A DNA stretch of 64,000 bases from Candidatus Eisenbergiella intestinipullorum. GTDB taxonomy: Bacteria > Bacillota > Clostridia > Lachnospirales > Lachnospiraceae. A program made the position numbers and the translations under genes. The notes under the pieces were generated by a model, which did no database searches, was not told the origin of the DNA, and saw only the letters and a program-made list of their open reading frames with translations. Below, piece after piece: positions 1 through 64,000 of the stretch (positions within the stretch are counted from its first letter, which is position 1; every line of letters starts with the position of its first letter). The stretch spans positions 130 to 64,129 of the forward strand of contig DWWH01000006.1 in NCBI GenBank assembly GCA_019119815.1, read 5' to 3'.

Positions 1-863
1 CACGGTACGGTCACCTCAATAAAACCGGATGCGTAAGGACCGATTTCATAGGGCTGCGCATAAAAAACCACGCCCTCCTGCGTCAGATAGCTCTGGCTGA
101 AAAAGTCTGTTTTTGCGCGTATCGTATCCGCCGCATCCTCGAAATAGCCGTCCTCCGGATGCTCCTCAATCCGGGAAAGAAACGCCTCCCTGGCCAGCCC
201 GTTCACTTCCTCCTCTGAGAGAGGAAGGAGGCTCGCAAGCGTCACCTCGCTCCCGTCCGTTTCGCTGAAAATATGATTTTCCCGTCCCGGCATCCCATGA
301 GCGCCTCCCGTAAAAAGATAATTATCCTGCCGGATGGAAATCACTCCCTGCACGGCTGTCACCACCGCCACCGAATAGTCGTCCGCCCAGGGCGCTGCGC
401 CCGCCGACACCTCCGACTCTCTGAATTCCAGCGCTCCCTCCGCCAGGGAATCAGTCCCTGCCTCATAAGATTCCAGTTTATCCGCGGCCCAGCTCCGGTA
501 AAAGGTATTGATGGCTTCCTCCGCCTCCGTGTTTCCCTCAAAGACCGGATATTCCAGGGTCACCGTCAGCGCCGCTTCTCCATCCGACGTATTCCACGCC
601 ATTTCCTCCGTTTCCAGATGATACGTATATGCCCCGGTGGTCAGACTTTCTTCCGTTGTCTCTTCCACGGCGGCCGTACTCTCTTCTGCCGTCTCTTCCG
701 CAATGGCCGTACTCTCTTCCCCAGCGTCCATACTTTCTTGTGTAACTGCGTCTTCCGCTGTATCCGTATCGACAGTATTCAAATCTTCCGCCGCGCCGCA
801 GCCTGCCGTCAGGGATAATAAAAACGCTGCGCAGACCGCTATTATTTTCCATCTTTTTCTCAT
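1..863 (-). CDS. DUF3298/DUF4163-type (RsiV/PdaC-like) lipoprotein, 3' end outside window
   Basis: Not in the ORF track because there is no stop inside the window. The minus frame is open from ATG 861-863 (SD GAAAGGAG upstream) to base 1. N-terminus MRKRWKIIAVCAAFLLSLTAGCGA is a signal peptide plus lipobox. An acidic linker follows, then LEYPVFEG..AINTFY and YLFTGGAHGM motifs typical of DUF4163+DUF3298. Confidence 0.8.
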   Translation of the reverse strand, partial: MRKRWKIIAVCAAFLLSLTAGCGAAEDLNTVDTDTAEDAVTQESMDAGEESTAIAEETAEESTAAVEETTEESLTTGAYTYHLETEEMAWNTSDGEAALTVTLEYPVFEGNTEAEEAINTFYRSWAADKLESYEAGTDSLAEGALEFRESEVSAGAAPWADDYSVAVVTAVQGVISIRQDNYLFTGGAHGMPGRENHIFSETDGSEVTLASLLPLSEEEVNGLAREAFLSRIEEHPEDGYFEDAADTIRAKTDFFSQSYLTQEGVVFYAQPYEIGPYASGFIEVTVP

Positions 864-1068
864 AATCCGCCGCTCCTTTCCTGTAATGATGAAGTCAGAG
901 TCCATACTATTATGTTCCGTCTTTCCTCTTTTATGCTGTTTTTCCTTCTTTCTGCAATCCGGCAGGCAACGTTTCTTCCTTCCCGGCATTATCATACTGT
1001 CAAAAAACACCCGACTTCTTTTGATGCTGGATGTTTTTTTGTTCACATATATCATATACCACATATCC

Positions 1069-1114
1069 TGCAGCGCCGCAGAGCATCCTGTTTCCGATAC
1101 TCTGCGGCGCTGCA
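1069..1114 (-). terminator. Perfect 15-bp inverted repeat just after the glgA stop (possible terminator)
   Basis: TGCAGCGCCGCAGAG / CTCTGCGGCGCTGCA with a 16-nt loop, 7 nt downstream of the glgA stop. The T-run lies on the plus-strand side, not after the hairpin on the minus strand, so function is uncertain. Confidence 0.35.
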
Positions 1115-1120
1115 ACCTTT

Positions 1121-2566
1121 TTAACCGATCAGCCAGTCGTACATCTCCTGATATTTCTTTGCGGAAACATTCCAGGAGAAATCAACAGCCATGCCTCTGT
1201 CGATGATCTTGTTCCATTCGCGCTTCTTGTCATAGTAGATCTTTTCCGCATAACGGATGGTGCCAAGCATCTCATGGGCATTGTAATTGCTGAAGCTGAA
1301 GCCCGTTCCCGTGCTCTCATATTCGTTATACGGCCATACCGTATCCTTCAGGCCGCCCGTTTCACGCACGATCGGCACCGTGCCGTAACGCAGGGCAATC
1401 AGCTGGCTCAGGCCGCAGGGCTCAAAAAGAGAAGGCATCAGGAAAGCGTCGCTGGAGGCGTAGATCCTGTGGGCCACCGCTTCGGAATAATAAATCTGTG
1501 CGGACACCTTTCCCTGATATTTCCAGGCAAAATGCCGGAACATATTTTCATAGCGCTCCTCGCCGGTTCCCAGCACAATGAGCTGGATATTGTCCTGGCA
1601 GAGCTCATCCATCACATAGGCCACCAGGTCAAAGCCCTTCTGATCGGTCAGACGGGAAACCACGCCAATCACCATGGCCTTGTCGTCCTGATTCAGTCCA
1701 AAATCAGCCTGCAGGGCACGTTTGTTTTTGATCTTTTCCTTCCGGAAGTTCACCGCGTTGAAGGTACGGGTGATAAACGGATCGGTTTCCGGATTATATT
1801 CATCATAATCAATGCCGTTCACGATACCTCTCAGATCGCCGCTTCTGGCGCGCATCAGGCCGTCCAGCCCTTCGCCGTAAAAAGGCGTCTTGATCTCCTC
1901 CGCATAGGTATTGCTCACCGTCGTAATGGCATCCGCATACACCAGGCCGCCCTTTAAGAGATTGGCATCCTTATAAGCCTCCAGCTTATCCGGTGTAAAG
2001 AATGACATGGGAAGGCCCGTGATGTCCTGTACCTCCTTAATGCTCCATTTTCCCTGGAACTTCAGGTTGTGGATCGTCATGACCGTCTTGATCCCGCGGT
2101 AAAAATCGCTCCCCTGGAATCTCTCATGCAGATAGACCGGAATCAGTCCTGTCTGCCAGTCGTGGCAATGGATCAGATCAGGCCGGAAATCGATCACGGG
2201 CAGGATGGACAGCGCCGCCTTGGAGAAAAATGCGAACTTCTCGATCTCGAACAGCGCGTTGTCACAGTAGGGCTTGAATCCGTTGAAATAAAACTCATTG
2301 TCGATGAAATAGAACTTGATGCCGTCCACTTCTGATTCCATGATTCCCACATACTGATTCTGCCAGTGGAAATCCATGTAAAAATGGGTCCTGTAGGTCA
2401 GCCGGTCCTTCATCGCCTGCGTCATGCACACATATTTCGGCAGAATCACCCGGACATCGTAATATTCCCTGTCGATGCACTTGGGCAGCGCCCCCACCAC
2501 ATCTGCCAGACCGCCTGTTTTTATGAACGGTACGCCTTCCGAAGCCACAAACAGAATTTTTTTCAT
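1121..2566 (-). CDS. glgA: Glycogen synthase (ADP-glucose type)
   Basis: N-terminus MKKILFVASEGVPFIKTGGLADVVGALPK and C-terminal ..PSLFEPCGLSQL..RYGTVPIVRETGGLKDTV are GT5 glycogen synthase signatures. ATG 2566 is preceded by GGGAGGA. Confidence 0.95.
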   Translation of the reverse strand: MKKILFVASEGVPFIKTGGLADVVGALPKCIDREYYDVRVILPKYVCMTQAMKDRLTYRTHFYMDFHWQNQYVGIMESEVDGIKFYFIDNEFYFNGFKPYCDNALFEIEKFAFFSKAALSILPVIDFRPDLIHCHDWQTGLIPVYLHERFQGSDFYRGIKTVMTIHNLKFQGKWSIKEVQDITGLPMSFFTPDKLEAYKDANLLKGGLVYADAITTVSNTYAEEIKTPFYGEGLDGLMRARSGDLRGIVNGIDYDEYNPETDPFITRTFNAVNFRKEKIKNKRALQADFGLNQDDKAMVIGVVSRLTDQKGFDLVAYVMDELCQDNIQLIVLGTGEERYENMFRHFAWKYQGKVSAQIYYSEAVAHRIYASSDAFLMPSLFEPCGLSQLIALRYGTVPIVRETGGLKDTVWPYNEYESTGTGFSFSNYNAHEMLGTIRYAEKIYYDKKREWNKIIDRGMAVDFSWNVSAKKYQEMYDWLIG

Positions 2567-2698
2567 TGTAAATCCTCCCGTAATCAATAAGAATATCCTT
2601 CTCTAAATTTCGGCTTTGTGTCTATTATACATCATCACCGCATTGAAATAAAGGACTTTTTCCCGGAAGGAAAGACGCCCCGGCCGGAGCGCAGACCC

Positions 2699-3232
2699 TC
2701 AGCCTTTGTACTGCAGGCGGATCTTGTCGGCGATCAGAGCGATGAATTCCGAATTGGTAGGCTTTCCCTTGCCGGTATTGATGGTATAGCCAAACAGAGC
2801 ATCCAGCGTCTCCATCCTTCCTCTGCTCCACGCCACCTCGATTGCATGGCGGATAGCGCGCTCCACGCGGCTGGGCGTGGTCTGATATTTTTTCGCGATG
2901 GTGGGATAGAGGACCTTTGTGATGGAGTTGAGCATTTCGATGTCCTGAACGGACATCATGATCGCCTCTCTCAGATACTGGTATCCTTTGATGTGCGCCG
3001 GAACGCCGATCTCATGAATCATATCCGTCACATCCTTTTCCAGATCGTGCGGCGGCGTCTGATGGGATGCCTGCGCAGGCTTCTCCTCCTGTGCCGTCAG
3101 CTCCGGGGCGGCCGTCCCTGCAGCCGGCACCGTGATCATGATCTGAAATTCCTGATTCGTTTTCATCAGGTCGGTCAAAATCTGGACCACTCTTTCACTG
3201 TCCTTTCCCGTATTCATACGAAGCTGTTCCAT
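2699..3232 (-). CDS. spo0A: Spo0A C-terminal (DNA-binding) domain protein lacking a receiver domain
   Basis: [72 protein letters not shown] matches the Spo0A effector domain almost residue for residue. ATG at 3232 has GGAGGA 5 nt upstream; the ORF-track GTG at 3283 is less likely. It sits immediately downstream of spoIVB, as in Bacillus. Confidence 0.85.
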
Positions 3233-3447
3233 ATTTGTCCTCCATTCATCCAAAAAACCTTTTCTTTCTGTCTGTTCCTGCACTAATTATATAAGAATGA
3301 CAAAATATGGCAACCTTCTTTCGTCGCAAAAAACGCGCTAAACCGTTATATTTCGATACGCTTCCGGCTCTCTTTCTGTCGGTTTTGTGCGAAACCGGTT
3401 GAAAAGCGGCGATAATCGACGGTTTTCGTCCGGGCTCCGGCCCGGCC

Positions 3448-4770
3448 TCAATGCCCGAGCATGTTTTCAATAAAGATCCCATACCCTTTCGTGGGGTCGT
3501 TTACCAGTACATGGGTGACTGCGCCGATCAGCTTTCCATCCTGGATGATGGGTGCGCCGCTCATGCCCTGGACAATGCCGCCGGTCAGAGCCAGAAGGCG
3601 TTCATCCGTGACGGTGATCTCAAGCCCTCTGTTCACATTGTCATGATCCAGATGGATCCCTGTGATCTCGATGGTATACAGCTCCGGTTCGCCGCCCACG
3701 CTGCACAGGATTTCCGCCTCCCCTTCTGCCACCTCCTGTTTGAGTCCGACGGGGATGGCGGAGGAGATGATCCCGTCTGTGGCTTCCTCGTCCAGGCTGC
3801 CGTAGATCCCCTCTTCGGTATTGGCCTCTATGGTTCCGATCCGGTTGCTTTCCCCATAGTCGATCACGCCGGTCAGCTCGCCGGGAGCGCCGTTTTCCCC
3901 CCTGCGGATGGCTACGATCTGCGTCTGATACAGGCTGCCGCTTTCCAGATCCATCAGCTCCGCCGTGTCCACATCGTTGATGCCGTGTCCCAGCGCGCCG
4001 AAGCTGTTGTCCTCATCCAGCCAGGTGAGCGTGCCCACGCCCTGCGCATTGTCACGGATCCAGATCCCCAGCTTGTATTCCCCGTTCTGATTCTGCTCCG
4101 GCTGAAGGCTTACGTCAAACTGCTGTCCGTCCCTCTGAATGGTCAGAAGCATCTGTTTTCCTTCGCTGTCCGCGATGCGCTGCATGAATTCCGCCTTCCC
4201 CGTCACCTCCTCTCCGTTCGCTTTCAGGATGTAGTCTCCTTCCTTCAGGAGCCTGGCTGCAGGAGCATTCATCTGCCCTTCCGGCCCTTCAAATTCCCCG
4301 GTGGCGATCACCAGGACTCCTTTCGTCTTTACATAGATGCCGATGGGAATTCCCGCCGGGATCAGGGTCCTGTCATCGATCACCTCCACCTGCACGGTCT
4401 TAAAAGGGATCAGGCCGAACAGCTTCAGCTGCATGGTATAGCTTTCCAGCTCCTGCGCATACAGTGTAAGGGGCCTGCTCAGATCCACCGGCAGGCTTTC
4501 GGAGGAAGTGCTGCCGGTCACGCTCCTTCCCACGGCCGCCACCGCTTCTTCTTTGTATCCGTCTTCTTTCTTTTCTCCCGCTTCCTCATTCCGGTAAACT
4601 TCCCCTGATGCGGGAACATTCAGGTCCAACTCCTGCTGCACGCCTGCCCGGATATGGATCATGCCGGGCACACGGTTCCACAGAAGGAACATCCAACATA
4701 TAAAAAGCGCCGCAACGGCACAGATAAGGATCAGACACAGGATCAATCTGTATTTTCGTCTCCTTTCCAA
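3448..4770 (-). CDS. spoIVB: SpoIVB peptidase (S55 family, PDZ domain)
   Basis: N-terminal TM segment, PDZ-like LLKEGDYILKANGEEV, and S55 catalytic region GVGTLTW..FGALGHGI and GMSGAPIIQDGKLIGAVTHVLVNDPTKGYGIFIENM. Synteny is recN-spoIVB-spo0A. Apparent TTG start. Confidence 0.9.
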   Translation of the reverse strand: MERRRKYRLILCLILICAVAALFICWMFLLWNRVPGMIHIRAGVQQELDLNVPASGEVYRNEEAGEKKEDGYKEEAVAAVGRSVTGSTSSESLPVDLSRPLTLYAQELESYTMQLKLFGLIPFKTVQVEVIDDRTLIPAGIPIGIYVKTKGVLVIATGEFEGPEGQMNAPAARLLKEGDYILKANGEEVTGKAEFMQRIADSEGKQMLLTIQRDGQQFDVSLQPEQNQNGEYKLGIWIRDNAQGVGTLTWLDEDNSFGALGHGINDVDTAELMDLESGSLYQTQIVAIRRGENGAPGELTGVIDYGESNRIGTIEANTEEGIYGSLDEEATDGIISSAIPVGLKQEVAEGEAEILCSVGGEPELYTIEITGIHLDHDNVNRGLEITVTDERLLALTGGIVQGMSGAPIIQDGKLIGAVTHVLVNDPTKGYGIFIENMLGH

Positions 4771-4858
4771 TTCCTCACATCCTTTCCCAAAAACTTGAAA
4801 AGGACATACATCTGCATGTACGTCCTTTCTAGTATGTGAAGAATCGGTTTCCGCTAGT

Positions 4859-6544
4859 TTAGTATTGTTTTGTATGCTCTGCCATTTCTTTCAATTCTCT
4901 CGCGTTGGCAAGCGCGCTCTCTGTCAGGACATCCCCTCCCAGCATACGGGCCAGCTCCCGCTCCACCGCAGCTCCTCTGATCTCTTCGATGCAGGTGCGG
5001 GTGGTTCCGTCGCCGGATTTTTTTTCAATGACAAAATGATTGTCCGCCATGGCCGCGATCTGAGGCAGGTGGGTGATGCAGATCACCTGACGTGCCTTTC
5101 CCAGAACCGCCAGCTTCTGCGAAACCTTCCAGGCGGTTTTCCCGCTGATCCCGGTATCGATCTCGTCAAAAATGAAGGTATCCCTGTCCTCCTGGGCCGC
5201 CGTCACCGTTTTCAGGGCCAGCATGATGCGGGAAAGCTCACCGCCGCTCGCCACCTCAGACAGCGGCTTCTTCGGCTCGCCCGGATTGGTGGAGATCCGA
5301 AAGGACACCTCATCCCAACCATCGGAAGCGGGACAGTCCTTTTGGGTCAGAAGCACGTCGAAATCCACATGGCTGAAATTCAGATCGGAAAGCGCTGCGA
5401 TCAGAAGCTGCGACAGCCTTTCTCCCGCCCTGCGGCGGATGCCGGACAGCTGTGCGCACAGCCTCTCCACCTGTGCTCTTTCTTCTTCCAGCCTTCCCTG
5501 AAGCCGCTCCCGATATGCGTCCGCATCCTGCAGGCGTTCGATCTCCTGCTGCCTTTCTTCCTGGTAGCGCAGGATTTCCGGGATGGTATTTCCATATTTT
5601 TCCTTGAGACGGTTGATCAGATTCAGCCGCTCTTCCACCTGGATAAAATCCGCCTGATCAAATTCCAGGTCAGAAAGGTATTCGGACACGGAATGGTTGA
5701 AGTCGTTCAGCAGTCCTTCCATATCGGAAAGCATGGAAATCAGCTGCTCCAGCTCTTCATCACAGGCGCTGACGGAGGAAAGCTCCCGCAGGGCCCGTCC
5801 CACCGCTTCGGAAACACCTCCCTCCGTTTCCGAGCCGGTCAGCTCCCAGGCGGCGCCCACCGCCTCCGCGATGCGGCGGCTGTTTGCCATCTTCCGGTAG
5901 CGTCCCTCCAGCTGCTCATCCTCTCCTTCCTTCAGTCCGGCATCCGCGATCTCCTGCTCCTCAAAGCCCGCGAGGGAAAGGGCGCGTTCCCTCTCTCTGC
6001 TGTCCATGCTGCATTCGGCAAGCAGCTTCTGTGTCTGGCGGAATGCCTCCCAGCTTTTTTTCAGCTCCCGTTTCAGACCGGCCGCTTCCTCCCCGGCAAA
6101 ATCATCCAGGATCTCCAGGTGACGCTTGGGCTTTAACAGCTTCTGAGAGTCATGCTGACCGTGGATGTCGATGAGGATGCCGGAAAGCTCCTTTAAGAGC
6201 CTGCCGTTCACCGTCTCCCCGTTGACCCGGCTCAGACTCCTTCCGGGCAGGATGCGGCGCTGCAGGATCACCATGCCGTCTTCCTCCACGGGGATGTCAA
6301 GCGCCCTTACCCGATCCGCCTGCTCCTTCCTGTCCAGCGCAAAGACCAGCTCCACCAGCGCCTGATCCGCTCCTGTGCGGATCATATCCCTGTCGGCCCT
6401 GCCTCCAAGGGCCAGACTGACAGAACCCAGGAGGATGGATTTGCCCGCGCCCGTCTCACCGGTCAGGATGTTCAGGCCCGGGCCGAAAAAAACCTCCGTT
6501 TCCTGGATCAGCGCCAGATTTTTCACATGTAAGCTCACCAACAT
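4859..6544 (-). CDS. recN: DNA repair protein RecN
   Basis: MLVSLHVKNLALIQ..LNILTGETGAGKSILL (Walker A), long coiled coil, and C-terminal ASGGELSRIMLALK..FIFDEIDTGISG. Confidence 0.95.
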   Translation of the reverse strand: MLVSLHVKNLALIQETEVFFGPGLNILTGETGAGKSILLGSVSLALGGRADRDMIRTGADQALVELVFALDRKEQADRVRALDIPVEEDGMVILQRRILPGRSLSRVNGETVNGRLLKELSGILIDIHGQHDSQKLLKPKRHLEILDDFAGEEAAGLKRELKKSWEAFRQTQKLLAECSMDSRERERALSLAGFEEQEIADAGLKEGEDEQLEGRYRKMANSRRIAEAVGAAWELTGSETEGGVSEAVGRALRELSSVSACDEELEQLISMLSDMEGLLNDFNHSVSEYLSDLEFDQADFIQVEERLNLINRLKEKYGNTIPEILRYQEERQQEIERLQDADAYRERLQGRLEEERAQVERLCAQLSGIRRRAGERLSQLLIAALSDLNFSHVDFDVLLTQKDCPASDGWDEVSFRISTNPGEPKKPLSEVASGGELSRIMLALKTVTAAQEDRDTFIFDEIDTGISGKTAWKVSQKLAVLGKARQVICITHLPQIAAMADNHFVIEKKSGDGTTRTCIEEIRGAAVERELARMLGGDVLTESALANARELKEMAEHTKQY

Positions 6545-6564
6545 ATTCCTACCCGTTTTCCTCC

Positions 6565-7029
6565 CTATTTTCCCAGGATGCGGCGGATCTTTTCCATGAC
6601 TGCCCTCGTATCCTCCACGCTGCGGATTGCCATCATGATGGTATCATCTCCTGCGATGCAGCCCACGATCTCCTGAAACTTCATGGCGTCCACCGCGGCG
6701 GCCACCGCCATGGCCATGCCGGATACGGTCTTGATCACCAGGATGTTCTGGGCCATATCCATGGAAACGAAGCCGTCCTTCAGCACACGCACATATTTGT
6801 CCCACAGATGGCTGTCATCCTGCTTTAATACCACATATTTCTGGCGGCCGTTGCCCGCCGGCACCTTGGACAGGTGAAGCTGCCTGATGTCCCTGGAGAT
6901 CGTGGACTGGGTCACCGCAAAGCCTGCTTCCTTCAGCCGGTCGGCAAGCTCCTCCTGCGTTTCGATCTCGCTGTTTTCCACCAGTTCCACGATTTTTTCC
7001 TGTCTGCTCTGTTTCATCCGTCTACTCAC
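6565..7029 (-). CDS. argR: Arginine repressor
   Basis: 154 aa with winged-helix N-terminus (QEELADRLKEAGFAVTQSTISRDI) and C-terminal GCIAGDDTIM oligomerisation/arginine-binding motif. Adjacent to recN as in Bacillus (ahrC). Confidence 0.9.
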   Translation of the reverse strand: MSRRMKQSRQEKIVELVENSEIETQEELADRLKEAGFAVTQSTISRDIRQLHLSKVPAGNGRQKYVVLKQDDSHLWDKYVRVLKDGFVSMDMAQNILVIKTVSGMAMAVAAAVDAMKFQEIVGCIAGDDTIMMAIRSVEDTRAVMEKIRRILGK

Positions 7030-7906
7030 TCATCTTTCTATGTAAGCGTTCCAGAAATCCCGGCTCGCTCAGCCTGATAATGGAGGTGGTCCGCTCGCTT
7101 TTTTTTACCCGGACCCGGTCTCCGGTCCGAAGCCTGGTGAGCAGGCTCCCGTCAAAGCTGACTTCCACCTCCTGCACGCCGCCCGAAGGCTTTTCGCCGA
7201 TCTCCACCACCACCTCGTCCCGGTCGCAGAGCACCACGCTCCGGGTGTTGAGCGTATGGGGACAGATAGGCGTCAGGAGGATCAGTCCGGCTTCCGGCTC
7301 CGCGATGGGACCGCCCGCCGAAAGGTTATAGCCGGTGGAACCGGTCGGAGTGGCGATCACGATCCCGTCCGCCCCATAGCTTGCCAGAAGCTGTCCGTTC
7401 ACCCAGATTTTCAGAGGAACCACCTGCATGGGGCCGCATCTGGTAACGGTCACGTCGTTCAGCGCATCGAGCTGGGCCGTCTCCCTGCTCCCGTCTCCCC
7501 GGAGCACGCTTCCGGAAAGCATCATCCGCTGCTCGACGGCATATTCACCGCGCAGCAGCCGTTCCAGCGCCGCGTCCAGAGCGCAGACCTCCACCTCTGC
7601 CAGATAGCCCATGGTCCCCAGGTTCACGCCCAGGAGAGGAATCCGGCTGGAAGCCGTCTCCTTTGCCGCTTTCAGCATGGTCCCGTCCCCGCCGAGCACG
7701 ATCATGCAGGCCGCCCGATCCGGCCTGCAGCCTTCTCCTTCCTCCGTACGAAGCCCCAGCTGCAGCGCGTCCTCATTATCCGCGAATACGGAAACCCTCG
7801 CGCCCCGCGCCTCCAGAAATCCGCGGATGCGCTCCGTCACAAGAAGCCCCGGATCCTTGGGCCGGTTCGTCATGATGATATAAGAATTGTTCGTCTCTGT
7901 GCCCAT
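7022..7906 (-). CDS. nadK: NAD(+) kinase
   Basis: GGDGTML, NLGTMGYL and ATPTGSTGYNLSAGGPI motifs. Start chosen at ATG 7906 (after the tlyA stop); exact start is uncertain. Confidence 0.85.
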   Translation of the reverse strand: MGTETNNSYIIMTNRPKDPGLLVTERIRGFLEARGARVSVFADNEDALQLGLRTEEGEGCRPDRAACMIVLGGDGTMLKAAKETASSRIPLLGVNLGTMGYLAEVEVCALDAALERLLRGEYAVEQRMMLSGSVLRGDGSRETAQLDALNDVTVTRCGPMQVVPLKIWVNGQLLASYGADGIVIATPTGSTGYNLSAGGPIAEPEAGLILLTPICPHTLNTRSVVLCDRDEVVVEIGEKPSGGVQEVEVSFDGSLLTRLRTGDRVRVKKSERTTSIIRLSEPGFLERLHRKMSE

Positions 7907-7953
7907 TTTTCCGTCCAGCCTGTTCCTTTCCGGTCCGCAGGGTGCGCCTTTTG

Positions 7954-8838
7954 TTACTCCACCTGTGTATGCGCCTGCTGTACCACGTCTGCGATCCTCT
8001 CCTGCCATCCGCCCGTTCCGGAAAGGCCGCCTCCCTCCGCCTCAAAACCTGCAAAGCCCCTCAGCGCATCCGCCTCGGAAAAGGCCGCAGTCCGCGCATC
8101 CTGCTGCGGATCCTTTTCCAGCCAGATCAGATATTCGATGTTCCCCTCCGGACCTCTCACCGGGGAAAAGGTCAGTCCCTTCACCCCAAAGCCGAGGAAT
8201 GCGGCAAAGTCTGCAACCTTTCCGATCACCTCCCGGTGCACGGAAGGCTCTCTCACCACGCCTTTTTTCCCAACCTTTTCCCGGCCCGCCTCAAACTGAG
8301 GCTTGATCAGGCAGACCATCTGTCCTTCCGGCTTTAACAGCCTTCTTGCAGGCAGAAGGATCCTGGTAAGGGAAATGAAGGACACATCCACGGAAGCAAA
8401 ATCCAGCTCGTCCGGAATATCCTTTTTTTCCATATAGCGGAAGTTGGTGCGCTCCATGCAGACCACCCGTTCGTCGCAGCGAAGCTTCCAGGCCAGCTGG
8501 CCGTGTCCCACGTCCACCGCATAGACCCTTTCCGCCCCGTTCTGCAGCATGCAGTCGGTAAAGCCTCCGGTGGAAGCGCCGATGTCCATGCAGATCTTTC
8601 CCTGTAGGGAAATGGGGAACTCCTTCATGGCCTTTTCCAGCTTCAGACCGCCCCGGCTCACGTATTTCAGAGGATTCTCCTTCACCGTGATCTGCACATT
8701 TTCTGCGAACACGGCTCCGGCCTTATCCTCTCTCTGTCCGTCCACGAACACGTTTCCGGACATGATGACCGCCTTCGCCTTTTCCCGGGAAGGCGCATAT
8801 CCCAGCTTCACAAGAAGCACATCCAGCCGTTCCTTCAT
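7954..8838 (-). CDS. tlyA: TlyA-family rRNA 2'-O-methyltransferase (S4 + FtsJ domains)
   Basis: MKERLDVLLVKLGYAPSREKAKAVI (S4 domain) and DIGASTGGFTDCML (SAM site). ATG 8836-8838 overlaps the dxs TGA (ATGA coupling). Confidence 0.85.
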   Translation of the reverse strand: MKERLDVLLVKLGYAPSREKAKAVIMSGNVFVDGQREDKAGAVFAENVQITVKENPLKYVSRGGLKLEKAMKEFPISLQGKICMDIGASTGGFTDCMLQNGAERVYAVDVGHGQLAWKLRCDERVVCMERTNFRYMEKKDIPDELDFASVDVSFISLTRILLPARRLLKPEGQMVCLIKPQFEAGREKVGKKGVVREPSVHREVIGKVADFAAFLGFGVKGLTFSPVRGPEGNIEYLIWLEKDPQQDARTAAFSEADALRGFAGFEAEGGGLSGTGGWQERIADVVQQAHTQVE

Positions 8839-10697
8839 TGCTGTTTCCACGCCTCCAGTATCCGTTTCGTCACCGTCTCTTCGTCGATGCCGATCTCCTT
8901 TTTCAGAAGCTCCACATTGCCGTGCTCCACATATTCATCCGGAATGGTGATGGAAAGGATCTTTCCGGGAAGCTCCTGTTCGTCCGCAAAGGTGCGCACC
9001 CGTTCTCCGAATCCCCCGCTTTCCACATTTTCCTCCATGGTTACGATCAGGCGGTGCTTTTCTGACAGATGCCGGATCATCTGCTCATCGATGGGCTTGA
9101 CAAAGCGGGCGTTCACCAGAGTGCAGGAAAGGCCGCACTCCTTCAGCCGCTCCCTGACGCCTTCCGCGGTCTTCACCATGCTTCCCACCGCCAGAAGTGC
9201 GATGCCTTCCTCTTCATAAAGCATCTCCGCCTTTCCGTATTCCACCGGGGCACGCATCTGAGCCAGGCCGTCATAGGCCTCTCCCCGAGGATAGCGGATG
9301 GCGATGGGTGCCGGGAAGGCTACGGCGAACTTGAGCATGTCCGACAGCTCCCACTTGTTCTTGGGCGCACAGATGTGCATGTTCGGAATGGAGGACAGGT
9401 AGGACAGATCAAAGATTCCCTGATGGGTCTCTCCGTCGCTTCCCACCAGTCCGGCCCGGTCAATGGCAAAGATCACGGGCAGATTCTGGATGCACACGTC
9501 ATGCAGGATCTGATCGTAAGCACGCTGCAGGAAGGAGGAATAGACCGCCACCACCGGCTTCAGGCCGCCGGCTGCAAGTCCCGCCGCAAAGGTCACCGCA
9601 TGCTGCTCCGCGATCCCCACGTCAAAGAAGCGGTCCGGATAGGCATGGCTGAAGCGCTTCAGGCCCGTTCCGTCCGGCATGGCCGCGGTGATGGCCACGA
9701 TCTTGTCGTTTCTCTGGCCCAGCTTCATCATGACAGTGGAGAAAATGTCCGTATAATTGGCCTTCATTTTCTTTTTCAGCGGCACGCCTGTCTGCACGTC
9801 GAAGGGCTCCGCCCCGTGAAAGCGGGCCGGATGCTTTTCCGCAGGCGGATAGCCCTTGCCTTTCTTGGTGAGCACATGGATGAGCACCGCGTTTTTTCTG
9901 CGCTTCGCCTCCCGGATCACCCGGACGAGAGCTCCCGTATCGTGTCCGTCCACCGGCCCCAGATAAGTGATCCCCATATCCTCGAACAGCATGCCGGGGA
10001 TCACCAGCTGCTTCAGGCTGTTCTTCGCCCTCCGGATGCCGGCTACTACCGGATCCCCGTACTTCGTGTTGCGGATGGCGTAGTAGATGCCGTCCTTCAC
10101 GTCCAGATAGGCGTTGGAGGTACGGATGTTGTTCAGATATTTGGAAACGCCGCCCACATTTTCTGAGATGGACATGTTATTATCGTTCAGGATGATGATG
10201 AAATTGGTTTCCAGCCTGGCCGCATTGTTTAACGCCTCATAGGCCATCCCGCCGGTCAGGGACCCGTCTCCGATCACGGAGACCACCGTATAGTCCTCTC
10301 CCTTCAGGTCCCTGGCCTTGACCAGGCCCAGTCCTGCGGAGATGGAGGTGGAGCTGTGTCCCGTATCAAAGCTGTCGCACGCGCTCTCCTTCCGTTTGGG
10401 GAAGCCGCTCATGCCGCCGTACTTCCGGAGCGATTCAAAGCCGTCCCGGCGTCCGGTCAGCAGCTTGTGCGTGTAGGACTGATGTCCCACATCCCAGATG
10501 ATCTTATCCTTCGGGAGCTCCAGCACCAGGTGGAGCGCCATGGTCAGCTCCACCGCTCCCAGATTGGACCCCAGATGTCCGCCCGTCACGCTGATCTTGT
10601 TCACCAGAAATTCCCGGATCTCCGCCGCCAGCGTCGGATAGTCCCTGGGGCTGATCTTCTTTATGTCGTTTGGCTGCTTTATCTGATCAAGAAGCAT
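8835..10697 (-). CDS. dxs: 1-deoxy-D-xylulose-5-phosphate synthase
   Basis: GGHLGSNLGAVELT, WDVGHQSY, GDGSLTGGMAYEALN (ThDP motif) and transketolase-like C-terminus. ATG 10697 is preceded by GGAGGA. Confidence 0.95.
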   Translation of the reverse strand: MLLDQIKQPNDIKKISPRDYPTLAAEIREFLVNKISVTGGHLGSNLGAVELTMALHLVLELPKDKIIWDVGHQSYTHKLLTGRRDGFESLRKYGGMSGFPKRKESACDSFDTGHSSTSISAGLGLVKARDLKGEDYTVVSVIGDGSLTGGMAYEALNNAARLETNFIIILNDNNMSISENVGGVSKYLNNIRTSNAYLDVKDGIYYAIRNTKYGDPVVAGIRRAKNSLKQLVIPGMLFEDMGITYLGPVDGHDTGALVRVIREAKRRKNAVLIHVLTKKGKGYPPAEKHPARFHGAEPFDVQTGVPLKKKMKANYTDIFSTVMMKLGQRNDKIVAITAAMPDGTGLKRFSHAYPDRFFDVGIAEQHAVTFAAGLAAGGLKPVVAVYSSFLQRAYDQILHDVCIQNLPVIFAIDRAGLVGSDGETHQGIFDLSYLSSIPNMHICAPKNKWELSDMLKFAVAFPAPIAIRYPRGEAYDGLAQMRAPVEYGKAEMLYEEEGIALLAVGSMVKTAEGVRERLKECGLSCTLVNARFVKPIDEQMIRHLSEKHRLIVTMEENVESGGFGERVRTFADEQELPGKILSITIPDEYVEHGNVELLKKEIGIDEETVTKRILEAWKQQ

Positions 10698-10758
10698 GGT
10701 TTCCTCCATTCCGAAGCGTACCGCGCCGGAAAACCGCATACGGTCCTGCCGCTTTTCA

Positions 10759-11667
10759 TCACTTTTTCCGTGTTATCAAATCCTCCACCAGGCATTCCAG
10801 GAAGGGGTTTCTCTGCTCAGAAAGGCTCATCAGCTCCTCAAGCGCCTCCTCCGAAAGCCTGCGCACCTCTTTTTCCGACCGTTCCATGCCGTTCAGGGAA
10901 ACATAGGTGACCTTGTGGTTTTTCAGATCGCTCCCCGTCTGCTTTCCCAGCTCCTGCAGACTGCTTGTCAGATCCAGAATATCGTCCCGGATCTGGAAGG
11001 CCAGACCGATCCTGCTGCCGATGCGCTCCAGCGCTGCGAGCTTTTCTTCCGCAGCCCCCGCGAGGACGGCTCCGATCATCATGGGGCTTTCGATCATGGC
11101 AGCCGTTTTGTTTTCATGAATATAAAGAAGCAGTTCCTGTGTCACCTGCTCCGGCGGGAAATCCTCTGCCTGCGTGTCCGCGCACTGTCCGCCGATCATG
11201 CCGCCGATCCCGGATTTGGCGGACAGGATCTGCATGGCGCGGGCCATGCGCTTTAACTGCGTCTCATCCTCCGCAAGCTGAAAAGCGGAGGCCGCCGTCT
11301 CAAAGGCCAGATTCAAAAGGGCGTCGCCTGCCAGCACCGCCATACCCTCTCCGTATACCGCATGGGTGGTCTTTCTCCCTCTGCGGTATTCGTCATTATC
11401 CATGCAGGGAAGATCATCGTGCACCAGGGAATACGTATGAATGAATTCGACAGCCGCCAGAAAAGGGGCCGCCAGCTCCTCCTTTCCTCCGAACAGGCGG
11501 CAGCATTCCAGAAGCAGCATGGGGCGCAGGCGCTTGCCTCCCGCCAGCACGCTGTAATTTGCCGCCTCAGCCACTGTTTTCGCATACCCCTCTTCCTTCG
11601 GCAGATACCGCCTCAGAATCTCTTCGATCTCCGTAACCTCCGTCGCAAGACGCTCCTCAAAATTCAT
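10759..11667 (-). CDS. ispA: Polyprenyl (farnesyl/geranylgeranyl) diphosphate synthase
   Basis: First and second Asp-rich motifs: LVHDDLPCMDNDEYRRG and FQIRDDILD. Synteny is xseB-ispA-dxs. Confidence 0.85.
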   Translation of the reverse strand: MNFEERLATEVTEIEEILRRYLPKEEGYAKTVAEAANYSVLAGGKRLRPMLLLECCRLFGGKEELAAPFLAAVEFIHTYSLVHDDLPCMDNDEYRRGRKTTHAVYGEGMAVLAGDALLNLAFETAASAFQLAEDETQLKRMARAMQILSAKSGIGGMIGGQCADTQAEDFPPEQVTQELLLYIHENKTAAMIESPMMIGAVLAGAAEEKLAALERIGSRIGLAFQIRDDILDLTSSLQELGKQTGSDLKNHKVTYVSLNGMERSEKEVRRLSEEALEELMSLSEQRNPFLECLVEDLITRKK

Positions 11668-11953
11668 CCAGTCCACCCTCCTCGTTCAATACCAGGACCT
11701 TTTTTTCCACCTGGTCGATCTTATCATTGCAGATCTTCAGAAGATCCATTCCTCTCTTATATGCACGGAAGGATTCCTCCAGCGAAATTCCTTCCTCCTC
11801 CAGTCTGCCGGTGATCTCATCCAGCATCTCAAACGCCTCTTCCAGGCTGATCTCCTCTTCAGCATTCTTCTGTCCGCCCGCTTCCCCGTTGACAGGCGTT
11901 CCGGAACAGTCTCCGTCAAAAGCTGCTTCCTGCGTTTTCTTTTTAGCCGGCAT
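11657..11953 (-). CDS. xseB: Exodeoxyribonuclease VII small subunit
   Basis: Core LEEAFEMLDEITGRLEEEGISLEESFRAYKRGMDLLKIC. Overlaps the xseA stop. The N-terminal extension is longer than usual. Confidence 0.85.
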   Translation of the reverse strand: MPAKKKTQEAAFDGDCSGTPVNGEAGGQKNAEEEISLEEAFEMLDEITGRLEEEGISLEESFRAYKRGMDLLKICNDKIDQVEKKVLVLNEEGGLDEF

Positions 11954-13184
11954 ATCCTTCTCCTTTATCCGTTTCCGAAAAGGGCTCCCAGGGTGAAGTC
12001 TCCTTCACCTCGGCCAGCGCCCTGCCGTTTTTCATATAAATGGCGAGCAGGTCTCCGGGTGCGATCCGCCCGATGTCGGAAACCGTTCTGCCCGCCTCGT
12101 CCTCCACATGAGAATAGCCACGGGCCAGTCTGTCCAGAGGAGACAGTCCCTTCATCCTTTCCACATAGAGGCGCAGGCGGTTTCTGTTCTGCTCCAGTCC
12201 GCGCTTCATCGCCGCCTGCAGCTCCTCCTCCATCCGGATGGCCTGCATCCGCTTTTCCCGGATCTGGTTGGACGGACTTAAATACTGAAGCCTTTGCGCC
12301 GCATGCCGCAGCCGCAGCGCATCCCGCTTCAGGACCGTCCGCAGTCTCCGGTTCAGCCCTTCCCGCTGCGTTTCCAGAAGCTTCAGAAGCTGCCTTACGT
12401 CATACACCGCAAGCTCTGCGGCCGCGGACGGCGTGGGCGCGCGCAGGTCGGACACGAAGTCAATGATGGTCGTATCCGTCTCATGCCCCACCGCGGATAT
12501 GACGGGAACCGTACAGTCAAATACAGCCTGAGCCACCGCCTCATCGTTAAAAGCCCACAGATCCTCCATGGAACCGCCGCCGCGTCCCACGATCATCACG
12601 TCCACATCCAGCCGTTCCAGCGCCCGGATCCCGTTCACGATGCTGGGCACCGCCTGTTCTCCCTGCACGATGGCCGGATAAAGGATGATCTGCACATAGG
12701 GATTCCTGCGATGTGTGATATTGATGATGTCCTGCACCGCTGCCCCTGTGGGCGCCGTCACCACCCCCAGCGTACGGATATAGCGTGGGATCGGCTGCTT
12801 ATATTCAGGCGCGAACAGACCGCGTTCCGCGAGCTCTCTTTTCAGCCGTTCAAATTTTTCATATAAATATCCCGCCCCGTCCGGAAAGATCTCCTTCGCG
12901 TAAAGCTGATATTTTCCATCCCTTTCATAGACCTCCACGCTCCCCAGAGCGACAACCTGCTGTCCTTCCTCGAGACGGAATCTGAGCCCCTTACGGTATC
13001 CGGAAAACATCACACAGGCGATGGCTCCCTTTTCATCCTTCAGCGTAAAATAAAGATGTCCGGAAGAGTGATATTTGCAGTTGCTCACCTCTCCCCTGAC
13101 ATAGATGCTGCGCAGCATGAAATCCTGGGAAAACATGTTACGGATATAGGAATTCACCTGTCCCACCGAGTAAACGTTCTTCAT
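11943..13184 (-). CDS. xseA: Exodeoxyribonuclease VII large subunit
   Basis: MKNVYSVGQVNSYI..VRGEVSN (OB fold), GVVTAPTGAAVQDI, RGGGSMEDLWAFNDE. Confidence 0.95.
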   Translation of the reverse strand: MKNVYSVGQVNSYIRNMFSQDFMLRSIYVRGEVSNCKYHSSGHLYFTLKDEKGAIACVMFSGYRKGLRFRLEEGQQVVALGSVEVYERDGKYQLYAKEIFPDGAGYLYEKFERLKRELAERGLFAPEYKQPIPRYIRTLGVVTAPTGAAVQDIINITHRRNPYVQIILYPAIVQGEQAVPSIVNGIRALERLDVDVMIVGRGGGSMEDLWAFNDEAVAQAVFDCTVPVISAVGHETDTTIIDFVSDLRAPTPSAAAELAVYDVRQLLKLLETQREGLNRRLRTVLKRDALRLRHAAQRLQYLSPSNQIREKRMQAIRMEEELQAAMKRGLEQNRNRLRLYVERMKGLSPLDRLARGYSHVEDEAGRTVSDIGRIAPGDLLAIYMKNGRALAEVKETSPWEPFSETDKGEGYAG

Positions 13185-13194
13185 TTACCTGTCC

Positions 13195-13593
13195 TTATAC
13201 GAACCGCGCCAGAACGCCGTTCACGAAGCCGGAGGATTCGTCCTGTCCGAACTTTTTCGCCAGCTCCACCGCTTCGTTGATCGCCACGCTGTCCGGGATC
13301 TTCTCATCAAACCGGATCTCATAGACCGCGAGCCGGATGATGGCAAGCTCCACCTTTCCCATCCGGTCGATGGTCCAGCCTTTCGCCGTACTGCTGATCA
13401 TCCCATCGATCTCGGGGAGCTTTTCCAGGATCCGGGAAAGCTTTTCCCGGATATACGCTTCATCCTCAGCGCCGGCCACATTTTCCTCATCCTCAAAGAA
13501 AAGCCGGCACTGCTCCGGCATCTCCTCGATCGTATTGAATTCCACGCGGAACAGCAGCTTGAAGATCTGTTCCCTCTGCTCTCTTCTGCCCAT
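13195..13593 (-). CDS. nusB: Transcription antitermination factor NusB
   Basis: 132 aa; RREQREQIFKLLF..., AIIRLAVYEI, INEAVELAKKFG. Confidence 0.9.
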   Translation of the reverse strand: MGRREQREQIFKLLFRVEFNTIEEMPEQCRLFFEDEENVAGAEDEAYIREKLSRILEKLPEIDGMISSTAKGWTIDRMGKVELAIIRLAVYEIRFDEKIPDSVAINEAVELAKKFGQDESSGFVNGVLARFV

Positions 13594-13720
13594 CTTTTCT
13601 CCTGTATCTTTCAGCGCCGCATCCTTCTCTTCCGCACAGGCCTGTTCCCTTTTTTTCGAAAGACACAGCGGTTCAGACTGCTGCTCTGAACCGCTGCAAC
13701 CTGCGGCGCTCTTTCTTTTT

Positions 13721-14110
13721 TTACTGTCTGCCCGGCTCCATGTTCACATTCACGATCCGGATGTTCACATCCGTAACGGTCAGCCCGGTCATATTCTCGA
13801 TCGCGTTCTTCACCTTCTCCTGTACCTTTGCGCTGGTTCCCGGAATGTTATAGCCGTATTCCAGACTCAGTGCCAGATCCACCTTCACATTGCTTCCGGT
13901 CACCTGCACCTTCACGCCTCTGGTCAGACTCTTGACGCCCACCTTGCTCATCAGCTCATTGGTCACCTTTCCGGCAAGGGAATAAACTCCTTCCACCTCC
14001 ATTGCGGCAAGGGAAGCGATCATGGCCACAACCTCGTCCGCGATCTGCACGGAGCCGATGCTGTCGTCTCCCTGTAATACATAGGTATTCCTGTTTGTAT
14101 CTTTTTCCAT
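13721..14110 (-). CDS. Asp23/Gls24 family envelope stress protein
   Basis: GSVQIADEVVAMIASLAAMEVEGV.. and ..VNIRIVNV are typical of Asp23. ATG 14110 is preceded by AAGGAGG. Confidence 0.85.
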   Translation of the reverse strand: MEKDTNRNTYVLQGDDSIGSVQIADEVVAMIASLAAMEVEGVYSLAGKVTNELMSKVGVKSLTRGVKVQVTGSNVKVDLALSLEYGYNIPGTSAKVQEKVKNAIENMTGLTVTDVNIRIVNVNMEPGRQ

Positions 14111-14239
14111 AAGGCAGCCTCCTTTATCACTATAACACTGATTATAACAAAATCCCTTCCCTTTGCAAAGCATTTTCTCCACCGGCAGGGACGGACCGGA
14201 GCCGGGTGCAGCCGTGCCTTCTTCCTGCCGTCCCGTCCC

Positions 14240-15538
14240 CTATAGGAAAAATGTCAGTGCAAGCCGCTCCTTCGCGGCCGCATAGGCGACCGTCTCCCGG
14301 GAAAGATACCGAAAGATTTCCCGGCTGACAAGCAGGCTCTCTTCCAGCTCCTCATAGACGGACTCATTCGCACACTTGAGCGTCACCGCCCGCCATCCCT
14401 CCTGCTGTGCTCTCTCAAAGGCAGCCGAAACCTGCGCCCTATCGGCCCGGGTGAAGTACAGCCCCTCACGCACATAATAATTGTCTGCCATGCTGCGGCA
14501 GTCCGGAAGAAGAAAGGTATCATCGGCCCTGTGGGTCCGGGAGATCTCCTCTGCGGTCACCAGAAAACAGTCATAGTCGATCTGCTCCATTCTGTCCTCC
14601 GCATGATCCTCCCCCGCCGGAGGGTCTTCTGTCCCGGCCCCTCCTTCTTCCGTATCCTTTTTCCGATAGCTCACATCTCCCCAAGCCGGGTCCGCATAAT
14701 ACCAGGCACCGCTGCAGCGCACCGCTGTCCAGGCGTGGGGAGAACCGTCCTCTGTCTTTCCCGTCACCAGGACCGCCGGGATCCCGGCTCTCTGGCACAG
14801 ATACTGGAAGGCCTTCGCATACCCCTGACAGACGGATCTTCCATACAGAAAAACGGAGCAGATCGTCTGGTTTTCCGGCGCCTGCAGATCGTATTCTGTC
14901 CCGAGGATCACCGCTTCATACAGCTCCTTCAGCTTCTCATAATCATCCATTTCCGGCGCAAGCCCGGAAAGCACGGCATCTGCCGCTTTCCGCACCCGCT
15001 CCATCCTCTCTTTTGCCTGCTGCCCGGAAAACGTATAGGACGGCTGAAAGGAGATGCTGCGTATCTCCTCTCCCGCCGTCCGGACGCTCAGGGTATAGCC
15101 GTCCACATAAAAAATTTCCGGATGATCTGCAAGCACACAGGAAAAGATCCGTTCCAGACGGTCCGCATCCTGTACGCGCACAGAAAGGACGGTCTCCTGT
15201 GAAAACCCGGTCACCGCATCCAGAAGCTCCTCATACAGCAGTCGGTCCTCTTCTCCCAGGGTGAAAAAAGCATAGCCCCCTTTCTCCGTCTCGGAAAGGA
15301 GGCTCTCCTCTGTCTCCGGGGATGCACAGACGGGCTGATCTTCTGCGTTTTCCGGCGATACGGAGGCTGCCCGAGCCTGTCCGGTCTCAGGCCCCACAGC
15401 GCTTCCCTGCGCAGCCTCCGGCCAGGCGCTCCTTTCGGGGAGGATGCGGCCAATCCCTCCGACTGCGGCGGCATAAACCGCCGCCGCAATTAAAGCGGCC
15501 AAAAGAATGGTTTTTCCCGTTTCTCCTGTCCCTTTCAC
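14240..15538 (-). CDS. Membrane-anchored transglutaminase-like cysteine protease domain protein
   Basis: TM segment TILLAALIAAAVYAAAV. Transglutaminase core GRSVCQGYAKAFQYLC..GSPHAWTAV..WYYADPAWGD (Cys-His-Asp). The ORF-track start 15637 overlaps prfC by 67 nt. GTG 15538 behind GGGAGGA is preferred but not proven. Confidence 0.75.
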   Translation of the reverse strand: MKGTGETGKTILLAALIAAAVYAAAVGGIGRILPERSAWPEAAQGSAVGPETGQARAASVSPENAEDQPVCASPETEESLLSETEKGGYAFFTLGEEDRLLYEELLDAVTGFSQETVLSVRVQDADRLERIFSCVLADHPEIFYVDGYTLSVRTAGEEIRSISFQPSYTFSGQQAKERMERVRKAADAVLSGLAPEMDDYEKLKELYEAVILGTEYDLQAPENQTICSVFLYGRSVCQGYAKAFQYLCQRAGIPAVLVTGKTEDGSPHAWTAVRCSGAWYYADPAWGDVSYRKKDTEEGGAGTEDPPAGEDHAEDRMEQIDYDCFLVTAEEISRTHRADDTFLLPDCRSMADNYYVREGLYFTRADRAQVSAAFERAQQEGWRAVTLKCANESVYEELEESLLVSREIFRYLSRETVAYAAAKERLALTFFL

Positions 15539-15570
15539 CCTGTCCTCCCATCCAAAGCTGCGGCCCTTCC

Positions 15571-17166
15571 TCAGTTCCTGCCAAATTCCGTCAGGATCAG
15601 GCCCTTGTTTCTGTCCACCGTCATGCCCACGCTCCACTCGTTGACGAACAGAAGCAGCGGGTTTCCTCTCATGTCCTTCACCTTCTTCATGTCGGAGGTT
15701 CCGGTCAGCTTATCCAGATCGAAATCTTCCTTGTTTTCAATCCAGCGGATGTGCTCATAGGGAAGCGGCTCCAGCCGGATTTCCACGTTGTATTCGTTGT
15801 TCAGGCGGTATTTGAGCACGTCGAACTGCAGGACACCCACCACGCCGACGATGATTTCCTCCAGACCCGTATTGTATTCCTGAAAGATCTGGATGGCGCC
15901 CTCCTGGGCGATCTGAGTGATTCCCTTGACGAACTGCTTTCTCTTCATGGTATCCACCTGGCGCACCCTGGCAAAATGCTCCGGCGCAAAGGTGGGGATG
16001 CCCTCATAGGCGAAATTTTCCTTCGGCATGCAGAGCGTGTCGCCGATGGAAAAGATGCCCGGATCGAACACGCCGATGATGTCTCCCGCATAGGCTTCGT
16101 CCAGAATCTTCCGTTCGCTCGCCATCAGCTGCTGAGGCTGGGAAAGGCGCATCACCTTACCGCCCTGCACATGCTTTACCTCCATGCTGGCGTCAAATTT
16201 GCCGGAGCAGATGCGCATGAAGGCGATGCGGTCCCGGTGGGCCCTGTTCATGTTGGCCTGAATCTTGAACACAAAGGCAGAAAAATCATGCTCCACCGGA
16301 TCGATGAGACCGCAGTCCGCTTTTCTGGGAAGAGGCGGCGTGGTCATGTCGAGGAAATGCTGCAGGAAAATCTCCACGCCGAAGTTGGTCAGGGCGGAGC
16401 CGAAAAATACGGGGGTCAGGTCGCCGCTTCTGACCAGGTCCAGATCAAATTCAGCACTGGCCCCGTCCAGCAGCTCCACCTCCTCCAGAAGCTTTTCCAT
16501 GGCCTCTTCTCCAATGAACTCCCGGAGCGTATCCGTATCGGAAAGCGGGATCTCCGTAGCATGGCCTTCCTTCGTTCCCTTTTCTGTATCGGAATAGGTG
16601 ATGACGCATCCCCTGTCCCTGTCATAGACGCCCTTAAACGCCTTTCCGGAGCCGATGGGCCAGTTCTTGGGGCAGGTGGCGATTCCAAGCTCCTTTTCGA
16701 TCTCATCCAGCAGATCAAAGGTGTCGTTGGCATCCCGGTCCATCTTGTTGATGAAGGTAAAAATCGGGATCTTGCGCATCACACAGACCTTGAACAGCTT
16801 TCTGGTCTGGGCCTCCACGCCCTTGGATGCGTCGATCACCATGACCGCAGAGTCCGCCGCCATCAGCGTCCGGTAGGTATCCTCGGAGAAATCCTGATGG
16901 CCCGGCGTATCCAGAATGTTGATGCAGTATCCGTCATATTCAAACTGGAGCACGGAGGATGTGACGGAAATTCCTCTCTCCTTTTCGATCTCCATCCAGT
17001 CGCTCACCGCATGGCGGGCGGTGGCCTTTCCCTTCACGCTTCCCGCCAGGTTGATCGCCCCGCCGTAAAGCAGAAACTTCTCGGTCAGCGTGGTTTTTCC
17101 TGCATCCGGGTGGGAAATGATGGCAAAGGTTCTTCTTCTGTTGATTTCAGTTTTTATATCGCTCAA
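15571..17166 (-). CDS. prfC: Peptide chain release factor 3
   Basis: RRTFAIISHPDAGKTTLTEK, DTPGHQDF, NKMDR GTPase motifs; ~531 aa. TTG 17166 behind GAGAGGAAAG fits the family N-terminus. Confidence 0.95.
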   Translation of the reverse strand: MSDIKTEINRRRTFAIISHPDAGKTTLTEKFLLYGGAINLAGSVKGKATARHAVSDWMEIEKERGISVTSSVLQFEYDGYCINILDTPGHQDFSEDTYRTLMAADSAVMVIDASKGVEAQTRKLFKVCVMRKIPIFTFINKMDRDANDTFDLLDEIEKELGIATCPKNWPIGSGKAFKGVYDRDRGCVITYSDTEKGTKEGHATEIPLSDTDTLREFIGEEAMEKLLEEVELLDGASAEFDLDLVRSGDLTPVFFGSALTNFGVEIFLQHFLDMTTPPLPRKADCGLIDPVEHDFSAFVFKIQANMNRAHRDRIAFMRICSGKFDASMEVKHVQGGKVMRLSQPQQLMASERKILDEAYAGDIIGVFDPGIFSIGDTLCMPKENFAYEGIPTFAPEHFARVRQVDTMKRKQFVKGITQIAQEGAIQIFQEYNTGLEEIIVGVVGVLQFDVLKYRLNNEYNVEIRLEPLPYEHIRWIENKEDFDLDKLTGTSDMKKVKDMRGNPLLLFVNEWSVGMTVDRNKGLILTEFGRN

Positions 17167-17295
17167 TGTTCTTCTTTCCTCTCGCCGTTTGTAAACAGCT
17201 CTCTTCAGATTAACAGGCAGCAGAAAACACAGGGGCACGCCTTTGGGGCCAGCCGCCGGAGGCAGACTTCCCTTTTTGGCCTCCCGTATCCTCCG

Positions 17296-18477
17296 CTACG
17301 TCGGACTCAGCATGGACAGCATGGAGGTTCCGGCAAATTCCGGCCGGATTCCGAAATAGTCCAGCACCGTGGCTCCAATGTCCGCAAAGGTCTCTCTGGT
17401 CCCCAGATTGACCGGTTCAATGTTCTTTCCGTAAATGACAAGCGGCGTGTACTCCCTGGAATGGTCGGTGGATACGGTGTACCCCGGATCGCAGCCGTGG
17501 TCTGCCGTGATCATGAGCACATCATCGGGGCACATGTCCGCAAGAAACTGCGGCAGCCATTCATCAAAGGCGGTCAGCGCCTTCGCGTAGCCGTCAATAT
17601 CGTTTCTGTGACCGTAAAGCATGTCATAGTCCACCAGATTGATGAAGCAGAGCCCTTCAAAGTCTCTGCTCTGATACTCCAGAGCTCTTTGCATCCCTTC
17701 CGCATTTCCCGCGGTATAGACGTGCTCCGTGATTCCCTTTCCGGCGAAGATGTCAAAGATTTTACCCACGGCAATCACATCATATCCCTTCGCCTTCAGC
17801 TGATCCAGCATGTTTATGGAAGGGGGCTCGATGGAAAAGTCATGGCGGCGGGGCGTTCTCACATAATGACCGCTCTCCCCTTCAAAAGGACGGGCGATCA
17901 CCCGGCCCACGCCGTGCTCCCCGGTGAGAATTTCCCTGGCGATCCGGCAGTATTCATACAGGGTCTCCGGCGGCACGATTTTTTCATGGGCCGCGATCTG
18001 GAACACGCTGTCCGCCGAGGTATAGACGATGAGCTTTCCCGTTTTCACATGCTCGTCGCCATAATCCTTTATGACCTCTGTTCCGGAATAGGGGCGGTTG
18101 CAGAGAACGCCTCTTCCGGTGCGGCGGGTGAATTCATCCAGAACCTCCTTCGGAAAGCCCTCCGGATAGGTGGGCAGAGGACGGCCGGAGTAGATGCCGG
18201 AAATCTCCCAGTGGCCGATGGTGGTATCCTTCCCTTTGGAGGCCTCACGCATGCGGGCCACCGCCGCGCGGGGAGAAGGAACCGAACGGTGCCAGTCGAT
18301 GCCATCAATGTTGAACAGGCCGAGAGATTCCATGTTCGGCATATGAAAATATGGGCTTGCTGCCGCGCTTTTTAAGGTGTTTGTTCCCTCGTCGCCGTAT
18401 TCGGCCGCGTCCGGCTCCGCGCCGATGCCGACGCTGTCGAGGACGATGAGAAAGACTCTCTTTTTATTTGAATTCAT
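17296..18477 (-). CDS. deoB: Phosphopentomutase
   Basis: MNSNKKRVFLIVLDSVGIG..., GHWEI.G, ADHGCDP metal-site motifs. Confidence 0.95.
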   Translation of the reverse strand: MNSNKKRVFLIVLDSVGIGAEPDAAEYGDEGTNTLKSAAASPYFHMPNMESLGLFNIDGIDWHRSVPSPRAAVARMREASKGKDTTIGHWEISGIYSGRPLPTYPEGFPKEVLDEFTRRTGRGVLCNRPYSGTEVIKDYGDEHVKTGKLIVYTSADSVFQIAAHEKIVPPETLYEYCRIAREILTGEHGVGRVIARPFEGESGHYVRTPRRHDFSIEPPSINMLDQLKAKGYDVIAVGKIFDIFAGKGITEHVYTAGNAEGMQRALEYQSRDFEGLCFINLVDYDMLYGHRNDIDGYAKALTAFDEWLPQFLADMCPDDVLMITADHGCDPGYTVSTDHSREYTPLVIYGKNIEPVNLGTRETFADIGATVLDYFGIRPEFAGTSMLSMLSPT

Positions 18478-18673
18478 TGTCTATGCGCTCCTTTTTTCAA
18501 ATGGCAGGCGGACGGCGGGCAGGATATACGCTTTTCCGGCCCTGTCCCGCGGGGACGGGCGCAGTACGGCATCCCTCTTCTTTTTTCATACCGCTCATTA
18601 CCTGCGTGGACAGTATACCAGTAATTTTTTGATTTGTATAGTCCAAAGGCCGGCTCTTTTCACCCTCTTTTCG

Positions 18674-18719
18674 AAAAAAAGCAGCATATCCATACCGTTT
18701 TTGGCAGACATGGATATGC
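18674..18719 (-). terminator. Rho-independent terminator after the Rpn-family gene
   Basis: Minus strand: GCATATCCAT-16 nt-ATGGATATGC followed by TGCTTTTTTT, about 40 nt after the stop at 18760. Confidence 0.65.
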
Positions 18720-18759
18720 CGCTTTTATCATTTGCTGATGTTCTTTTTCAGGGAATGGA

Positions 18760-19704
18760 TCAGCTGTTGCAGAATTCTTTCAAACCGGTTTTTTCCAGAA
18801 AATCTTCTATGGATTCCGCTTTTGCTGCCTCTCTCAGCCACGTGGAGAGTACTTCCATATCATCTTCCGCCAGTATATGCCTTTTCACGTATTCCGGCAC
18901 CTGCCCATGCAGCGCGAGGACTTCCAGCACTGACTCCGCTTTTCCTTCTGATTTTCCTCTTTTTTCCCAGATTTCCCGTTCTCCTTCTCGAAGCTTTCTC
19001 ATTTCCTCTTCTTCGTTATACTCGAAGATTGACATGGCGATCACCTCCGCTCTCTGGCCACGCAGAAAGTCCGCAAGAATTCCCTCTTCTATGCATTCCG
19101 TCACGGCCCTGTCCACCGCTTCCCCGATCGCTGTTTCCCCAACCGCATATCTCCTGATCCGGGCCACGAATTCACTGTATTCCCGCAGGGTCCTGCACCT
19201 TTCCATCAGCTCCGGATTGCATCCCTAGTTAATGTTCAAGAAACGAACCTTCAGTTCCAGTTCCAGTTCCGGTTCCTCTTCCTTCTGAATAAAGGCATCC
19301 GACAGCTTTATGGTGATGTCCTCCGGCTTCTTCTCTTTTCCATTATAAAACACTACAAAATGGGGCGCCGGGATCTTTATCGGTTCGGACTGGTACAGCG
19401 ACCTTTTATTCACACTCTTTTCCATAAGCCGCGCGATATAAAGCAGATCGCGCAGAGGCATGTTCGGATTCCACGTGGCCTGGTGCTCGTACAGGGTCAT
19501 CCTTTCGTCCAGGAGAAAGGATACGTCGTTCTTCATGGCCATGTAGACCGCGTTTTCCAGCGTGGTAACCGTCAGGTCGTCCGGATTCTGATAGTCCGTT
19601 CCGTTCAGGGCATTGTACAGCTCCAGAATGGTCCTTTTGTCGCTGTAGAGCATCCGGAATACCGTGTCCTTGTGCTTTCTGTTCGCATACAGTTCTTCGT
19701 TCAT
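18760..19704 (-). pseudogene. Rpn-family recombination-promoting nuclease / PD-(D/E)XK 'transposase', interrupted by an in-frame TAG
   Basis: Two ORF-track pieces (19225-19749 and 18760-19206) are in the same frame, separated by a single TAG at 19225-19227. Read-through gives ..RFLNIN*GCNPELMERCRTLREYSEFVARIR.., a contiguous Rpn/YhgA-like protein of ~314 codons. ATG 19704 is preceded by GGAGG. Confidence 0.8.
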
Positions 19705-20031
19705 CGTACCTCCGTTTCCGCGAAGTGCTGTCCCGGTCATCTTATCCAATACAGGAAACAGCGTCTCCGCCTGTGCGGCGGGTACGGCATTCCCTTCATC
19801 CGCTCCCGCCTGTTCTCTTTGTTACATTGTTCTGGAATCAAGCATAGAGTTTCTGAATGGAATGTCAGATGTGACATGCGGCGGAGAATCCGCCGGCAGC
19901 CGAACGGCTTACAGAATGTTTATGCTTAGCTGTATTGTAGCATCCAGGCTCTTTGGTTTCAATATCATTTTTCCAGTTGATATCACATATATTACTGTTC
20001 ACTGGCAAGCCAGCGAACAGCAACTTTTTGT

Positions 20032-21099
20032 TTATCTGCTGTTTAGCGAAATGTAAAACGCCTCCTTCAAAAGCGGCTCCAGCGTGTTTTCGTTATAGGA
20101 TTCCATGGCAGGGTACACCACATCCAGAAGGTAATACGTCCAGTATTCCGTAAAATCCCCGCATACCCGGTCCCCGATCCGGTCATTTCCAAGGCGGAAT
20201 TCTTCATAAGCAGCCGCATACAGCTTTTCTGTGGCGAGGGAAATCCTGTAAAGCTCTCTGCGATCCTGCAGATACCGCTCGCAGGTCGTCCCGCATTCTT
20301 TCAGGGCCGTTTCAAACTCCGCAAAGTTGGATGCCTCTCGTATACGGGCTGTTATCTCCTCAAGCCTGTTGTCTATTTCTTCTTCCGTCGGCGCATATCC
20401 CTTCTGCAGCGCATACTGATACTGGTCCATCCGCTGCGTCAATTCCTCTGCCGCAGCTTCAAGCGCCTCCTTCTCCGTCTCCCACAGCTTCCTCTGCGTC
20501 CGCATTTCGTCCGCAAAAAGAGCACGCATATCCCCGGTACTGAAGAAAACGCCCATTTCTTTCAGCCGCCCGGTCAGTTCCGCCGATTGTTTCAGTTCAT
20601 CCGGTTCCATAAACAGTGCAAACCCTTCCTGCGGCTCCGGGCCGAAAGCTGCCTCTTCGATGTTCACATAATCCGTGATAAAACCGGCCCCTTCAAATAT
20701 CCTTCCATCCCCGGTCTGCAGATACCAGTCCTCCCCGTCCTCCGGACGAAAAAAGAACAGATTCTCTTTCTCTCCGTTTTCGTAGCCAAGCGTAACCACC
20801 AGATAATCCTTTTCCCGCCGGATTTCTCTCTTTTCCACCTGATCCGCCCGGCTGATGCTTTCCAAGTTCTCCAGAAAAGTTTCAAAATCTGCCGTTCCGG
20901 CGGGCGGATAATTCTTGATCCCGTTGATCTGAATCGTTTCCACCGCCCTTTGCGAATGGTGCACGAAAGCAGGCAGAGGGGAATCCGCCGTCTGGGTTCC
21001 ATCCGGCTCCTGTGTCTCATCCTGTGCCGTTCCGCATGCCGCCTCCTCAGCCGACGGGCTGCCGGAGGCCGTCAGCCCTTCCGTCTGATACCTGTTCAT
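20032..21099 (-). CDS. Hypothetical protein, no recognisable domain
   Basis: Long ORF with protein-like composition and a helical C-terminal half. There is no Shine-Dalgarno before ATG 21099 or the TTG at 21114, and no signal peptide. It overlaps the stop of the truncated receiver ORF. Confidence 0.4.
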   Translation of the reverse strand: MNRYQTEGLTASGSPSAEEAACGTAQDETQEPDGTQTADSPLPAFVHHSQRAVETIQINGIKNYPPAGTADFETFLENLESISRADQVEKREIRREKDYLVVTLGYENGEKENLFFFRPEDGEDWYLQTGDGRIFEGAGFITDYVNIEEAAFGPEPQEGFALFMEPDELKQSAELTGRLKEMGVFFSTGDMRALFADEMRTQRKLWETEKEALEAAAEELTQRMDQYQYALQKGYAPTEEEIDNRLEEITARIREASNFAEFETALKECGTTCERYLQDRRELYRISLATEKLYAAAYEEFRLGNDRIGDRVCGDFTEYWTYYLLDVVYPAMESYNENTLEPLLKEAFYISLNSR

Positions 21100-21335
21100 A
21101 CAGCAGATACACAAATTCTTTCCGCGAGCTCCCTGCCGTCCATCTGCGGCATCTCGATATCCAGAAAACAGATGTCATATTCTCTCTTTTCCAGGAACTC
21201 CCAGTACAACAGCTCCGGGTTTTGATAAATGTCTATTTCGCATAAAACCGTTTTCCGGGCCAGACAGTTTCCGATCAGCTCTTTCATGAGAGCCAGAAAT
21301 TCCGCCTCTTCATCCACCAGACATATTCTCAACAT
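21096..21335 (-). pseudogene. Truncated response-regulator receiver domain (LytTR-type N-terminus), 79 aa
   Basis: MLRICLVDEEAEFL...YDICFLDIEMPQMDGRELAERI covers beta1-alpha3 of a receiver (acidic pocket plus phospho-acceptor D). It stops before beta4/beta5 and has no output domain. Good SD (GAGGGAAGGAA) before ATG 21335. Confidence 0.6.
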
Positions 21336-21517
21336 TTCCTTCCCTCTTAAAGCCGGTTTTTCCCTATTTGATTTATCCTATCACATTTTCATGGCTTTAC
21401 GGCCGTGATGTCATAAACAGACCATTTTTGTCATTTAAATCTCTATTCCGCAGCGTCACTATCCTGCCCTCAGGCTGTGGATCTAATATGGGAACGGAAA
21501 ATCCTTCCTGTTACTTT

Positions 21518-21934
21518 TCAAATGATATTCCCCTTATAACCTGAAGAATGCAGGCCATAGATTTCCTCAACGCTGTATGGCAGATAATACAGGTTTTCTC
21601 TGGTAATCAGGACAAAATAATTGTCCGATCCCTGAATGGCATCTGCAAATTCTTCTGTATTTATGAAAGCATTCTCCTCGTCCGTAAAAAATATATTTCC
21701 CGACGCACTTTCCAGAATCAGTTTCCAGTTTTGTCCCTCCAGCACTCTGCACGGCACATCACAGATCACATCGATGCCGCTGGAAGCTCCAAGATTTTCC
21801 GCCTGCCGCAGCATATTGATCAGGGTGGTCTTCCCCATTGCACTGTCTCCGAGAATCACCGTAATGTTCCGTCTGATCTCAAATTCATAGTGCAGTCTGT
21901 TGTTTTGTACAATGACTCTATGCTTCCCTTTCAT
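21518..21934 (-). CDS. Small P-loop ATPase, probably C-terminally truncated
   Basis: Walker A GDSAMGKTT and Walker-B-like IFFTDE. From memory it resembles the ~190-aa 'AAA family ATPase' found next to DUF4869 genes in Lachnospiraceae. This copy ends early at ..SSGYKGNII. Confidence 0.6.
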   Translation of the reverse strand: MKGKHRVIVQNNRLHYEFEIRRNITVILGDSAMGKTTLINMLRQAENLGASSGIDVICDVPCRVLEGQNWKLILESASGNIFFTDEENAFINTEEFADAIQGSDNYFVLITRENLYYLPYSVEEIYGLHSSGYKGNII

Positions 21935-21943
21935 CCGTTCCAC

Positions 21944-22276
21944 CTACACGTATCTTCCCGCAATTTCGACAAATTCCGACATATTATGGACCATTTCGCC
22001 AGTGTTCAGAATTTTTGCCTGAAATTCTTCTTTTCCAAAGTCCATGATATGACGGAGGTTAATGGTCAGGTCTTTCTGCCCGGCGATCCTTAAAATCCAC
22101 TTCGCGCAGTTATCCCCGCACGCAGAGGCATTAAAGATTTTATTCGACTCGTCAAACGCCATAAGAATCAGCGTCTTTACGCCGCCGGTTCGGGCCAGGC
22201 TCCTTTTCCTTTTTCTCAGTATAGCATATCCGCTCTGTTCCGGACAGTCAACCTCCGGAAATTTCTTTCCGTGCAT
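21944..22276 (-). CDS. DUF4869-like protein, probably N-terminally truncated
   Basis: GGVKTLILMAFDESNKIFNASACGDNCAKWILRIAGQKDLTINLRHIMDFG matches my recollection of the DUF4869 family and needs an HMM check. Its stop (21944-21946) abuts the ATPase ORF. Confidence 0.5.
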   Translation of the reverse strand: MHGKKFPEVDCPEQSGYAILRKRKRSLARTGGVKTLILMAFDESNKIFNASACGDNCAKWILRIAGQKDLTINLRHIMDFGKEEFQAKILNTGEMVHNMSEFVEIAGRYV

Positions 22277-22405
22277 TTTCCCTGCCTGTAATCCGCTCTG
22301 TCCCGCTCATTTTCTTTTCCTGAGCCGCAAAGCCCGCCGGGACCATGAACGCAGACTTCCGATCTGCGCCGCAGTCCCGGCGGGCTCTTTTCTTCTTTTT
22401 TCCAT

Positions 22406-23266
22406 TCAGCCTCCGGAAACGGGGCTGATGATGATGTTCTCCGGGGCGATCCCGGTTTTTCTGGTGACGATGTCCTCAATCTGGGCGCGCTGGGCGTCGG
22501 TGAGGGAGGAAGCGTTCACCACCACGTCCACCATGGTGCCGCTGATGCTGACCACCACGTCGGTAAAGCCCTTGGCCTCCAGCAGGATCTCGGCGGCGGT
22601 TTCCTTTTCGGCCATGTCGGTCAGGCTGATCATGCCGTTGATGGCATCCTGTTTCTGCTCTTCGCTGATGTTTTCATTATTGATGATGTCCAGCAGGGTT
22701 TCCTTGTTTCTCGCCCTGGTCTGCTCCTTCTGGAGCTTGGCGCCGGCGAGGGAGCTGATTCCGGCGGAGCTGGTGAAAACGGCTTCGCCCGGCGTGCCGC
22801 TGTCTGATACGCTGCCTTCCTCCTGCGCGAGCTCCGCGCTGGCCTCGTCGACGGCCTCGGCCGCTACGGCCACGTCCGCCTGCACCTCGCCGGAAAGGGC
22901 TGCTTCTTCCTGTCCGGTCTGCACATCTGCCTGCGCCTCTTCGGCAAGGTCACCGTCTGTTTCTTCGGAAAGAGCCGTGTCCGCCGCCATGGTCTCATCC
23001 AGGTAGTTTTCCACAGAAACGGCCTCCTGATCGGAATCCAGGCTCTCGATGTCGGTGACCTCCGCGCTGTCCAGATCGGATACGATGTCCTCCTCCGAAA
23101 GATCCAGAAGGGCGGTCATATCCTCTTCCTCTGCGTTTTGCGCATCCGCACTCGCAAGCTGCTCCTGCCCCGCTTTTGTCCCGGCGAAATTCAGATATCC
23201 CGCCACGGCGATCATGATCGCCAGAGCCGTAATCATAATCTGATTGCGTTTCAACACATTTTTCAC
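22406..23266 (-). CDS. spoIIIAH: Stage III sporulation protein AH
   Basis: MKNVLKRNQIMITALAIMIAVAGYLNF (TM), acidic linker, C-terminal YscJ/FliF-like domain. Last gene of the spoIIIA operon. Confidence 0.85.
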   Translation of the reverse strand: MKNVLKRNQIMITALAIMIAVAGYLNFAGTKAGQEQLASADAQNAEEEDMTALLDLSEEDIVSDLDSAEVTDIESLDSDQEAVSVENYLDETMAADTALSEETDGDLAEEAQADVQTGQEEAALSGEVQADVAVAAEAVDEASAELAQEEGSVSDSGTPGEAVFTSSAGISSLAGAKLQKEQTRARNKETLLDIINNENISEEQKQDAINGMISLTDMAEKETAAEILLEAKGFTDVVVSISGTMVDVVVNASSLTDAQRAQIEDIVTRKTGIAPENIIISPVSGG

Positions 23267-23287
23267 TCCTGTTCCCTCTGCTTTCTG

Positions 23288-23938
23288 CTATTTCATCTTA
23301 ACTACTTTAATCTTATGAGCCTCCAGATCAAATAATGCCTCAATCACTTCGGTTATGTTTTTCTGAATCAGCGGGTCTCCTCCTCCCTGGGCAACCACGG
23401 TCACGCCCTCGATTTCCGGCTGTGTGGTCTGAGAAATATAGGGGGCCTTGTTTCCGTCCGGGTCCGTGATGTACACCGTGCTTTCCTCCCTTCTGGCGCT
23501 CTGTGACTGTCTGGTTCCGCCCGCGCTGTCCGTCTCGCTGGTCTGTTCCGATTCCGAAGGCGCATCCTTCTCCACCACCTGCTGGCCCGAGGCTCGGATG
23601 GTGACCATCACCTTCGTCTCTCCCACGCCTTCCATGGCGGACAGAAGCTCTTCCAGCTGCTTTTCCATTTTTTCTGCATACCCCGCCTCCCCTGCCATGC
23701 CGTTTTTCATTCCGGCAGTACCTGCGCCAGACTCCTGCTGTTCTGAAACAAACGATTTCTGCATCTCTTCTTCCGGAAGAGTTTCCTGCGCATTTTCTTC
23801 CTGTCTCCCTCCCACGGGGATGGCGATCACCATGAGCAGAAGCCCAAGAAGAGCCACCACCGCCATGTTTTCCCGGGTGAGCTTTTTCTTCCATTTTGCC
23901 AGGCTTTTTATCCTGTTTTCCGCTCTGTGTTCATCCAT
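23288..23938 (-). CDS. spoIIIAG: Stage III sporulation protein AG
   Basis: TM segment, then ..PEIEGVTVVAQGGGDPLIQKNITEVIEALFDLEAHKIKVVKMK, the typical SpoIIIAG C-terminus. Confidence 0.85.
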   Translation of the reverse strand: MDEHRAENRIKSLAKWKKKLTRENMAVVALLGLLLMVIAIPVGGRQEENAQETLPEEEMQKSFVSEQQESGAGTAGMKNGMAGEAGYAEKMEKQLEELLSAMEGVGETKVMVTIRASGQQVVEKDAPSESEQTSETDSAGGTRQSQSARREESTVYITDPDGNKAPYISQTTQPEIEGVTVVAQGGGDPLIQKNITEVIEALFDLEAHKIKVVKMK

Positions 23939-24539
23939 CCAGGATCACCTCCAGCTTTTCCGGCTCCATGCCAAGCTCCTGCGCCAGGGCAGCCTTAAGC
24001 TCCCGGCCCTCCTCCGCCCGCGCTGCGGCATCATTTTCCTGTTCCTCCGGCGTTTCCGTCCCGGTATCACCCGCCCGGATCCGGTCCACTTCAACCCGGT
24101 CAATGGAAATTTCATCCTCCGCTTCATTTTCCACGTCGTTCCCGCTTTTCAGTGTCAGACAGAGAATGCCGTCCTCATCCAGGGAGGCGGATGTCAGCCG
24201 GACGCCCCATTCTGCGCAGAGGCCGTCAAGCCGTTCGGAAACCGCCCCTTCCAGACCATCCTGCGTGAAGCTGCCCTCCTTCAGCTCCGCCTGCTCCACC
24301 TGGCTTTCAATCCGCCGCATTTCCTGCTCATACTCCTCCAGCGCCCCGGAAAAAACCGCCTCCGCGTCAAAGCCGCCCAGAGAGAGCAGGGGAAGGGCGA
24401 GCCGGGAAAGCACCATGACGCCGATGAGAATCCGCGCGTACTTTTCATAGCCGCCCTCCGGCAGAAAGCGCAGGATCACCTGTCCGGCCAGGAGAAATAT
24501 GGTAATGCTTTTTAACAGTTCCAGGAAACCGCTTCCCAT
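23931..24539 (-). CDS. spoIIIAF: Stage III sporulation protein AF
   Basis: Two N-terminal TM helices (ITIFLLAGQVILRFLP.., ARILIGVMVLSRLALPLL). Position is between AE and AG. Confidence 0.8.
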   Translation of the reverse strand: MGSGFLELLKSITIFLLAGQVILRFLPEGGYEKYARILIGVMVLSRLALPLLSLGGFDAEAVFSGALEEYEQEMRRIESQVEQAELKEGSFTQDGLEGAVSERLDGLCAEWGVRLTSASLDEDGILCLTLKSGNDVENEAEDEISIDRVEVDRIRAGDTGTETPEEQENDAAARAEEGRELKAALAQELGMEPEKLEVILDG

Positions 24540-24553
24540 AAGCCTCCCCCTTT

Positions 24554-25624
24554 TCAGCGGAGCGTCCCCGCCAGACAGGTGATGATGGCGAACAGAATCA
24601 GAAAGCAGGCCAGCGCGGTAAAAACGATCCGAAGCAGCACGAATACCGCGTCGCCCGCCCTGTCGATACAGCCCGTCAGCCGCTTATCCGCGCTCAGTCC
24701 AAGCAGCCCGGCGCACAGCTTCAGAATCGCCCCATACAGAAAGAGTTTTAAAAAAGGAACGATGCACAGAGCGAGCAGAAGAAGAATGGCGGCCGCGCCA
24801 AGCCCGTTTTTGATGAGGACCGCGGAGCCGAGCAGAAGCTGGGCCGTCCCCTCTGCCAGCCCTCCCAGGCCCGGAATGGCGGACAAAAGCTTTGCAGCGG
24901 AGGTGAGCTTCAGGCTTTCCAGCACAGGGGAAACCATGGACTGAAGAAGGCCGATGCCCGTGATGCAGGTCAGTAAAAATTTCAGGCCTCCGGCCAGCGC
25001 CTTTTTCATGAGATCAATGAGGGAGGAAAGCTTCTCCTCCTCCCACAGTCCGTTCATCACCACCAGCATCATATAGACATCCGCCGCGGGCAGACCGACG
25101 CTCATCAAAAGCTGCTCCACCCCATAGATCAGAAGCAGGATCAGCTCATAATATCCGGCCGCCGTCATCGTTCCGGCAGAAAGTCCCAGCGCAATCATGA
25201 AAGTGGGAAGAAAAAGGCGGACGAAAAGAAGGATTTTTTCAAGCAGGGCTTCCGCGATGCCTGCCGCCTGGGAAAAGGTGGAAAGCACGATGAGGAGTAT
25301 CAGCAGACAGGCAACAAAGTGCGCAATATCCGCGATCTGATGGTTTTTGAAGGCCTGTGCCGCAACCGTGAACAGAGACGAGAGGATTCCCGCCAGAAGG
25401 AGCAGCAGAAACAGGTTCCGCATTCCCGCGGCCTCTCCGATTATCCCGTCCTTCAGCGAAGCAAAAAGCAGGTTTCCTGCCTCCTTCCATCTGCCCGCAA
25501 GAAGCAGCCCCAGAAAACCCGAAAAATCAATGGAAAAGCCGGGAAACAGCTCCTGCATCCGCTCCGACATCGCGTCCAGATTCAGTTCCCCAAGCAGCCC
25601 GTCCTGTTCCACTTTTACCTCCAT
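24554..25624 (-). CDS. spoIIIAE: Stage III sporulation protein AE
   Basis: Polytopic membrane protein of 356 aa with the SpoIIIAE-like repeated TM pattern, in the expected operon position. Confidence 0.9.
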   Translation of the reverse strand: MEVKVEQDGLLGELNLDAMSERMQELFPGFSIDFSGFLGLLLAGRWKEAGNLLFASLKDGIIGEAAGMRNLFLLLLLAGILSSLFTVAAQAFKNHQIADIAHFVACLLILLIVLSTFSQAAGIAEALLEKILLFVRLFLPTFMIALGLSAGTMTAAGYYELILLLIYGVEQLLMSVGLPAADVYMMLVVMNGLWEEEKLSSLIDLMKKALAGGLKFLLTCITGIGLLQSMVSPVLESLKLTSAAKLLSAIPGLGGLAEGTAQLLLGSAVLIKNGLGAAAILLLLALCIVPFLKLFLYGAILKLCAGLLGLSADKRLTGCIDRAGDAVFVLLRIVFTALACFLILFAIITCLAGTLR

Positions 25625-25635
25625 GTCGAAGCGTT

Positions 25636-26022
25636 TCAGCTCATAAAGCCCGCGATGGTTTCAACCAGAGAAAGAAAAACGGGCATTCCCGCCAGCAGCA
25701 CCGCCGTTTTTCCAAACAGCTCCACCTGCGCCGCGATGGACGAAAAGCCCGCGTCCCGGCACAGTCCGGCGCAAAACTCGCTCAGCCAGGTGATTCCCAC
25801 CACCTTAAACAGAATTCCCAGATACTCTCCGCTGCCGGACAGGCGGTTTCCAAAGGCGGAAACCGCTTCCTTCATCTGCCCCAGATAAGCGCCTGCATGG
25901 GAAAAAATCAGGACCGATACGGCTATCCCAAGCAAAATGCCGTATTCCTGCTTCCCGCTTTTAACCAGAAGCCCGGTCAGCACTCCCACAATTCCCAGCA
26001 GGGCAACTCTCACCACATCCAT
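25636..26022 (-). CDS. spoIIIAD: Stage III sporulation protein AD
   Basis: 128-aa four-TM protein; MDVVRVALLGIVGVLTGLLVKSGKQEYG.. is typical of SpoIIIAD. Confidence 0.85.
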   Translation of the reverse strand: MDVVRVALLGIVGVLTGLLVKSGKQEYGILLGIAVSVLIFSHAGAYLGQMKEAVSAFGNRLSGSGEYLGILFKVVGITWLSEFCAGLCRDAGFSSIAAQVELFGKTAVLLAGMPVFLSLVETIAGFMS

Positions 26023-26091
26023 GCCGCACCTCCCTCCTGCCGCCCGGGGGCAGTATTCCTTCCTGCAAGCCCCGCTTTCCCATCACACGGC

Positions 26092-26286
26092 TCACAGCTC
26101 AAACAGATTCTGCACGGAAACGAACAGATCATAAATATAAGGGATGATCCAGGTCAGCACCAGAATCAGCCCGGCGAGGGAAAGCAGAAAGGCATGCTCT
26201 TCCCTCCCGCTGTGCTTCAGGATCTGGCTCAATATGGTGACCAGAATGCCCACGGCCGCTATTTTAAAAATCAGACCTATTTCCAT
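26092..26286 (-). CDS. spoIIIAC: Stage III sporulation protein AC
   Basis: 64 aa: MEIGLIFKIAAVGILVTILSQILKHSGREEHAFLLSLAGLILVL... ATG 26286 is preceded by GAGGAGG. The longer ORF-track start is not credible. Confidence 0.85.
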   Translation of the reverse strand: MEIGLIFKIAAVGILVTILSQILKHSGREEHAFLLSLAGLILVLTWIIPYIYDLFVSVQNLFEL

Positions 26287-26296
26287 TCCTACCTCC

Positions 26297-26815
26297 TCAG
26301 AAAAGCAGGATGGCAAGCAGAAGCCCCGCCGCCGCGCTGATGGACAGAATCGTTTTTTTCCCGCTCCCGGCGGCGTGCCGCGCCGTCTCCTTTGCCTGGG
26401 ACATCTCGCCCGCGAACTGCTCCAGCGCGGCCAGCTGCATCCGTCCATCCACAAAGCCCGTATACTCCGGGAATGTCATCACAAGCTCCTTTTCCCTGCC
26501 CCCAAGGCTGGTCCGTTTCAGATATTCCGGCATCTGCTCCTCCCATGCCTCCTTCAGAGTAATGCCCGGCTCCGCGCGCACCCGTGAGCCGATCCGGCAG
26601 AGGCAGTCTCCCAGCGTTCCTTCCAGGCGGCTGCCCACCCGGAGAAGCCCGTCCGGCAGAGTCAGGCGGCTGTAGCCCACCTCGCTCTCCAGCATGACGA
26701 AGGTCCTCTCCAGAAGCTTCAGCTGTTCCGCCCGCCTTTCCAGATCCCGCCAGACACACCAGCCGAACCCGGAGGAACCCGCGATGAGCAGGCAGGCGCC
26801 GACAAGCCTCAGCAT
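26297..26815 (-). CDS. spoIIIAB: Stage III sporulation protein AB
   Basis: 172 aa starting MLRLVGACLLIAGSSGFGW, with a C-terminal TM segment. Overlaps the spoIIIAA stop. Confidence 0.8.
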   Translation of the reverse strand: MLRLVGACLLIAGSSGFGWCVWRDLERRAEQLKLLERTFVMLESEVGYSRLTLPDGLLRVGSRLEGTLGDCLCRIGSRVRAEPGITLKEAWEEQMPEYLKRTSLGGREKELVMTFPEYTGFVDGRMQLAALEQFAGEMSQAKETARHAAGSGKKTILSISAAAGLLLAILLF

Positions 26816-27852
26816 ACGCCGCTCCAGAGGCTGTTTCCATCCCTGTCCAGCACGGAAACCCTTCTCCCCTGCCCCTTTCTTTCGGGGCAGCCTTCTCTTT
26901 CGGAGCGGCCTCCTGCTCCGGCACATTCTCTTCGTTCAAAGCAGCCTTCTCCGCCGGCGCCTCCCCTTCCGGAAAGCAGCACATATCTGGAAAATACGGA
27001 GGCTCCCGTCCCGAACAGCCTCTCCTGCGCCTCCCGGATATTTCCCGCGTGCATGGTTGCAAGCACCGCGCAGCCGCATTTCAGAGCCTGGCGCACGGAT
27101 TTAAGCTCCTCCTCGCCTCCCAGCTCATCTACGGCGATCACCTCCGGCGCCATGGACCGAAGCAGAAGCATCATCCCCTCCGCCTTCGGGCAGCCGTCCA
27201 GCACGTCCGTGCGCATTCCCACGTCGTTCTGCGCCATGCCGTGAAAGGAACCCGCGATTTCCGACCGTTCATCCACCACCCCCACCGTTCTTCCGGCGCA
27301 GAAACGGTTTCCGTCGGAAATCTGACGCACCAGATCCCGCAGCAGCGTGGTTTTCCCGCATCCTGGCGGAGAAAGAATCAGAACATTCAGCGGCCTTCCC
27401 TCTTCACAGACCCAGGGAAGCACTCTGTCCGCCGCCCCCCTGATCTCATGGGAGATCCGGATATTCATTCCGGATATGTATTTCAGATTTCTCACCTTTC
27501 CGCCGTCGGTCAGAACCGCTTCTCCCACCAGCCCCATCCTGTGCCCGCCCGGCAGGGTGAGATACCCTCTGCTGATCTCCTCCTCATATGCGTACATGGA
27601 GCTGCTGCACACATAGGACAGAAGCTCCTCCAGCTCCGCCCGGTCCGCCCGCACGGCCTGTCCCTCCTGTCCCGTCAGTTCTCCTGCCCCGGTCAGAAAA
27701 TATTCCCTTCCTTCCATATATAGAAGGACCGGCCTTTCGGCGCGCAGCCGGATCTCCTGAAGCCGCTCTCCCTGTTCTGCCGCCTTCTTCCACCGGTTTC
27801 TCATGCTTTCCGGAAAAATCCGGAGAATATCCTCCCTGACTGCCATTTTCAT
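26809..27852 (-). CDS. spoIIIAA: Stage III sporulation protein AA (secretion-type ATPase)
   Basis: MKMAVREDILRIFPE.., Walker A SPPGCGKTTLLRDL, VIAVDELG Walker B. First gene of the operon. A Gly/Arg/Glu-rich tail precedes the conserved ..VSVLDRDGN end. Confidence 0.9.
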   Translation of the reverse strand: MKMAVREDILRIFPESMRNRWKKAAEQGERLQEIRLRAERPVLLYMEGREYFLTGAGELTGQEGQAVRADRAELEELLSYVCSSSMYAYEEEISRGYLTLPGGHRMGLVGEAVLTDGGKVRNLKYISGMNIRISHEIRGAADRVLPWVCEEGRPLNVLILSPPGCGKTTLLRDLVRQISDGNRFCAGRTVGVVDERSEIAGSFHGMAQNDVGMRTDVLDGCPKAEGMMLLLRSMAPEVIAVDELGGEEELKSVRQALKCGCAVLATMHAGNIREAQERLFGTGASVFSRYVLLSGRGGAGGEGCFERRECAGAGGRSEREGCPERKGQGRRVSVLDRDGNSLWSGVC

Positions 27853-28020
27853 CTCTCCCTTTTATGTCTGTTCCGGCGGCTTCTCCTGCCGGAACTGCCT
27901 GACCACAACCTGCTTATCTCAATATATGAGGACGGGCGGTCAGATAGAATCGTATTCTCACGAATCCCCGCAGAAGCGGAAGAGAAACTCTGGAAAGAAA
28001 CGTGCGCCCCCAGGCGCGCG

Positions 28021-28063
28021 AAAAAACGCCCCGCAGCGATCATTCATAACCGCTGCGGGGCGT
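28021..28063 (-). terminator. Rho-independent terminator downstream of pnp
   Basis: Minus strand: ACGCCCCGCAGCG-12 nt-CGCTGCGGGGCGT followed by TTTTTT, about 110 nt after the pnp stop. Confidence 0.7.
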
Positions 28064-28173
28064 CTGTCTGCCGGTCCGGACCATACAGGCCCGGAACCGG
28101 GATTTTCTTTTTTTTAATTATTTTTTATACAAAAACTTCAACTTACCGGAATGGAACCGGAACAACCGGAAAC

Positions 28174-30264
28174 TCAGACCTGAGCCACGTCCTTCATGGA
28201 GAAGCTGGTTCTTCCCATCTTGTCCTTTCCAAGGCAGACAACCGTTACCTTGTCGCCAAGGGTGAGAACATCCTCGACGCGGTTGATTCTCTGCTTCGCG
28301 ATCTTGGAGATGTGAACCAGTCCTTCCTTGCCGGGAGCGAATTCGATGAAAGCGCCGAAATCCTTGATGCTCACAACGGTTCCCTGGAAGATCTGGCCTT
28401 CCTGGAACTCCGTGGTGATGATCTTGATCATTTCCATCGCCTTGTTCATCATTTCCTGATCGGTTCCGCAGATCGATACCTTTCCGTCATCCGTAATATC
28501 GATCTTCACGCCGGTACGGGCAATGATCTCGTTGATGGTCTTGCCTCTCTGGCCGACCACATCGCCGATCTTCTCCGGATCGATCTGCATGGAGATGATC
28601 TTGGGAGCGAAAGGTCCCACCTGCGGTCTGGGATGCGCGATGCAGGGCGTCATAATTTCATTGAGGATATATTCTCTCGCCTCTTTGGTCCTCGCGATGG
28701 CTTCCTCCACGATGGGTCTGGTCAGGCCGTGGATCTTGATATCCATCTGGATGGCGGTGATTCCGTCATGGGTTCCTGCCACCTTGAAGTCCATGTCTCC
28801 GAAGAAATCCTCCAGTCCCTGGATATCCGTCAGGACGATGTAATCGTCGTCCGTCTCACCGGTCACAAGGCCGCAGGAAATGCCTGCCACCTGCTTTTTG
28901 ATCGGAACGCCCGCCGCCATCAGGGACATGGTGGAAGCGCAGATGGACGCCTGGGAGGTGGAGCCGTTGGATTCAAAGGTTTCGGATACGGTACGGATCG
29001 CGTAGGGGAACTCTTCCTCGGAAGGAAGCACCGGAACCAGAGCCTTCTCCGCCAGCGCGCCGTGGCCGATCTCACGTCTTCCCGGTCCTCTGGAGGGTTT
29101 GGTCTCTCCTACGGAATAGGACGGGAAATTATAGTGATGCATGTATCTCTTGTTTACTTCATTTTCATCCAGTCCGTCGATCCTCTGCATCTCGGAAAGA
29201 GGAGCCAGGGTGGTCACGGTGCAGATCTGAGTCTGTCCGCGGGTGAACATGGCGGAACCGTGTACTCTGGGGATGATGTCCACCTCTGCCGCCAGAGGGC
29301 GGATCTGGTTGATGGCCCGGCCATCCGGGCGCTTGTGATCCTTCAGGATCATCTTGCGGACCGTCTTTTTCTGATACTGGTAGATCGCTTCTCCCAGAAG
29401 CGGAAGCCACTCTTCCTTATCGGCAAAAGCCTCCTCCAGCTTCTCCGTGATCTGACGGATATTTTCCTCACGGACCTGCTTTACGTCCGTGAATACTGCC
29501 TCTTCCATCTCTGCGGGCGGAACGATCTCACGGATCGCCGCGAACAGCTCCTCCGGAACTGCACAGCTGGTATAGGTGTGCTTTTCCTTTCCAACCTCAG
29601 CGACAATGTCATTGATGAACGCGATCAGCTTCTGGTTCACATCATGCGCCAAGTAGATCGCTTCGATCATCTTCTGCTCCGGAATCTCATTGGCTCCGGC
29701 CTCGATCATGATCACCTTCTGCGCGGTGGAAGCGACGGTTAGGTTCAGATCCCCGTTTTTCCACTGCTCCTGGGAAGGGTTGATGACGAATTCACCGTCC
29801 ACCATACCCACCTGGGTCATGGCGCAGGGACCGTCAAAGGGGATGTCAGAAATGCAGGTCGCGATGGCGGAACCGATCATGGCAACCAGCTCGGGCCTGC
29901 AGGCAGGATCCACGGACATGACCAGGTTGTCCAGGGTCACGTCATTGCGGTAATCCTTCGGGAACAGAGGGCGCATGGGACGGTCGATGACACGGCTGGT
30001 AAGCACCGCGTTTTCGCTGGCCTTTCCCTCTCTCTTGTTGAAGCCGCCGGGAATCTTACCCACGGCATACATCTTTTCTTCATATTCTACGCTGAGGGGG
30101 AAGAAATCGATTCCCTCCCTCGGCTTCTCGCTTGCAGTCGCGGTGGAAAGCACGGTGGTGTCTCCATAGTGCATGAAAGCCGCCCCGTTCGCCTGGGCGG
30201 CCACTCTGCCGATGTCTACGCTCAGCGTGCGTCCGCCGATCTCAATGGAAAATGTCCTGTACAT
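28174..30264 (-). CDS. pnp: Polyribonucleotide nucleotidyltransferase (PNPase)
   Basis: Two RNase PH domains plus KH and S1 (..GQIFQGTVVSIKDFGAFIEF..). ATG 30264 is preceded by AAGGAG. Downstream of rpsO as usual. Confidence 0.95.
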   Translation of the reverse strand: MYRTFSIEIGGRTLSVDIGRVAAQANGAAFMHYGDTTVLSTATASEKPREGIDFFPLSVEYEEKMYAVGKIPGGFNKREGKASENAVLTSRVIDRPMRPLFPKDYRNDVTLDNLVMSVDPACRPELVAMIGSAIATCISDIPFDGPCAMTQVGMVDGEFVINPSQEQWKNGDLNLTVASTAQKVIMIEAGANEIPEQKMIEAIYLAHDVNQKLIAFINDIVAEVGKEKHTYTSCAVPEELFAAIREIVPPAEMEEAVFTDVKQVREENIRQITEKLEEAFADKEEWLPLLGEAIYQYQKKTVRKMILKDHKRPDGRAINQIRPLAAEVDIIPRVHGSAMFTRGQTQICTVTTLAPLSEMQRIDGLDENEVNKRYMHHYNFPSYSVGETKPSRGPGRREIGHGALAEKALVPVLPSEEEFPYAIRTVSETFESNGSTSQASICASTMSLMAAGVPIKKQVAGISCGLVTGETDDDYIVLTDIQGLEDFFGDMDFKVAGTHDGITAIQMDIKIHGLTRPIVEEAIARTKEAREYILNEIMTPCIAHPRPQVGPFAPKIISMQIDPEKIGDVVGQRGKTINEIIARTGVKIDITDDGKVSICGTDQEMMNKAMEMIKIITTEFQEGQIFQGTVVSIKDFGAFIEFAPGKEGLVHISKIAKQRINRVEDVLTLGDKVTVVCLGKDKMGRTSFSMKDVAQV

Positions 30265-30464
30265 TTCGTCACTCCTTTTCCTGAATCCTTCTCGTTTTCG
30301 TCTGTGCAGCACCGGTCCAGGCAGAAGATGCCGAAACTACTGACAGAGACACTTTATCTGCAAATGCCGCTGTCAGTGGTCTCGGAGAATCTTTCTGACC
30401 TGAACACAGGGAATAAGGCGGCGGGCTCCGGTCCTTGCCAGAGCCGCATCCGCCTTGTTCTGTC

Positions 30465-30731
30465 TTACTTTCTGAGTCCCAGTCTGTCGATCAGGGAACG
30501 ATACCTCTCGATGTCCTTATTCTTCAGATAATCCAGCATACCCCTTCTCTGTCCTACCATCTTCAGAAGTCCTCTTCTGGAGTGATGGTCCTTGGGGTTG
30601 TTCTGCAGGTGCTCGGTCAGCTCTCTGATCCTCTCGGTGAGAACTGCGATCTGAACCTCCGGTGAACCCGTGTCTCCCTCGCATCTGGCATACTCTTTGA
30701 TGATCGCTGTCTTCTTCTCTTTGGAAATCAT
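30465..30731 (-). CDS. rpsO: 30S ribosomal protein S15
   Basis: 88 aa; [37 protein letters not shown]. Confidence 0.95.
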
Positions 30732-30823
30732 CTGTGGTTTCTCCTTTCTTTTTTAGATCGCCGCACACCAGGACGAGGCCGGAGAGTCCGTCACCCGGGC
30801 ATGGGCTGAATTCATACGGTAGC

Positions 30824-30852
30824 AGTATAGCATACTTCCGTCAGAATGTAAA
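30824..30852 (-). promoter_or_regulatory. Sigma-A-like promoter upstream of rpsO
   Basis: Minus strand: TTTACA-17 nt-TATACT with TGc extended -10, about 90 nt upstream of the rpsO ATG. Confidence 0.5.
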
Positions 30853-30881
30853 TCACCGAATTGATTTATTTCTCCAGCTCT

Positions 30882-31016
30882 GTTACAGCTCAGTCTTCGG
30901 CAAATCTGTAACGGCATCCGGCCATTCCAAGCGCTTCGCGCCAGGCCGGATGCTTCCAGCCGGTCTGTTTTCGTACGGTCTGCGCATTCACTGCGCAGAC
31001 CTGGCTGAGTAGTAAT
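30882..31016 (+). mobile_element. 135-bp MITE-like element, copy 1 (inside the 3' end of phnX)
   Basis: 94-96% identical to copies at 49083-49217 and 58453-58587. Terminal inverted repeats GTTACAGCTCAG.. / ..CTGAGTAGTAA(T). Flanked by the 8-bp direct repeat CCAGCTCT (30874-30881 and 31017-31024). Confidence 0.85.
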
Positions 31017-31797
31017 CCAGCTCTTCCAGAAAGGCGGGAAGCTCTGACAGGTTCCGCAGCACTGCGGTTGCGCCGGCCGCGAGGAACTTCTCTCTCACCT
31101 GTCCGCACAGCCTTTCTTTTTCTTCCGCGGGAAGCGCTTCATATTCCTCTTCGGTAAGCCCCATGGCGGAGCTTCCTTCCAGAATGCCAAGGGAAGGCAT
31201 GCCGGCCGCCAGCCCCTCTTTAATATCAGAGACCGTATCACCGACCTTGACGGCGGCGGCTACGGAAGTGACCTCCAGCTTTTTCAGATTTTCAAAAATC
31301 ATATAGGGATAGGAGCGGCCGAAATTGCCCACGCTGTTCGGGGAAAACCAGCAGTCCGGGCTGTAGCCCTTTTCAGCGGCCGCCGGGACCACGATCCGCA
31401 TCATTTCGTCCGTATATCCTGTGGTGGAACCGATCCTGATGCCTTCTTCCCGCAGCTTCCGCACCACCTCCAGAACATGCGGCTTGGGATCTGCAAACCT
31501 GTGCACGATCCTGAGAATGCTTTTTTCCGAAGTCTGATAGACCTGCTCCACATCCGCTTCCGTGAAATCCCTTCCATGGACCCGCTTCCATTCACCGCGG
31601 ATGCGTTCCATATTCATCATGGTGCGGACGTGATCCCTCTTCAGCATTCCCATGGGTTCCCGCACCTCTGCCAGGGTGGGCGTGATCCCATATTCCTCAA
31701 AGGCCGTGATAAAGGCCTGCACCGGTGCGAAGCAGCCATAGTCCACCGTGGTACCCGCCCAGTCAAGGATCACCGCTTCTGTTTTTCTCCTGTTCAT
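30988..31797 (-). CDS. phnX: Phosphonoacetaldehyde hydrolase (phosphonatase), C-terminus supplied by the MITE
   Basis: HAD-type MNRRKTEAVILDWAGTTVDYGCFAP.. with catalytic DWAGT and the Lys-containing cap (..MGMLKRDH..). The last 8 codons and the stop lie inside the repeat element. Confidence 0.9.
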   Translation of the reverse strand: MNRRKTEAVILDWAGTTVDYGCFAPVQAFITAFEEYGITPTLAEVREPMGMLKRDHVRTMMNMERIRGEWKRVHGRDFTEADVEQVYQTSEKSILRIVHRFADPKPHVLEVVRKLREEGIRIGSTTGYTDEMMRIVVPAAAEKGYSPDCWFSPNSVGNFGRSYPYMIFENLKKLEVTSVAAAVKVGDTVSDIKEGLAAGMPSLGILEGSSAMGLTEEEYEALPAEEKERLCGQVREKFLAAGATAVLRNLSELPAFLEELDYYSARSAQ

Positions 31798-31800
31798 CTC

Positions 31801-32166
31801 TTACCCCTCCTTCTGACAATGGGCTTCCAGAAATTCCTTCATAATACCGCATACCCGGTCGATGTCCTCCGGATAGATCTCCCCGATGTTTCCGATGCGG
31901 AAGGTATCGGCATCCGTCACCTTTCCGGGATAGATCGCATAGCCCCGCTCCTTGATATAACGGTACATCTCGTCGAAGGGAAAATGCCTTCCCTCCGGAT
32001 AAAAGAAGGTCGTGATGACCCGGGCCATGCTCCCGGCAGCCGTCACGATCCTGGCCGGGATCTCCTCTGTCTTTTCCTCTCCGGTCAGGGGATAACCGTA
32101 TCTGGTCCGGAAAGCCCCATCCGCTTTCCCGAGGGCCTCAGTCCCCCATACTGCGCTTCGATCCAA
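31801..32166 (-). pseudogene. phnW: Remnant of 2-aminoethylphosphonate-pyruvate transaminase (C-terminal ~90 aa only)
   Basis: ..ARVITTFFYPEGRHFPFDEMYRYIKERGYAIYPGKVTDADTFRIGNIGEIYPEDIDRVCGIMKEFL is the C-terminal small domain of PhnW/class-V aminotransferases. The PLP-binding large domain is absent. Weak frame-shifted similarity may continue to ~32330. Confidence 0.6.
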
Positions 32167-32395
32167 AGGCGGATCCCCTTTTCCATGCTCTCCTCCGTTC
32201 CGGAGCGATGCAGTCTCCGCTCCTGTAGTTTCTCTACAATTTTCCCCGCTCTGTTTTCCTTCCCCGGCACGCCTTCTGCCTCTGCTCTCCTGTCCGGCGG
32301 CAAAATCCGGCCAAAGTAAAAATTATGTAAAGTCCCGCAGCAGGCGCTGCCGCTTTGTCCTGTCTGCTGTCCTGCCGCATTTGGAACAACGGTCT

Positions 32396-32449
32396 CCAAA
32401 ATTTTGAAAGGCTTCCGGGAAACCTTTTCCGGTCTCTCGGAAGCCTTTC
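32396..32449 (-). terminator. Terminator hairpin after the NlpC/P60 gene
   Basis: 12-bp stem GAAAGGCTTCCG / CGGAAGCCTTTC followed on the minus strand by AAAATTTT, about 65 nt after the stop at 32516. Confidence 0.55.
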
Positions 32450-32515
32450 ATAAACCATACCCCATACGTCATATGTGCCGGGGCGCATCTCTTTTCTTTA
32501 TGCTCCGGTCCCGTC

Positions 32516-33547
32516 TCAGGTATTCAGCACCCGCTTTACCGCATAGGGAGTTCGGTAGGAAGCATTGGAGATCTTAATGCCCGTTCTCGCGTTGCTGGCA
32601 TGAATCACCTGGCCGTTTCCAATATAGATCGCCACATGGTTGACCCTTCCGTTCTTCGCATAGAATACCAGGTCTCCAGGCTGCGCCTCAGACAGGCTGA
32701 CCTTGCTTCCCACCGTACTCTGCGCCGAAGAAGTCCTCGGCAGGGATACGCCGTATTTTTTGAAAATGCTCTGCACGAAGCCGGAGCAGTCCGCTCCGTT
32801 GGTCAGGCTGGTGCCGCCCCAGACATAAGGATTGCCCAGAAACTGCTTCGCATAATTGACCAGATCCACCCGCACGTCGGAAACGCCCTTGCCATAGATC
32901 AGCTCGGTCTGTGTCACCGCCCGGTCCAGCTTCTTTGCGATGTTCACATAATCGGCGGAAACATAGGCCTCTTCATCATCCAGCATGATCTTCACCCAGC
33001 CGTCCAGCTGCTCCACGACTTCCAGCTCCTCGCCTTCCGCTACCAGCGTGATGACCGGACTTTCCGTGCTGGGCTCCTCGCGCACGCGCAGGCCGCCGGA
33101 ATTGCAGACCGCCATGTCGGTGGCTACCTCATCCGCCCGGTCTCTCGCTTCCTTTCCGGTCAGCAGATATTCCGCCTTCACATAGCCCGTCACCTTTCCG
33201 GACTTGATATAGGCCCATCCGTCCTCGATCTCATAAACTTCGCAGCCGCTGTTTTTGCTCATCTTGCCGACCAGCTTGCCGTCCTCGGAGGGCTCCTCTC
33301 TCACATTCAGATAATTGGATACGTTTGCGATGCCCAGATTGCTGAAGCCATAGATGGCCTTCCGCTCATTCTTCGCTTCCTCAGCGGCAGCCAGATAATC
33401 CTCCTCCGCCAGGTCAGCTTCCAGGATCTGACCCACGCCGGCGGAAGGCAGAGCTGATGTCTGAGCTGCCAGAACCGGTTCCGACCAGACAAGACAGAGC
33501 GCTGCTCCGACTGCAAACAACCTCATCGCTTTCGTTCCCTTGATCAT
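32516..33547 (-). CDS. Secreted NlpC/P60 (C40) peptidoglycan endopeptidase with SH3b repeats
   Basis: Signal peptide MRLFAVGAALCLVWSEPVLA, two SH3b-like repeats (..GWAYIKSGKVTGYV.., ..GWVKIMLDDEEAYV..), and C-terminal catalytic YVWGGTS...GADCSGFV...GDLVFY...NHVAIYIG. ATG 33547 is preceded by GGAGAAGG. Confidence 0.9.
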   Translation of the reverse strand: MIKGTKAMRLFAVGAALCLVWSEPVLAAQTSALPSAGVGQILEADLAEEDYLAAAEEAKNERKAIYGFSNLGIANVSNYLNVREEPSEDGKLVGKMSKNSGCEVYEIEDGWAYIKSGKVTGYVKAEYLLTGKEARDRADEVATDMAVCNSGGLRVREEPSTESPVITLVAEGEELEVVEQLDGWVKIMLDDEEAYVSADYVNIAKKLDRAVTQTELIYGKGVSDVRVDLVNYAKQFLGNPYVWGGTSLTNGADCSGFVQSIFKKYGVSLPRTSSAQSTVGSKVSLSEAQPGDLVFYAKNGRVNHVAIYIGNGQVIHASNARTGIKISNASYRTPYAVKRVLNT

Positions 33548-33651
33548 AGACAATCCTTCTCCTGATTCGTACAGAAATCCCGGAGTACGGATGCGTCCGC
33601 ATTCCTTACAGATTCCTTTCAAAATATTACAAATATGTTACATCTTTATTT

Positions 33652-33680
33652 ATTATATGAGAATCCGCAGGCTCTGTCAA
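33652..33680 (-). promoter_or_regulatory. Consensus sigma-A promoter for the NlpC/P60 gene
   Basis: Minus strand: TTGACA-17 nt-TATAAT (both hexamers perfect), about 100 nt upstream of ATG 33547. Confidence 0.65.
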
Positions 33681-33728
33681 TCCGTTTTTTCCTGTCCTGC
33701 CGTGCTTCGCCTTACGTCCTGGCCCGGC

Positions 33729-34652
33729 TCATTCCTGCTCCCAGTACCTGCGTCCTTCCCGGATGTCCCTCTCCATGTTCTGCTTCAGCTCATCCACATC
33801 TGAAAATTTCCGTTCCGGCCGGCAGAAGGAATACAGACTCACCTCCACATATTCTCCATAGATCTCGCTGTCGAAATCATACAGATAGGTCTCCACGCTC
33901 ATCTGCCCGGAATCACTCACTGTAGGCCGGCAGCCGATATTGGTGATCCCGGGAAGGCTGACGCCGGAAAAGTTCAGGCGGGAAAGGTAGACGCCGTTGG
34001 GAGGAAGCAGCTTGTCCTTCTCCGGAAGGAGATTTACCGTGGGCATGCCCAGCGTCCTGCCCAGCTGTTTTCCATGCATCACCCGGCCGGAAACCATATA
34101 GGGAGCGCCCAGCAGCTTCGCCGCAAGCTCCATTTCTCCCTGATGCACCGCCTCACGCACATAGGTGGAGCTGATCTCCCTGCCGTTGTACAGGATCTTG
34201 TCAATGACCTCCACCTGATAGCCCAGCTTCCGGGAGAGGGCAAACAGAAGACGCCAGTCCCCCTTTCCTCCGTCTCCGAAGGAAAGATCCGTTCCCGCGG
34301 CCAGATACCTGACATGCATTTTCCCGCAGAGGATCTCCCGGACAAAGTCTTCCGGCGGGATCGCCGCCGTCTGCGCATTCATCGGAAATTCGATCAGAAC
34401 ATCCACGCCCATCTGCTCAAAGCAGCGGCGCTTTTCTTCTCTCGTCATGAGGCCCGCCTGCGGCTTCCCCGAAAAAAAAACGCCCGGCGGCGGGTCGAAC
34501 GTAAATACGGCAGCGGCCAGGCCATCCTCCTTCGCCTTCAGGATCCTGTCCAGCAGCTTCCTGTGGCCGAGATGGACGCCGTCAAATTTCCCGATCGCCG
34601 CCGCCGTATGCATATCGCATTCAAATTCCATCGTTCCCGAAATGATCTGCAT
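33729..34652 (-). CDS. ribF: Bifunctional riboflavin kinase / FAD synthetase
   Basis: AIGKFDGVHLGHRKLL (nucleotidyltransferase) and C-terminal GR..G...G.PT.N, riboflavin kinase ..YGEYVEV.. motifs. Confidence 0.95.
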   Translation of the reverse strand: MQIISGTMEFECDMHTAAAIGKFDGVHLGHRKLLDRILKAKEDGLAAAVFTFDPPPGVFFSGKPQAGLMTREEKRRCFEQMGVDVLIEFPMNAQTAAIPPEDFVREILCGKMHVRYLAAGTDLSFGDGGKGDWRLLFALSRKLGYQVEVIDKILYNGREISSTYVREAVHQGEMELAAKLLGAPYMVSGRVMHGKQLGRTLGMPTVNLLPEKDKLLPPNGVYLSRLNFSGVSLPGITNIGCRPTVSDSGQMSVETYLYDFDSEIYGEYVEVSLYSFCRPERKFSDVDELKQNMERDIREGRRYWEQE

Positions 34653-34699
34653 TCCATCCCTCCTGCCTGATTCCTGCTGCGCTGCTTTGCTCCCGCAGC

Positions 34700-35632
34700 C
34701 TACGTCAAAAACATTTTCACCGGGCGAAAGCTTCCTGACTTTCCCCGTTTTGGATCAAAGGCATAAAGCCCGTAGAAAACACCGTCCTGTCCGCACACCC
34801 GAAGCCATCCGCTGTCCGGCGCCGCAGGATCCGGCAGCACGCCCGCAGAAGCCTCCGGGATCACCTGCTCCGGGAAAAGCTCGTTTCCGTTGCGCACCAG
34901 CCGTTCAAACTCCGGCCTCACAATCAGGCGGGGGCAGCGGGAAAACAGCTCCTCCACCGGCGTCAGCGCTTCTTCCAGCCGTCCCTCCCCTGCCAGGCTC
35001 TCCAGCCGGGAAAGCGTCAGCGCTTCTTCCAGGCAGAACCGTCCCACCCGCGTGCGCTTCAGGCTCTTCATCGTACCGCCGCAGCCCAGCTTTTTCCCAA
35101 TATCATGGCAGAGCGTGCGGATATAGGTCCCCTTCGAGCACTCCACCCGGAAGGTGATCTCCGGAAGCTGTGTCTTAAGGATCCGGATGGAAAAGATCCG
35201 CACCGGTCTGGGACGGCGCTCCACCTCTTTTCCGGCCCTTGCCAGCTCGTAGAGCTTCTTTCCATTTACCTTGAGAGCGGAATACATGGGAGGGATCTGC
35301 TCATAGGTTCCGATAAAAGAACGCACCGCCTCCTCCGCCTCCTCTTCGTTCACCGTCACCGCATGCTCCTGAAGAACAGTTCCGGAAATATCCTGAGTAT
35401 CGGTCTCCCTTCCCAAAAGCAGAACGGCCTCATACTCCTTGGTCTCGCCGGCGAGCAGCTCGCACAGCTTCGTGGCATTTCCCAGACATACGGGAAGTAC
35501 CCCGACCGCATCCGGGTCCAGGGTACCTGTATGGCCGATCTTCTTCTGGCCGCATATGCCGCGCAGCTTCGCCACCACATCATGGGAGGTAAAACCCGCT
35601 TCCTTATATACATTCAGCACGCCGTTCTTCAT
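34700..35632 (-). CDS. truB: tRNA pseudouridine(55) synthase
   Basis: MKNGVLNVYKEAGFTSHDVVAKLR..GHTGTLDPDAVGVLPV (catalytic Asp) and a PUA-like C-terminus. ATG 35632 is preceded by GGAGGAG. Confidence 0.95.
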   Translation of the reverse strand: MKNGVLNVYKEAGFTSHDVVAKLRGICGQKKIGHTGTLDPDAVGVLPVCLGNATKLCELLAGETKEYEAVLLLGRETDTQDISGTVLQEHAVTVNEEEAEEAVRSFIGTYEQIPPMYSALKVNGKKLYELARAGKEVERRPRPVRIFSIRILKTQLPEITFRVECSKGTYIRTLCHDIGKKLGCGGTMKSLKRTRVGRFCLEEALTLSRLESLAGEGRLEEALTPVEELFSRCPRLIVRPEFERLVRNGNELFPEQVIPEASAGVLPDPAAPDSGWLRVCGQDGVFYGLYAFDPKRGKSGSFRPVKMFLT

Positions 35633-36623
35633 CGTCTCCTCCGGCCAAAGCGCTTCCGGTCTTCGGCTTTTCTTCCCCGTCCAGCTGCCTTTCAATATGT
35701 AAAGACAGGTTGTTGATCACATCGTAGGCGGTCCCAAGCATGGTGCAGCCCGCCGCGCGGGCGTGTCCGCCTCCTCCGAAATAGGATGCGATGGCCGCCA
35801 CATCCACCTTCTGCGTGGAACGCAGGCTCACCTTGTATTCCTGCCCTCTCGTCTCGTACAGGAAAATGGCACATTCCACCCCCTTGATGCTGCGCAGCTG
35901 ACTCACGATCCCTTCCAGATCCTGCGGCCCCACTCCGTAAAAATCCAGGGTTTTGCGGCTCAGCACGCTGACCACGCAGCGGCCGTCCATGAAACGGATG
36001 CTTTCCAGAAGCGCCCGTCCCAGTATCTGCGTCTGCAGATATGTTTTTTCATAAAAGGTCTCTTCGATCAGACGGCTGAAATCAAAGCCGTAGGAGATCA
36101 GCTCCGCCGCGGCCCTGAGCGTCTCCGGGCCGGTACAGGAATACTGAAAGCAGCCCGTATCATGTACCATTCCCAGATACAGCGCCTTGGCGATTTCCCC
36201 ATCCAGCGGTCTTCCCGCAGTCAGACGGTACACCAGCTCGCTGGTGGAGCTGGCCTGCGGGTCCACATAGTTCACGTCCCCGCAGCCCCTTGCGTTGCTG
36301 ATATGGTGATCGATATTGATCCGCTTTCCTGCCGCTTCAAAATAGGCCTGCGCCTCTCCCAGCCTGTCGGCCGCAGCATCCAGAGCGAAAAAAACGTCAA
36401 ATTTCTTCTGTTCGCCGTAGGTGCTGTCCACGTCCTCAATACCGCTGAGACAGCGGTAAATTTCCGCGGGTTTTTCCAGGAATACCCGGATCTGTGTCTG
36501 CGGAAGTTCTTTTTTCAGATACAGGTACAGCCCCATGCAGGAGCCGATGCAGTCCCCGTCCGGGCGGATATGCCCGCTGATGCCGATCCTTTCCGCTCCT
36601 TTACATTCTTCCAGAAGATTCAT
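35604..36623 (-). CDS. nrnA: DHH/DHHA1 phosphoesterase (NrnA-type oligoribonuclease / pAp phosphatase)
   Basis: GHIRPDGDCIGS, DHH (IDHHISN), and GGGH (FGGGGHARAAG) motifs. Confidence 0.85.
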   Translation of the reverse strand: MNLLEECKGAERIGISGHIRPDGDCIGSCMGLYLYLKKELPQTQIRVFLEKPAEIYRCLSGIEDVDSTYGEQKKFDVFFALDAAADRLGEAQAYFEAAGKRINIDHHISNARGCGDVNYVDPQASSTSELVYRLTAGRPLDGEIAKALYLGMVHDTGCFQYSCTGPETLRAAAELISYGFDFSRLIEETFYEKTYLQTQILGRALLESIRFMDGRCVVSVLSRKTLDFYGVGPQDLEGIVSQLRSIKGVECAIFLYETRGQEYKVSLRSTQKVDVAAIASYFGGGGHARAAGCTMLGTAYDVINNLSLHIERQLDGEEKPKTGSALAGGDDEERRAECI

Positions 36624-36629
36624 AGACGT

Positions 36630-37013
36630 TCATTCCTCCTCTCTGTGCTCTTTTTCCATTACCTCATCGATCTTGTGCGACATGTTCACGCCGTACGCGA
36701 TGGACTGATCCATCACAAAGGTGATCTCCGGCGTGATGCGCAGATTGATCTCCTTCGCCAGACGGCTTTTGAGGAAGCCCTCGGCGCTCTTCAGACCTGC
36801 CAGCGTATCCGCCTGAGCCTTTTCGTCACCCAGCACGCTGATCCATGCCCGGCAGGTCTTTAAATCCGGTGCGACCTCCACCGCCACCACGGAGGTGAGA
36901 GGCGCGATCCTGGGATCTTTGATCTCCCCGCGGATCGTTTCCGCAAGCACCTGCTGTACCTGGGCGTTGATCCGGGTATTTTTAATGCTGTTTTTTCTCA
37001 TATTATTCCTCAT
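36630..37013 (-). CDS. rbfA: Ribosome-binding factor A
   Basis: ..RINAQVQQVLAETIRGEIKDPRI..LTSVVAVEVAPDLKTCRAWISV.. Downstream of infB. Confidence 0.9.
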   Translation of the reverse strand: MRNNMRKNSIKNTRINAQVQQVLAETIRGEIKDPRIAPLTSVVAVEVAPDLKTCRAWISVLGDEKAQADTLAGLKSAEGFLKSRLAKEINLRITPEITFVMDQSIAYGVNMSHKIDEVMEKEHREEE

Positions 37014-37148
37014 TCCGGAGCGCAGCCTGAGGGCAATCTGTGACGCTCCGGCACATCATTGCAGCAAAGCTTCGCTTTGCTGTGAAAAATAAGCCACTGT
37101 ACTTATTTTTCACACTACCGTTCCGCCTTTCCGGAGAAGCCGGAAGCC

Positions 37149-40100
37149 TTACCTGGGTACCTCCACCATGATATAGGCCTCCACAATGTCGCCTTCCTGA
37201 ATCTGGTCGAAGCCTTCAAATACAAGGCCGCATTCAAATCCTGCACGGACCTCCTTCACATCATCCTTAAAGCGCTTCAGGCTCGCCAGCTTTCCTTCAT
37301 AAATCTGATCACCGTCTCTGGTGATGCGGACCTTGCAGTCACGCTGGAATTCTCCGTCCAGCACATAGGAGCCCGCAATATTTCCGATCGCGGACGCGCG
37401 GAAAATCTGGCGGATCTCCGCATGGCCGATGACCTTTTCCTCAAAGATGGGATCCAGCATGCCCTTCATGGCCGCCTCAATATCCTCAATCGCCTGATAA
37501 ATCACCTTATACAGACGAATATCCACGCCTTCCCGCTCTGCGGTCGCCTTGGCCGTCGCGTCAGGCCGTACGTTGAAGCCGATGATGATGGCGTTGGAGG
37601 TGGCTGCCAGGGTCACATCGGATTCGTTGATGGCGCCCACGCCGCCGTGGATGCACTTCACGACTACTTCCTCGTTGGACAGCTTCAGAAGGCTCTGTCT
37701 GACCGCCTCCACGCTTCCCTGTACATCCGCCTTGATGATCAGGTTCAGCTCCTTCAGCTTGCCCTCCTGGATCTGGTTGAACAGATCGTCTAGGGACATT
37801 TTGCTCCTGGTCTCCTCCAGCTTCTTTTCCTTGTTCTGCGCGATGAAGGTCTCCGCGTAGTTTCTGGCTTCCTTATCGTTTTCATGGGCGAGGAACACCT
37901 CTCCGGCTCCCGGCACATCGGAAAGTCCCAGGATCTCCACCGGCATGGAGGGACCCGCCTCCTTCACTCTTCTTCCCTTGTCGTCGATCATGGCGCGCAC
38001 CTTGCCGTGGCTTGCGCCCGCGGAAATGAAGTCCCCCACATGCAGGGTTCCCTTCTGCACCAGAACGGTGGCCACGGGTCCGCGTCCCTTATCCAGCTGC
38101 GCTTCGATCACCAGGCCCCTCGCCTTCCGGTTCGGGTTGGCCTTCAGCTCCAGGATCTCCGCCGTCAGCAGGATCATTTCCAGCAGCTGGCTGATACCCT
38201 CTCCGGTCTTGGCGGACACGGGAGCGAATACGGTGCTTCCTCCCCATTCCTCCGGAATGAGCTCATATTCCGCAAGCTCCTGCTTCACGCGGTCAATATT
38301 GGCGTTGGGCTTATCGATCTTGTTCACCGCAACGATGATCTCGATCCCCGCGGCCTTCGCATGGCTGATGGCCTCCACGGTCTGCGGCATCACGCCGTCG
38401 TCCGCCGCCACCACCAGAACCGCAATATCCGTAGCGTTCGCGCCCCTCATACGCATGGCCGTAAACGCCTCATGGCCCGGTGTATCCAGGAAGGTGATCG
38501 TCTGTCCGTTGATCTGAACGGTATAGGCGCCGATGTGCTGAGTGATGCCGCCGGCCTCCTTATCCGTCACATTGGTCTTACGGATGGCATCCAGAAGGGA
38601 GGTCTTACCGTGGTCAACGTGTCCCATGACGCAGATAACGGGCGGTCTGGGGACCATATCCTCCTCATTCTCCTCATCTTCCTTCAGGAGCTCTTCGATC
38701 ACATCGACCTTGACCTCCTTCTCGCAGATGATGTCGTATTCAATGGCAATGCTCTCCGCCTCCTCATAGGAAATCTCCTGATTCAGCGTCACGATCTTGC
38801 CTTCCATGAACAGCTTCTTGATGATTCCCGCAGCGGGAACCTTCATCTTATCAGCCAGATCCTTGATGGTGATGTTCTCCGGAAGGGTGATGACCTTGAT
38901 CTGCTCCTCCTCGGGCGCCGCCTTCACGGGTTCGGGCTTGATGAAGCGGCCCGGCTTATTCTTCAGCCTGCTCTTCGATTCGTCCTCTTCGTAGATATGG
39001 TCCTTCTTCGAACGTTTGTCTCTCTCCTGACTGTTGCGGCGCTTTTCTTCCTCTTTGCGCTTCTCATTTTCCTTGATGGGAGCCTCCGCAGCAAAGCCCT
39101 TGCCCGGAGCCGGACGACGGGATCGATTGTCCTGCCTTCCTCCCGCGCCCTGCGCACGGTCGCCGTTAGCACGCTCACCGTTCGAGCCAGGTCTTGCCCC
39201 GCCCGCACGGCCGCCAAAGCCCTGCGCGCTCCTCTGAGGAGCACCGGAACGGCTGCCAGAGCCGGAACGATTCTGACCATCCGCGCTTCTTGCGCCTCTT
39301 GCGCCCTGTCCGGAACGTCCGTCGCGGCCTTCTCTGCCGTCACGTCCGCCTCTGTCCTCACGGACCGTTCTCTGTCCCTGCGCATGTCTGTTCTCAGACT
39401 GCCTGCTCTCCGGCTGTCTGCCTTCCCCTCTTGCCGTCTGTGCTTTTTCCGCTCTTTCATTTCCGGCACCTCTGTCCGCTCCGGCCAAAGCAGCCGCTTC
39501 ACGCTCTTTTGCGGCCTTTTCGGCGGCTGCTCTTTCCTCCATCGCCTTCTGCTCTCTGGCTGCTCTCTCTGCGGCCTCTCTGCGCCGCTTCTGCTCCTCC
39601 AGACGCTCATCCGGCATCTGAGGCTGGGACGGCTTCGTTAAAGGCTTGATCAGCCTGGGCTGCCCCACCAGGATCTTTCCGGAGGAACGGCCCTGCGTGC
39701 GGCCCTCATTCCTGCTTCCGGCCTGCGCCGCACCCTGGCGGCCTGCGCCGCTCTTTCCTGCGCCGTTTCCTCCTGCCTGTCTGGATGCGCCCGCCGCCTG
39801 TCTGCCGCCCTGCTGCCCCTTCTGAGACTGCATCTTGCTGTTGTGCGGGTTGCTCACAAAAATGATATTCTTCTTCTTTTTCACAGGAGCCTGGGACGCC
39901 TGTGCTCCCGCCGCGGGATCGGCATGCTTCTGCGCTCCCGCCGTCTCTTTCTGCACTTCCTTCTGAATGTCCTTCTTTTCAGGCATATCGCCCATCTTCA
40001 TCTCTCCCTCTGTCACTATCCGCTTTTCTCCTTCGCTCTTGCCAAAATGGTTTCTCACTGTCCGTACTGCTTCATCCTCTATGGAACTCTGGGCTGCTTT

Positions 40101-40193
40101 CGCTTCCACCCCTTCCTTCTGCAGAAATGAAATGATGTCCCTGCTCTGTACGCCAAGCTCCTTCGCCAGATCAAAAATTTTTGTCTTCGCCAT
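37149..40193 (-). CDS. infB: Translation initiation factor IF-2
   Basis: [15 protein letters not shown].., long Arg/Gly/Ala/Glu-rich N-terminal region, GTPase [26 protein letters not shown]. Confidence 0.97.
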
Positions 40194-40205
40194 GCTGTGC
40201 CTCCT

Positions 40206-40547
40206 TTACCCGGTTGCTTCCAACTTCCCGATCAGGTTTTTCGCAAAACCTTCATCCGTCACTGCCAGGGATGCTCTCATCTCCTTTCCCATCGCATGGC
40301 CCAGCTCCTCCTTCGTTCCGTAGAGGAAACAGGGAACATGATAGTATGCGCACATATTCAGGAAATTTTTTTTCGTGTTGTCGGAGGCGTCGCTACCCAC
40401 GATCACAAGTCTCGCCCTGCCTTCCTTCACCGACTTTTCCGTCATAAACTCGCCGCTCACAACGGCGGAAGCTCTGGTGGCAAGGCCGAGCAGGGAAAAA
40501 ATTTTATTCTGCTTCAAACTCCTCAAACTCCTTCTCCAGATGATCAT
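40206..40547 (-). CDS. ylxQ: L7Ae-family RNA-binding protein (YlxQ)
   Basis: KIFSLLGLATRA..VVSGE......K.G.A.LV...DAS.NT.K......C.YY.VP. The true start is probably a TTG a few codons inside the ORF, which overlaps the ylxR stop. Confidence 0.8.
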   Translation of the reverse strand: MIIWRRSLRSLKQNKIFSLLGLATRASAVVSGEFMTEKSVKEGRARLVIVGSDASDNTKKNFLNMCAYYHVPCFLYGTKEELGHAMGKEMRASLAVTDEGFAKNLIGKLEATG

Positions 40548-40776
40548 AGACCTCGTTTGGAATGCTCATTTTAAAAGAACGCTCCAGTCCTCTGTTCTTC
40601 TGCGCCTTTTTCAGGCAGTCCATCGACCTGCACAGATAAGCGCCTCTTCCGTTCTTCTTTCCTGTCATATCCAGCATGATCTCGCCCTCCGCCGTACGCA
40701 GGACGCGCATCATTTCCTTCTTGCCCTTCATCTGGCCGCAGCCGACACACTGTCTTAACGGAATCTTCTTATTCAT
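40504..40776 (-). CDS. ylxR: YlxR/DUF448 family RNA-binding protein
   Basis: 90 aa; PLRQCVGCGQMKGKKEMMRV...GRGAYLC motif. Between nusA and ylxQ. Confidence 0.85.
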   Translation of the reverse strand: MNKKIPLRQCVGCGQMKGKKEMMRVLRTAEGEIMLDMTGKKNGRGAYLCRSMDCLKKAQKNRGLERSFKMSIPNEVYDHLEKEFEEFEAE

Positions 40777-40815
40777 CCAGCACCACGCCCTTCCTTCCGG
40801 CCATGCCGGAACCGG

Positions 40816-42150
40816 TCATTCTGTCTCTGCGCCGTCCGTCTCTTCCGCGCCGGTTCCTTCTGCCTCGGTCCCTTCCGCGTCTGTTTCGTCTGTGTACTCC
40901 TCCGCCTCGTCCGTTTCTTCTGCGGCGGTTTCTTCCGCATCCGTCATATCTTCTTCCTCATACGAAAGCGCTTCTCCGGCGGGCGCATCCTCTCCGGCAG
41001 GGAAATCTCCCCCTTCGGGAGCTTCTTCTTCATATTCGCCGTAATCTTCCTCGTATTCTTCATCCTCAAAGTCGTCCAGGTAGTCCTCGTAACGGAAGCC
41101 CGGAGCGTCCTTCGCCTGAGTCTCGCTCTTGATGTCGATCTTATAGCCGGTCAGCCTTGCCGCCAGTCTTGCGTTCTGGCCCTCCTTGCCGATGGCGAGA
41201 GAAAGCTGGTAATCGGGTACAACCACCTTCGCCGTCTTCTCATCCGGATCTGCGAACACCGCCACGATCTTGGCCGGAGACAGCGCGTTCTGGATCAGAT
41301 TGCCGGGGTTTTCATCCCAGTTGACGATGTCGATCTTCTCTCCGCGCAGCTCATCCACGATCGCGTTCACCCTGGCTCCGTTCATTCCCACGCACGCGCC
41401 CACCGCATCCACATTGGGATTGTTGGACCAGACTGCCATCTTGGTACGGCTTCCGGCCTCTCTGGCGATGCTCTTGATCTCCACCGTGCCGTCGCGGATC
41501 TCGGTCACTTCCGCCTCGAACAGCCTCTTGACCAGCTCCGGATGGGTCCGGCTCACCAGGATCCTCGGCCCCTTGGGCGTGTTCTTCACCTCCAGGATGT
41601 ATACCTTGATGCGTTCCGTGGGGCGGAACACTTCGCCCTTCACCTGTTCGCTCTCGTTCAGGAGCGCATCCGCCTTGCCCAGGTTGATGCTGATGTTCCT
41701 TCCCACATAACGCTGCACCACGCCGGTAACAACGTCCTTTTCCTTTTCATAATACTGATTGAAAATGGCGCTTCTTTCTTCCTCGCGGATCTTCTGGAGG
41801 ATCACGTTCTTCGCGTTCTGGGTGGCGATGCGGCCGAACTCCTTGGACTTGATCTCCACGTGAATGATGTCGCCCACCTCAGCGCGCTTGGAGATCTCCC
41901 GCGCATCCTCCAGAGCGATCTGCAGACAGTCATCCTCCACATCCTCCTTGGTGGGAACGACCTCCTTTTCCGCATAGACCAGGAAATCGCAGGTTTCCCT
42001 GTTGATCTCCACCTTCACATTGTCTGCTTTTCCGAAATGGTTCTTGCACGCGGTGAGCAGGGAAGTCTCAATGGCATCGAAAAGGGTGTCCTTGCTGATC
42101 TCCTTCTCCTTTTCCAAAATGTCCAGCGCTTCCATTAATTCCTTATTCAT
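40816..42150 (-). CDS. nusA: Transcription termination/antitermination factor NusA with acidic C-terminal tail
   Basis: MNKELMEALDILEKEK.., S1 and two KH domains (..AVGACVGMNGARV.., ..LAIGKEGQNARLAA..). About 90-aa Asp/Glu-rich tail. ATG 42150 is preceded by AAGGAGG. Confidence 0.95.
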   Translation of the reverse strand: MNKELMEALDILEKEKEISKDTLFDAIETSLLTACKNHFGKADNVKVEINRETCDFLVYAEKEVVPTKEDVEDDCLQIALEDAREISKRAEVGDIIHVEIKSKEFGRIATQNAKNVILQKIREEERSAIFNQYYEKEKDVVTGVVQRYVGRNISINLGKADALLNESEQVKGEVFRPTERIKVYILEVKNTPKGPRILVSRTHPELVKRLFEAEVTEIRDGTVEIKSIAREAGSRTKMAVWSNNPNVDAVGACVGMNGARVNAIVDELRGEKIDIVNWDENPGNLIQNALSPAKIVAVFADPDEKTAKVVVPDYQLSLAIGKEGQNARLAARLTGYKIDIKSETQAKDAPGFRYEDYLDDFEDEEYEEDYGEYEEEAPEGGDFPAGEDAPAGEALSYEEEDMTDAEETAAEETDEAEEYTDETDAEGTEAEGTGAEETDGAETE

Positions 42151-42160
42151 GATTACCTCC

Positions 42161-42625
42161 TTAAAAATCCAGTGCAAGCCTGATCAGCGCGATGTCCTGC
42201 CTTGCAAATTTCTTTTCCTCATCCTGCGTTTCTATCGTGACGGAATCTTTATCATACGCCTTCAGGATCCCCTCAAATTCCTTCTGCTTTTCCTGCGGGC
42301 GGTACAGCCGCAGCTGTACGGCTTCCCCCAGGCTCTTCTCCAGATGCCGGTCCTTTTTCAACGTTCTTCCCAGCCCGGGGCTGCTCACCTCGAGGGTGTA
42401 TGCCTCTTCGATGAAATCCTCCTCATCCAGCCGGTCGGACAGCTTCCTGCTCACATTCTCACAGTCCTGAATGTTCACGCCGCCCTCCTTGTCAATGTAG
42501 GCGCGCAGGTACCACTCCCCGCCTTCCTTCACATATTCCACGTCGTAGATCTCCACGCCGTTTTCCTGCGCGATCGGAAGCAGGATCTCCTCCGTGCGCG
42601 CTTCGATTTCCTTTCCCTTCGGCAT
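42161..42625 (-). CDS. rimP: Ribosome maturation factor RimP
   Basis: 154 aa; ..LRAYIDKEGGVNIQDCENVSRKLSDRLDEED.I...Y.LEVSSPGL.R.L. Confidence 0.9.
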   Translation of the reverse strand: MPKGKEIEARTEEILLPIAQENGVEIYDVEYVKEGGEWYLRAYIDKEGGVNIQDCENVSRKLSDRLDEEDFIEEAYTLEVSSPGLGRTLKKDRHLEKSLGEAVQLRLYRPQEKQKEFEGILKAYDKDSVTIETQDEEKKFARQDIALIRLALDF

Positions 42626-42671
42626 CTGTTCACCAGTTCCTTTCCCTCCGGTCTCCCGGACTTTCCTCTGC

Positions 42672-42702
42672 CAAAAATAAGAGTGGGCGAAACGCCCACT
42701 CT
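42672..42702 (-). terminator. Intrinsic terminator/attenuator in the rimP-nusA leader
   Basis: Minus strand: AGAGTGGGCG-TTT-CGCCCACTCT followed by TATTTTTGG. It lies between the promoter-like element at 42731-42759 and the rimP ATG (42625). Confidence 0.6.
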
Positions 42703-42730
42703 AGTCTGATAATCCTATTAACCATAACCC

Positions 42731-42759
42731 AGTATAGCACCAATCCCCCGGAAACGCAA
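42731..42759 (-). promoter_or_regulatory. Sigma-A-like promoter upstream of rimP-nusA
   Basis: Minus strand: TTGCGT-17 nt-TATACT, beginning 10 nt after the marR stop. Confidence 0.5.
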
Positions 42760-42768
42760 GAGATTTTC

Positions 42769-43191
42769 TTAAACTCCTTCCAGATTACGGATGATCCTGC
42801 GTGCGCAGGAAAGAAACGCCTCCATTTCCTCTTCTCCGATCCCTTCCCAGATCTTCTGATCCATGCGGCAGAAGTTCTCGTGAACCTCCCCGGCCTTTTT
42901 TCTTCCCTCCTCTGTCAGAACGATGAGAAAAGACCTGCGGCAGTCCGGATGCTTCTGCCGGATCACATATCCGGCCTCCTCCAGCTTATCAAGGCTCCTG
43001 GAGAGCGTTGCCACATCCATGTTGCAGCGGTCCGCCAGCTCTCTCTGGCTCACGTGGTCCTCTTCATACAGCTTGTTCAGGATGCGGGGCTGCCCCGGCG
43101 TCAGGCCGAGCTTCTGAAAATACGGATGGAGGATCCTTTTTCTGGCCGCCTCCATCCGGAGCATTGCTTCTCTGATCTCTTTTTTCTCCAT
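42769..43191 (-). CDS. MarR family transcriptional regulator
   Basis: ..LGLTPGQPRILNKLYEEDHVSQRELADRCNMDVATLSRSLDKLEEAGYVIR...DRR is a winged HTH. ATG 43191 was chosen; the ORF-track start is 38 codons upstream. Confidence 0.85.
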   Translation of the reverse strand: MEKKEIREAMLRMEAARKRILHPYFQKLGLTPGQPRILNKLYEEDHVSQRELADRCNMDVATLSRSLDKLEEAGYVIRQKHPDCRRSFLIVLTEEGRKKAGEVHENFCRMDQKIWEGIGEEEMEAFLSCARRIIRNLEGV

Positions 43192-43310
43192 GACAATCCC
43201 CCATTTCGGAGCGTGAACGACAGAACACAACGCCTGCCGGACGCGACGCTCCCGCGCGTCCGGCCAGCCGATGGGCCGCAGCAGGCCGGACGGCCTGCGC
43301 GGCATATTTT

Positions 43311-45128
43311 TTACTCCAGTTCAAACTGTCCGGTATACAGTTTGTAGTAGCGTCCCTTCTGACGCAGCAGTTCTTCATGGTCGCCGCGCTCGATCACCTC
43401 GCCCTTCTCCAGCACCATGATGGCCTTGGAATTGCGGACGGTGGAAAGACGGTGAGCGATGACGAACACAGTGCGCCCTTCCATCAGCTGATCCATTCCC
43501 TTCTCGATCAGGCGCTCGGTGCGGGTGTCGATGGAGCTGGTCGCCTCATCCAGGATCAGTACCGGCGGCCGGGAAATGGCTGCTCGGGCGATGGCGAGAA
43601 GCTGTCTCTGTCCCTGGGAAAGGTTGCTTCCGTCGCTGTGGAGCATGGTCCGGTAGCCGTCCGGCAGACGGCGGATGAAGGAATCCGCATTGGCGATACG
43701 GGCCGCCTGCCTCACCTCCTCATCCGTGGCATCCAGCCGGCCATAGCGGATGTTGTCCGCGATGGTTCCCGTAAACAGGTGGGTGTCCTGAATGACCATG
43801 GACAGGGAACGGCGCAGGTCGTCCTTTTTGATCCGGCGGATGTCCAGGCCGTCATAGGTGATGGTGCCGGACTGAATTTCATAAAAGCGGTTGATCAGAT
43901 TGATGATGGTGGTCTTTCCCGCTCCTGTGGAGCCCACAAAGGCGATCTTCTGGCCGGGCTTGGCGTACAGGCTGATGCCGTTCAATACCTTTTTCTCCGG
44001 CGTATAGCCGAATACCACATCATAAAAACGCACGTCTCCCTTCAGGGGCACCAGAGAAAAGCCTCCGTTCTTTGGCACCTTCCAGGACAGCGTCCCGTCC
44101 GCCGCTTCGGTCAGGGTCACGTCTCCTTCGTCCGGCTCCGGCTCCTCGTCCATCATCTCAAAGATGCGCTCCGCGCCGGACAGAGCCGCAAGCAGAAAGT
44201 TGACCTGCTGAGTGAACTGGTTCATGGGCATGGCGCTCTGGCGCACATAGACCAGATAGGAAGCCAGACTTCCCAGATCCATCAGGCCGGAAAGCACAAA
44301 CATGCCGCCCACACAGGCCGACACCGCATAGTTGAAATAAGAAAGGCTGACAATGGTGGGAACCATCATGCCCGCATAGGACATGGCTTTCGTCGCCGAC
44401 TGGCGCAGCGCCTCGTTCCTCCTGCAGAATTCCTCAAAATCCTTTTCCTCATGGTTGAAGATCTTCTCCACCTTCGCCCCGGCAACCATCTCTTCTACAA
44501 AGCCGTTGATGCTTCCCAGATATTTCTGCTGCTCGACAAAGTATTTCCGGCTCCTTTTTCCACTATACTGGATAAACAGGAACATGAGAAGCAGAAAAGC
44601 GATCACGATCAGAGACAGTCTGAGATTCAGGACCACCAGCATGATGATCGTGCCGCTCACCATGATAAAACTCTGAACCAGGAGGGTAAAGCTGTTGTTC
44701 AGCGCTTCGGTCAGGGTATCCACATCGTTGGTGAAACGGCTCATCAGCTCTCCATGGGTATGGGCGTCAAAATAGGAAAGAGGGAGCTTCTGCGTATGCG
44801 CAAACAGATCTCTGCGGATCCTTCCCACGATCTTCTGGCAAGTGATCACCATGAGCTGATTGTAGCCCAGCGTAGCAAGCGCGCCCGCGCCGTACATGAG
44901 CGCCATCAGGCCGATCACCCGCAGCAGTCCCGGGATGTCTCCGGGCAGGATAAAGGCATTGATGACAGGCTTGAGCATATAGGTTCCCATGATGTTCGCC
45001 AGGCTGCTGATGCAGACAAGAAGCGCCACCAGAAGGATCGACCACCGGTAAATCCCCATATAATGAAGCAGCCTCTTCATCGTCTTTGCGCTGTCCTTCG
45101 GCCTGGCATAACCGTTGTATCTCGCCAT
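43311..45128 (-). CDS. ABC transporter, fused permease/ATPase (exporter half-transporter)
   Basis: Six-TM exporter domain plus GSTGAGKTTI (Walker A), LSQGQRQLLAIARA (signature), and LILDEATSSID (Walker B). Confidence 0.9.
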   Translation of the reverse strand: MARYNGYARPKDSAKTMKRLLHYMGIYRWSILLVALLVCISSLANIMGTYMLKPVINAFILPGDIPGLLRVIGLMALMYGAGALATLGYNQLMVITCQKIVGRIRRDLFAHTQKLPLSYFDAHTHGELMSRFTNDVDTLTEALNNSFTLLVQSFIMVSGTIIMLVVLNLRLSLIVIAFLLLMFLFIQYSGKRSRKYFVEQQKYLGSINGFVEEMVAGAKVEKIFNHEEKDFEEFCRRNEALRQSATKAMSYAGMMVPTIVSLSYFNYAVSACVGGMFVLSGLMDLGSLASYLVYVRQSAMPMNQFTQQVNFLLAALSGAERIFEMMDEEPEPDEGDVTLTEAADGTLSWKVPKNGGFSLVPLKGDVRFYDVVFGYTPEKKVLNGISLYAKPGQKIAFVGSTGAGKTTIINLINRFYEIQSGTITYDGLDIRRIKKDDLRRSLSMVIQDTHLFTGTIADNIRYGRLDATDEEVRQAARIANADSFIRRLPDGYRTMLHSDGSNLSQGQRQLLAIARAAISRPPVLILDEATSSIDTRTERLIEKGMDQLMEGRTVFVIAHRLSTVRNSKAIMVLEKGEVIERGDHEELLRQKGRYYKLYTGQFELE

Positions 45129-46852
45129 TACAGTCCCGCTCCTTCCTGCTGCGAATAATAGATCTCCTGATAAACGGAATCCTTTTTCAGAAGCTCCTCA
45201 TGGGTTCCCACAGCGTGCACCCTGCCGTCGTCCAGGATGATGATCTGATCCGCGTGCATGACGGAGGTGATCCTCTGGGCGATGATGATCTTCGTCGTCC
45301 CCGGAAGGCTCTCGGCAAGCCCCTCCCGGATCCTCGCTTCCGTCGCCGTATCCACCGCACTGGTGGAATCGTCCAGGATCAGAACCTTCGGCTTTTTCAG
45401 GATGGCCCTTGCAATACACAGACGCTGCTTCTGGCCGCCGGACACATTCACGCCGCCCTGGCCCAGATCCGTCTCGTAGCCGTTTTCCAGCCGGCCGATA
45501 AATTCATCCACACAGGCGATGCGGCAGGCCTCTTCGATCTCCTCCCTGGAGGCGTCCTCCTTTCCCCAGCGCAGGTTCTCGATCACCGTTCCGGAAAACA
45601 GCGTATTTTTCTGCAGCACCATGGCGATGGCATCCCGCAGAGGCTTTAAGGGATATTCCTGCACCCGGTGCCCGTCAATCCGCACCTCTCCCTGCGTTGC
45701 GTCATAAAGCCGGGGGATGAGCTGCACCAGCGTGGACTTGGCGGAGCCGGTCTGACCGATAATTCCCACAGTCTGGCCTGCTCCGATATGCAGGCTGATG
45801 TCGGAAAGCACATATTCCTGCGCGTTTTTGCTGTATTTGAAAGAAACATGATCGAACACGATGTCGCCCTGCTCTACCCGGATGTCCTTCGCTTCCTCTT
45901 CCGTGATGTCGGGCTGCTCCTGCATCACCTCTTCGATCCTGCGCCAGGAGGTCAGAGAACGGGTGAACATAAGAAATACGTTGGAGATCATCATCAGAGA
46001 ATTCAGGACCTGCAGTACATAGCTCAAAAATCCCGTCAGCTCACCCACCTGCATGCCGCCCACCTGGATCAGATTCCCGCCGAACCAGAGAATACACAGG
46101 ATCGTCGCATACATCACGAACTGCATGGCCGGCATGTTCAGAGAGGCCACGCGGAACGCCGTTTCCGAGGTAGTGAGCAGCTCCGTGTTCACCGCGCCGA
46201 ATTTTTCCATTTCGTAGTCGCCACGCACATAGGACTTCACCACCCGGATCGCCGTCAGATTTTCCTGGATGATCCGGTTGACCAGATCCACCGCCTTCTG
46301 CATCCGTCCGTACAGGGGACGGACATGGGTAACGATTTCAAACAGCAGAATGCCCAGCACCGGGGCCGCGATCAGAAACACCACCGCCAGCTCGCTGTTG
46401 ATCCGAAAGGACACCGTGATGGCGGTCAGCATCATCACCGGCGCCCGGCAGGCAGGCCGCAGGCCGTTGGCGATGGAATTCTGAATATTGGTCACATCTC
46501 CGGTGAGCCTGGTGACCAGGGATGAGGTCCGGAACCGGTCCGTATTGGAAAAGGAAAACTGCTGGAGCTTTCTGTATTCCTCCTTTCGGATCTGCGCGCC
46601 GATTCCCTGACCGCAGACTGCGGCAAACCGGGCGCTTCCGGCCCCCAGCAGCATGGCGGCCACCGCACAGGCCGCCATCTGGAACCCCTTCATGAAAATA
46701 TAGGGCTTATCCGCATTCGCCACGCCGATGTCCACCATATCCGCCATGATCATGGGGATGATCAGCTCCAGGAAAGCCTCCGTCACGATGCAGATCACCG
46801 CAAGGATGGTTGCCGCCCGATAGGGTTTCGCATAGGATAACAATCGCTTCAT
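45128..46852 (-). CDS. ABC transporter, fused permease/ATPase (partner half-transporter)
   Basis: GQTGSAKSTL, VSGGQKQRLCIARA, LILDDSTSAVD. Its stop overlaps the start of the downstream half-transporter, which suggests a heterodimeric exporter. Confidence 0.9.
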   Translation of the reverse strand: MKRLLSYAKPYRAATILAVICIVTEAFLELIIPMIMADMVDIGVANADKPYIFMKGFQMAACAVAAMLLGAGSARFAAVCGQGIGAQIRKEEYRKLQQFSFSNTDRFRTSSLVTRLTGDVTNIQNSIANGLRPACRAPVMMLTAITVSFRINSELAVVFLIAAPVLGILLFEIVTHVRPLYGRMQKAVDLVNRIIQENLTAIRVVKSYVRGDYEMEKFGAVNTELLTTSETAFRVASLNMPAMQFVMYATILCILWFGGNLIQVGGMQVGELTGFLSYVLQVLNSLMMISNVFLMFTRSLTSWRRIEEVMQEQPDITEEEAKDIRVEQGDIVFDHVSFKYSKNAQEYVLSDISLHIGAGQTVGIIGQTGSAKSTLVQLIPRLYDATQGEVRIDGHRVQEYPLKPLRDAIAMVLQKNTLFSGTVIENLRWGKEDASREEIEEACRIACVDEFIGRLENGYETDLGQGGVNVSGGQKQRLCIARAILKKPKVLILDDSTSAVDTATEARIREGLAESLPGTTKIIIAQRITSVMHADQIIILDDGRVHAVGTHEELLKKDSVYQEIYYSQQEGAGL

Positions 46853-46982
46853 GACTTCCTCCGTCGTTCTTTCATTGCACCATCAATAATATTATTATCA
46901 ATAATACGCAGTGCAATTATTTTATGCTCCTGCGCCCGGAAAGTCAAGTGCGAATCTGCCGGGAATCTGCAGAATTGCAGGC

Positions 46983-47969
46983 ATGATTTACATTGGTGGC
47001 AGAAGGCATCTGGAAATTTTTACGGAAGTATGCAGGCAGATGAACATGAGGAAGACGGCGGAAGTTCTTATGATCTCCCAGTCTTCAGTCAGTCAGGCCG
47101 TCTCTTCACTGGAAAAGGAATTCGGCGTAGTGCTGTTTGAACGTCTGAACCACAAGCTCTATCTGACCCGGGAAGGGCAGGAGCTTCTGTATCTTGCAGA
47201 ACAGGTTTTGCGAAGCGCAAAACAGCTCGTCCGGCGGATGCAGGGAGCGGAAAGCCGCAATGTTCTCCGTCTCGGCGTCTGCACCACCGTCGGAAGCTGC
47301 CTTGCCTGGCCGCTGACGGATGCCTGCCGGCAGGAACAGGACATCGACTTCCGGGTTGAAGTGGCAAACAGCAAATCCCTGGAAAAAAGGCTGCTGAACG
47401 CGCGGCTGGACCTTGCCGTCATTCAGGCGGGGAAAATATCCCACTACCTGGAATGTATCCCGCTTCTGCAGGACGAGCTGACCCTGATCGCCTGGCCCGG
47501 CCATCCTCTTGCCGGCAGGAAGGTGCCTCTGGCTTCCCTCTCTGAGGAAAATTTCGTCGTGCGGGAAAAGGGAAGCGGAACGCAGATCCTCCTGGAACAG
47601 ACCTTTGCCGGACAGAATCTCCGGCTGAAGAAACGCTGGACCTGCAACAGTCCCGAAGCGGTCAGACAGGCTGTACAGAGAAAATGCGGCATCGCCCTGA
47701 TCTCCCGTTTTCTGATTCATCGTGAACTGCTGGAGGGGAGCCTTTCGGAGATCATTCCGGAGGAAAATCTGTTCGGCCGACAATTCGTACTGGCCTACCA
47801 TAAGGACAAACTGCAGGACCAATGCTTTCAGGGTTTTGTCCGCTTCTGCCGCCGTCTGGAAATGGAGGGGATCCGCGAAATGATCCTCCGGGATGCTGCT
47901 TCCCATATAACAGATACAGAAAAAGACACCGCCGTCATACCGGATCCGGACCGCCTGCCAGCCAGGTGA
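46983..47969 (+). CDS. LysR family transcriptional regulator
   Basis: HTH ..RHLEIFTEVCRQMNMRKTAEVLMISQSSVSQAVSSLEKEFGVVLFER plus a substrate-binding domain. Divergent from the ABC operon. ATG 46983 was chosen. Confidence 0.85.
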   Translation: MIYIGGRRHLEIFTEVCRQMNMRKTAEVLMISQSSVSQAVSSLEKEFGVVLFERLNHKLYLTREGQELLYLAEQVLRSAKQLVRRMQGAESRNVLRLGVCTTVGSCLAWPLTDACRQEQDIDFRVEVANSKSLEKRLLNARLDLAVIQAGKISHYLECIPLLQDELTLIAWPGHPLAGRKVPLASLSEENFVVREKGSGTQILLEQTFAGQNLRLKKRWTCNSPEAVRQAVQRKCGIALISRFLIHRELLEGSLSEIIPEENLFGRQFVLAYHKDKLQDQCFQGFVRFCRRLEMEGIREMILRDAASHITDTEKDTAVIPDPDRLPAR

Positions 47970-48098
47970 CCGCCGCAGGTCCCAAGAACGTTCCGGGGCG
48001 CATCTGCCGAATGGTTGCTATTCCCAGTCCGTTCTGAATCGGCTGTGAACACAGTAACGCTGAATGAAAAAAATTTTTAAAAAAATCGAAAAAAGTAC

Positions 48099-48127
48099 TT
48101 GCATTTTAAAAGAACCTGTTGTATTAT
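48099..48127 (+). promoter_or_regulatory. Sigma-A-like promoter with A/T-rich UP-like region for tRNA-Glu
   Basis: TTGCAT-17 nt-TATTAT about 43 nt before the tRNA 5' end, preceded by GAAAAAAATTTTTAAAAAAATCGAAAAAAG. Confidence 0.6.
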
Positions 48128-48170
48128 AAACAAGTCGCACGGGTGACCGCCCCGAGACAGAACAGAAAGT

Positions 48171-48242
48171 GGCTCGTTGGTCAAGCGGTTAAGACGCCGC
48201 CCTCTCACGGCGGAAACAGGGGTTCGATTCCCCTACGAGCTG
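48171..48242 (+). tRNA. tRNA-Glu (anticodon CUC)
   Basis: Cloverleaf drawn by hand: acceptor GGCTCGT/ACGAGCT (G1-U72 wobble), anticodon arm CCGCC-CTCTCAC-GGCGG (U33, CTC, A37), T arm AGGGG-TTCGATT-CCCCT. CCA is not encoded. Close to the Firmicute tRNA-Glu scaffold. Confidence 0.85.
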
Positions 48243-48275
48243 TTATTCTTAAAAAGAATAGCCCAACCCAAAAGG

Positions 48276-48310
48276 ATGCCGGAAATCAATGAGATTTCGG
48301 CATTTTTTGT
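48276..48310 (+). terminator. Terminator after tRNA-Glu
   Basis: ATGCCGGAAATC-AATGA-GATTTCGGCAT (one bulge) followed by TTTTTTGTTTT. Confidence 0.6.
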
Positions 48311-48393
48311 TTTCAAATGTTTTTCACACCTTCTGAGGCAGAAGCCTTCCGCAGGCATGCCGGACATGCCGGAGCTCCGGCCCCCCTGAACGG

Positions 48394-48669
48394 TCAGTCC
48401 GTTTTCAGAAGCCGGAGCTCGCGCAGCAGCTTGGCGCTGTCGATCATTCCCTGCAGGTATGCCATTTCGATCAGCCTGCCGGAGCATTCGTTCTGACAGT
48501 CCGTCAGTTCTTCGATCTTCTCATGATATTCTTTTGGAACGCTTCCGTAACATTCCTCGGATGCCTTCTCCTGCCTGCTGCTCAGTTCCAGATATTCCGG
48601 ATCAGATAAAAAGACCTCCTGCAGCCTTCCTGATATGACACAGTCCGCGATCTCATCAAGTATATGCAT
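48394..48669 (-). CDS. Small hypothetical protein (91 aa)
   Basis: ATG 48669 is preceded by CAGGAGGG. MHILDEIADCVISGRLQEVFLSDPEYLEL...EMAYLQGMIDSAKLLRELRLL. It vaguely resembles small helical proteins of Clostridial mobile regions; no firm assignment. Confidence 0.5.
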   Translation of the reverse strand: MHILDEIADCVISGRLQEVFLSDPEYLELSSRQEKASEECYGSVPKEYHEKIEELTDCQNECSGRLIEMAYLQGMIDSAKLLRELRLLKTD

Positions 48670-49031
48670 AGTCCCTCCTGCCCGCACGCTTCGTGCGGAT
48701 CTTTCGTATTTGGCAAAAATCACCGCATGTTTCTTTCGGCCCCTTCCGGCAGGGATGCCGCATCTTTTCTTCCAGTATAGCATCATCATCCCGGAATGTC
48801 AGCAGAAGAATGCCGGCCTCCTGCCGCAGCGCATTCTCCGGGACCTTTGCCTGCCGGCATGGCCGCATCGTATTCCCGCCGTCATTCCGGGTGAAAACAG
48901 GCAATCGGATACCAGAAAAAGAAACAGATAAAAAACGGTAAGGGGAAAATAGAAAGAAAAAAAGACTTCCGGATCAAAAAGAAAGGGGAGAGCGCGGCCG
49001 GAACCGCCGCATCGCTTCTCGAAGTGTTTTT

Positions 49032-49060
49032 ATCATACCATCCGAACCAAAAACTGTAAA
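49032..49060 (-). promoter_or_regulatory. Sigma-A-like promoter element next to MITE copy 2
   Basis: Minus strand: TTTACA-17 nt-TATGAT with TGg extended -10. It is about 360 nt upstream of the next minus-strand ATG (48669), so its function is doubtful. A second candidate (CTGACA-17-TATACT) lies near 48775-48805. Confidence 0.35.
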
Positions 49061-49082
49061 GGGAAAAGGCAGCTTTTTCTTT

Positions 49083-49217
49083 GTTACAGCTCAGCCTTCG
49101 GCAGATCTGTAACGGCATCCGGCCATTCCAGGCGCTTCGCGCCAGGCCGGATGCTTCCAGCCGGTCTGTTTTCGTACGGTCTGCGCAGGGAATGCGCAGA
49201 CCTGGCTGAGTAGTAAC
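49083..49217 (+). mobile_element. 135-bp MITE-like element, copy 2
   Basis: TIRs GTTACAGCTCAGCC / GGCTGAGTAGTAAC. Flanked by the perfect 8-bp direct repeat TTTTCTTT (49075-49082 and 49218-49225). Confidence 0.9.
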
Positions 49218-49320
49218 TTTTCTTTTCCGTGCCGGCCGGCGGCCGGAACGGGCCCAAACAGAAGCCCGGCATTCCCTGACAGCCCGGGTTTCCAAGCAAC
49301 CGGTGCTTCGCAGCTGTTCC

Positions 49321-50022
49321 TCATGCGTTCACAAGTGCGCGGAACAGGGCAAGGCTGTTTTCATCCTTTCGGAAGGAGTGCTCCGGATGCCACTGCACTG
49401 CGAGGAAAAAGCATTTCCCGGGCATCCAGGCAGCCTCGATCAGGCCGTCCGGAGACAGCGCCATGGGCTTTAAGGAGGGTGCAAGCTTCCGGATCGCCTG
49501 ATGGTGTCGGCTGTTGACGCCCAGCGTCTTTTTCTGAACGAGCTCGAACAGAGGCGTATGCTCCAGAACCTCCACCTCATGCTCGCTTCTGTCAAAGGGC
49601 GGCTTCATCTCATGCTCCACCGCAGACGGATGCTGTGTGGGAAGATCCTGGTAAAGGGTTCCTCCCAGCGCCGCGTTGATAAACTGCAGGCCGCGGCAGA
49701 TTCCAAGGATCGGAAGGTCCCGCTCCAGGGCAGCGTCCAGCAGCAGCTTTTCCATATGATCCCGTTCCGGAATACTCCTTCCGCACTCCGGAAGAGGCGT
49801 TTCTCCATAAAGGGAAGGGGAAACGTCGTGGCCGCCGGTGAAAATCAGGCCGTCCAGACGGTCCAGGAGTTCGGAAATATCTGTCTTTTCTTCCATAAGC
49901 GGCAGCATGACGGGGATTCCGCCCGCAGCGAAAACGCCATCCATATAGCCCGGAAGCATCCACAGGCTTTCTCTGTCCAGGTCAAATAACGGCACCAGGC
50001 CGATGCATGGTTTCTTTTTCAT
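49321..50022 (-). CDS. Gamma-glutamyl-GABA hydrolase-like class I glutamine amidotransferase (peptidase C26)
   Basis: ..GLIFTGGHDVSP.., GICRGLQFINAALGG (nucleophile Cys), ..QWHPE.. (His). ATG 50022 is preceded by AAGGAGAA. Confidence 0.9.
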   Translation of the reverse strand: MKKKPCIGLVPLFDLDRESLWMLPGYMDGVFAAGGIPVMLPLMEEKTDISELLDRLDGLIFTGGHDVSPSLYGETPLPECGRSIPERDHMEKLLLDAALERDLPILGICRGLQFINAALGGTLYQDLPTQHPSAVEHEMKPPFDRSEHEVEVLEHTPLFELVQKKTLGVNSRHHQAIRKLAPSLKPMALSPDGLIEAAWMPGKCFFLAVQWHPEHSFRKDENSLALFRALVNA

Positions 50023-50297
50023 CTTCTGTTCTCCTTGTAGCATTGATGTCGGAATATCTGTTCAAAAATACTTCCGGTCTGTTTTTCATCTCCATAATCC
50101 AGAGGTTCATCCACATAGCACAGCGCGAAAAAAGGGTCAATATTCTGAAGATTTTCCGGCAGGCTTTTCCATAAGCCGTACATTCCGGTGGCGAACGCTT
50201 TTATGTCTGAAGAATGTTCGTAGCTTTCCTGAAGCTTTCGGAGAAAAAGCCTTCCGAATTTCTGCTGATCGAAGCCGTGCGGGATCGATATGGGTTC
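50019..50297 (-). pseudogene. Start-less 92-codon open frame abutting the amidotransferase gene (possible gene remnant)
   Basis: Minus frame EPISIPHGFDQQKFGRLFLRKLQESYEH..GMYGLWKSLPENLQNIDPFFALCYVDEPLDYGDEKQTGSIFEQIFRHQCYKENRR*. Its TGA overlaps the amidotransferase ATG (ATGA). There is no ATG/GTG/TTG before codon 45, and upstream frames are broken by stops. Confidence 0.3.
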
Positions 50298-50470
50298 TCA
50301 GGTAAGCAGCCGCTCTGCCGATGTCGGTTTCCTACTCCAGGTAGAGGTAGTCGTCGTTGGATGTCACTGAGGAAGCATTCGTTGAGTTGACTGCTGTAGG
50401 TGTTTTCATCTGCCAATCCGTGGAAAAACAGGATTGCGGAGGCTAATAATTTTTTTCATAATTGTAAAAT

Positions 50471-50745
50471 GGCGGCGGGGAGATGGGGTGGCCTCTCTCT
50501 GCGCTGTGGGGCCCCCATTTGGAAGTCGCCCTAGCGGGCTCCTTCCTCTGGGGGCAGCGGGGATGAGGCGGCCTCTCTCTGCGCTGTGGAGCCCCCATTT
50601 GGAAGTCGCCCTGGCGGGCTCCTTCCTCTGGGGGCCGCGGGGGATGAGTGGCCTCTCTCTGCGCTGTGGAGCCCCCATTTGGAAGTCGCCTGGCGGGCTC
50701 CTTCCTCTGGGGGGGGCAGTGAGGGGATGAGTGGCCTCTCTCTAC
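50471..50745. repeat. Tandem array of ~80-bp units (3 full, plus partial and diverged flanking copies)
   Basis: Units start at 50490, 50570 and 50650 (80, 80 and 83 bp), with only a few substitutions between units. A diverged fourth unit starts at 50733. Each unit contains a ~43-nt GC-rich hairpin. Confidence 0.9.
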
Positions 50746-50747
50746 GG

Positions 50748-50894
50748 ATGATGCCCCCTGGGATTTCTTTGAAATCCCAGCCCATTCGGAATCCGCCCCT
50801 GCGGGGCTCCTTCCTCATGGGAGGCAGGTGCCAAGGGCAGCCGTTCCTCCATGCAAGCATGGGAACGGCTGTCTTTGGCACCCTGGGGCATCAT
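50748..50894. ncRNA. Predicted four-helix structured element at the polC 3' end (function and strand unknown)
   Basis: 10-bp closing helix ATGATGCCCC (50748-57) / GGGGCATCAT (50885-94) enclosing three abutting hairpins: 50758-50780, 50781-50821 and 50827-50882. Hand-folded only. Confidence 0.3.
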
Positions 50895-53800
50895 ATGGCA
50901 AAATCAAATAGACTGATCTGGTTGGATTCGGGGAGGTCTCCGAGGAGGTGGAGGGAATCCATCAGGTCTACCACGGTCTTGGAGACTTTGGTGCGGTCGC
51001 GGAAGTCGTCTTTGGAGAGGAACGGGCCGTCCTTGGCCGCTTCCACGATGGCGTCGGCGGCTTTTTCGCCGAGGCCGTCGATGCTGTTTAAGGAGGGCAT
51101 GATCTTGTCGCCCACGATCTGGAAGCTCCGGGACTGGGCCTGGAAGATGTCGATGGGAACGAAGTCATAGCCTCTGGCATACATTTCCTGTACCACCTTC
51201 ATGTCCTTCGCGGTGTCCTGTTCCTTTTTGGAAAGGCTGTCCGAGCGTTTTTTATAATCCGCCATGACCGCCTCCAGGTGGGAACGTCCCTGGCACATGA
51301 TCTCGTAGGAGAAGGCGGAGGCGCGGATGCTGAAGTAGGCCGCATAGTAGGCGAGGGGATAGTTCACCTTGCAGTAGGCGATCCTCCAGGCCATCATGAC
51401 GTAGGCCGCCGCGTGGGCCTTGGGGAACATGTATTTGATTTTCTTGCAGGACCAGATGTACCAGTCCGGCACGCCTGCGGCCACCATGGCCTCTTCCATT
51501 TCCGGCTTCAGGCCCTTTCCCTTACGGACGCTCTCCATGATGGTGAAGGCCAGGCTGCTTTCCACTCCCATGCTGATCAGGTAGATCATGATGTCGTCAC
51601 GGGTACAGATGGCGGTGGAAATGGTGGCTTTTCCTTCCTTGATCAGCGTCTGGGCATTTCCCAGCCACACGTCCGTTCCGTGGGCAAGGCCGGCGATACG
51701 GACCAGATCGGAAAAGGAGGTGGGCTTGGTGTCCAGAAGCATCTGCATGGCGAATTCGGTGCCGAACTCAGGAACGCCCAGATTTCCCAGGGGCCAGCCG
51801 TCGATGTCGTCCGGGGTGATTCCCAGCGCCGAGGTGTTCTGGAAAAGGGACATGACCTGCTTGTCATCCAGCGGGATCTTCGTGGGGTCCAGGCCGGTCA
51901 GGTCCTGGAGCATGCGGATCATGGTAGGATCATCGTGTCCCAGAATGTCCAGCTTCAGCAGGTTGTGATCGATGGAGTGGTAATCAAAATGAGTGGTCAC
52001 CGTGTCCGTGGTCATGTCGTTTGCTGGATGCTGCACCGGGGTAAAGGAATTGATCTCCTCTCCCAGCGGCAGCACGATGATGCCGCCCGGATGCTGTCCG
52101 GTACTTCTGCGGATGCCCGTGCAGCCCGTAACGATCCGGTTGATCTCACAGGTGCGTTTCTTATTCCCCCGCTCTTCGTAATAATTTTTCACATAGCCGA
52201 AGGCGGTCTTGTCCGCCAGGGTGGCAATGGTTCCGGCGCGGAAGGTCTGTCCGGCGCCGAAGATCACCTCCGTGTATTTGTGCGCCTTACTCTGGTATTC
52301 CCCGGAGAAGTTCAGGTCAATATCCGGCTCCTTGTCGCCCTTGAAGCCCAGGAAGGTCTCAAAGGGAATATCAAAGCCGTCCTTTTTCAAAAGCTCCCCG
52401 CAGACCGGGCAGTATTTGTCCGGCATGTCGCAGCCCGCCCGTCCTGAGTAGGCCTTCACTTCCGGGGAATCAAAATCGCTGTAATGGCATTTCATACAGT
52501 AGTAGTGGGGACTTAAGGAGTTGACCTCCGTGATTCCCGCCATATAGGCCACCAGAGAAGAGCCCACCGAACCTCTGGAGCCCACCAGATAGCCGTCCTC
52601 CACCGATTTCCACACCAGCTTCTGGGCGATGATGTACATCACGGCGAAGCCGTTGGTGATGATGGAATGCAGCTCCTTCTGCAGCCGCTCCTCCACGATG
52701 GGAGGCAGGTTTTCCCCATACAGGGAATGGGCCTTGCTGTAGCAGATGTCGGTCAGCGTCTTGTCGCTGTCCGGAATCACAGGCGGACATTTGTCCGGCC
52801 GCACCGGGGAAATGGTCTCGATCTGGTCCGCGATCAGGTTGGTATTGGTGATCACCACTTCTTCGGCCTTGTCGCTCCCCAGATACTCGAATTCCTTCAG
52901 CATCTCCTCCGTGGTGCGCAGATACAGGGGCGCCTGATCCTCCGAATCCTTGAAGCCCTTGCCCGCCATGATGATCCGGCGGTACACCTCGTCCGCAGGA
53001 TCCAGAAAATGCACGTCGCAGGTGGCCACAACCGGTTTGTTGTACTGTTCTCCCAGATGCACGATCCGGCGGTTGATGTTCTGAATATCCTCGATGGAGT
53101 TGACCAGACGGATCTTTTCATCATTAATCATGAAGGCGTTGTTTCCCGTGGGCTGGATCTCCAGATAGTCATAGAAGTCCACGATCCGCGCAATATCCGC
53201 CTCGCTCTTTTCATCCAGCAGGGCACGATACAGCTCTCCCGCTTCGCAGGCGCTTCCCAGGATCAGCCCCTCCCTGCACTTTAACAGCAGGCTCTTGGGA
53301 ATCCTGGGCCGCTTCGCGTAATAGGTCAGATGGGATTCGGAGATCAGCCGGTACAGGTTCACCCGGCCCGTGTTGTTTTTCGCCAGGATGATGGCATGGT
53401 AGGTGGGAAGGCGTTTGACGATGTCCGGATTGGAATCGCCCAGCGCGTTCACCTTTTCCAGCGTGTCCCTTCCATCCTCATGAAGCATCCTGCTGAAACG
53501 GACGAAAATCTCCGCCGTGGCCTCCGCGTCGTCCACCGCCCGGTGATGATTTTCCAGAGAAATTCCCAGCGTTTTTGCCACCGCGTCCAGGGTATGCTTC
53601 GCCTGGTGGGGAAGAAGCACTCTGGCGATGCCCACCGTATCCACATAAGTATATTCAAAAGGCAGAGAAAGCCCTGCCGCGTTCTCCCGGATAAAGCTGG
53701 TATCGAAGCCCGCGTTGTGTGCCACCAGCACACAGTCCTCGCAGAAGGCCAGAAACTCCGGCAGCACCTCCCCGATGGGAGCCGCTCCCGCCACCATCTC

Positions 53801-55687
53801 ATCATTGATGCCGGTGAGCTTCTCGATCTCAAAGGGGATGGGCACCTGGGGGTTCACAAACGTGGAAAACCGGTCCGTGATCTTCCCCTCGCCGTTTTCC
53901 ACCTCCACCTTCACGGCGCCGATCTCGATGATCCTGTTTTTCACCGGTGAAAAGCCCGTGGTTTCAATATCGAATACTACATAGCGCCCGTCTAACGGCT
54001 GGCCCTTTCCATTCGTAACGATCTCCTTCAGATCGTCCACCAGATAGGCCTCCACGCCATAGATCACCTTGAAGAAATCGTTCCGGTCCGGATGCTCGTC
54101 CCCGGCCTCCTGCCGTTTCTTCTTCTCCGCCTTCCACAGATCGTCCACCAGATGGTTGGCGTCCGGGAACGCCTGCACCACGCCGTGATCCGTGATGGCG
54201 ATGGCCGGATGGCCCCACTGATACGCCCGCTTCACAATATCCTTCACCTCGGAGACGCCGTCCATGTCGCTCATCTTGGTATGGCAGTGAAGCTCCACCC
54301 GCTTGCGCAGGCTGTGGTCCTGACGGCTGTGGGTAAAATCGCTGATTTTTTTCAGGCCGACCAGAGAGCCGATGGTCAGCTCCCCGTCGAACCGGTCGAT
54401 CATGGTCATGCCCTTCAGCTTCACAAAGGCGCCGGGCTTGATTCCCTCGCACAGCTCCGCCACCTGGTCATTTTTGGCGAACATTTTGATGGTAAAGGTG
54501 TCCGTATAGTCCGTCACGTCAAAGATCAGGATGGTGCGCTCATTCTTGATTTCCCTCTTGTCCAGCTTCAGGATGCGGCCGCGCACCGTGACCTCGCCCA
54601 TCTCTCCCACGATTTCTTCCATGGGAATGGCTTCGTCCTCAAAATCCCTGCCGTAGATCACGTCCGGATTGTCAGACCGCTTCGGGGAACGGTAAAAATC
54701 GCCGTCTCCTCCCCTTCTTCTGGAAAAGCCGCCGGAGCGCTTTCCGGCAAAGCGGCCCTCCCGGCTGCCGGGCTCCGCATTCCGTTTGTCCGAAATTCCT
54801 CCCCGGCCTGTTCCGGCCGCTGTCTGCGGTACGCCGCTGTCTGCCGGCAGACCGGCGCTGTCCGGAAGGCCGCTTTCTTCCATGGCCATGCCTGCAGCGG
54901 CATCCTGCGCCATGCCGGCCAGATAAGCCTCATAAGCCGTGTCCGCCATGGGGCTTTCCGGCAGATTTCCCGCGCCGGAAGCTGCCGTCTCTCCGGCAAT
55001 GGCCTGGGCAGCCGCTCCCTTCCGGCTTCCGGGAAAGGGACGGATATTGGAGGACGTGCCGGCATTCTGCGCGGCCGCTTCTCCGAATGCGGTCTGATGT
55101 CCGTTCCCCCGGTAACGGGCAGCGATCTCCGCCACCCGTCGGGAAATGAGAATCTCGTCCTCCTCACGGAACCTTCCGCTCTTCGCCTCTTTGTAGTCAA
55201 AGGAAACGATCACCGGCAGGCCGCATCGTTCTCCGAATATCTTTTCCAGGATCCGCCCCAGCTCCTCGCTTTTGGAGCGTGCCAGGACCGTGTCCTCGAT
55301 CAGAAGGCGCATCCGGTCCTCCTGCGGAAAGCTGATCTGGGCATTTTTGAACATGCTGTATAAAAGATGGCTGTATCGGGACAGCTCCAGAAGAATGCTG
55401 TCCCGGTAGACCTCCAGAAGCGTTTCCCTGCTGTACTGGGAGGAAAGACGGAATCTTTCATAAAACCGTACCGTAATGTTCACACCCGCAAAAAGCTGTC
55501 TGCTGATCTCCTTTTCCACCGCAAACACGTCCTTCTTCAGGATCAGATGATCGCTCTGCAGATATACGCGCACGAAATCCTTTGCACGTGTCGCAGTCAC
55601 CCGCTCCACCTGCGCCTGAGCGAACAGATCTTTCTGTTTTCCCTCCAGCTTCAGTCCCGGAAATACCTCAAAAAAAGCCTTTCCCAT
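50891..55687 (-). CDS. polC: DNA polymerase III alpha subunit, PolC type
   Basis: PHP, OB, DEDDh exonuclease (YVVFDIETTGFSP.., HNAGFD.., HRAVDDA) and polymerase core domains; ~1598 aa. ATG 55687 is preceded by GGAGGA. Confidence 0.97.
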   Translation of the reverse strand: MGKAFFEVFPGLKLEGKQKDLFAQAQVERVTATRAKDFVRVYLQSDHLILKKDVFAVEKEISRQLFAGVNITVRFYERFRLSSQYSRETLLEVYRDSILLELSRYSHLLYSMFKNAQISFPQEDRMRLLIEDTVLARSKSEELGRILEKIFGERCGLPVIVSFDYKEAKSGRFREEDEILISRRVAEIAARYRGNGHQTAFGEAAAQNAGTSSNIRPFPGSRKGAAAQAIAGETAASGAGNLPESPMADTAYEAYLAGMAQDAAAGMAMEESGLPDSAGLPADSGVPQTAAGTGRGGISDKRNAEPGSREGRFAGKRSGGFSRRRGGDGDFYRSPKRSDNPDVIYGRDFEDEAIPMEEIVGEMGEVTVRGRILKLDKREIKNERTILIFDVTDYTDTFTIKMFAKNDQVAELCEGIKPGAFVKLKGMTMIDRFDGELTIGSLVGLKKISDFTHSRQDHSLRKRVELHCHTKMSDMDGVSEVKDIVKRAYQWGHPAIAITDHGVVQAFPDANHLVDDLWKAEKKKRQEAGDEHPDRNDFFKVIYGVEAYLVDDLKEIVTNGKGQPLDGRYVVFDIETTGFSPVKNRIIEIGAVKVEVENGEGKITDRFSTFVNPQVPIPFEIEKLTGINDEMVAGAAPIGEVLPEFLAFCEDCVLVAHNAGFDTSFIRENAAGLSLPFEYTYVDTVGIARVLLPHQAKHTLDAVAKTLGISLENHHRAVDDAEATAEIFVRFSRMLHEDGRDTLEKVNALGDSNPDIVKRLPTYHAIILAKNNTGRVNLYRLISESHLTYYAKRPRIPKSLLLKCREGLILGSACEAGELYRALLDEKSEADIARIVDFYDYLEIQPTGNNAFMINDEKIRLVNSIEDIQNINRRIVHLGEQYNKPVVATCDVHFLDPADEVYRRIIMAGKGFKDSEDQAPLYLRTTEEMLKEFEYLGSDKAEEVVITNTNLIADQIETISPVRPDKCPPVIPDSDKTLTDICYSKAHSLYGENLPPIVEERLQKELHSIITNGFAVMYIIAQKLVWKSVEDGYLVGSRGSVGSSLVAYMAGITEVNSLSPHYYCMKCHYSDFDSPEVKAYSGRAGCDMPDKYCPVCGELLKKDGFDIPFETFLGFKGDKEPDIDLNFSGEYQSKAHKYTEVIFGAGQTFRAGTIATLADKTAFGYVKNYYEERGNKKRTCEINRIVTGCTGIRRSTGQHPGGIIVLPLGEEINSFTPVQHPANDMTTDTVTTHFDYHSIDHNLLKLDILGHDDPTMIRMLQDLTGLDPTKIPLDDKQVMSLFQNTSALGITPDDIDGWPLGNLGVPEFGTEFAMQMLLDTKPTSFSDLVRIAGLAHGTDVWLGNAQTLIKEGKATISTAICTRDDIMIYLISMGVESSLAFTIMESVRKGKGLKPEMEEAMVAAGVPDWYIWSCKKIKYMFPKAHAAAYVMMAWRIAYCKVNYPLAYYAAYFSIRASAFSYEIMCQGRSHLEAVMADYKKRSDSLSKKEQDTAKDMKVVQEMYARGYDFVPIDIFQAQSRSFQIVGDKIMPSLNSIDGLGEKAADAIVEAAKDGPFLSKDDFRDRTKVSKTVVDLMDSLHLLGDLPESNQISLFDFAI

Positions 55688-55739
55688 CTTTTCCTCCATT
55701 CCGTACCGCCGGATTTTGCCCTGGCACTGCATCAGACGG

Positions 55740-56798
55740 TCAGTCCTCCCAGTGCAGAAGCTCCTCCCTCAGCACGTTTAACAGTTCGCTCTCCGGCACC
55801 TTTCTCACGATCTGTCCCTTTTTGATCAGCAGTCCCTCGCCTACGCCGCCCGCAATTCCGATGTCCGCCTCTCTGGCTTCTCCCGGGCCATTCACCGCGC
55901 AGCCCATCACCGCCACCTTCACGCCGTCCAGCGGAATATCAGCGACCATTTTTTCCACCTGATTGGCCAGGCCGATCAGATCGATCCTCGTCCTTCCGCA
56001 GGTAGGGCAGCTCACCACCTCGATGCCGCCTTTTCTCAAACCCAGCGTGCGCAGCAGAAGCTTTGCCGTGCGCACCTCCTCCACCGGATCTCCGGTCAGA
56101 GACACCCGGATGGTATCGCCGATGCCCTCATAGAGGATGATCCCCAGACCCACCGAGGATTTGATGTTGCCGCTCCAGAGGGTGCCGGCTTCCGTGATTC
56201 CCACGTGCAGGGGGTAATCCGTCCGCTGTGCCAGGATCTCATGTGCCTTTACGCACATCAGCACATCGGAGGACTTGATGCTGATCACCAGATTGTCATA
56301 GTCCAGCTCCTCGATCATGTGCACCTTGTCCAGCGCGCTCTCCACGATCCCCTCCGCAGTCACGCCGCCGTATTTCTCCAGCAGATCCTTTTCCAACGAG
56401 CCGCTGTTGACTCCCACACGGATGGGAATGTTTCTCTCCTTTGCCGTCTTTACCACGGCTGCCACGTTTTCCCGGGAGCCGATGTTTCCGGGATTGATGC
56501 GGATCTTATCCGCTCCGTTCTCCATGGCCGCGATCGCCATCCTGTAGTCAAAATGAATGTCCGCCACCAGCGGGATATGGATCCTCTTTTTGATCTCTCC
56601 TATGGCTGCCGCAGCCTCCGCATTCGGCACCGTGCAGCGGATGATGTCGCAGCCTGCCGCCTCCAGGCGCAGGATCTGATCCACCGTTTTCTCCACATCC
56701 TCCGTGCGCGTGTTCGTCATGGACTGGATCAGAATGGGGCTTCCCCCGCCGATCACCCGGTTCCCGATCCGGATCTTTTTCGTATGCTCTCTGTACAT
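55740..56798 (-). CDS. ispG: 4-hydroxy-3-methylbut-2-en-1-yl diphosphate synthase
   Basis: [21 protein letters not shown].., ..VSCPTCGRT.. and ..[12 protein letters not shown].. (Fe-S ligands). ATG 56798 is preceded by AAAGGTGG. Confidence 0.95.
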
Positions 56799-57043
56799 AC
56801 CTGCCACCTTTCTGCCGCCGAAAGCGGCATTTCCTTTGTGGGAAGAATGGCGTCGGCCATTCTTTGGCACGAACCACCGGTTTGTGCACTCCTGCCGCCG
56901 AAAGCGGCTTTTTCTTCTATGAAAGGAGCGGAGCCGAAAATAACCTCCGCTCCGCTCTATGTATGTTTCTGTCTTCTATTCTGTCTCATACGGCCGGGCC
57001 ATACGTTCCTTCCGGAACCGTCCGCACCGGCTGCTGTTCCTTC

Positions 57044-58276
57044 TTATTTCTTCTGCAGGAAATCCGGGATCTTCAGCGTCTTCTCCTCCACGTTGCTTCT
57101 CAGGCTGCCCGGTCTGCGGATCCCGCTCAGGCCCTGCCCCTGCTGAGGCTGGGATGCGGGTCTGGACTGCTGCGTTCCGGCGGGACGGGGCTGAACGGGC
57201 GCCGTCTTCGTTGCGGGCATATAGGGTCTTGCCGCTGCGGCGGGCTGAACCTGCCTCACGCCGCCCACCGAAGGCTTCACGCTGAAGGAAGAGCCGATCC
57301 TGCCGGCCTGCTGCTGATTCAGAGCCTTGTCCTCCAGACCGGTGGCGATCACCGTGATCGTGCAGGTATCCGGCGTGGTATCGTCGTACATCGCGCCGAA
57401 AATAATGTTCACATCGTCGCCGGTCAGCTGCTGCACATAGCTGGCCGCATCGTCCGCATCATACATGGAAATATCTCCGCTGACATTGATGATCACATCT
57501 GTAGCTCCGGAGATCGTAGTCTCCAGCAGAGGGCTTTCCACAGCCATCTTGACCGCGTCAGAGGCCTTGTCGTCGCCCTTGCCGTGCCCGATTCCGATAT
57601 GGGCGATGCCCTTGTCCTTCATGACGGTCTGCACATCCGCGAAATCCAGATTGATGACTGCGGGCACATTGATCAGATCCGTTATTCCCTGCACGCCCTG
57701 CTGAAGGACTTCATCCGCCTTCTTCAAAGCTTCCGGCATGGTAGTCCTGCGGTCCACGATCTCCAGGATCTTGTCGTTGGGGATCACAATCAGCGTATCC
57801 ACGCTGTTCTTCAGCCGCTCGATCCCGCCCAGCGCATTGGTCATGCGGGTCCTCGCCTCAAAGCGGAAGGGCTTCGTCACCACGCCTACCGTCAGAATGC
57901 CCATGTCCTTTGCGATCCCCGCGATCACGGGAGCTGCTCCCGTTCCGGTTCCGCCGCCCATGCCGCAGGTCACGAACACCATGTCCGCGCCGGTCAGCGC
58001 ATTCGTGATCTCTTCCGTGCTCTCCTCCGCCGCTTTCTGTCCCACTTCGGGCTTCGCGCCGGCACCGAGTCCTTTCGTCAGCTTCTCTCCGATCTGCAAA
58101 AGCTTGGGCGCCTTGCAGAGCTGAAGCGCCTGCCTGTCCGTATTCACTCCGATAAATTCTACACCGTCGATCTTCTCATCGATCATTCTATTCACAGCAT
58201 TATTGCCTGCTCCGCCCACACCGATCACAATGATCCTTGCGGAAGCCTCAGCATCGTTTGACTTGATTTCCAGCAA
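57044..58276 (-). CDS. ftsZ: Cell division protein FtsZ
   Basis: [32 protein letters not shown] (tubulin signature), Gln/Pro-rich linker and C-terminal ..[13 protein letters not shown] 58276 is 8 nt behind AAGGAGG. Confidence 0.95.
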
Positions 58277-58394
58277 AGGTATTTCCTCCTTTTTCAGCCG
58301 CCCACCGCAGTCCCTGCCCCCGGACAGCATTTCTTTACCGGAGCCGCAGACATGCCCGGCCCCTTCTTCTCTCTCAAGAAGCTTCACAATTCAT

Positions 58395-58423
58395 ATCATA
58401 TAATTATTTTCCGGATAACGCAA
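58395..58423 (-). promoter_or_regulatory. Sigma-A-like promoter upstream of ftsZ
   Basis: Minus strand: TTGCGT-17 nt-TATGAT, about 120 nt upstream of the ftsZ start and 29 nt from the left end of MITE copy 3. Confidence 0.45.
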
Positions 58424-58452
58424 CCTCTTTTTTTCACTTTTCTTTCACAGAA

Positions 58453-58587
58453 GTTACAGCTCAGCCTTCGGCAGATCTGTAACGGCATCCGGCCATTCCA
58501 AGCGCTTCGCACCAGGCCGGATGCTTCCAGCCGGTCTGTTTTCGTACGGTCTGCGCAGGGAATGCGCAGGCCTGGCTGAGCAGCAAC
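58453..58587 (+). mobile_element. 135-bp MITE-like element, copy 3 (between ftsQ and ftsZ)
   Basis: Flanked by the perfect 8-bp direct repeat TCACAGAA (58445-58452 and 58588-58595). The right TIR has two transitions (GAGCAGCAAC). Confidence 0.9.
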
Positions 58588-58706
58588 TCACAGAATGCTG
58601 CTGTTGGTTCCTGTTCACGGGCAAGCCAGCGAACAAAAACCCGGTCCGTCTGCCGCCGCAGGCGCCGGCAGTGGCCGGGGCTTCCCGGCCGTGTGTCTGC
58701 ATGCGG

Positions 58707-59585
58707 TCATTCGTCCAGCTCGAAGGAAACATTTTCCCCGCTTCCGGAATAATTTTCCAGGCGGAAGACACCCTTCTTCCCCTCCGCGCTCGGGAGCAGC
58801 TGCTGCAGTCTTGATACCTTTTCTTCTATGTTTTCCTCGCTCCCCAGCCGCGCCCTGACCTCTCCGAAGTACAGGGTCATGTCTCCGGCATCGTCAAAGT
58901 AGATCTTGTCCGCGCTGAGCCCGTACTTGGAAAGGATCTGCGTGATGGAAAGGATCTCCCGGAAAATGTTCTGATTTTCCACCGGCAGCGCCTCATAGAG
59001 CACCACCTGATCAAAGTCGATCCCCGTGATCTCCGGTATGCCTTCGGTCTTGGCCTCCGAAGCCTCCACCACGATACCGTCCCGGTCAAAATACATGTAC
59101 CGGTCCAGATATTCCACATAACCGGCAACGGATTTTTCATAGACGACGATCCGGATCGTGTCGGGAGAGAGCACCTTGACATCCATGGTCTGGATGAACG
59201 GGATGCCCTGGATGCCTCTGTCCCTGTATTTCAGGGAAAGATAAAGGGAGTTGTCCCCGAATCTGCCTCCGGTCACCATCTGGATGATCTCGTCGCTCGT
59301 ATAATGAAGATTTCCTTCCACGTAGATGTTTTCCACATGGAAATACTGCATCAGGAACACAAAGACAGCCGCCAGGACGGCTACGGTCCCGAGAATGGCA
59401 GAAAAAAGGAGGAGCCGTCTTCTGCCGCTTCTGCGCTGCAGGCTTTCCAGGCTGCTTCTCTTTTCACGGGTCAGACCGGAGGCGCCTGATATGACCCGGA
59501 ACCGGCTCCTTGCTGCTTTCACAGATGCCGCAGGCAGCACGCCCGTATGCCTTCCCGGTTTCTTTTTTGCCGTTTTTCTGTCCAT
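58707..59585 (-). CDS. ftsQ: Cell division protein FtsQ/DivIB (POTRA domain)
   Basis: Basic N-terminus, TM segment LLLFSAILGTVAVLAAVFVFL, POTRA ..VENIYVEGNLHYTSDEI.., FtsQ beta-domain. ATG 59585 was chosen. Confidence 0.8.
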   Translation of the reverse strand: MDRKTAKKKPGRHTGVLPAASVKAARSRFRVISGASGLTREKRSSLESLQRRSGRRRLLLFSAILGTVAVLAAVFVFLMQYFHVENIYVEGNLHYTSDEIIQMVTGGRFGDNSLYLSLKYRDRGIQGIPFIQTMDVKVLSPDTIRIVVYEKSVAGYVEYLDRYMYFDRDGIVVEASEAKTEGIPEITGIDFDQVVLYEALPVENQNIFREILSITQILSKYGLSADKIYFDDAGDMTLYFGEVRARLGSEENIEEKVSRLQQLLPSAEGKKGVFRLENYSGSGENVSFELDE

Positions 59586-59610
59586 CCCTGTCGCTTCCTT
59601 TTCCAATCGT

Positions 59611-60861
59611 CTATCCGTCCTGCACACAGGCTCCCAGCAGCCGCAGGTCCCGGCAGATATCCTCATATCCCCTGTCCACATAAAAACGGTTTTCCACCGT
59701 CGTTTCTCCCTGTGCGCACAGACCTGCGATCACGAGGGCCGCTCCCCCTCTCAGCTCCGAAGCCCTGACGCGCTTTCCCGTAAGCATCCGCCCTCCGGGC
59801 ACGACAGCCGTATCCGCGTCCAGTCTTATCCCCGCTCCCATGCGGTTCAGCTCCTTCACAACGCCGAAACGTCCGTTGAAGACCGTTTCCTTCATGCTGC
59901 TTTCGCCTTCCGCCTGTGCCATCGCCACAAGAAGAGGAGACTGCAGATCCGTCGGGAAAGCGGGAAAGCTTCCTGTCTCCACCCTGCCGGGAGAGAAAAG
60001 CGGAGAGGTCCGTTTCACCCACAGCGCATTCTGCGTCCGTCTCAGGCTCGCTCCCATCCGCTCTGCCACAGCTTCCAGCGCACCGTTTTCTCCTTCAGGC
60101 GCCCCTTTTAAACGGACCTCCCCTCCGGCAGCCAGACAGGCGCACAGATAGGTGCCTGCCACGATGCGGTCCGCAGGGATCGTATAGGTGCACGGATGCA
60201 GGCTCTTCCTTCCGCGGATCAGAAGCCTTCCCGGTCCCTGCCTCCGGATCGAAGCACCGCAGTGGGTGAGAAAATCGCAGAGCCAGCCGATCTCCGGCTC
60301 CTGCGCGCAGTTTTCCAGGCAGGTCACCCCGTCCGCCAGCACCGCTGCCATGACCACATTTTCCGTGGCCCCGACGCTGGGATAAGCCAGCCGCAGGGAG
60401 GTTCCCCGCAGTCCGCTGCAGACCGCCGCAAGTCCTTTCCCGTCGTCCCGGCAGGATGCCCCCATCCGGGAGAGCGCCTTTACATGCAGGTCAATGGGAC
60501 GGTCACCGATGACGCAGCCCCCCGGATGGCTCAGGGAAACCTCTCCCAGCCGCCCCAGAAGAGGCCCCATCAGCATAACGGAGGAACGCATCCGGGTCAC
60601 ATATTCTTCCGGAAGGCGGCTGTCCGAAAGCTGCGCCGCGTCGATCCGGATCTCCCTTTTTTCCCGCTCGATCCGGCATCCGATGCTCTCAAGAATACGG
60701 CACATATATTCCACATCCGCTATGCGGGGACAGTTCCTGAGTACACACACTCCCGGCACCAGAAGGGCAGCCGCCATGATCGGCAGCGCCGCGTTCTTGG
60801 AGCCCTGGATCGTCACTTCGCCGTACAAAGACGCGTTTCCGCGGATATAAACAGACTTCAA
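59611..60861 (-). CDS. murA: UDP-N-acetylglucosamine 1-carboxyvinyltransferase
   Basis: GEVTIQGSKNAALPIMAAALL, catalytic-loop HPGGCVIGDRPIDLH (Cys), ..FPTDLQ.., ..VDRGYE.. are EPSP-synthase-fold MurA motifs. Confidence 0.9.
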   Translation of the reverse strand: MKSVYIRGNASLYGEVTIQGSKNAALPIMAAALLVPGVCVLRNCPRIADVEYMCRILESIGCRIEREKREIRIDAAQLSDSRLPEEYVTRMRSSVMLMGPLLGRLGEVSLSHPGGCVIGDRPIDLHVKALSRMGASCRDDGKGLAAVCSGLRGTSLRLAYPSVGATENVVMAAVLADGVTCLENCAQEPEIGWLCDFLTHCGASIRRQGPGRLLIRGRKSLHPCTYTIPADRIVAGTYLCACLAAGGEVRLKGAPEGENGALEAVAERMGASLRRTQNALWVKRTSPLFSPGRVETGSFPAFPTDLQSPLLVAMAQAEGESSMKETVFNGRFGVVKELNRMGAGIRLDADTAVVPGGRMLTGKRVRASELRGGAALVIAGLCAQGETTVENRFYVDRGYEDICRDLRLLGACVQDG

Positions 60862-61037
60862 ATGTCCACCTTCCCGGTTTTATTCAAGATAGAGCTATTC
60901 TATCCTATGCCGGGGCAGGACCTCAGGTGTCTGGCCCCGGCCGCTTTCCGGAAGGCCGGGCCGGACGTCCGGAGGGCCGGCCGCAGCAAAAGTCCCGGCG
61001 CTGCCCGAAACCGGGCTGTCCCGGCGGATCTCGGGGA

Positions 61038-62201
61038 TCAGACCGACCGGAGCCGGATCCCTCTCGCCACGCTCAGCACCAGGCCGATCTCAATGAGCAG
61101 GAACATGACCGAAGACCCTCCGTAGCTGATGAACGGGAGGGAAATTCCCGTATTGGGGATGGTGTTGGTGACGACCGCGATATTCAGGATGACCTGGATG
61201 GCGATGTGTCCCATCACGCCGACCACCAGCAGGGCGCCGAAAAGATCCGGCGCATTGTTGGCGATCACCATGAACCGCCAGCATAAAAGAACGAACAGCA
61301 GGATGACGGCAATCCCTCCGAACAGCCCCAGTTCCTCGCAGATGATGGAAAAAATCATATCATTCTGTGCCTCGGGCAGAAAGCCCAGCTTCTGAATGGA
61401 CTGTCCGAGTCCCTTGCCGAAAATGCCTCCGGAGCCGATGGCATACAAAGACTGGAGCGTCTGAAAGCCCGTTCCCGTGGCGTACTGCTCCGGATTCAGC
61501 CAGGCCAGGATGCGGTTTCCGCGGAAATCCAGACTGGAGCTGTCCATCTGCAGGATGGCGAACACCAGAAGAGCCGCTCCCCCGATCCCCACCGCGCCCA
61601 TGAGAAGAAAGCGTTTGTATTCCGGGCTCGCCACGAACAGCATCAGAAAGGCGATCCCGAAAATGATGATCGCGGAGCTTAAGTTATCCGTGATCTGCCA
61701 GACCATGACGCAGATCGGCACCGGCACCAGCAGCACCAGGAGAAAGCCCCGGAAGGACCGGATTCCCTTTCCCATCTTGCAGATGAAGCTGGCGAGGAAC
61801 AGGATCATGCACAGCTTGGCGATCTCGGCAGGCTGCACAGACATTCCCAGATTCAGCCAGCGGGTTGCGCCGTTCGCCGTGATCCCCAGCGGGGTGAGGA
61901 CCAGCGCGATGAGCACGGCCGAGACCACATACCCCAGAAAGGCGAAGGGTTCCCAGAAGTGGTAGGGAATTCGCGATACCACCATCATCGCCACCAGTCC
62001 GAGCGCAGCCGCCAGGGCCTGATGCTTCAGATAATATGCCTCGTCATAATTGATGCTAGCCGTCATCGACGCTTCATAGGAGCTGGTGGAATAGACCATG
62101 ATCAGACCAAAGCCCAGCAGAAACAGGACGATGAACAGCAGGGTATAATCAAAAAAATATTCCGCTTGTTTTTTCCTTTTTCGGATTGCCACGCTTTTCA
62201 C
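61038..62201 (-). CDS. ftsW: SEDS family peptidoglycan polymerase (FtsW/SpoVE)
   Basis: 10-TM protein with ..QPAEIAKL.., ..PEAQNDMIFSIICEELG.., ..TGISLPFISYGGSS.. motifs. Overlaps the murD stop. Confidence 0.9.
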   Translation of the reverse strand: MKSVAIRKRKKQAEYFFDYTLLFIVLFLLGFGLIMVYSTSSYEASMTASINYDEAYYLKHQALAAALGLVAMMVVSRIPYHFWEPFAFLGYVVSAVLIALVLTPLGITANGATRWLNLGMSVQPAEIAKLCMILFLASFICKMGKGIRSFRGFLLVLLVPVPICVMVWQITDNLSSAIIIFGIAFLMLFVASPEYKRFLLMGAVGIGGAALLVFAILQMDSSSLDFRGNRILAWLNPEQYATGTGFQTLQSLYAIGSGGIFGKGLGQSIQKLGFLPEAQNDMIFSIICEELGLFGGIAVILLFVLLCWRFMVIANNAPDLFGALLVVGVMGHIAIQVILNIAVVTNTIPNTGISLPFISYGGSSVMFLLIEIGLVLSVARGIRLRSV

Positions 62202-63559
62202 CCTTTCAGCCTGTTCACATACTCCTTAAACACGTTCCCTCTCACCTCATAGTTGGGAAACATGCCCCAGCTCGCGCAGGCCGGAGAAAGCAGCACCGCA
62301 TCTCCCGGCTGTGCGCTTTTTGCGCAGATGTCCAGGCATTCCTCAAAGGAATCCGCGAAAACGTAATCGGTAAATCCGTGACGGGCCGCACACTCCGCGA
62401 TTTTTTCCCTGGTCTGGCCGATCAGCACCAGCTTTTTCACCTTTCCGCCAAAGGCTTCGATCCATCCGTCATATTCGCTCTGCTTATCGTAGCCGCCTCC
62501 GATCAGAACGGTAGGCCGGTTCATCGCCCGGATCCCCCGGATGGCCGCATCCGGATTGGTTCCCTTGGAATCATTGTACCAGGCCACACCGTTCACTTCT
62601 GCGACGAATTCGATCCTGTGCTCCACAGCCCTGAAACGCCTTACCGTATCCAGTATATTCTCCAGAGGGACCCCGAATGCCAGCGACATGGCGATCGCCG
62701 CCATCACGTTTTCCACGTTGTGGACACCGAGAAGCTGCATCTCATGGATGTTCATCAGCCGCTCTTTTTTGCCTCCCTCCGTTCTCCAGATCTCCTCTCC
62801 GTCCAGGTAGAGTCCCTCCGGTGGCTGCTGTGCGGAAGAAAACCAGACCACGCGCGCCGGGCAACGCTCTCCGATGGCACGGGTATACGGATCACTGTAA
62901 TTCAGGACGCAGGTGTCCTCCTTCGTCTGATTTTTTGTGATGGATTCCTTCACCGCCGCATAATTTTCCATGGTATGATGGCGGTTCAGATGGTCCGGCG
63001 TGATGTTCAGGATCGCGGATACCTGCGGATGGAAGGCGTCCGCCGTCTCCAGCTGGAAGGAACTGATCTCCGCCACCGTCACGCTGTCCTCCCGGGTTGC
63101 AGACACCTCTGCCGTGATCGGATCCCCGATGTTTCCCACCACGAACACGGAAGGATAGTAGTCTCTCATGATCTGGCCGGTCAGCGCGGTAGTGGTGGTC
63201 TTTCCGTTGGTACCGGTGATCGCGATCAGTCTTCCTTTCAGGAAGGCATAGCCCAGCTCCACCTCGCCCCAGATGGGAATCGCCCTTTCCCGGATGCGGT
63301 CCGCAAAGGGCGTGTCCACAGCAACGCCGGGACTGAACACCGCAAGGGAGATCTCATCCAGCTCCTGCGCCGGAAGCGCTCCCACCAGGATCTTCACCTG
63401 CGCTCCCTCCGGAAGCTTTTTTCTCACCTCTTCCGGGTCCGTCTTTTCATTGCTGTCAAACAGGACCGGAACGGCTTTTGCCGAAAGCAGCAGCTCTGCT
63501 GCCGCAATGCCGCTCTTTCCCGCGCCCACGATCAGAATCTTTTTTCCTTCTACGTTCAT
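62198..63559 (-). CDS. murD: UDP-N-acetylmuramoylalanine--D-glutamate ligase
   Basis: KILIVGAGKSGIAAA, ITGTNGKTTTT, ..NVENVMAA.., Mur ligase C-terminal domain. Confidence 0.95.
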   Translation of the reverse strand: MNVEGKKILIVGAGKSGIAAAELLLSAKAVPVLFDSNEKTDPEEVRKKLPEGAQVKILVGALPAQELDEISLAVFSPGVAVDTPFADRIRERAIPIWGEVELGYAFLKGRLIAITGTNGKTTTTALTGQIMRDYYPSVFVVGNIGDPITAEVSATREDSVTVAEISSFQLETADAFHPQVSAILNITPDHLNRHHTMENYAAVKESITKNQTKEDTCVLNYSDPYTRAIGERCPARVVWFSSAQQPPEGLYLDGEEIWRTEGGKKERLMNIHEMQLLGVHNVENVMAAIAMSLAFGVPLENILDTVRRFRAVEHRIEFVAEVNGVAWYNDSKGTNPDAAIRGIRAMNRPTVLIGGGYDKQSEYDGWIEAFGGKVKKLVLIGQTREKIAECAARHGFTDYVFADSFEECLDICAKSAQPGDAVLLSPACASWGMFPNYEVRGNVFKEYVNRLKG

Positions 63560-63636
63560 ATTTCCTCTATTCCTGCCGCCGCAGGCGGCATGCTGTTTAT
63601 TGTTTTATTGTTTGCGCCTTCCTGTCTTTTCCTGTC

Positions 63637-64000
63637 TCAGATCGCCACCAGAGCCGCCAGACACAGGATCGCCGTCAGTATGGAGAATACCGCAACAATG
63701 CGCGTTTCCGACCAGCCGCACAGTTCAAAATGATGATGCAGAGGAGCCATCCTCAGCAGCCTCCTTCCTCCCGTCAGCCTGAAATAAACCACCTGCAGGA
63801 TGACGGAAACCACCTCCGCCAGGTAGACAAAGCAGATGATCGGGATGAAAAGCTGCATCCGCATCATATAGGCGGAAGCCGCCACAAAGCCTCCCAGCGC
63901 CAGAGAACCGGTATCTCCCATGAACACGCTGGCAGGATATACGTTAAAAAGCAGAAATCCCAGAAGCGCGCCCGCCACCGCACAGGCCGCCGGTTCGATC
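63637..64000 (-). CDS. mraY: Phospho-N-acetylmuramoyl-pentapeptide transferase, 5' end outside window
   Basis: ..[18 protein letters not shown].. and ..[14 protein letters not shown] are MraY C-terminal motifs. The frame is open to the window edge. Confidence 0.9.

Follow-up and report, generated by a model that had tools for sequence, protein, structure and literature searches.

A short spo0A gene lies at the canonical locus

The 64,000-nucleotide stretch of Candidatus Eisenbergiella intestinipullorum DNA that we analysed (henceforth the window) carries on its minus strand, in this order, argR, recN, spoIVB, a 215-nt spacer, spo0A and glgA. The spo0A gene encodes a protein of only 177 residues, identical to HJC55942.1, the 'sporulation transcription factor Spo0A' of Candidatus Eisenbergiella intestinipullorum. 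The features of the locus, together with a second group of sporulation genes further along the window, are as follows:

6565-7029, minus strand: argR, upstream neighbour
4859-6544, minus strand: recN, upstream neighbour
3448..4770, minus strand: spoIVB, intact (Peptidase_S55, 283 bits; TIGR02860, 361 bits against a cut-off of 305)
3322..3327, minus strand: conserved GCG[AG][TC]G box, 8-10 nt upstream of the -35 hexamer
3286..3313, minus strand: predicted sigma-70-type promoter, TTGCCA, 16-nt spacer, TATAAT (consensus scan, 11 of 12 positions)
3238..3243, minus strand: ribosome-binding site GGAGGA, 5 nt before the ATG (read from the sequence)
2699..3232, minus strand: short spo0A coding sequence, 177 codons plus stop, with the ATG at 3232-3230
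3125..3232, minus strand: codons 1-36, receiver remnant, beta1-alpha1-beta2 (alignment to full-length Lachnospiraceae Spo0A receivers)
3053..3124, minus strand: codons 37-60, variable Pro/Ala/Gln/Glu-rich linker, over which relatives are not alignable
2702..3052, minus strand: codons 61-177, complete Spo0A effector domain, DNA-binding and transcription-activating (PF08769 and 1FC3/1LQ1 matches)
2675..2692, minus strand: terminator-like hairpin directly after the spo0A stop codon (consensus scan)
1121..2587, minus strand: glgA, glycogen synthase, downstream neighbour (Glyco_transf_5, 276 bits)
22406..27852, minus strand: spoIIIAA-AH operon, complete (Pfam matches to Spore_III_AA, SpoIIIAC (twice), Spore_III_AE, Spore_III_AF and SpoIIIAH)

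A preliminary description of this DNA had placed an open reading frame of about 177 codons, with its ATG at 3232 and GGAGGA 5 nt upstream, at the canonical spo0A position downstream of spoIVB and after recN and argR. The sequence agrees with this reading of the frame, and the Pfam and NCBIfam matches confirm the identity of the neighbours. The same searches bear out the intact spoIVB and the complete spoIIIA operon that had been reported in the window, with two members of the operon, AB (26289-27062) and AG (23288-23938), taken to be such from their position in the operon, as these two open reading frames have no Pfam match. By its flanking signals the short spo0A gene would have its own promoter, ribosome-binding site and terminator, of which the promoter and the terminator are predicted by consensus scan.

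The protein is Spo0A by its effector domain and lacks a phosphorylatable receiver

In a Pfam search the short protein matched Spo0A_C (PF08769) with 160 bits (E 1.9e-47) over all 104 model positions, and gave no match to Response_reg (PF00072) at E up to 0.01. The NCBIfam model TIGR02875 (spore_0_A) scored 210.6 bits against a cut-off of 200, which passes the equivalog threshold, with the match limited to model positions 126-260 of 262. With the crystallised effector domains 1FC3 (E 2.6e-52) and 1LQ1 (E 3.8e-50), residues 61-176 form a gap-free, end-to-end alignment, and the sequence of the recognition helix is identical to that of both structures. Counted from the alignments, the effector is about 75% identical to the crystallised domains of B. 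subtilis and G. stearothermophilus. An AlphaFold2 monomer model assigns it a pLDDT of 85-95 over most of the domain. On these grounds the near-canonical Spo0A effector of the preliminary description stands.

The gene is Spo0A by its effector domain, its equivalog score and its locus, and the phosphorylatable receiver, the defining feature of a response regulator, is absent from it. It had been claimed that the gene encodes only the DNA-binding domain, and this is correct in that no functional receiver is encoded, but the first 36 residues of a receiver are still there.

An in-frame deletion within the receiver accounts for the short form

Residues 1-36 of the short protein can be aligned position by position, beginning at the first, with the first 32-36 residues of full-length Spo0A receivers; in the full-length neighbour L022, the N-terminus that corresponds to the short-form consensus reads MGKLNVAIADDNERMLRLLGDIIRTDEELEVVGTAKDG. 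When only the N-terminal parts were compared with hhalign, residues 1-32 of the short form were paired with receiver residues 1-32 (probability 95%, E 3.3e-8). The segment that had been described as possibly the 'last receiver helix' is therefore beta1-alpha1-beta2, the beginning of the receiver and not its end. Missing are the segments with the phospho-acceptor Asp56 (VVLLD), Thr84 (Thr/Ser, ISA) and Lys108 (KPF), while in the acidic pair D10 is replaced by lysine in the window and D11 is kept. The earlier statement that acidic pocket, phospho-acceptor Asp and Thr/Lys motifs are all lacking holds for the Asp, Thr and Lys motifs, but D11 of the acidic pocket remains.

Because residues 1-36 correspond to the receiver start, the alignment with relatives proposed in the preliminary description points to an internal deletion rather than to an N-terminal loss. 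This deletion was in frame and took out some 90 of the about 125 residues of the receiver, from roughly alpha2 to alpha5. The original start codon and ribosome-binding site survive it. The whole linker probably survives as well; it had been noted as Pro/Gln/Ala-rich, which its composition confirms, and across relatives it is between about 20 and about 100 aa long.

An HMM of the receiver, derived from 56 full-length Lachnospiraceae Spo0A proteins, was searched against the six frames of the window. At the locus its sole match is to the first 36 codons of the open reading frame (positions 3-38, 12 bits), and the 215-nt spacer between spoIVB and spo0A holds no receiver-like sequence in any of the six frames, as had been stated before. 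Full-length control loci reach 193-208 bits with the same HMM. When applied to the loci of relatives with the same short form, it matches positions 2-5 to 35-58 in 28 of 28, and the 3-10 kb flanks of these 28 loci contain no further match to the Spo0A receiver. Elsewhere in the window, an open reading frame at 21099-21377 is receiver-like; it is an unrelated truncated receiver that covers beta1-alpha3 and is not Spo0A-like.

The short form is widespread in a clade of Lachnospiraceae

The window stems from a metagenome-assembled genome, and a short gene could in such a genome be an artefact of assembly or gene calling, that is, of a collapsed region or a wrong start codon. We regard this as vanishingly improbable. 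The identical protein, with the same neighbours, occurs in 83 assembly blocks of independent assemblies, which settles the doubt about the assembly raised in the preliminary description. Orthologues are found in hundreds more, that of E. pullistercoris in 164 blocks, among them contigs longer than 1 Mb and 'tig...'-named contigs that we take to be long-read assemblies. The stop-to-stop frame offers just 18 extra codons upstream of the ATG, and in aligned upstream regions a GGAGG-like site and an ATGGAA start are conserved across the short-form loci.

Among the closest 120 database clusters (clustered at 90% identity, and 74-95% identical to the short protein), 115 have lengths of 168-199 aa and contain Spo0A_C only. 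The five longer clusters (237-281 aa) were rejected as longer forms, being start miscalls or linker expansions with the same N-terminus inside. The same short architecture is seen in representatives down to 55% identity (P0188). We also scanned the GTDB species representatives, taking as loci the best 80 of 599 matches, and found the short form, at 171-197 aa, in at least 18 species (18 of the 80 loci listed). Its carriers are Eisenbergiella, Acetatifactor spp. and other Lachnospiraceae from mouse, rabbit, deer and other hosts, and include, among the 80 listed loci, one cultured mouse isolate. At the other readable loci among the 80, about 155-170 residues precede HEIGVPAH, which corresponds to a normal receiver plus linker; the full-length genera listed are Blautia, Ruminococcus, Marvinbryantia, Fusicatenibacter, Roseburia, Dorea, Lacrimispora, Hungatella and others.

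In an NJ tree of the C-domain (110 residues), 17 of the 18 short forms make up one exclusive clade. The remaining one, L034 (57% identity), falls outside this clade, yet it has the same remnant and the same junction, and because it shares these with the clade we attribute its placement to a long branch; it may instead have undergone an independent deletion. By its distribution, the short form probably goes back to one ancient in-frame deletion, and it is common to a deep Lachnospiraceae clade that includes Eisenbergiella and Acetatifactor.

The order argR-recN-spoIVB-spo0A-glgA is found in the window and at the loci L001-L005. Among the loci listed, glgA lies downstream of spo0A at 16 of 17 short loci and at 42 of 63 full-length loci, and the full-length genes of related Lachnospiraceae are flanked by the same neighbours as short spo0A. 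This synteny indicates that the short gene is a true spo0A orthologue at the ancestral locus. The preliminary description had considered that relatives might carry the short form as a widespread family independent of spo0A. The short form is indeed widespread, but it is not an independent paralogous family, since its members are spo0A orthologues that occupy the ancestral position.

Elsewhere in these genomes there could nonetheless be a second spo0A of canonical, full length. The short protein would then be a phosphorylation-independent accessory, acting at 0A boxes as a competitor or as a co-activator; public databases do contain Spo0A_C proteins in receiver-less and in tandem form (P0121, P0126). 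We find this improbable given that the short gene sits at the ancestral spo0A position, that spo0A is normally single-copy, and that none of 17 short-form assemblies has a second Spo0A_C locus among the best 80 of 599 matches, in which full-length genes down to 59% identity appear.

The remnant and the effector domain are under purifying selection

Selection was assessed by counts over 18 short-form genes, with the remnant and the effector taken separately. Synonymous differences are saturated in both, with pS at 0.84 for the remnant and 0.76 for the effector; pN/pS is 0.23 and 0.10, respectively, and in the few less-saturated pairs dN/dS is about 0.16 for the remnant and 0.04 for the effector. 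Both parts of the protein are under purifying selection. The mean pairwise identity of the remnant is 64% in the short clade versus 45% for the same 36 residues in intact receivers, whereas the identity of the C-domain is similar in the two sets (89% in the short clade, 81% in full-length proteins). A beta2 stretch of 10 residues within the remnant is nearly invariant across the short clade. Because the remnant exceeds the intact-receiver segment in identity while the C-domains are alike, its conservation looks like a new constraint rather than that of a decaying relic.

In the AlphaFold2 monomer model the remnant forms a helix at residues 12-24 (pLDDT 53-69) and has no paired strands, and the pLDDT falls below 50 for residues 36-60, in the disordered linker. 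The remnant probably has a new role, for which constitutive self-association and the docking of a regulator would be the leading candidates. Self-association might replace the phospho-dependent dimerisation of the receiver, and a docking surface is conceivable because receivers classically contact their kinases through alpha1; as a third possibility, the remnant might keep some residual contact with the effector. These assignments are speculative, since the AlphaFold2 confidence is moderate and the strands are unpaired.

A remnant conserved more strongly than expected for a relic, with two beta strands left unpaired in the monomer model, would also be in keeping with a split receiver, in which alpha2-alpha5 are encoded separately and reassemble in trans with residues 1-36 into a phosphorylatable domain. 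We judge such an arrangement highly improbable. Neither the 64-kb window nor the flanks of the 28 short loci yielded a fragment that would complete the receiver, the receiver-like open reading frame at 21099-21377 does not supply the missing part, the acidic-pocket residue D10 has been replaced, and we know of no split receiver domain.

Sporulation genes are retained alongside the short form

To our knowledge, spoIVB, spoIIIAA-AH and cotF have no role outside sporulation. An intact spoIVB (47-57% identity) lies upstream of short spo0A in four diverged clade members (L007, L010, L012 and L013), and five diverged short-clade species have a downstream pair of cotF genes with 76-78% identity. That sporulation-only genes have been kept over the same long period as the short form argues that sporulation is still under selection in the clade and that a first step of sporulation loss is unlikely. 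The preliminary description had offered such a first step as its alternative explanation. It sits poorly with an ancient, clade-wide form with retained sporulation genes: incipient loss does not fit a deep clade, saturated synonymous sites, purifying selection and intact spoIVB and cotF.

Sporulation might still be rare or absent in the clade, with the short Spo0A kept for another task such as stationary-phase, metabolic or biofilm regulation, as spo0A is kept in non-spore-formers that have it; loss of the receiver would then mean that Spo0A has been freed from the circuit that decides on sporulation. We consider this unlikely in view of the intact spoIVB and spoIIIAA-AH in the window and of the intact spoIVB and cotF in members whose synonymous sites are saturated. 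Many gut Lachnospiraceae called non-sporulating also do form spores under other conditions. It is true that the presence of spo0A is no proof of sporulation (Browne et al.) and that 40 non-spore-formers are counted among 118 Spo0A-encoding organisms (Galperin et al. preprint). For E. tayi, an entry in PMC5741734, citing Amir et al., tabulates the type strain as 'spore formation -', but the species was isolated from stool that had been treated chemically and with heat so as to select for endospore formers (PMC10655253). Eisenbergiella and Acetatifactor are not listed in the portions of the Browne et al. 2021 supplements available to us.

Control of a Spo0A that cannot be phosphorylated

In B. 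subtilis the unphosphorylated receiver inhibits the Spo0A effector, and the sad67 allele or the isolated C-terminal domain has phosphorylation-independent activity. By analogy, the effector of the short form would be permanently 'unlocked', as it has neither a phospho-acceptor nor an intact inhibitory receiver fold. Since deletion within the receiver or its removal frees the effector in B. subtilis, the short protein may be constitutively competent, binding 0A boxes and activating transcription without a kinase or phosphorelay. With the effector unlocked, the sporulation decision would be set by the amount of Spo0A or by proteins acting on Spo0A. Phospho-dependent dimerisation contributes to promoter binding by Spo0A in B. 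subtilis, so a receiver-less Spo0A may be a weaker or a qualitatively different regulator.

Phosphorylation independence had been proposed in the preliminary description, and the missing Asp, Thr and Lys, the orthologous locus and the intact sporulation genes speak for it. The reading that we favour, and hold to be reasonably probable, is that the short protein is a natural phosphorylation-independent Spo0A orthologue of a Lachnospiraceae clade, derived from one ancient receiver deletion. Its control is probably exerted through its expression or through the conserved remnant.

For control through expression, a clade-specific box beside the -35 hexamer is a candidate regulatory input. Of 20 short-form upstream regions, 17 contain the hexamer GCGRYG. 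Together with the -35 element, as GCGRYG-N6-12-TTGH, it occurs in 12 of 20 short-form regions versus 3 of 42 full-length loci (Fisher p 1.6e-5), and in an average of 0.3 of 20 shuffled sequences. The TTGC...TATAAT pattern of the predicted promoter is likewise seen again in many short-form loci when their upstream regions are aligned. We infer from these counts only that the GCG[AG][TC]G box is a candidate regulator-binding site; a promoter box shared in this way is consistent with a rewired input to short spo0A. Autoregulation through 0A boxes was considered and set aside, as the canonical sequence TGNCGAA is not enriched upstream of short spo0A (4 in 20 regions versus 2.2 expected).

A further-reaching reading combines these elements, and we put it forward tentatively, as a possibility short of an expectation: a clade of spore-forming gut Lachnospiraceae may enter sporulation with a Spo0A that cannot be phosphorylated, the kinase layer having been replaced and the receiver stub co-opted. 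Transcriptional or protein-protein control would then stand in for the kinase and phosphorelay, and the stub would act as a dimerisation or regulator-docking module.

Comparison with known systems

The canonical Spo0A of B. subtilis and C. difficile is encoded at the same spoIVB-adjacent locus as the short form and shares its Spo0A_C effector and recognition helix. It likewise has a variable linker between its N-terminal part and the effector, and its receiver N-terminus is homologous to the first 36 residues of the short form. It possesses the whole receiver, however, whereas the short form is without about 90 of these residues and, to judge from its sequence, cannot accept phosphate.

Functionally, the short form most resembles, by analogy, the sad67 and isolated C-domain constructs. 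In Spo0A-sad67 an in-frame deletion in the receiver leaves the effector free, as we propose for the short form, but that deletion is about 19 residues, and the one described here is much larger, at about 90. Both sad67 and the isolated C-domain are laboratory forms, whereas the short form is natural, clade-wide and evolutionarily maintained. Unlike the isolated C-terminal domain, which is without the beta-alpha-beta remnant, it also keeps that remnant in conserved form.

GerE, a NarL/LuxR-type HTH protein without a receiver, is a separate late-sporulation regulator. Like the short Spo0A it is a response-regulator output domain standing essentially alone and controlled by its own expression, but it belongs to another effector fold and family and is not a receiver-deleted orthologue of the master regulator. 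The ALR regulators, such as ChxR, are response-regulator descendants that act without phosphorylation (PMC4395418). They have a complete receiver fold in which the Asp is substituted, whereas only 36 of about 120 receiver residues are left in the short Spo0A, which is not an ALR protein because the receiver fold itself is gone.

The sporulation-gene census of Galperin et al. (preprint) describes Spo0A as a REC plus a DNA-binding domain and notes no exceptions. In the full-text literature that we searched, including this census, a MAG study and an initiation review, we found no published description of a receiver-less Spo0A orthologue. The short Spo0A is new in this sense, a variant for which we found no counterpart in the literature.

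Implications for sporulation in gut Lachnospiraceae

According to one review, phosphorylation of a conserved Asp is how Spo0A is activated in every endospore former (PMC11210211). A natural and selectively maintained Spo0A without this Asp would be a counter-example to that working rule, in a clade that is common in the guts of chicken, mouse, rabbit, ruminants and humans. For genome surveys this means that scoring spo0A as present or absent is blind to the short form, which the PGAP label gives as plain Spo0A. Hunts for 'sporulation kinases' in these taxa may be seeking something that does not exist. The 36-residue remnant, for its part, is a domain fragment that has outlived its destroyed parent domain, possibly with a new function. 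The short form also makes testable the long-standing question of what phosphorylation adds to Spo0A beyond relief of inhibition and dimerisation.

Receiver-less Spo0A_C proteins and the length of the linker

In three short-form Spo0A proteins (P0043, P0045 and P0046) the linker between the receiver remnant and the effector domain is enlarged to approximately 60-100 residues and is rich in Gly, Ala and Ser. Large changes in linker length are therefore tolerated, while both flanking parts are still conserved. Other proteins from public metagenomes also carry Spo0A_C without a receiver: P0121 (439 aa) and P0126 (243 aa) consist of Spo0A_C domains in tandem, with two to four copies per protein, and many proteins of about 170-190 aa join Spo0A_C to unrelated N-termini. 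Some of these 170-190-aa proteins are probably gene-call artefacts, but one of them, P0158, seems to carry a degenerate receiver remnant of another kind.

A conserved box upstream of the short-form spo0A promoter

Alignment of the regions upstream of spo0A from short-form loci (L006-L021, L034 and L086) revealed a conserved hexamer, present in the window at:

3322-3327, minus strand: GCG[AG][TC]G box

The hexamer occurs in 17 of the 20 short-form spo0A upstream regions, and within this clade it lies 8-10 nt from the -35 hexamer of spo0A, on its upstream side. The compound pattern of box and -35 element was found in 12/20 short-form regions, compared with 3/42 full-length loci (p 1.6e-5).

Other open reading frames in the window

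A short way downstream of the spoIIIA operon region lie two overlapping ORFs:

21099-21377, minus strand: partial receiver ORF of 93 codons, with a match to Pfam Response_reg
20032-21114, minus strand: 360-aa ORF of no confident family

The first matches positions 1-65 of the 111 in Response_reg (35 bits), such that only the first two-thirds of a receiver are encoded, including the phospho-Asp segment DICFLDIEMP, and this receiver is unrelated to that of Spo0A. It closes with a stop codon and overlaps the 360-aa ORF by 16 nt, and possibly represents a response regulator that was truncated or carries a frameshift.

The window also contains a polymerase gene:

50891-55732, minus strand: PolC-type DNA polymerase III ORF of 1613 aa

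Its Pfam domains stand in the usual order. A typical PolC has about 1430-1450 residues, and by that measure this ORF is noticeably longer.

Linkage of spo0A to spoIVB

The spacer between spoIVB and spo0A, 215 nt in the window, extends to approximately 1.1 kb in Candidatus Eisenbergiella pullistercoris (loci L086 and L087-L089). It begins with an RNA that scores above the gathering threshold:

L086 1875-2000 (also in L087-L089): Clostridiales-1 RNA, RF01699, 53.5 bits

The remainder of this spacer holds no obvious gene. In one short-form lineage (L090-L093, encoding protein P0106), spoIVB is missing from its place upstream of spo0A and a GH3 glycoside hydrolase gene is found there, and many Acetatifactor-type loci lack spoIVB within 4 kb of spo0A, with glgA still downstream. 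The canonical spoIVB-spo0A linkage has been lost repeatedly in the short-form clade.

Follow-up and report, generated by a model that had tools for sequence, protein, structure and literature searches.

A MITE family with ISBst12-like ends in Eisenbergiella and other gut Lachnospiraceae

Insertion sequences of the IS66 family have ends that begin with GTAA and are accompanied by 8-bp direct repeats (PMC11946415). ISDge4, a member of the ISBst12 group of this family, has the ends GTGACTACTCAGCA / GTAACTGCTCAGCA and an 8-bp direct repeat, and its transposition has been observed in experiments (PMC12898284). It encodes a single transposase of 449 aa with demonstrated activity (PMC12898284; PMC8369957).

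Here we describe a family of short repeats with similar ends, three copies of which lie in a stretch of 64,000 nucleotides from Candidatus Eisenbergiella intestinipullorum, a member of the Lachnospiraceae from the chicken gut for which metagenome-assembled genomes are available. The whole of this stretch is referred to as the window. We consider it probable, at roughly 85%, that these repeats are copies of a MITE whose mobilising enzyme is most likely a transposase of the ISBst12 group, present now or formerly in Eisenbergiella. A first-pass annotation of the window had proposed the transposase-mediated insertion of a non-autonomous element. This proposal is supported by 62 insertions with 8-bp duplications, by the existence of empty sites, by the non-coding nature of the element and by the lack of a match in Rfam.

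The window copies and their gene surroundings

The window covers a housekeeping region that includes glgA, spoIVB, recN, dxs, xseA, the spoIIIA operon, pnp, infB, nusA, polC, ispG, ftsZ and murA. Three copies of the element, each 135 bp long and all in one orientation, are located on the + strand at 30882..31016 (copy 1), 49083..49217 (copy 2) and 58453..58587 (copy 3), as the first-pass annotation had reported and as direct reading and a script both confirmed. Each copy is bracketed by a perfect target-site duplication of 8 bp that differs from site to site, namely CCAGCTCT for copy 1 (30874..30881 on the left, 31017..31024 on the right), TTTTCTTT for copy 2 (49075..49082 and 49218..49225) and TCACAGAA for copy 3 (58445..58452 and 58588..58595). 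These site-specific repeats had been described before at exactly these positions, and on re-examination all three 8-mers proved to be perfectly duplicated. Outside the duplications the flanks of the copies are dissimilar, with 5-13/30 bases matching in the next 30 bases on each side. Pairwise identity among the copies is 94.1%, 91.9% and 96.3%; an earlier estimate of 94-96% holds for two of these pairs and fails for the one at 91.9%. Likewise, the reported 12/14 complementarity of the terminal inverted repeats is correct for copies 2 and 3, and copy 1 reaches 10/14. A 41-mer derived from the element matches three times in the window against 0 expected, repeat finding returned the same three copies, and no terminal-repeat-like sequence was found elsewhere in the 64 kb.

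The element is organized as a left terminal inverted repeat (L), an inverted copy of this repeat three bases further in (L'), two internal hairpins and a right terminal inverted repeat (R). In copy 2, L is located at 49083..49096 (+ strand, GTTACAGCTCAGCC), L' at 49100..49113 (GTTACAGATCTGCC on the - strand), hairpin 2 at 49114..49154 (+ strand, GGCATCCGGCC ... GGCCGGATGC around GGCGC-TTC-GCGCC), hairpin 3 at 49178..49202 (+ strand, GGTCTGCGCA-GGGAA-TGCGCAGACC) and R at 49204..49217 (- strand, on which it reads GTTACTACTCAGCC). The third copy of the terminal repeat, L', had been overlooked in the first-pass annotation and has equivalents in copies 1 and 3. Together with L it forms a hairpin that spans the first 31 bp of the element, and it is also a direct repeat of R, at a spacing of 104 bp.

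Copy 1 lies in the 3' end of a phnX-like gene (30988-31797, - strand), within its last codons, the final two of which have been replaced. Through this insertion the ancestral C-terminus ...LEELEK* has become ...LEELDYYSARSAQ*, and excising copy 1 together with one copy of the duplication gives back ...PAFLEELEK*. The phnX-like proteins of relatives terminate in ...YLEGLER* or ...LEGLEQ*, and in a related species (83% protein identity) the uninterrupted phnX-like DNA reads ...ctggaggggctggagagataa and lines up, base by base, with the empty site that we reconstructed. Copy 2 is intergenic, downstream of a Peptidase_C26 gene (49321-50043, - strand), and copy 3 lies in the cell-division gene cluster, between an ftsQ-like gene (58707-59681, - strand) and ftsZ (57044-58387, - strand). 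The window copies look fixed in the species, because the MITE-encoded tail is present in 4/4 members of the phnX-like protein cluster (HJC55973.1) and copy 3 occupies the identical site in both of the two other assemblies.

Upstream of the disrupted phnX-like gene, at 31801-32516 (- strand), no more than a 121-aa C-terminal fragment of the 2-aminoethylphosphonate aminotransferase can be read, and the next gene begins after ~715 bp; in a related species this position is taken by an intact gene of 368 aa. The phosphonate-degradation gene pair may be decaying in Candidatus Eisenbergiella intestinipullorum. Read-through of copy 2 in another assembly has produced a spurious protein of 159 aa (P0124) in which the reading frame of the element switches midway, which implies that hairpin 2 of this copy 2 allele contains an indel or has been duplicated internally. 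Directly 3' of polC, at 50749-50893 (- strand), lies a Clostridiales-1 RNA (RF01699, 73.8 bits). It is followed by three tandem 80-nt repeats (50479-50718, - strand), each with a module of ~45 nt that is ~80% identical to the middle hairpin of the RNA, and the ORFs of 170 and 139 aa called over 50479-50893 in another assembly are probably spurious.

Spread, insertion sites and folding of the family

Exact patterns, the left 31-mer against a genome collection and an internal 26-mer against JGI metagenomes, gave no match; since they were exact for the copies of the window, its own species seems to be absent from both collections. Six-frame translations of the element were searched against a protein database and the contigs of the matching proteins were read. 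The 13 protein clusters found are spurious or chimeric, being read-through of other element copies, and the contigs behind them hold further copies in Candidatus Eisenbergiella intestinipullorum. The first-pass annotation had advised counting copies in the full genome and in close relatives. With a degenerate 25-mer for the left hairpin we identified 81 loci in the genome collection, which come from at least 10 species of Eisenbergiella or Lachnospiraceae and do not include the species of the window. The hosts include five more 'Candidatus Eisenbergiella' species (pullistercoris, stercorigallinarum, intestinigallinarum, merdipullorum and stercoravium) as well as uncultured Eisenbergiella, Lachnospiraceae, 'Eubacterium', Dorea and Faecalicatena genomes. 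More loci came from metagenomes scanned with a degenerate pattern. BLAST against plasmids gave chance matches only, and BLAST against phages gave only further relatives of the MITE, on human-faecal contigs that are labelled 'Bacteriophage sp.' and are unverified.

Counting as an insertion any pair of terminal-repeat-like 14-mers with an 8-bp duplication, we catalogued 62 non-redundant insertions of 31-307 bp, in which the duplication is perfect in 44 and 7/8 in 18. The sizes most often seen are 135 bp (19 insertions), 31 bp (13) and 152 bp (nine), with the other 21 spread over 69-307 bp; the long forms are internal duplications or nested inserts and not gene remnants. The terminal consensus of the family is GTWACWRYTCAGCC, with the paired ends written GTWACWRYTCAGCC ... 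GGCTGARYWGTWAC, and in the commonest subfamily elsewhere the ends are perfectly complementary (14/14). Target sites are AT-rich and without a consensus. An antisense bias relative to genes, suggested by the window, was gone across 39 elements, in which orientation is unbiased (8 sense and 8 antisense by crude gene calls).

Other MITE subfamilies (L084 3064-3228; L039 1805-1947; L151 ~1222-1423 and 4350-4482) have unrelated interiors and share with the element only the 11-bp repeat core GTWACWGTTCA and the 8-bp duplication, and some of these subfamilies likewise open with two inverted terminal repeats that form a hairpin. A 307-bp copy (L016 7260-7566) holds a nested insert of ~160 bp, which is bounded by 17-bp inverted ends of its own (AGAGCGTGTTTGAAAAT...) and may represent another small element that has entered the MITE.

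Orthologous empty sites, which the first-pass annotation had proposed as a check, were found for four insertions, one of them copy 1 of the window, whose target is present once at L179/L180. The 165-bp variant in L084 corresponds to empty sites in L104 and L097, with the target TTCTATTC present once, and the 135-bp copy in L079 corresponds to an empty site in L099, with CCTTTACG present once. For the 134-bp copy in L115, the target is GAGGGCGT and the empty site in L032 reads GAGGGCAT, once. In all four the target is single when the element is missing, and the repeats are therefore settled as insertions.

The thirteen 31-bp forms are L-L' hairpins on their own (solos), each with its own 8-bp duplication. 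At one orthologous site, L078 has a full 135-bp element and L040 a 31-bp solo, and the duplication is shared. A deletion between L' and R, which repeat each other directly at a spacing of 104 bp, would explain the solos, leaving a 31-bp hairpin that retains the original duplication, and the reciprocal event would give dimer-like forms of 251 bp. The only solo with a full-length orthologue (L040 against L078) points to an origin by deletion, and the dimer-like 251-bp form in L051 resembles the duplication expected as the reciprocal of the event that would generate solos. The other twelve solos may reflect independent movement.

Hairpin-rich elements with a 31-bp solo that superficially resembles a REPIN doublet call to mind a REP/REPIN-like or IS200/IS605-type palindrome, moved in single-stranded form by a tyrosine (HUH/Y1) transposase such as RAYT or TnpA. 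REP/REPIN and IS200/IS605 systems, however, are not known to make a target duplication, and they insert beside a fixed short motif. The elements of this family have an 8-bp duplication at every insertion and variable, AT-rich targets that lack a consensus, and their ends are genuine terminal inverted repeats with a match in a DDE family, so we regard this origin as extremely unlikely.

As to the interior, the first-pass annotation had described it as non-coding and nearly all hairpins, including two 10-bp stems. Both stems are present, the element has no coding capacity, and its predicted folding lies far beyond that of shuffled sequences, at -42 kcal/mol as DNA (z -7.3 vs shuffles) and -76.5 kcal/mol as RNA (z -8.6), and the RNA of either strand folds much better than shuffles. 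An alignment of 28 distinct elements supports the three hairpins, with 98% of cells paired. Two-sided changes are seen in 10 pairs, compared with 4.6 +/- 1.2 for shuffles, of which 0/500 reach 10, and slid controls give at most 3. The strong folding and the compensatory changes in all three hairpins would suit structured RNA, as a family either of non-coding genes or of cis-regulatory elements, with the bracketing 8-mers as incidental features. We hold this explanation to be highly improbable, given that the 8-bp duplications are specific to each of the 62 sites and that empty sites exist elsewhere. The even split between sense and antisense orientation and the position of copy 1 inside a coding region also argue against it. 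Moreover, the hairpins change from Watson-Crick to Watson-Crick pairs, G-U intermediates are nearly missing, as expected of DNA palindromes, and one-sided changes occur in only 3 cells, a pattern that appears to fit DNA-level palindromes or hairpin-templated repair better than functional RNA. A comparison with Rfam covariance models, advised earlier as a way of recognising a known RNA family, matched none at the gathering score (the best match at a permissive threshold was 18 bits vs a cut-off of 74), and no promoter-like or terminator-like site was found within the element. On the anatomy of the insertions, we rejected integron attC sites, REPINs, IS200/IS605-derived palindromes and a structured RNA gene as identities for the family.

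Ends of the ISBst12 group and the candidate mobilising enzyme

Autonomous elements of the ISBst12 group have ends similar to those of the MITE. An element on G. kaustophilus pHTA426 (1635 bp) has the ends GTATCTATTCAGCC / GTAACTATTCAGCC and the duplication GACGAGTT, and ISGst1 (1613 bp) has the ends GTAACTATTCAGCC / GTAACTATTCACCC and the duplication AAAAGAAC. Both ends read GTAACTACTCAGCT in a B. thuringiensis plasmid element (1630 bp, duplication AATTTATC) and GTTACTGCCCAGGC in an Acaryochloris plasmid element (1551 bp, duplication ACAAATGC). Eight IMG/VR loci, representing seven distinct elements of 1.6-1.9 kb, have ends GTAACT(A/G)TTCAG.. and perfect 8-bp duplications, and the right ends of ISBst12-group elements from an acidobacterium and from a human-gut contig read GTAACAATTCAGCT and GTTACTGTTCAGAG, respectively. 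In every autonomous ISBst12-group element with both ends paired (11 loci), the duplication is 8 bp long.

Compared with more than 20 ISBst12-group ends, read in annotated elements, in IMG/VR or in published work, the MITE ends match on average at 9-11/14 positions and at best at 13-14/14, whereas the mean match to the ends of classical three-gene IS66 elements (GTAAGCG...) is only 5-8/14. R of copy 2, GTTACTACTCAGCC, agrees at 13/14 with the ISBst12-group end of L171, GTAACTACTCAGCC, and L of copy 2, GTTACAGCTCAGCC, agrees with ends of this group at up to 11/14. The end of the commonest MITE subfamily, GTAACAGTTCAGCC, compares with the ISBst12-group end GTAACTGTTCAGCC. A match of at least 12/14 has a chance of ~3e-6 in a single comparison. 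Position 6 is A in most MITE copies and T in most ISBst12-group ends. Three autonomous elements (L162, L168 and L175) have, a short way in from one of their ends, an incomplete inverted repetition of the repeat's inner half, and such a subterminal half-repeat is a plausible origin of the L-L' hairpin. A literature search for the end sequence returned unrelated primer sequences only. The first-pass annotation had listed IS66 among the families with 8-bp duplications and had not assigned the terminal repeat to any described family; the ends can now be placed with the ISBst12 group of IS66.

This assignment is based on 14 bp of end sequence and on the length of the duplication, and from it we infer that the mobiliser would be a single-gene DDE_Tnp_IS66 transposase of the ISBst12 group, present now or in the past in Eisenbergiella. 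Supplied in trans, the DDE transposase would recognise the 14-bp terminal inverted repeats, and the element would be inserted at cuts staggered by 8 bp, the repair of which would yield the 8-bp target duplication.

The first-pass annotation had stated that no transposase with matching ends lies in the window, and both domain and end searches agree, with no transposase domain found among the genes of the 64 kb. A motif search of the ~1.1 Mb of MITE-bearing loci found no IS66 TnpC or ISBst12-type transposase, and tblastn for both kinds against the window and all MITE-bearing loci gave no match at E <= 1. Longer elements with the same ends and a transposase, which had been suggested as the place to look for the parent, were sought in the same ~1.1 Mb, and no autonomous element with MITE ends and an 8-bp duplication was found, nor any pair more than 307 bp apart. 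IMG/VR contigs with the left-end hairpin of the MITE likewise held no autonomous element and no IS66/ISBst12-type transposase. A protein search with the ISBst12-like transposase of highest GC (L170) led to Acidobacteria and not to Eisenbergiella.

Three kinds of candidate parent were discarded. A 2203-bp segment in L058 has housekeeping genes inside and results from the coincidental pairing of two MITE copies, long segments repeated among the loci proved to be synteny rather than insertion sequences, and the GTAAGCG ends of classical IS66 elements from gut contigs (L153-L159) fit poorly.

A MITE moved by another family with 8-bp duplications, such as IS256, ISL3, IS6 or IS1595, would leave the same footprint, its likeness to ISBst12 ends being convergent or coincidental. 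The lack of a cognate transposase in the window and in the ~1.1 Mb of loci, a link that consists of 14 bp alone and the usual difference from the ISBst12 consensus at position 6 leave some room for this. Yet the ends of IS256, ISL3, IS6 and IS1595 begin with GG or GA and not with GTAAC, and against more than 20 ISBst12-group ends, each read independently, the MITE ends reach up to 13-14/14, a degree of agreement seldom reached by chance. In addition, 14-bp ends and 8-bp duplications agree across all autonomous ISBst12-group elements examined. We therefore judge a mobiliser from another family to be unlikely and an ISBst12-group transposase to be the probable one.

The hairpin architecture could itself be functional and not incidental, either because the 31-bp palindrome is mobilisable or because a hairpinned or single-stranded end is used in ISBst12/IS66-type transposition, the mechanism of which is, to our knowledge, still poorly understood. 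We consider such a function rather doubtful. If a 31-bp palindrome of two terminal repeats were mobilisable, it would be among the smallest known transposons, and the use of a hairpinned or single-stranded end, if true, would explain the strictly Watson-Crick upkeep of three hairpins across subfamilies.

Significance and comparison with known systems

Uncultured Lachnospiraceae of the chicken gut and of other guts carry the family in dozens of copies in each genome. It breaks metagenome assemblies, changes real genes and gives rise to gene calls that are spurious, among them 13 protein clusters of public databases. Among the host genes concerned, phnX has had its C-terminus rewritten by one copy, and another copy sits between an ftsQ-like gene and ftsZ; copies within operons are found in ftsQ-ftsZ and in rplL-rpoB. 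The link to ISBst12 offers a testable candidate transposase, together with natural minimal substrates of 135 bp and 31 bp, for the study of IS66-family transposition, and presence/absence polymorphisms could be used as strain markers. Apart from its value for annotation, for host genes, for the transposase link and as a source of strain markers, this is an ordinary mobile-element finding.

The closest described relatives are the members of the ISBst12 group (ISBst12, ISGst1, the ISGka4 family on pHTA426 and ISDge4), whose 14-bp end consensus GTAACT(A/G)TTCAGCC is matched at 13/14 by R of copy 2. Like the MITE, they have an 8-bp target duplication and no strong target consensus, and in some members a subterminal inverted half-repeat resembles the L-L' hairpin. 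They differ in being 1.5-1.9 kb long and in encoding a DDE_Tnp_IS66 transposase of 450-520 aa, whereas the MITE has 135 bp and no ORF, and between its interior, which consists of hairpins, and the autonomous ISBst12-group elements no similarity was detected. Classical three-gene IS66 elements (tnpA-tnpB-tnpC) share with the MITE the 8-bp duplications and ends starting with GTAA (PMC11946415; gut L153-L159), but they are 2.5-2.8 kb long and their GTAAGCG... ends extend over 20-30 bp.

Other bacterial MITEs, such as Correia/NEMIS of Neisseria, RUP of Streptococcus pneumoniae and ERIC/MITEEc1, are likewise short, non-coding and present in many copies, with terminal inverted repeats, target duplications and a strong fold-back potential. 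They too lie mostly between genes or at gene ends, and can change the 3' end of a gene. Correia and RUP have TA or 2-bp duplications. The element described here differs from these MITEs in its parent family, in its tripartite ends (L, L' and R) and in the 31-bp solos that keep the duplication, and it is thus a new family of a well-known kind, the MITE, and not a categorically new element.
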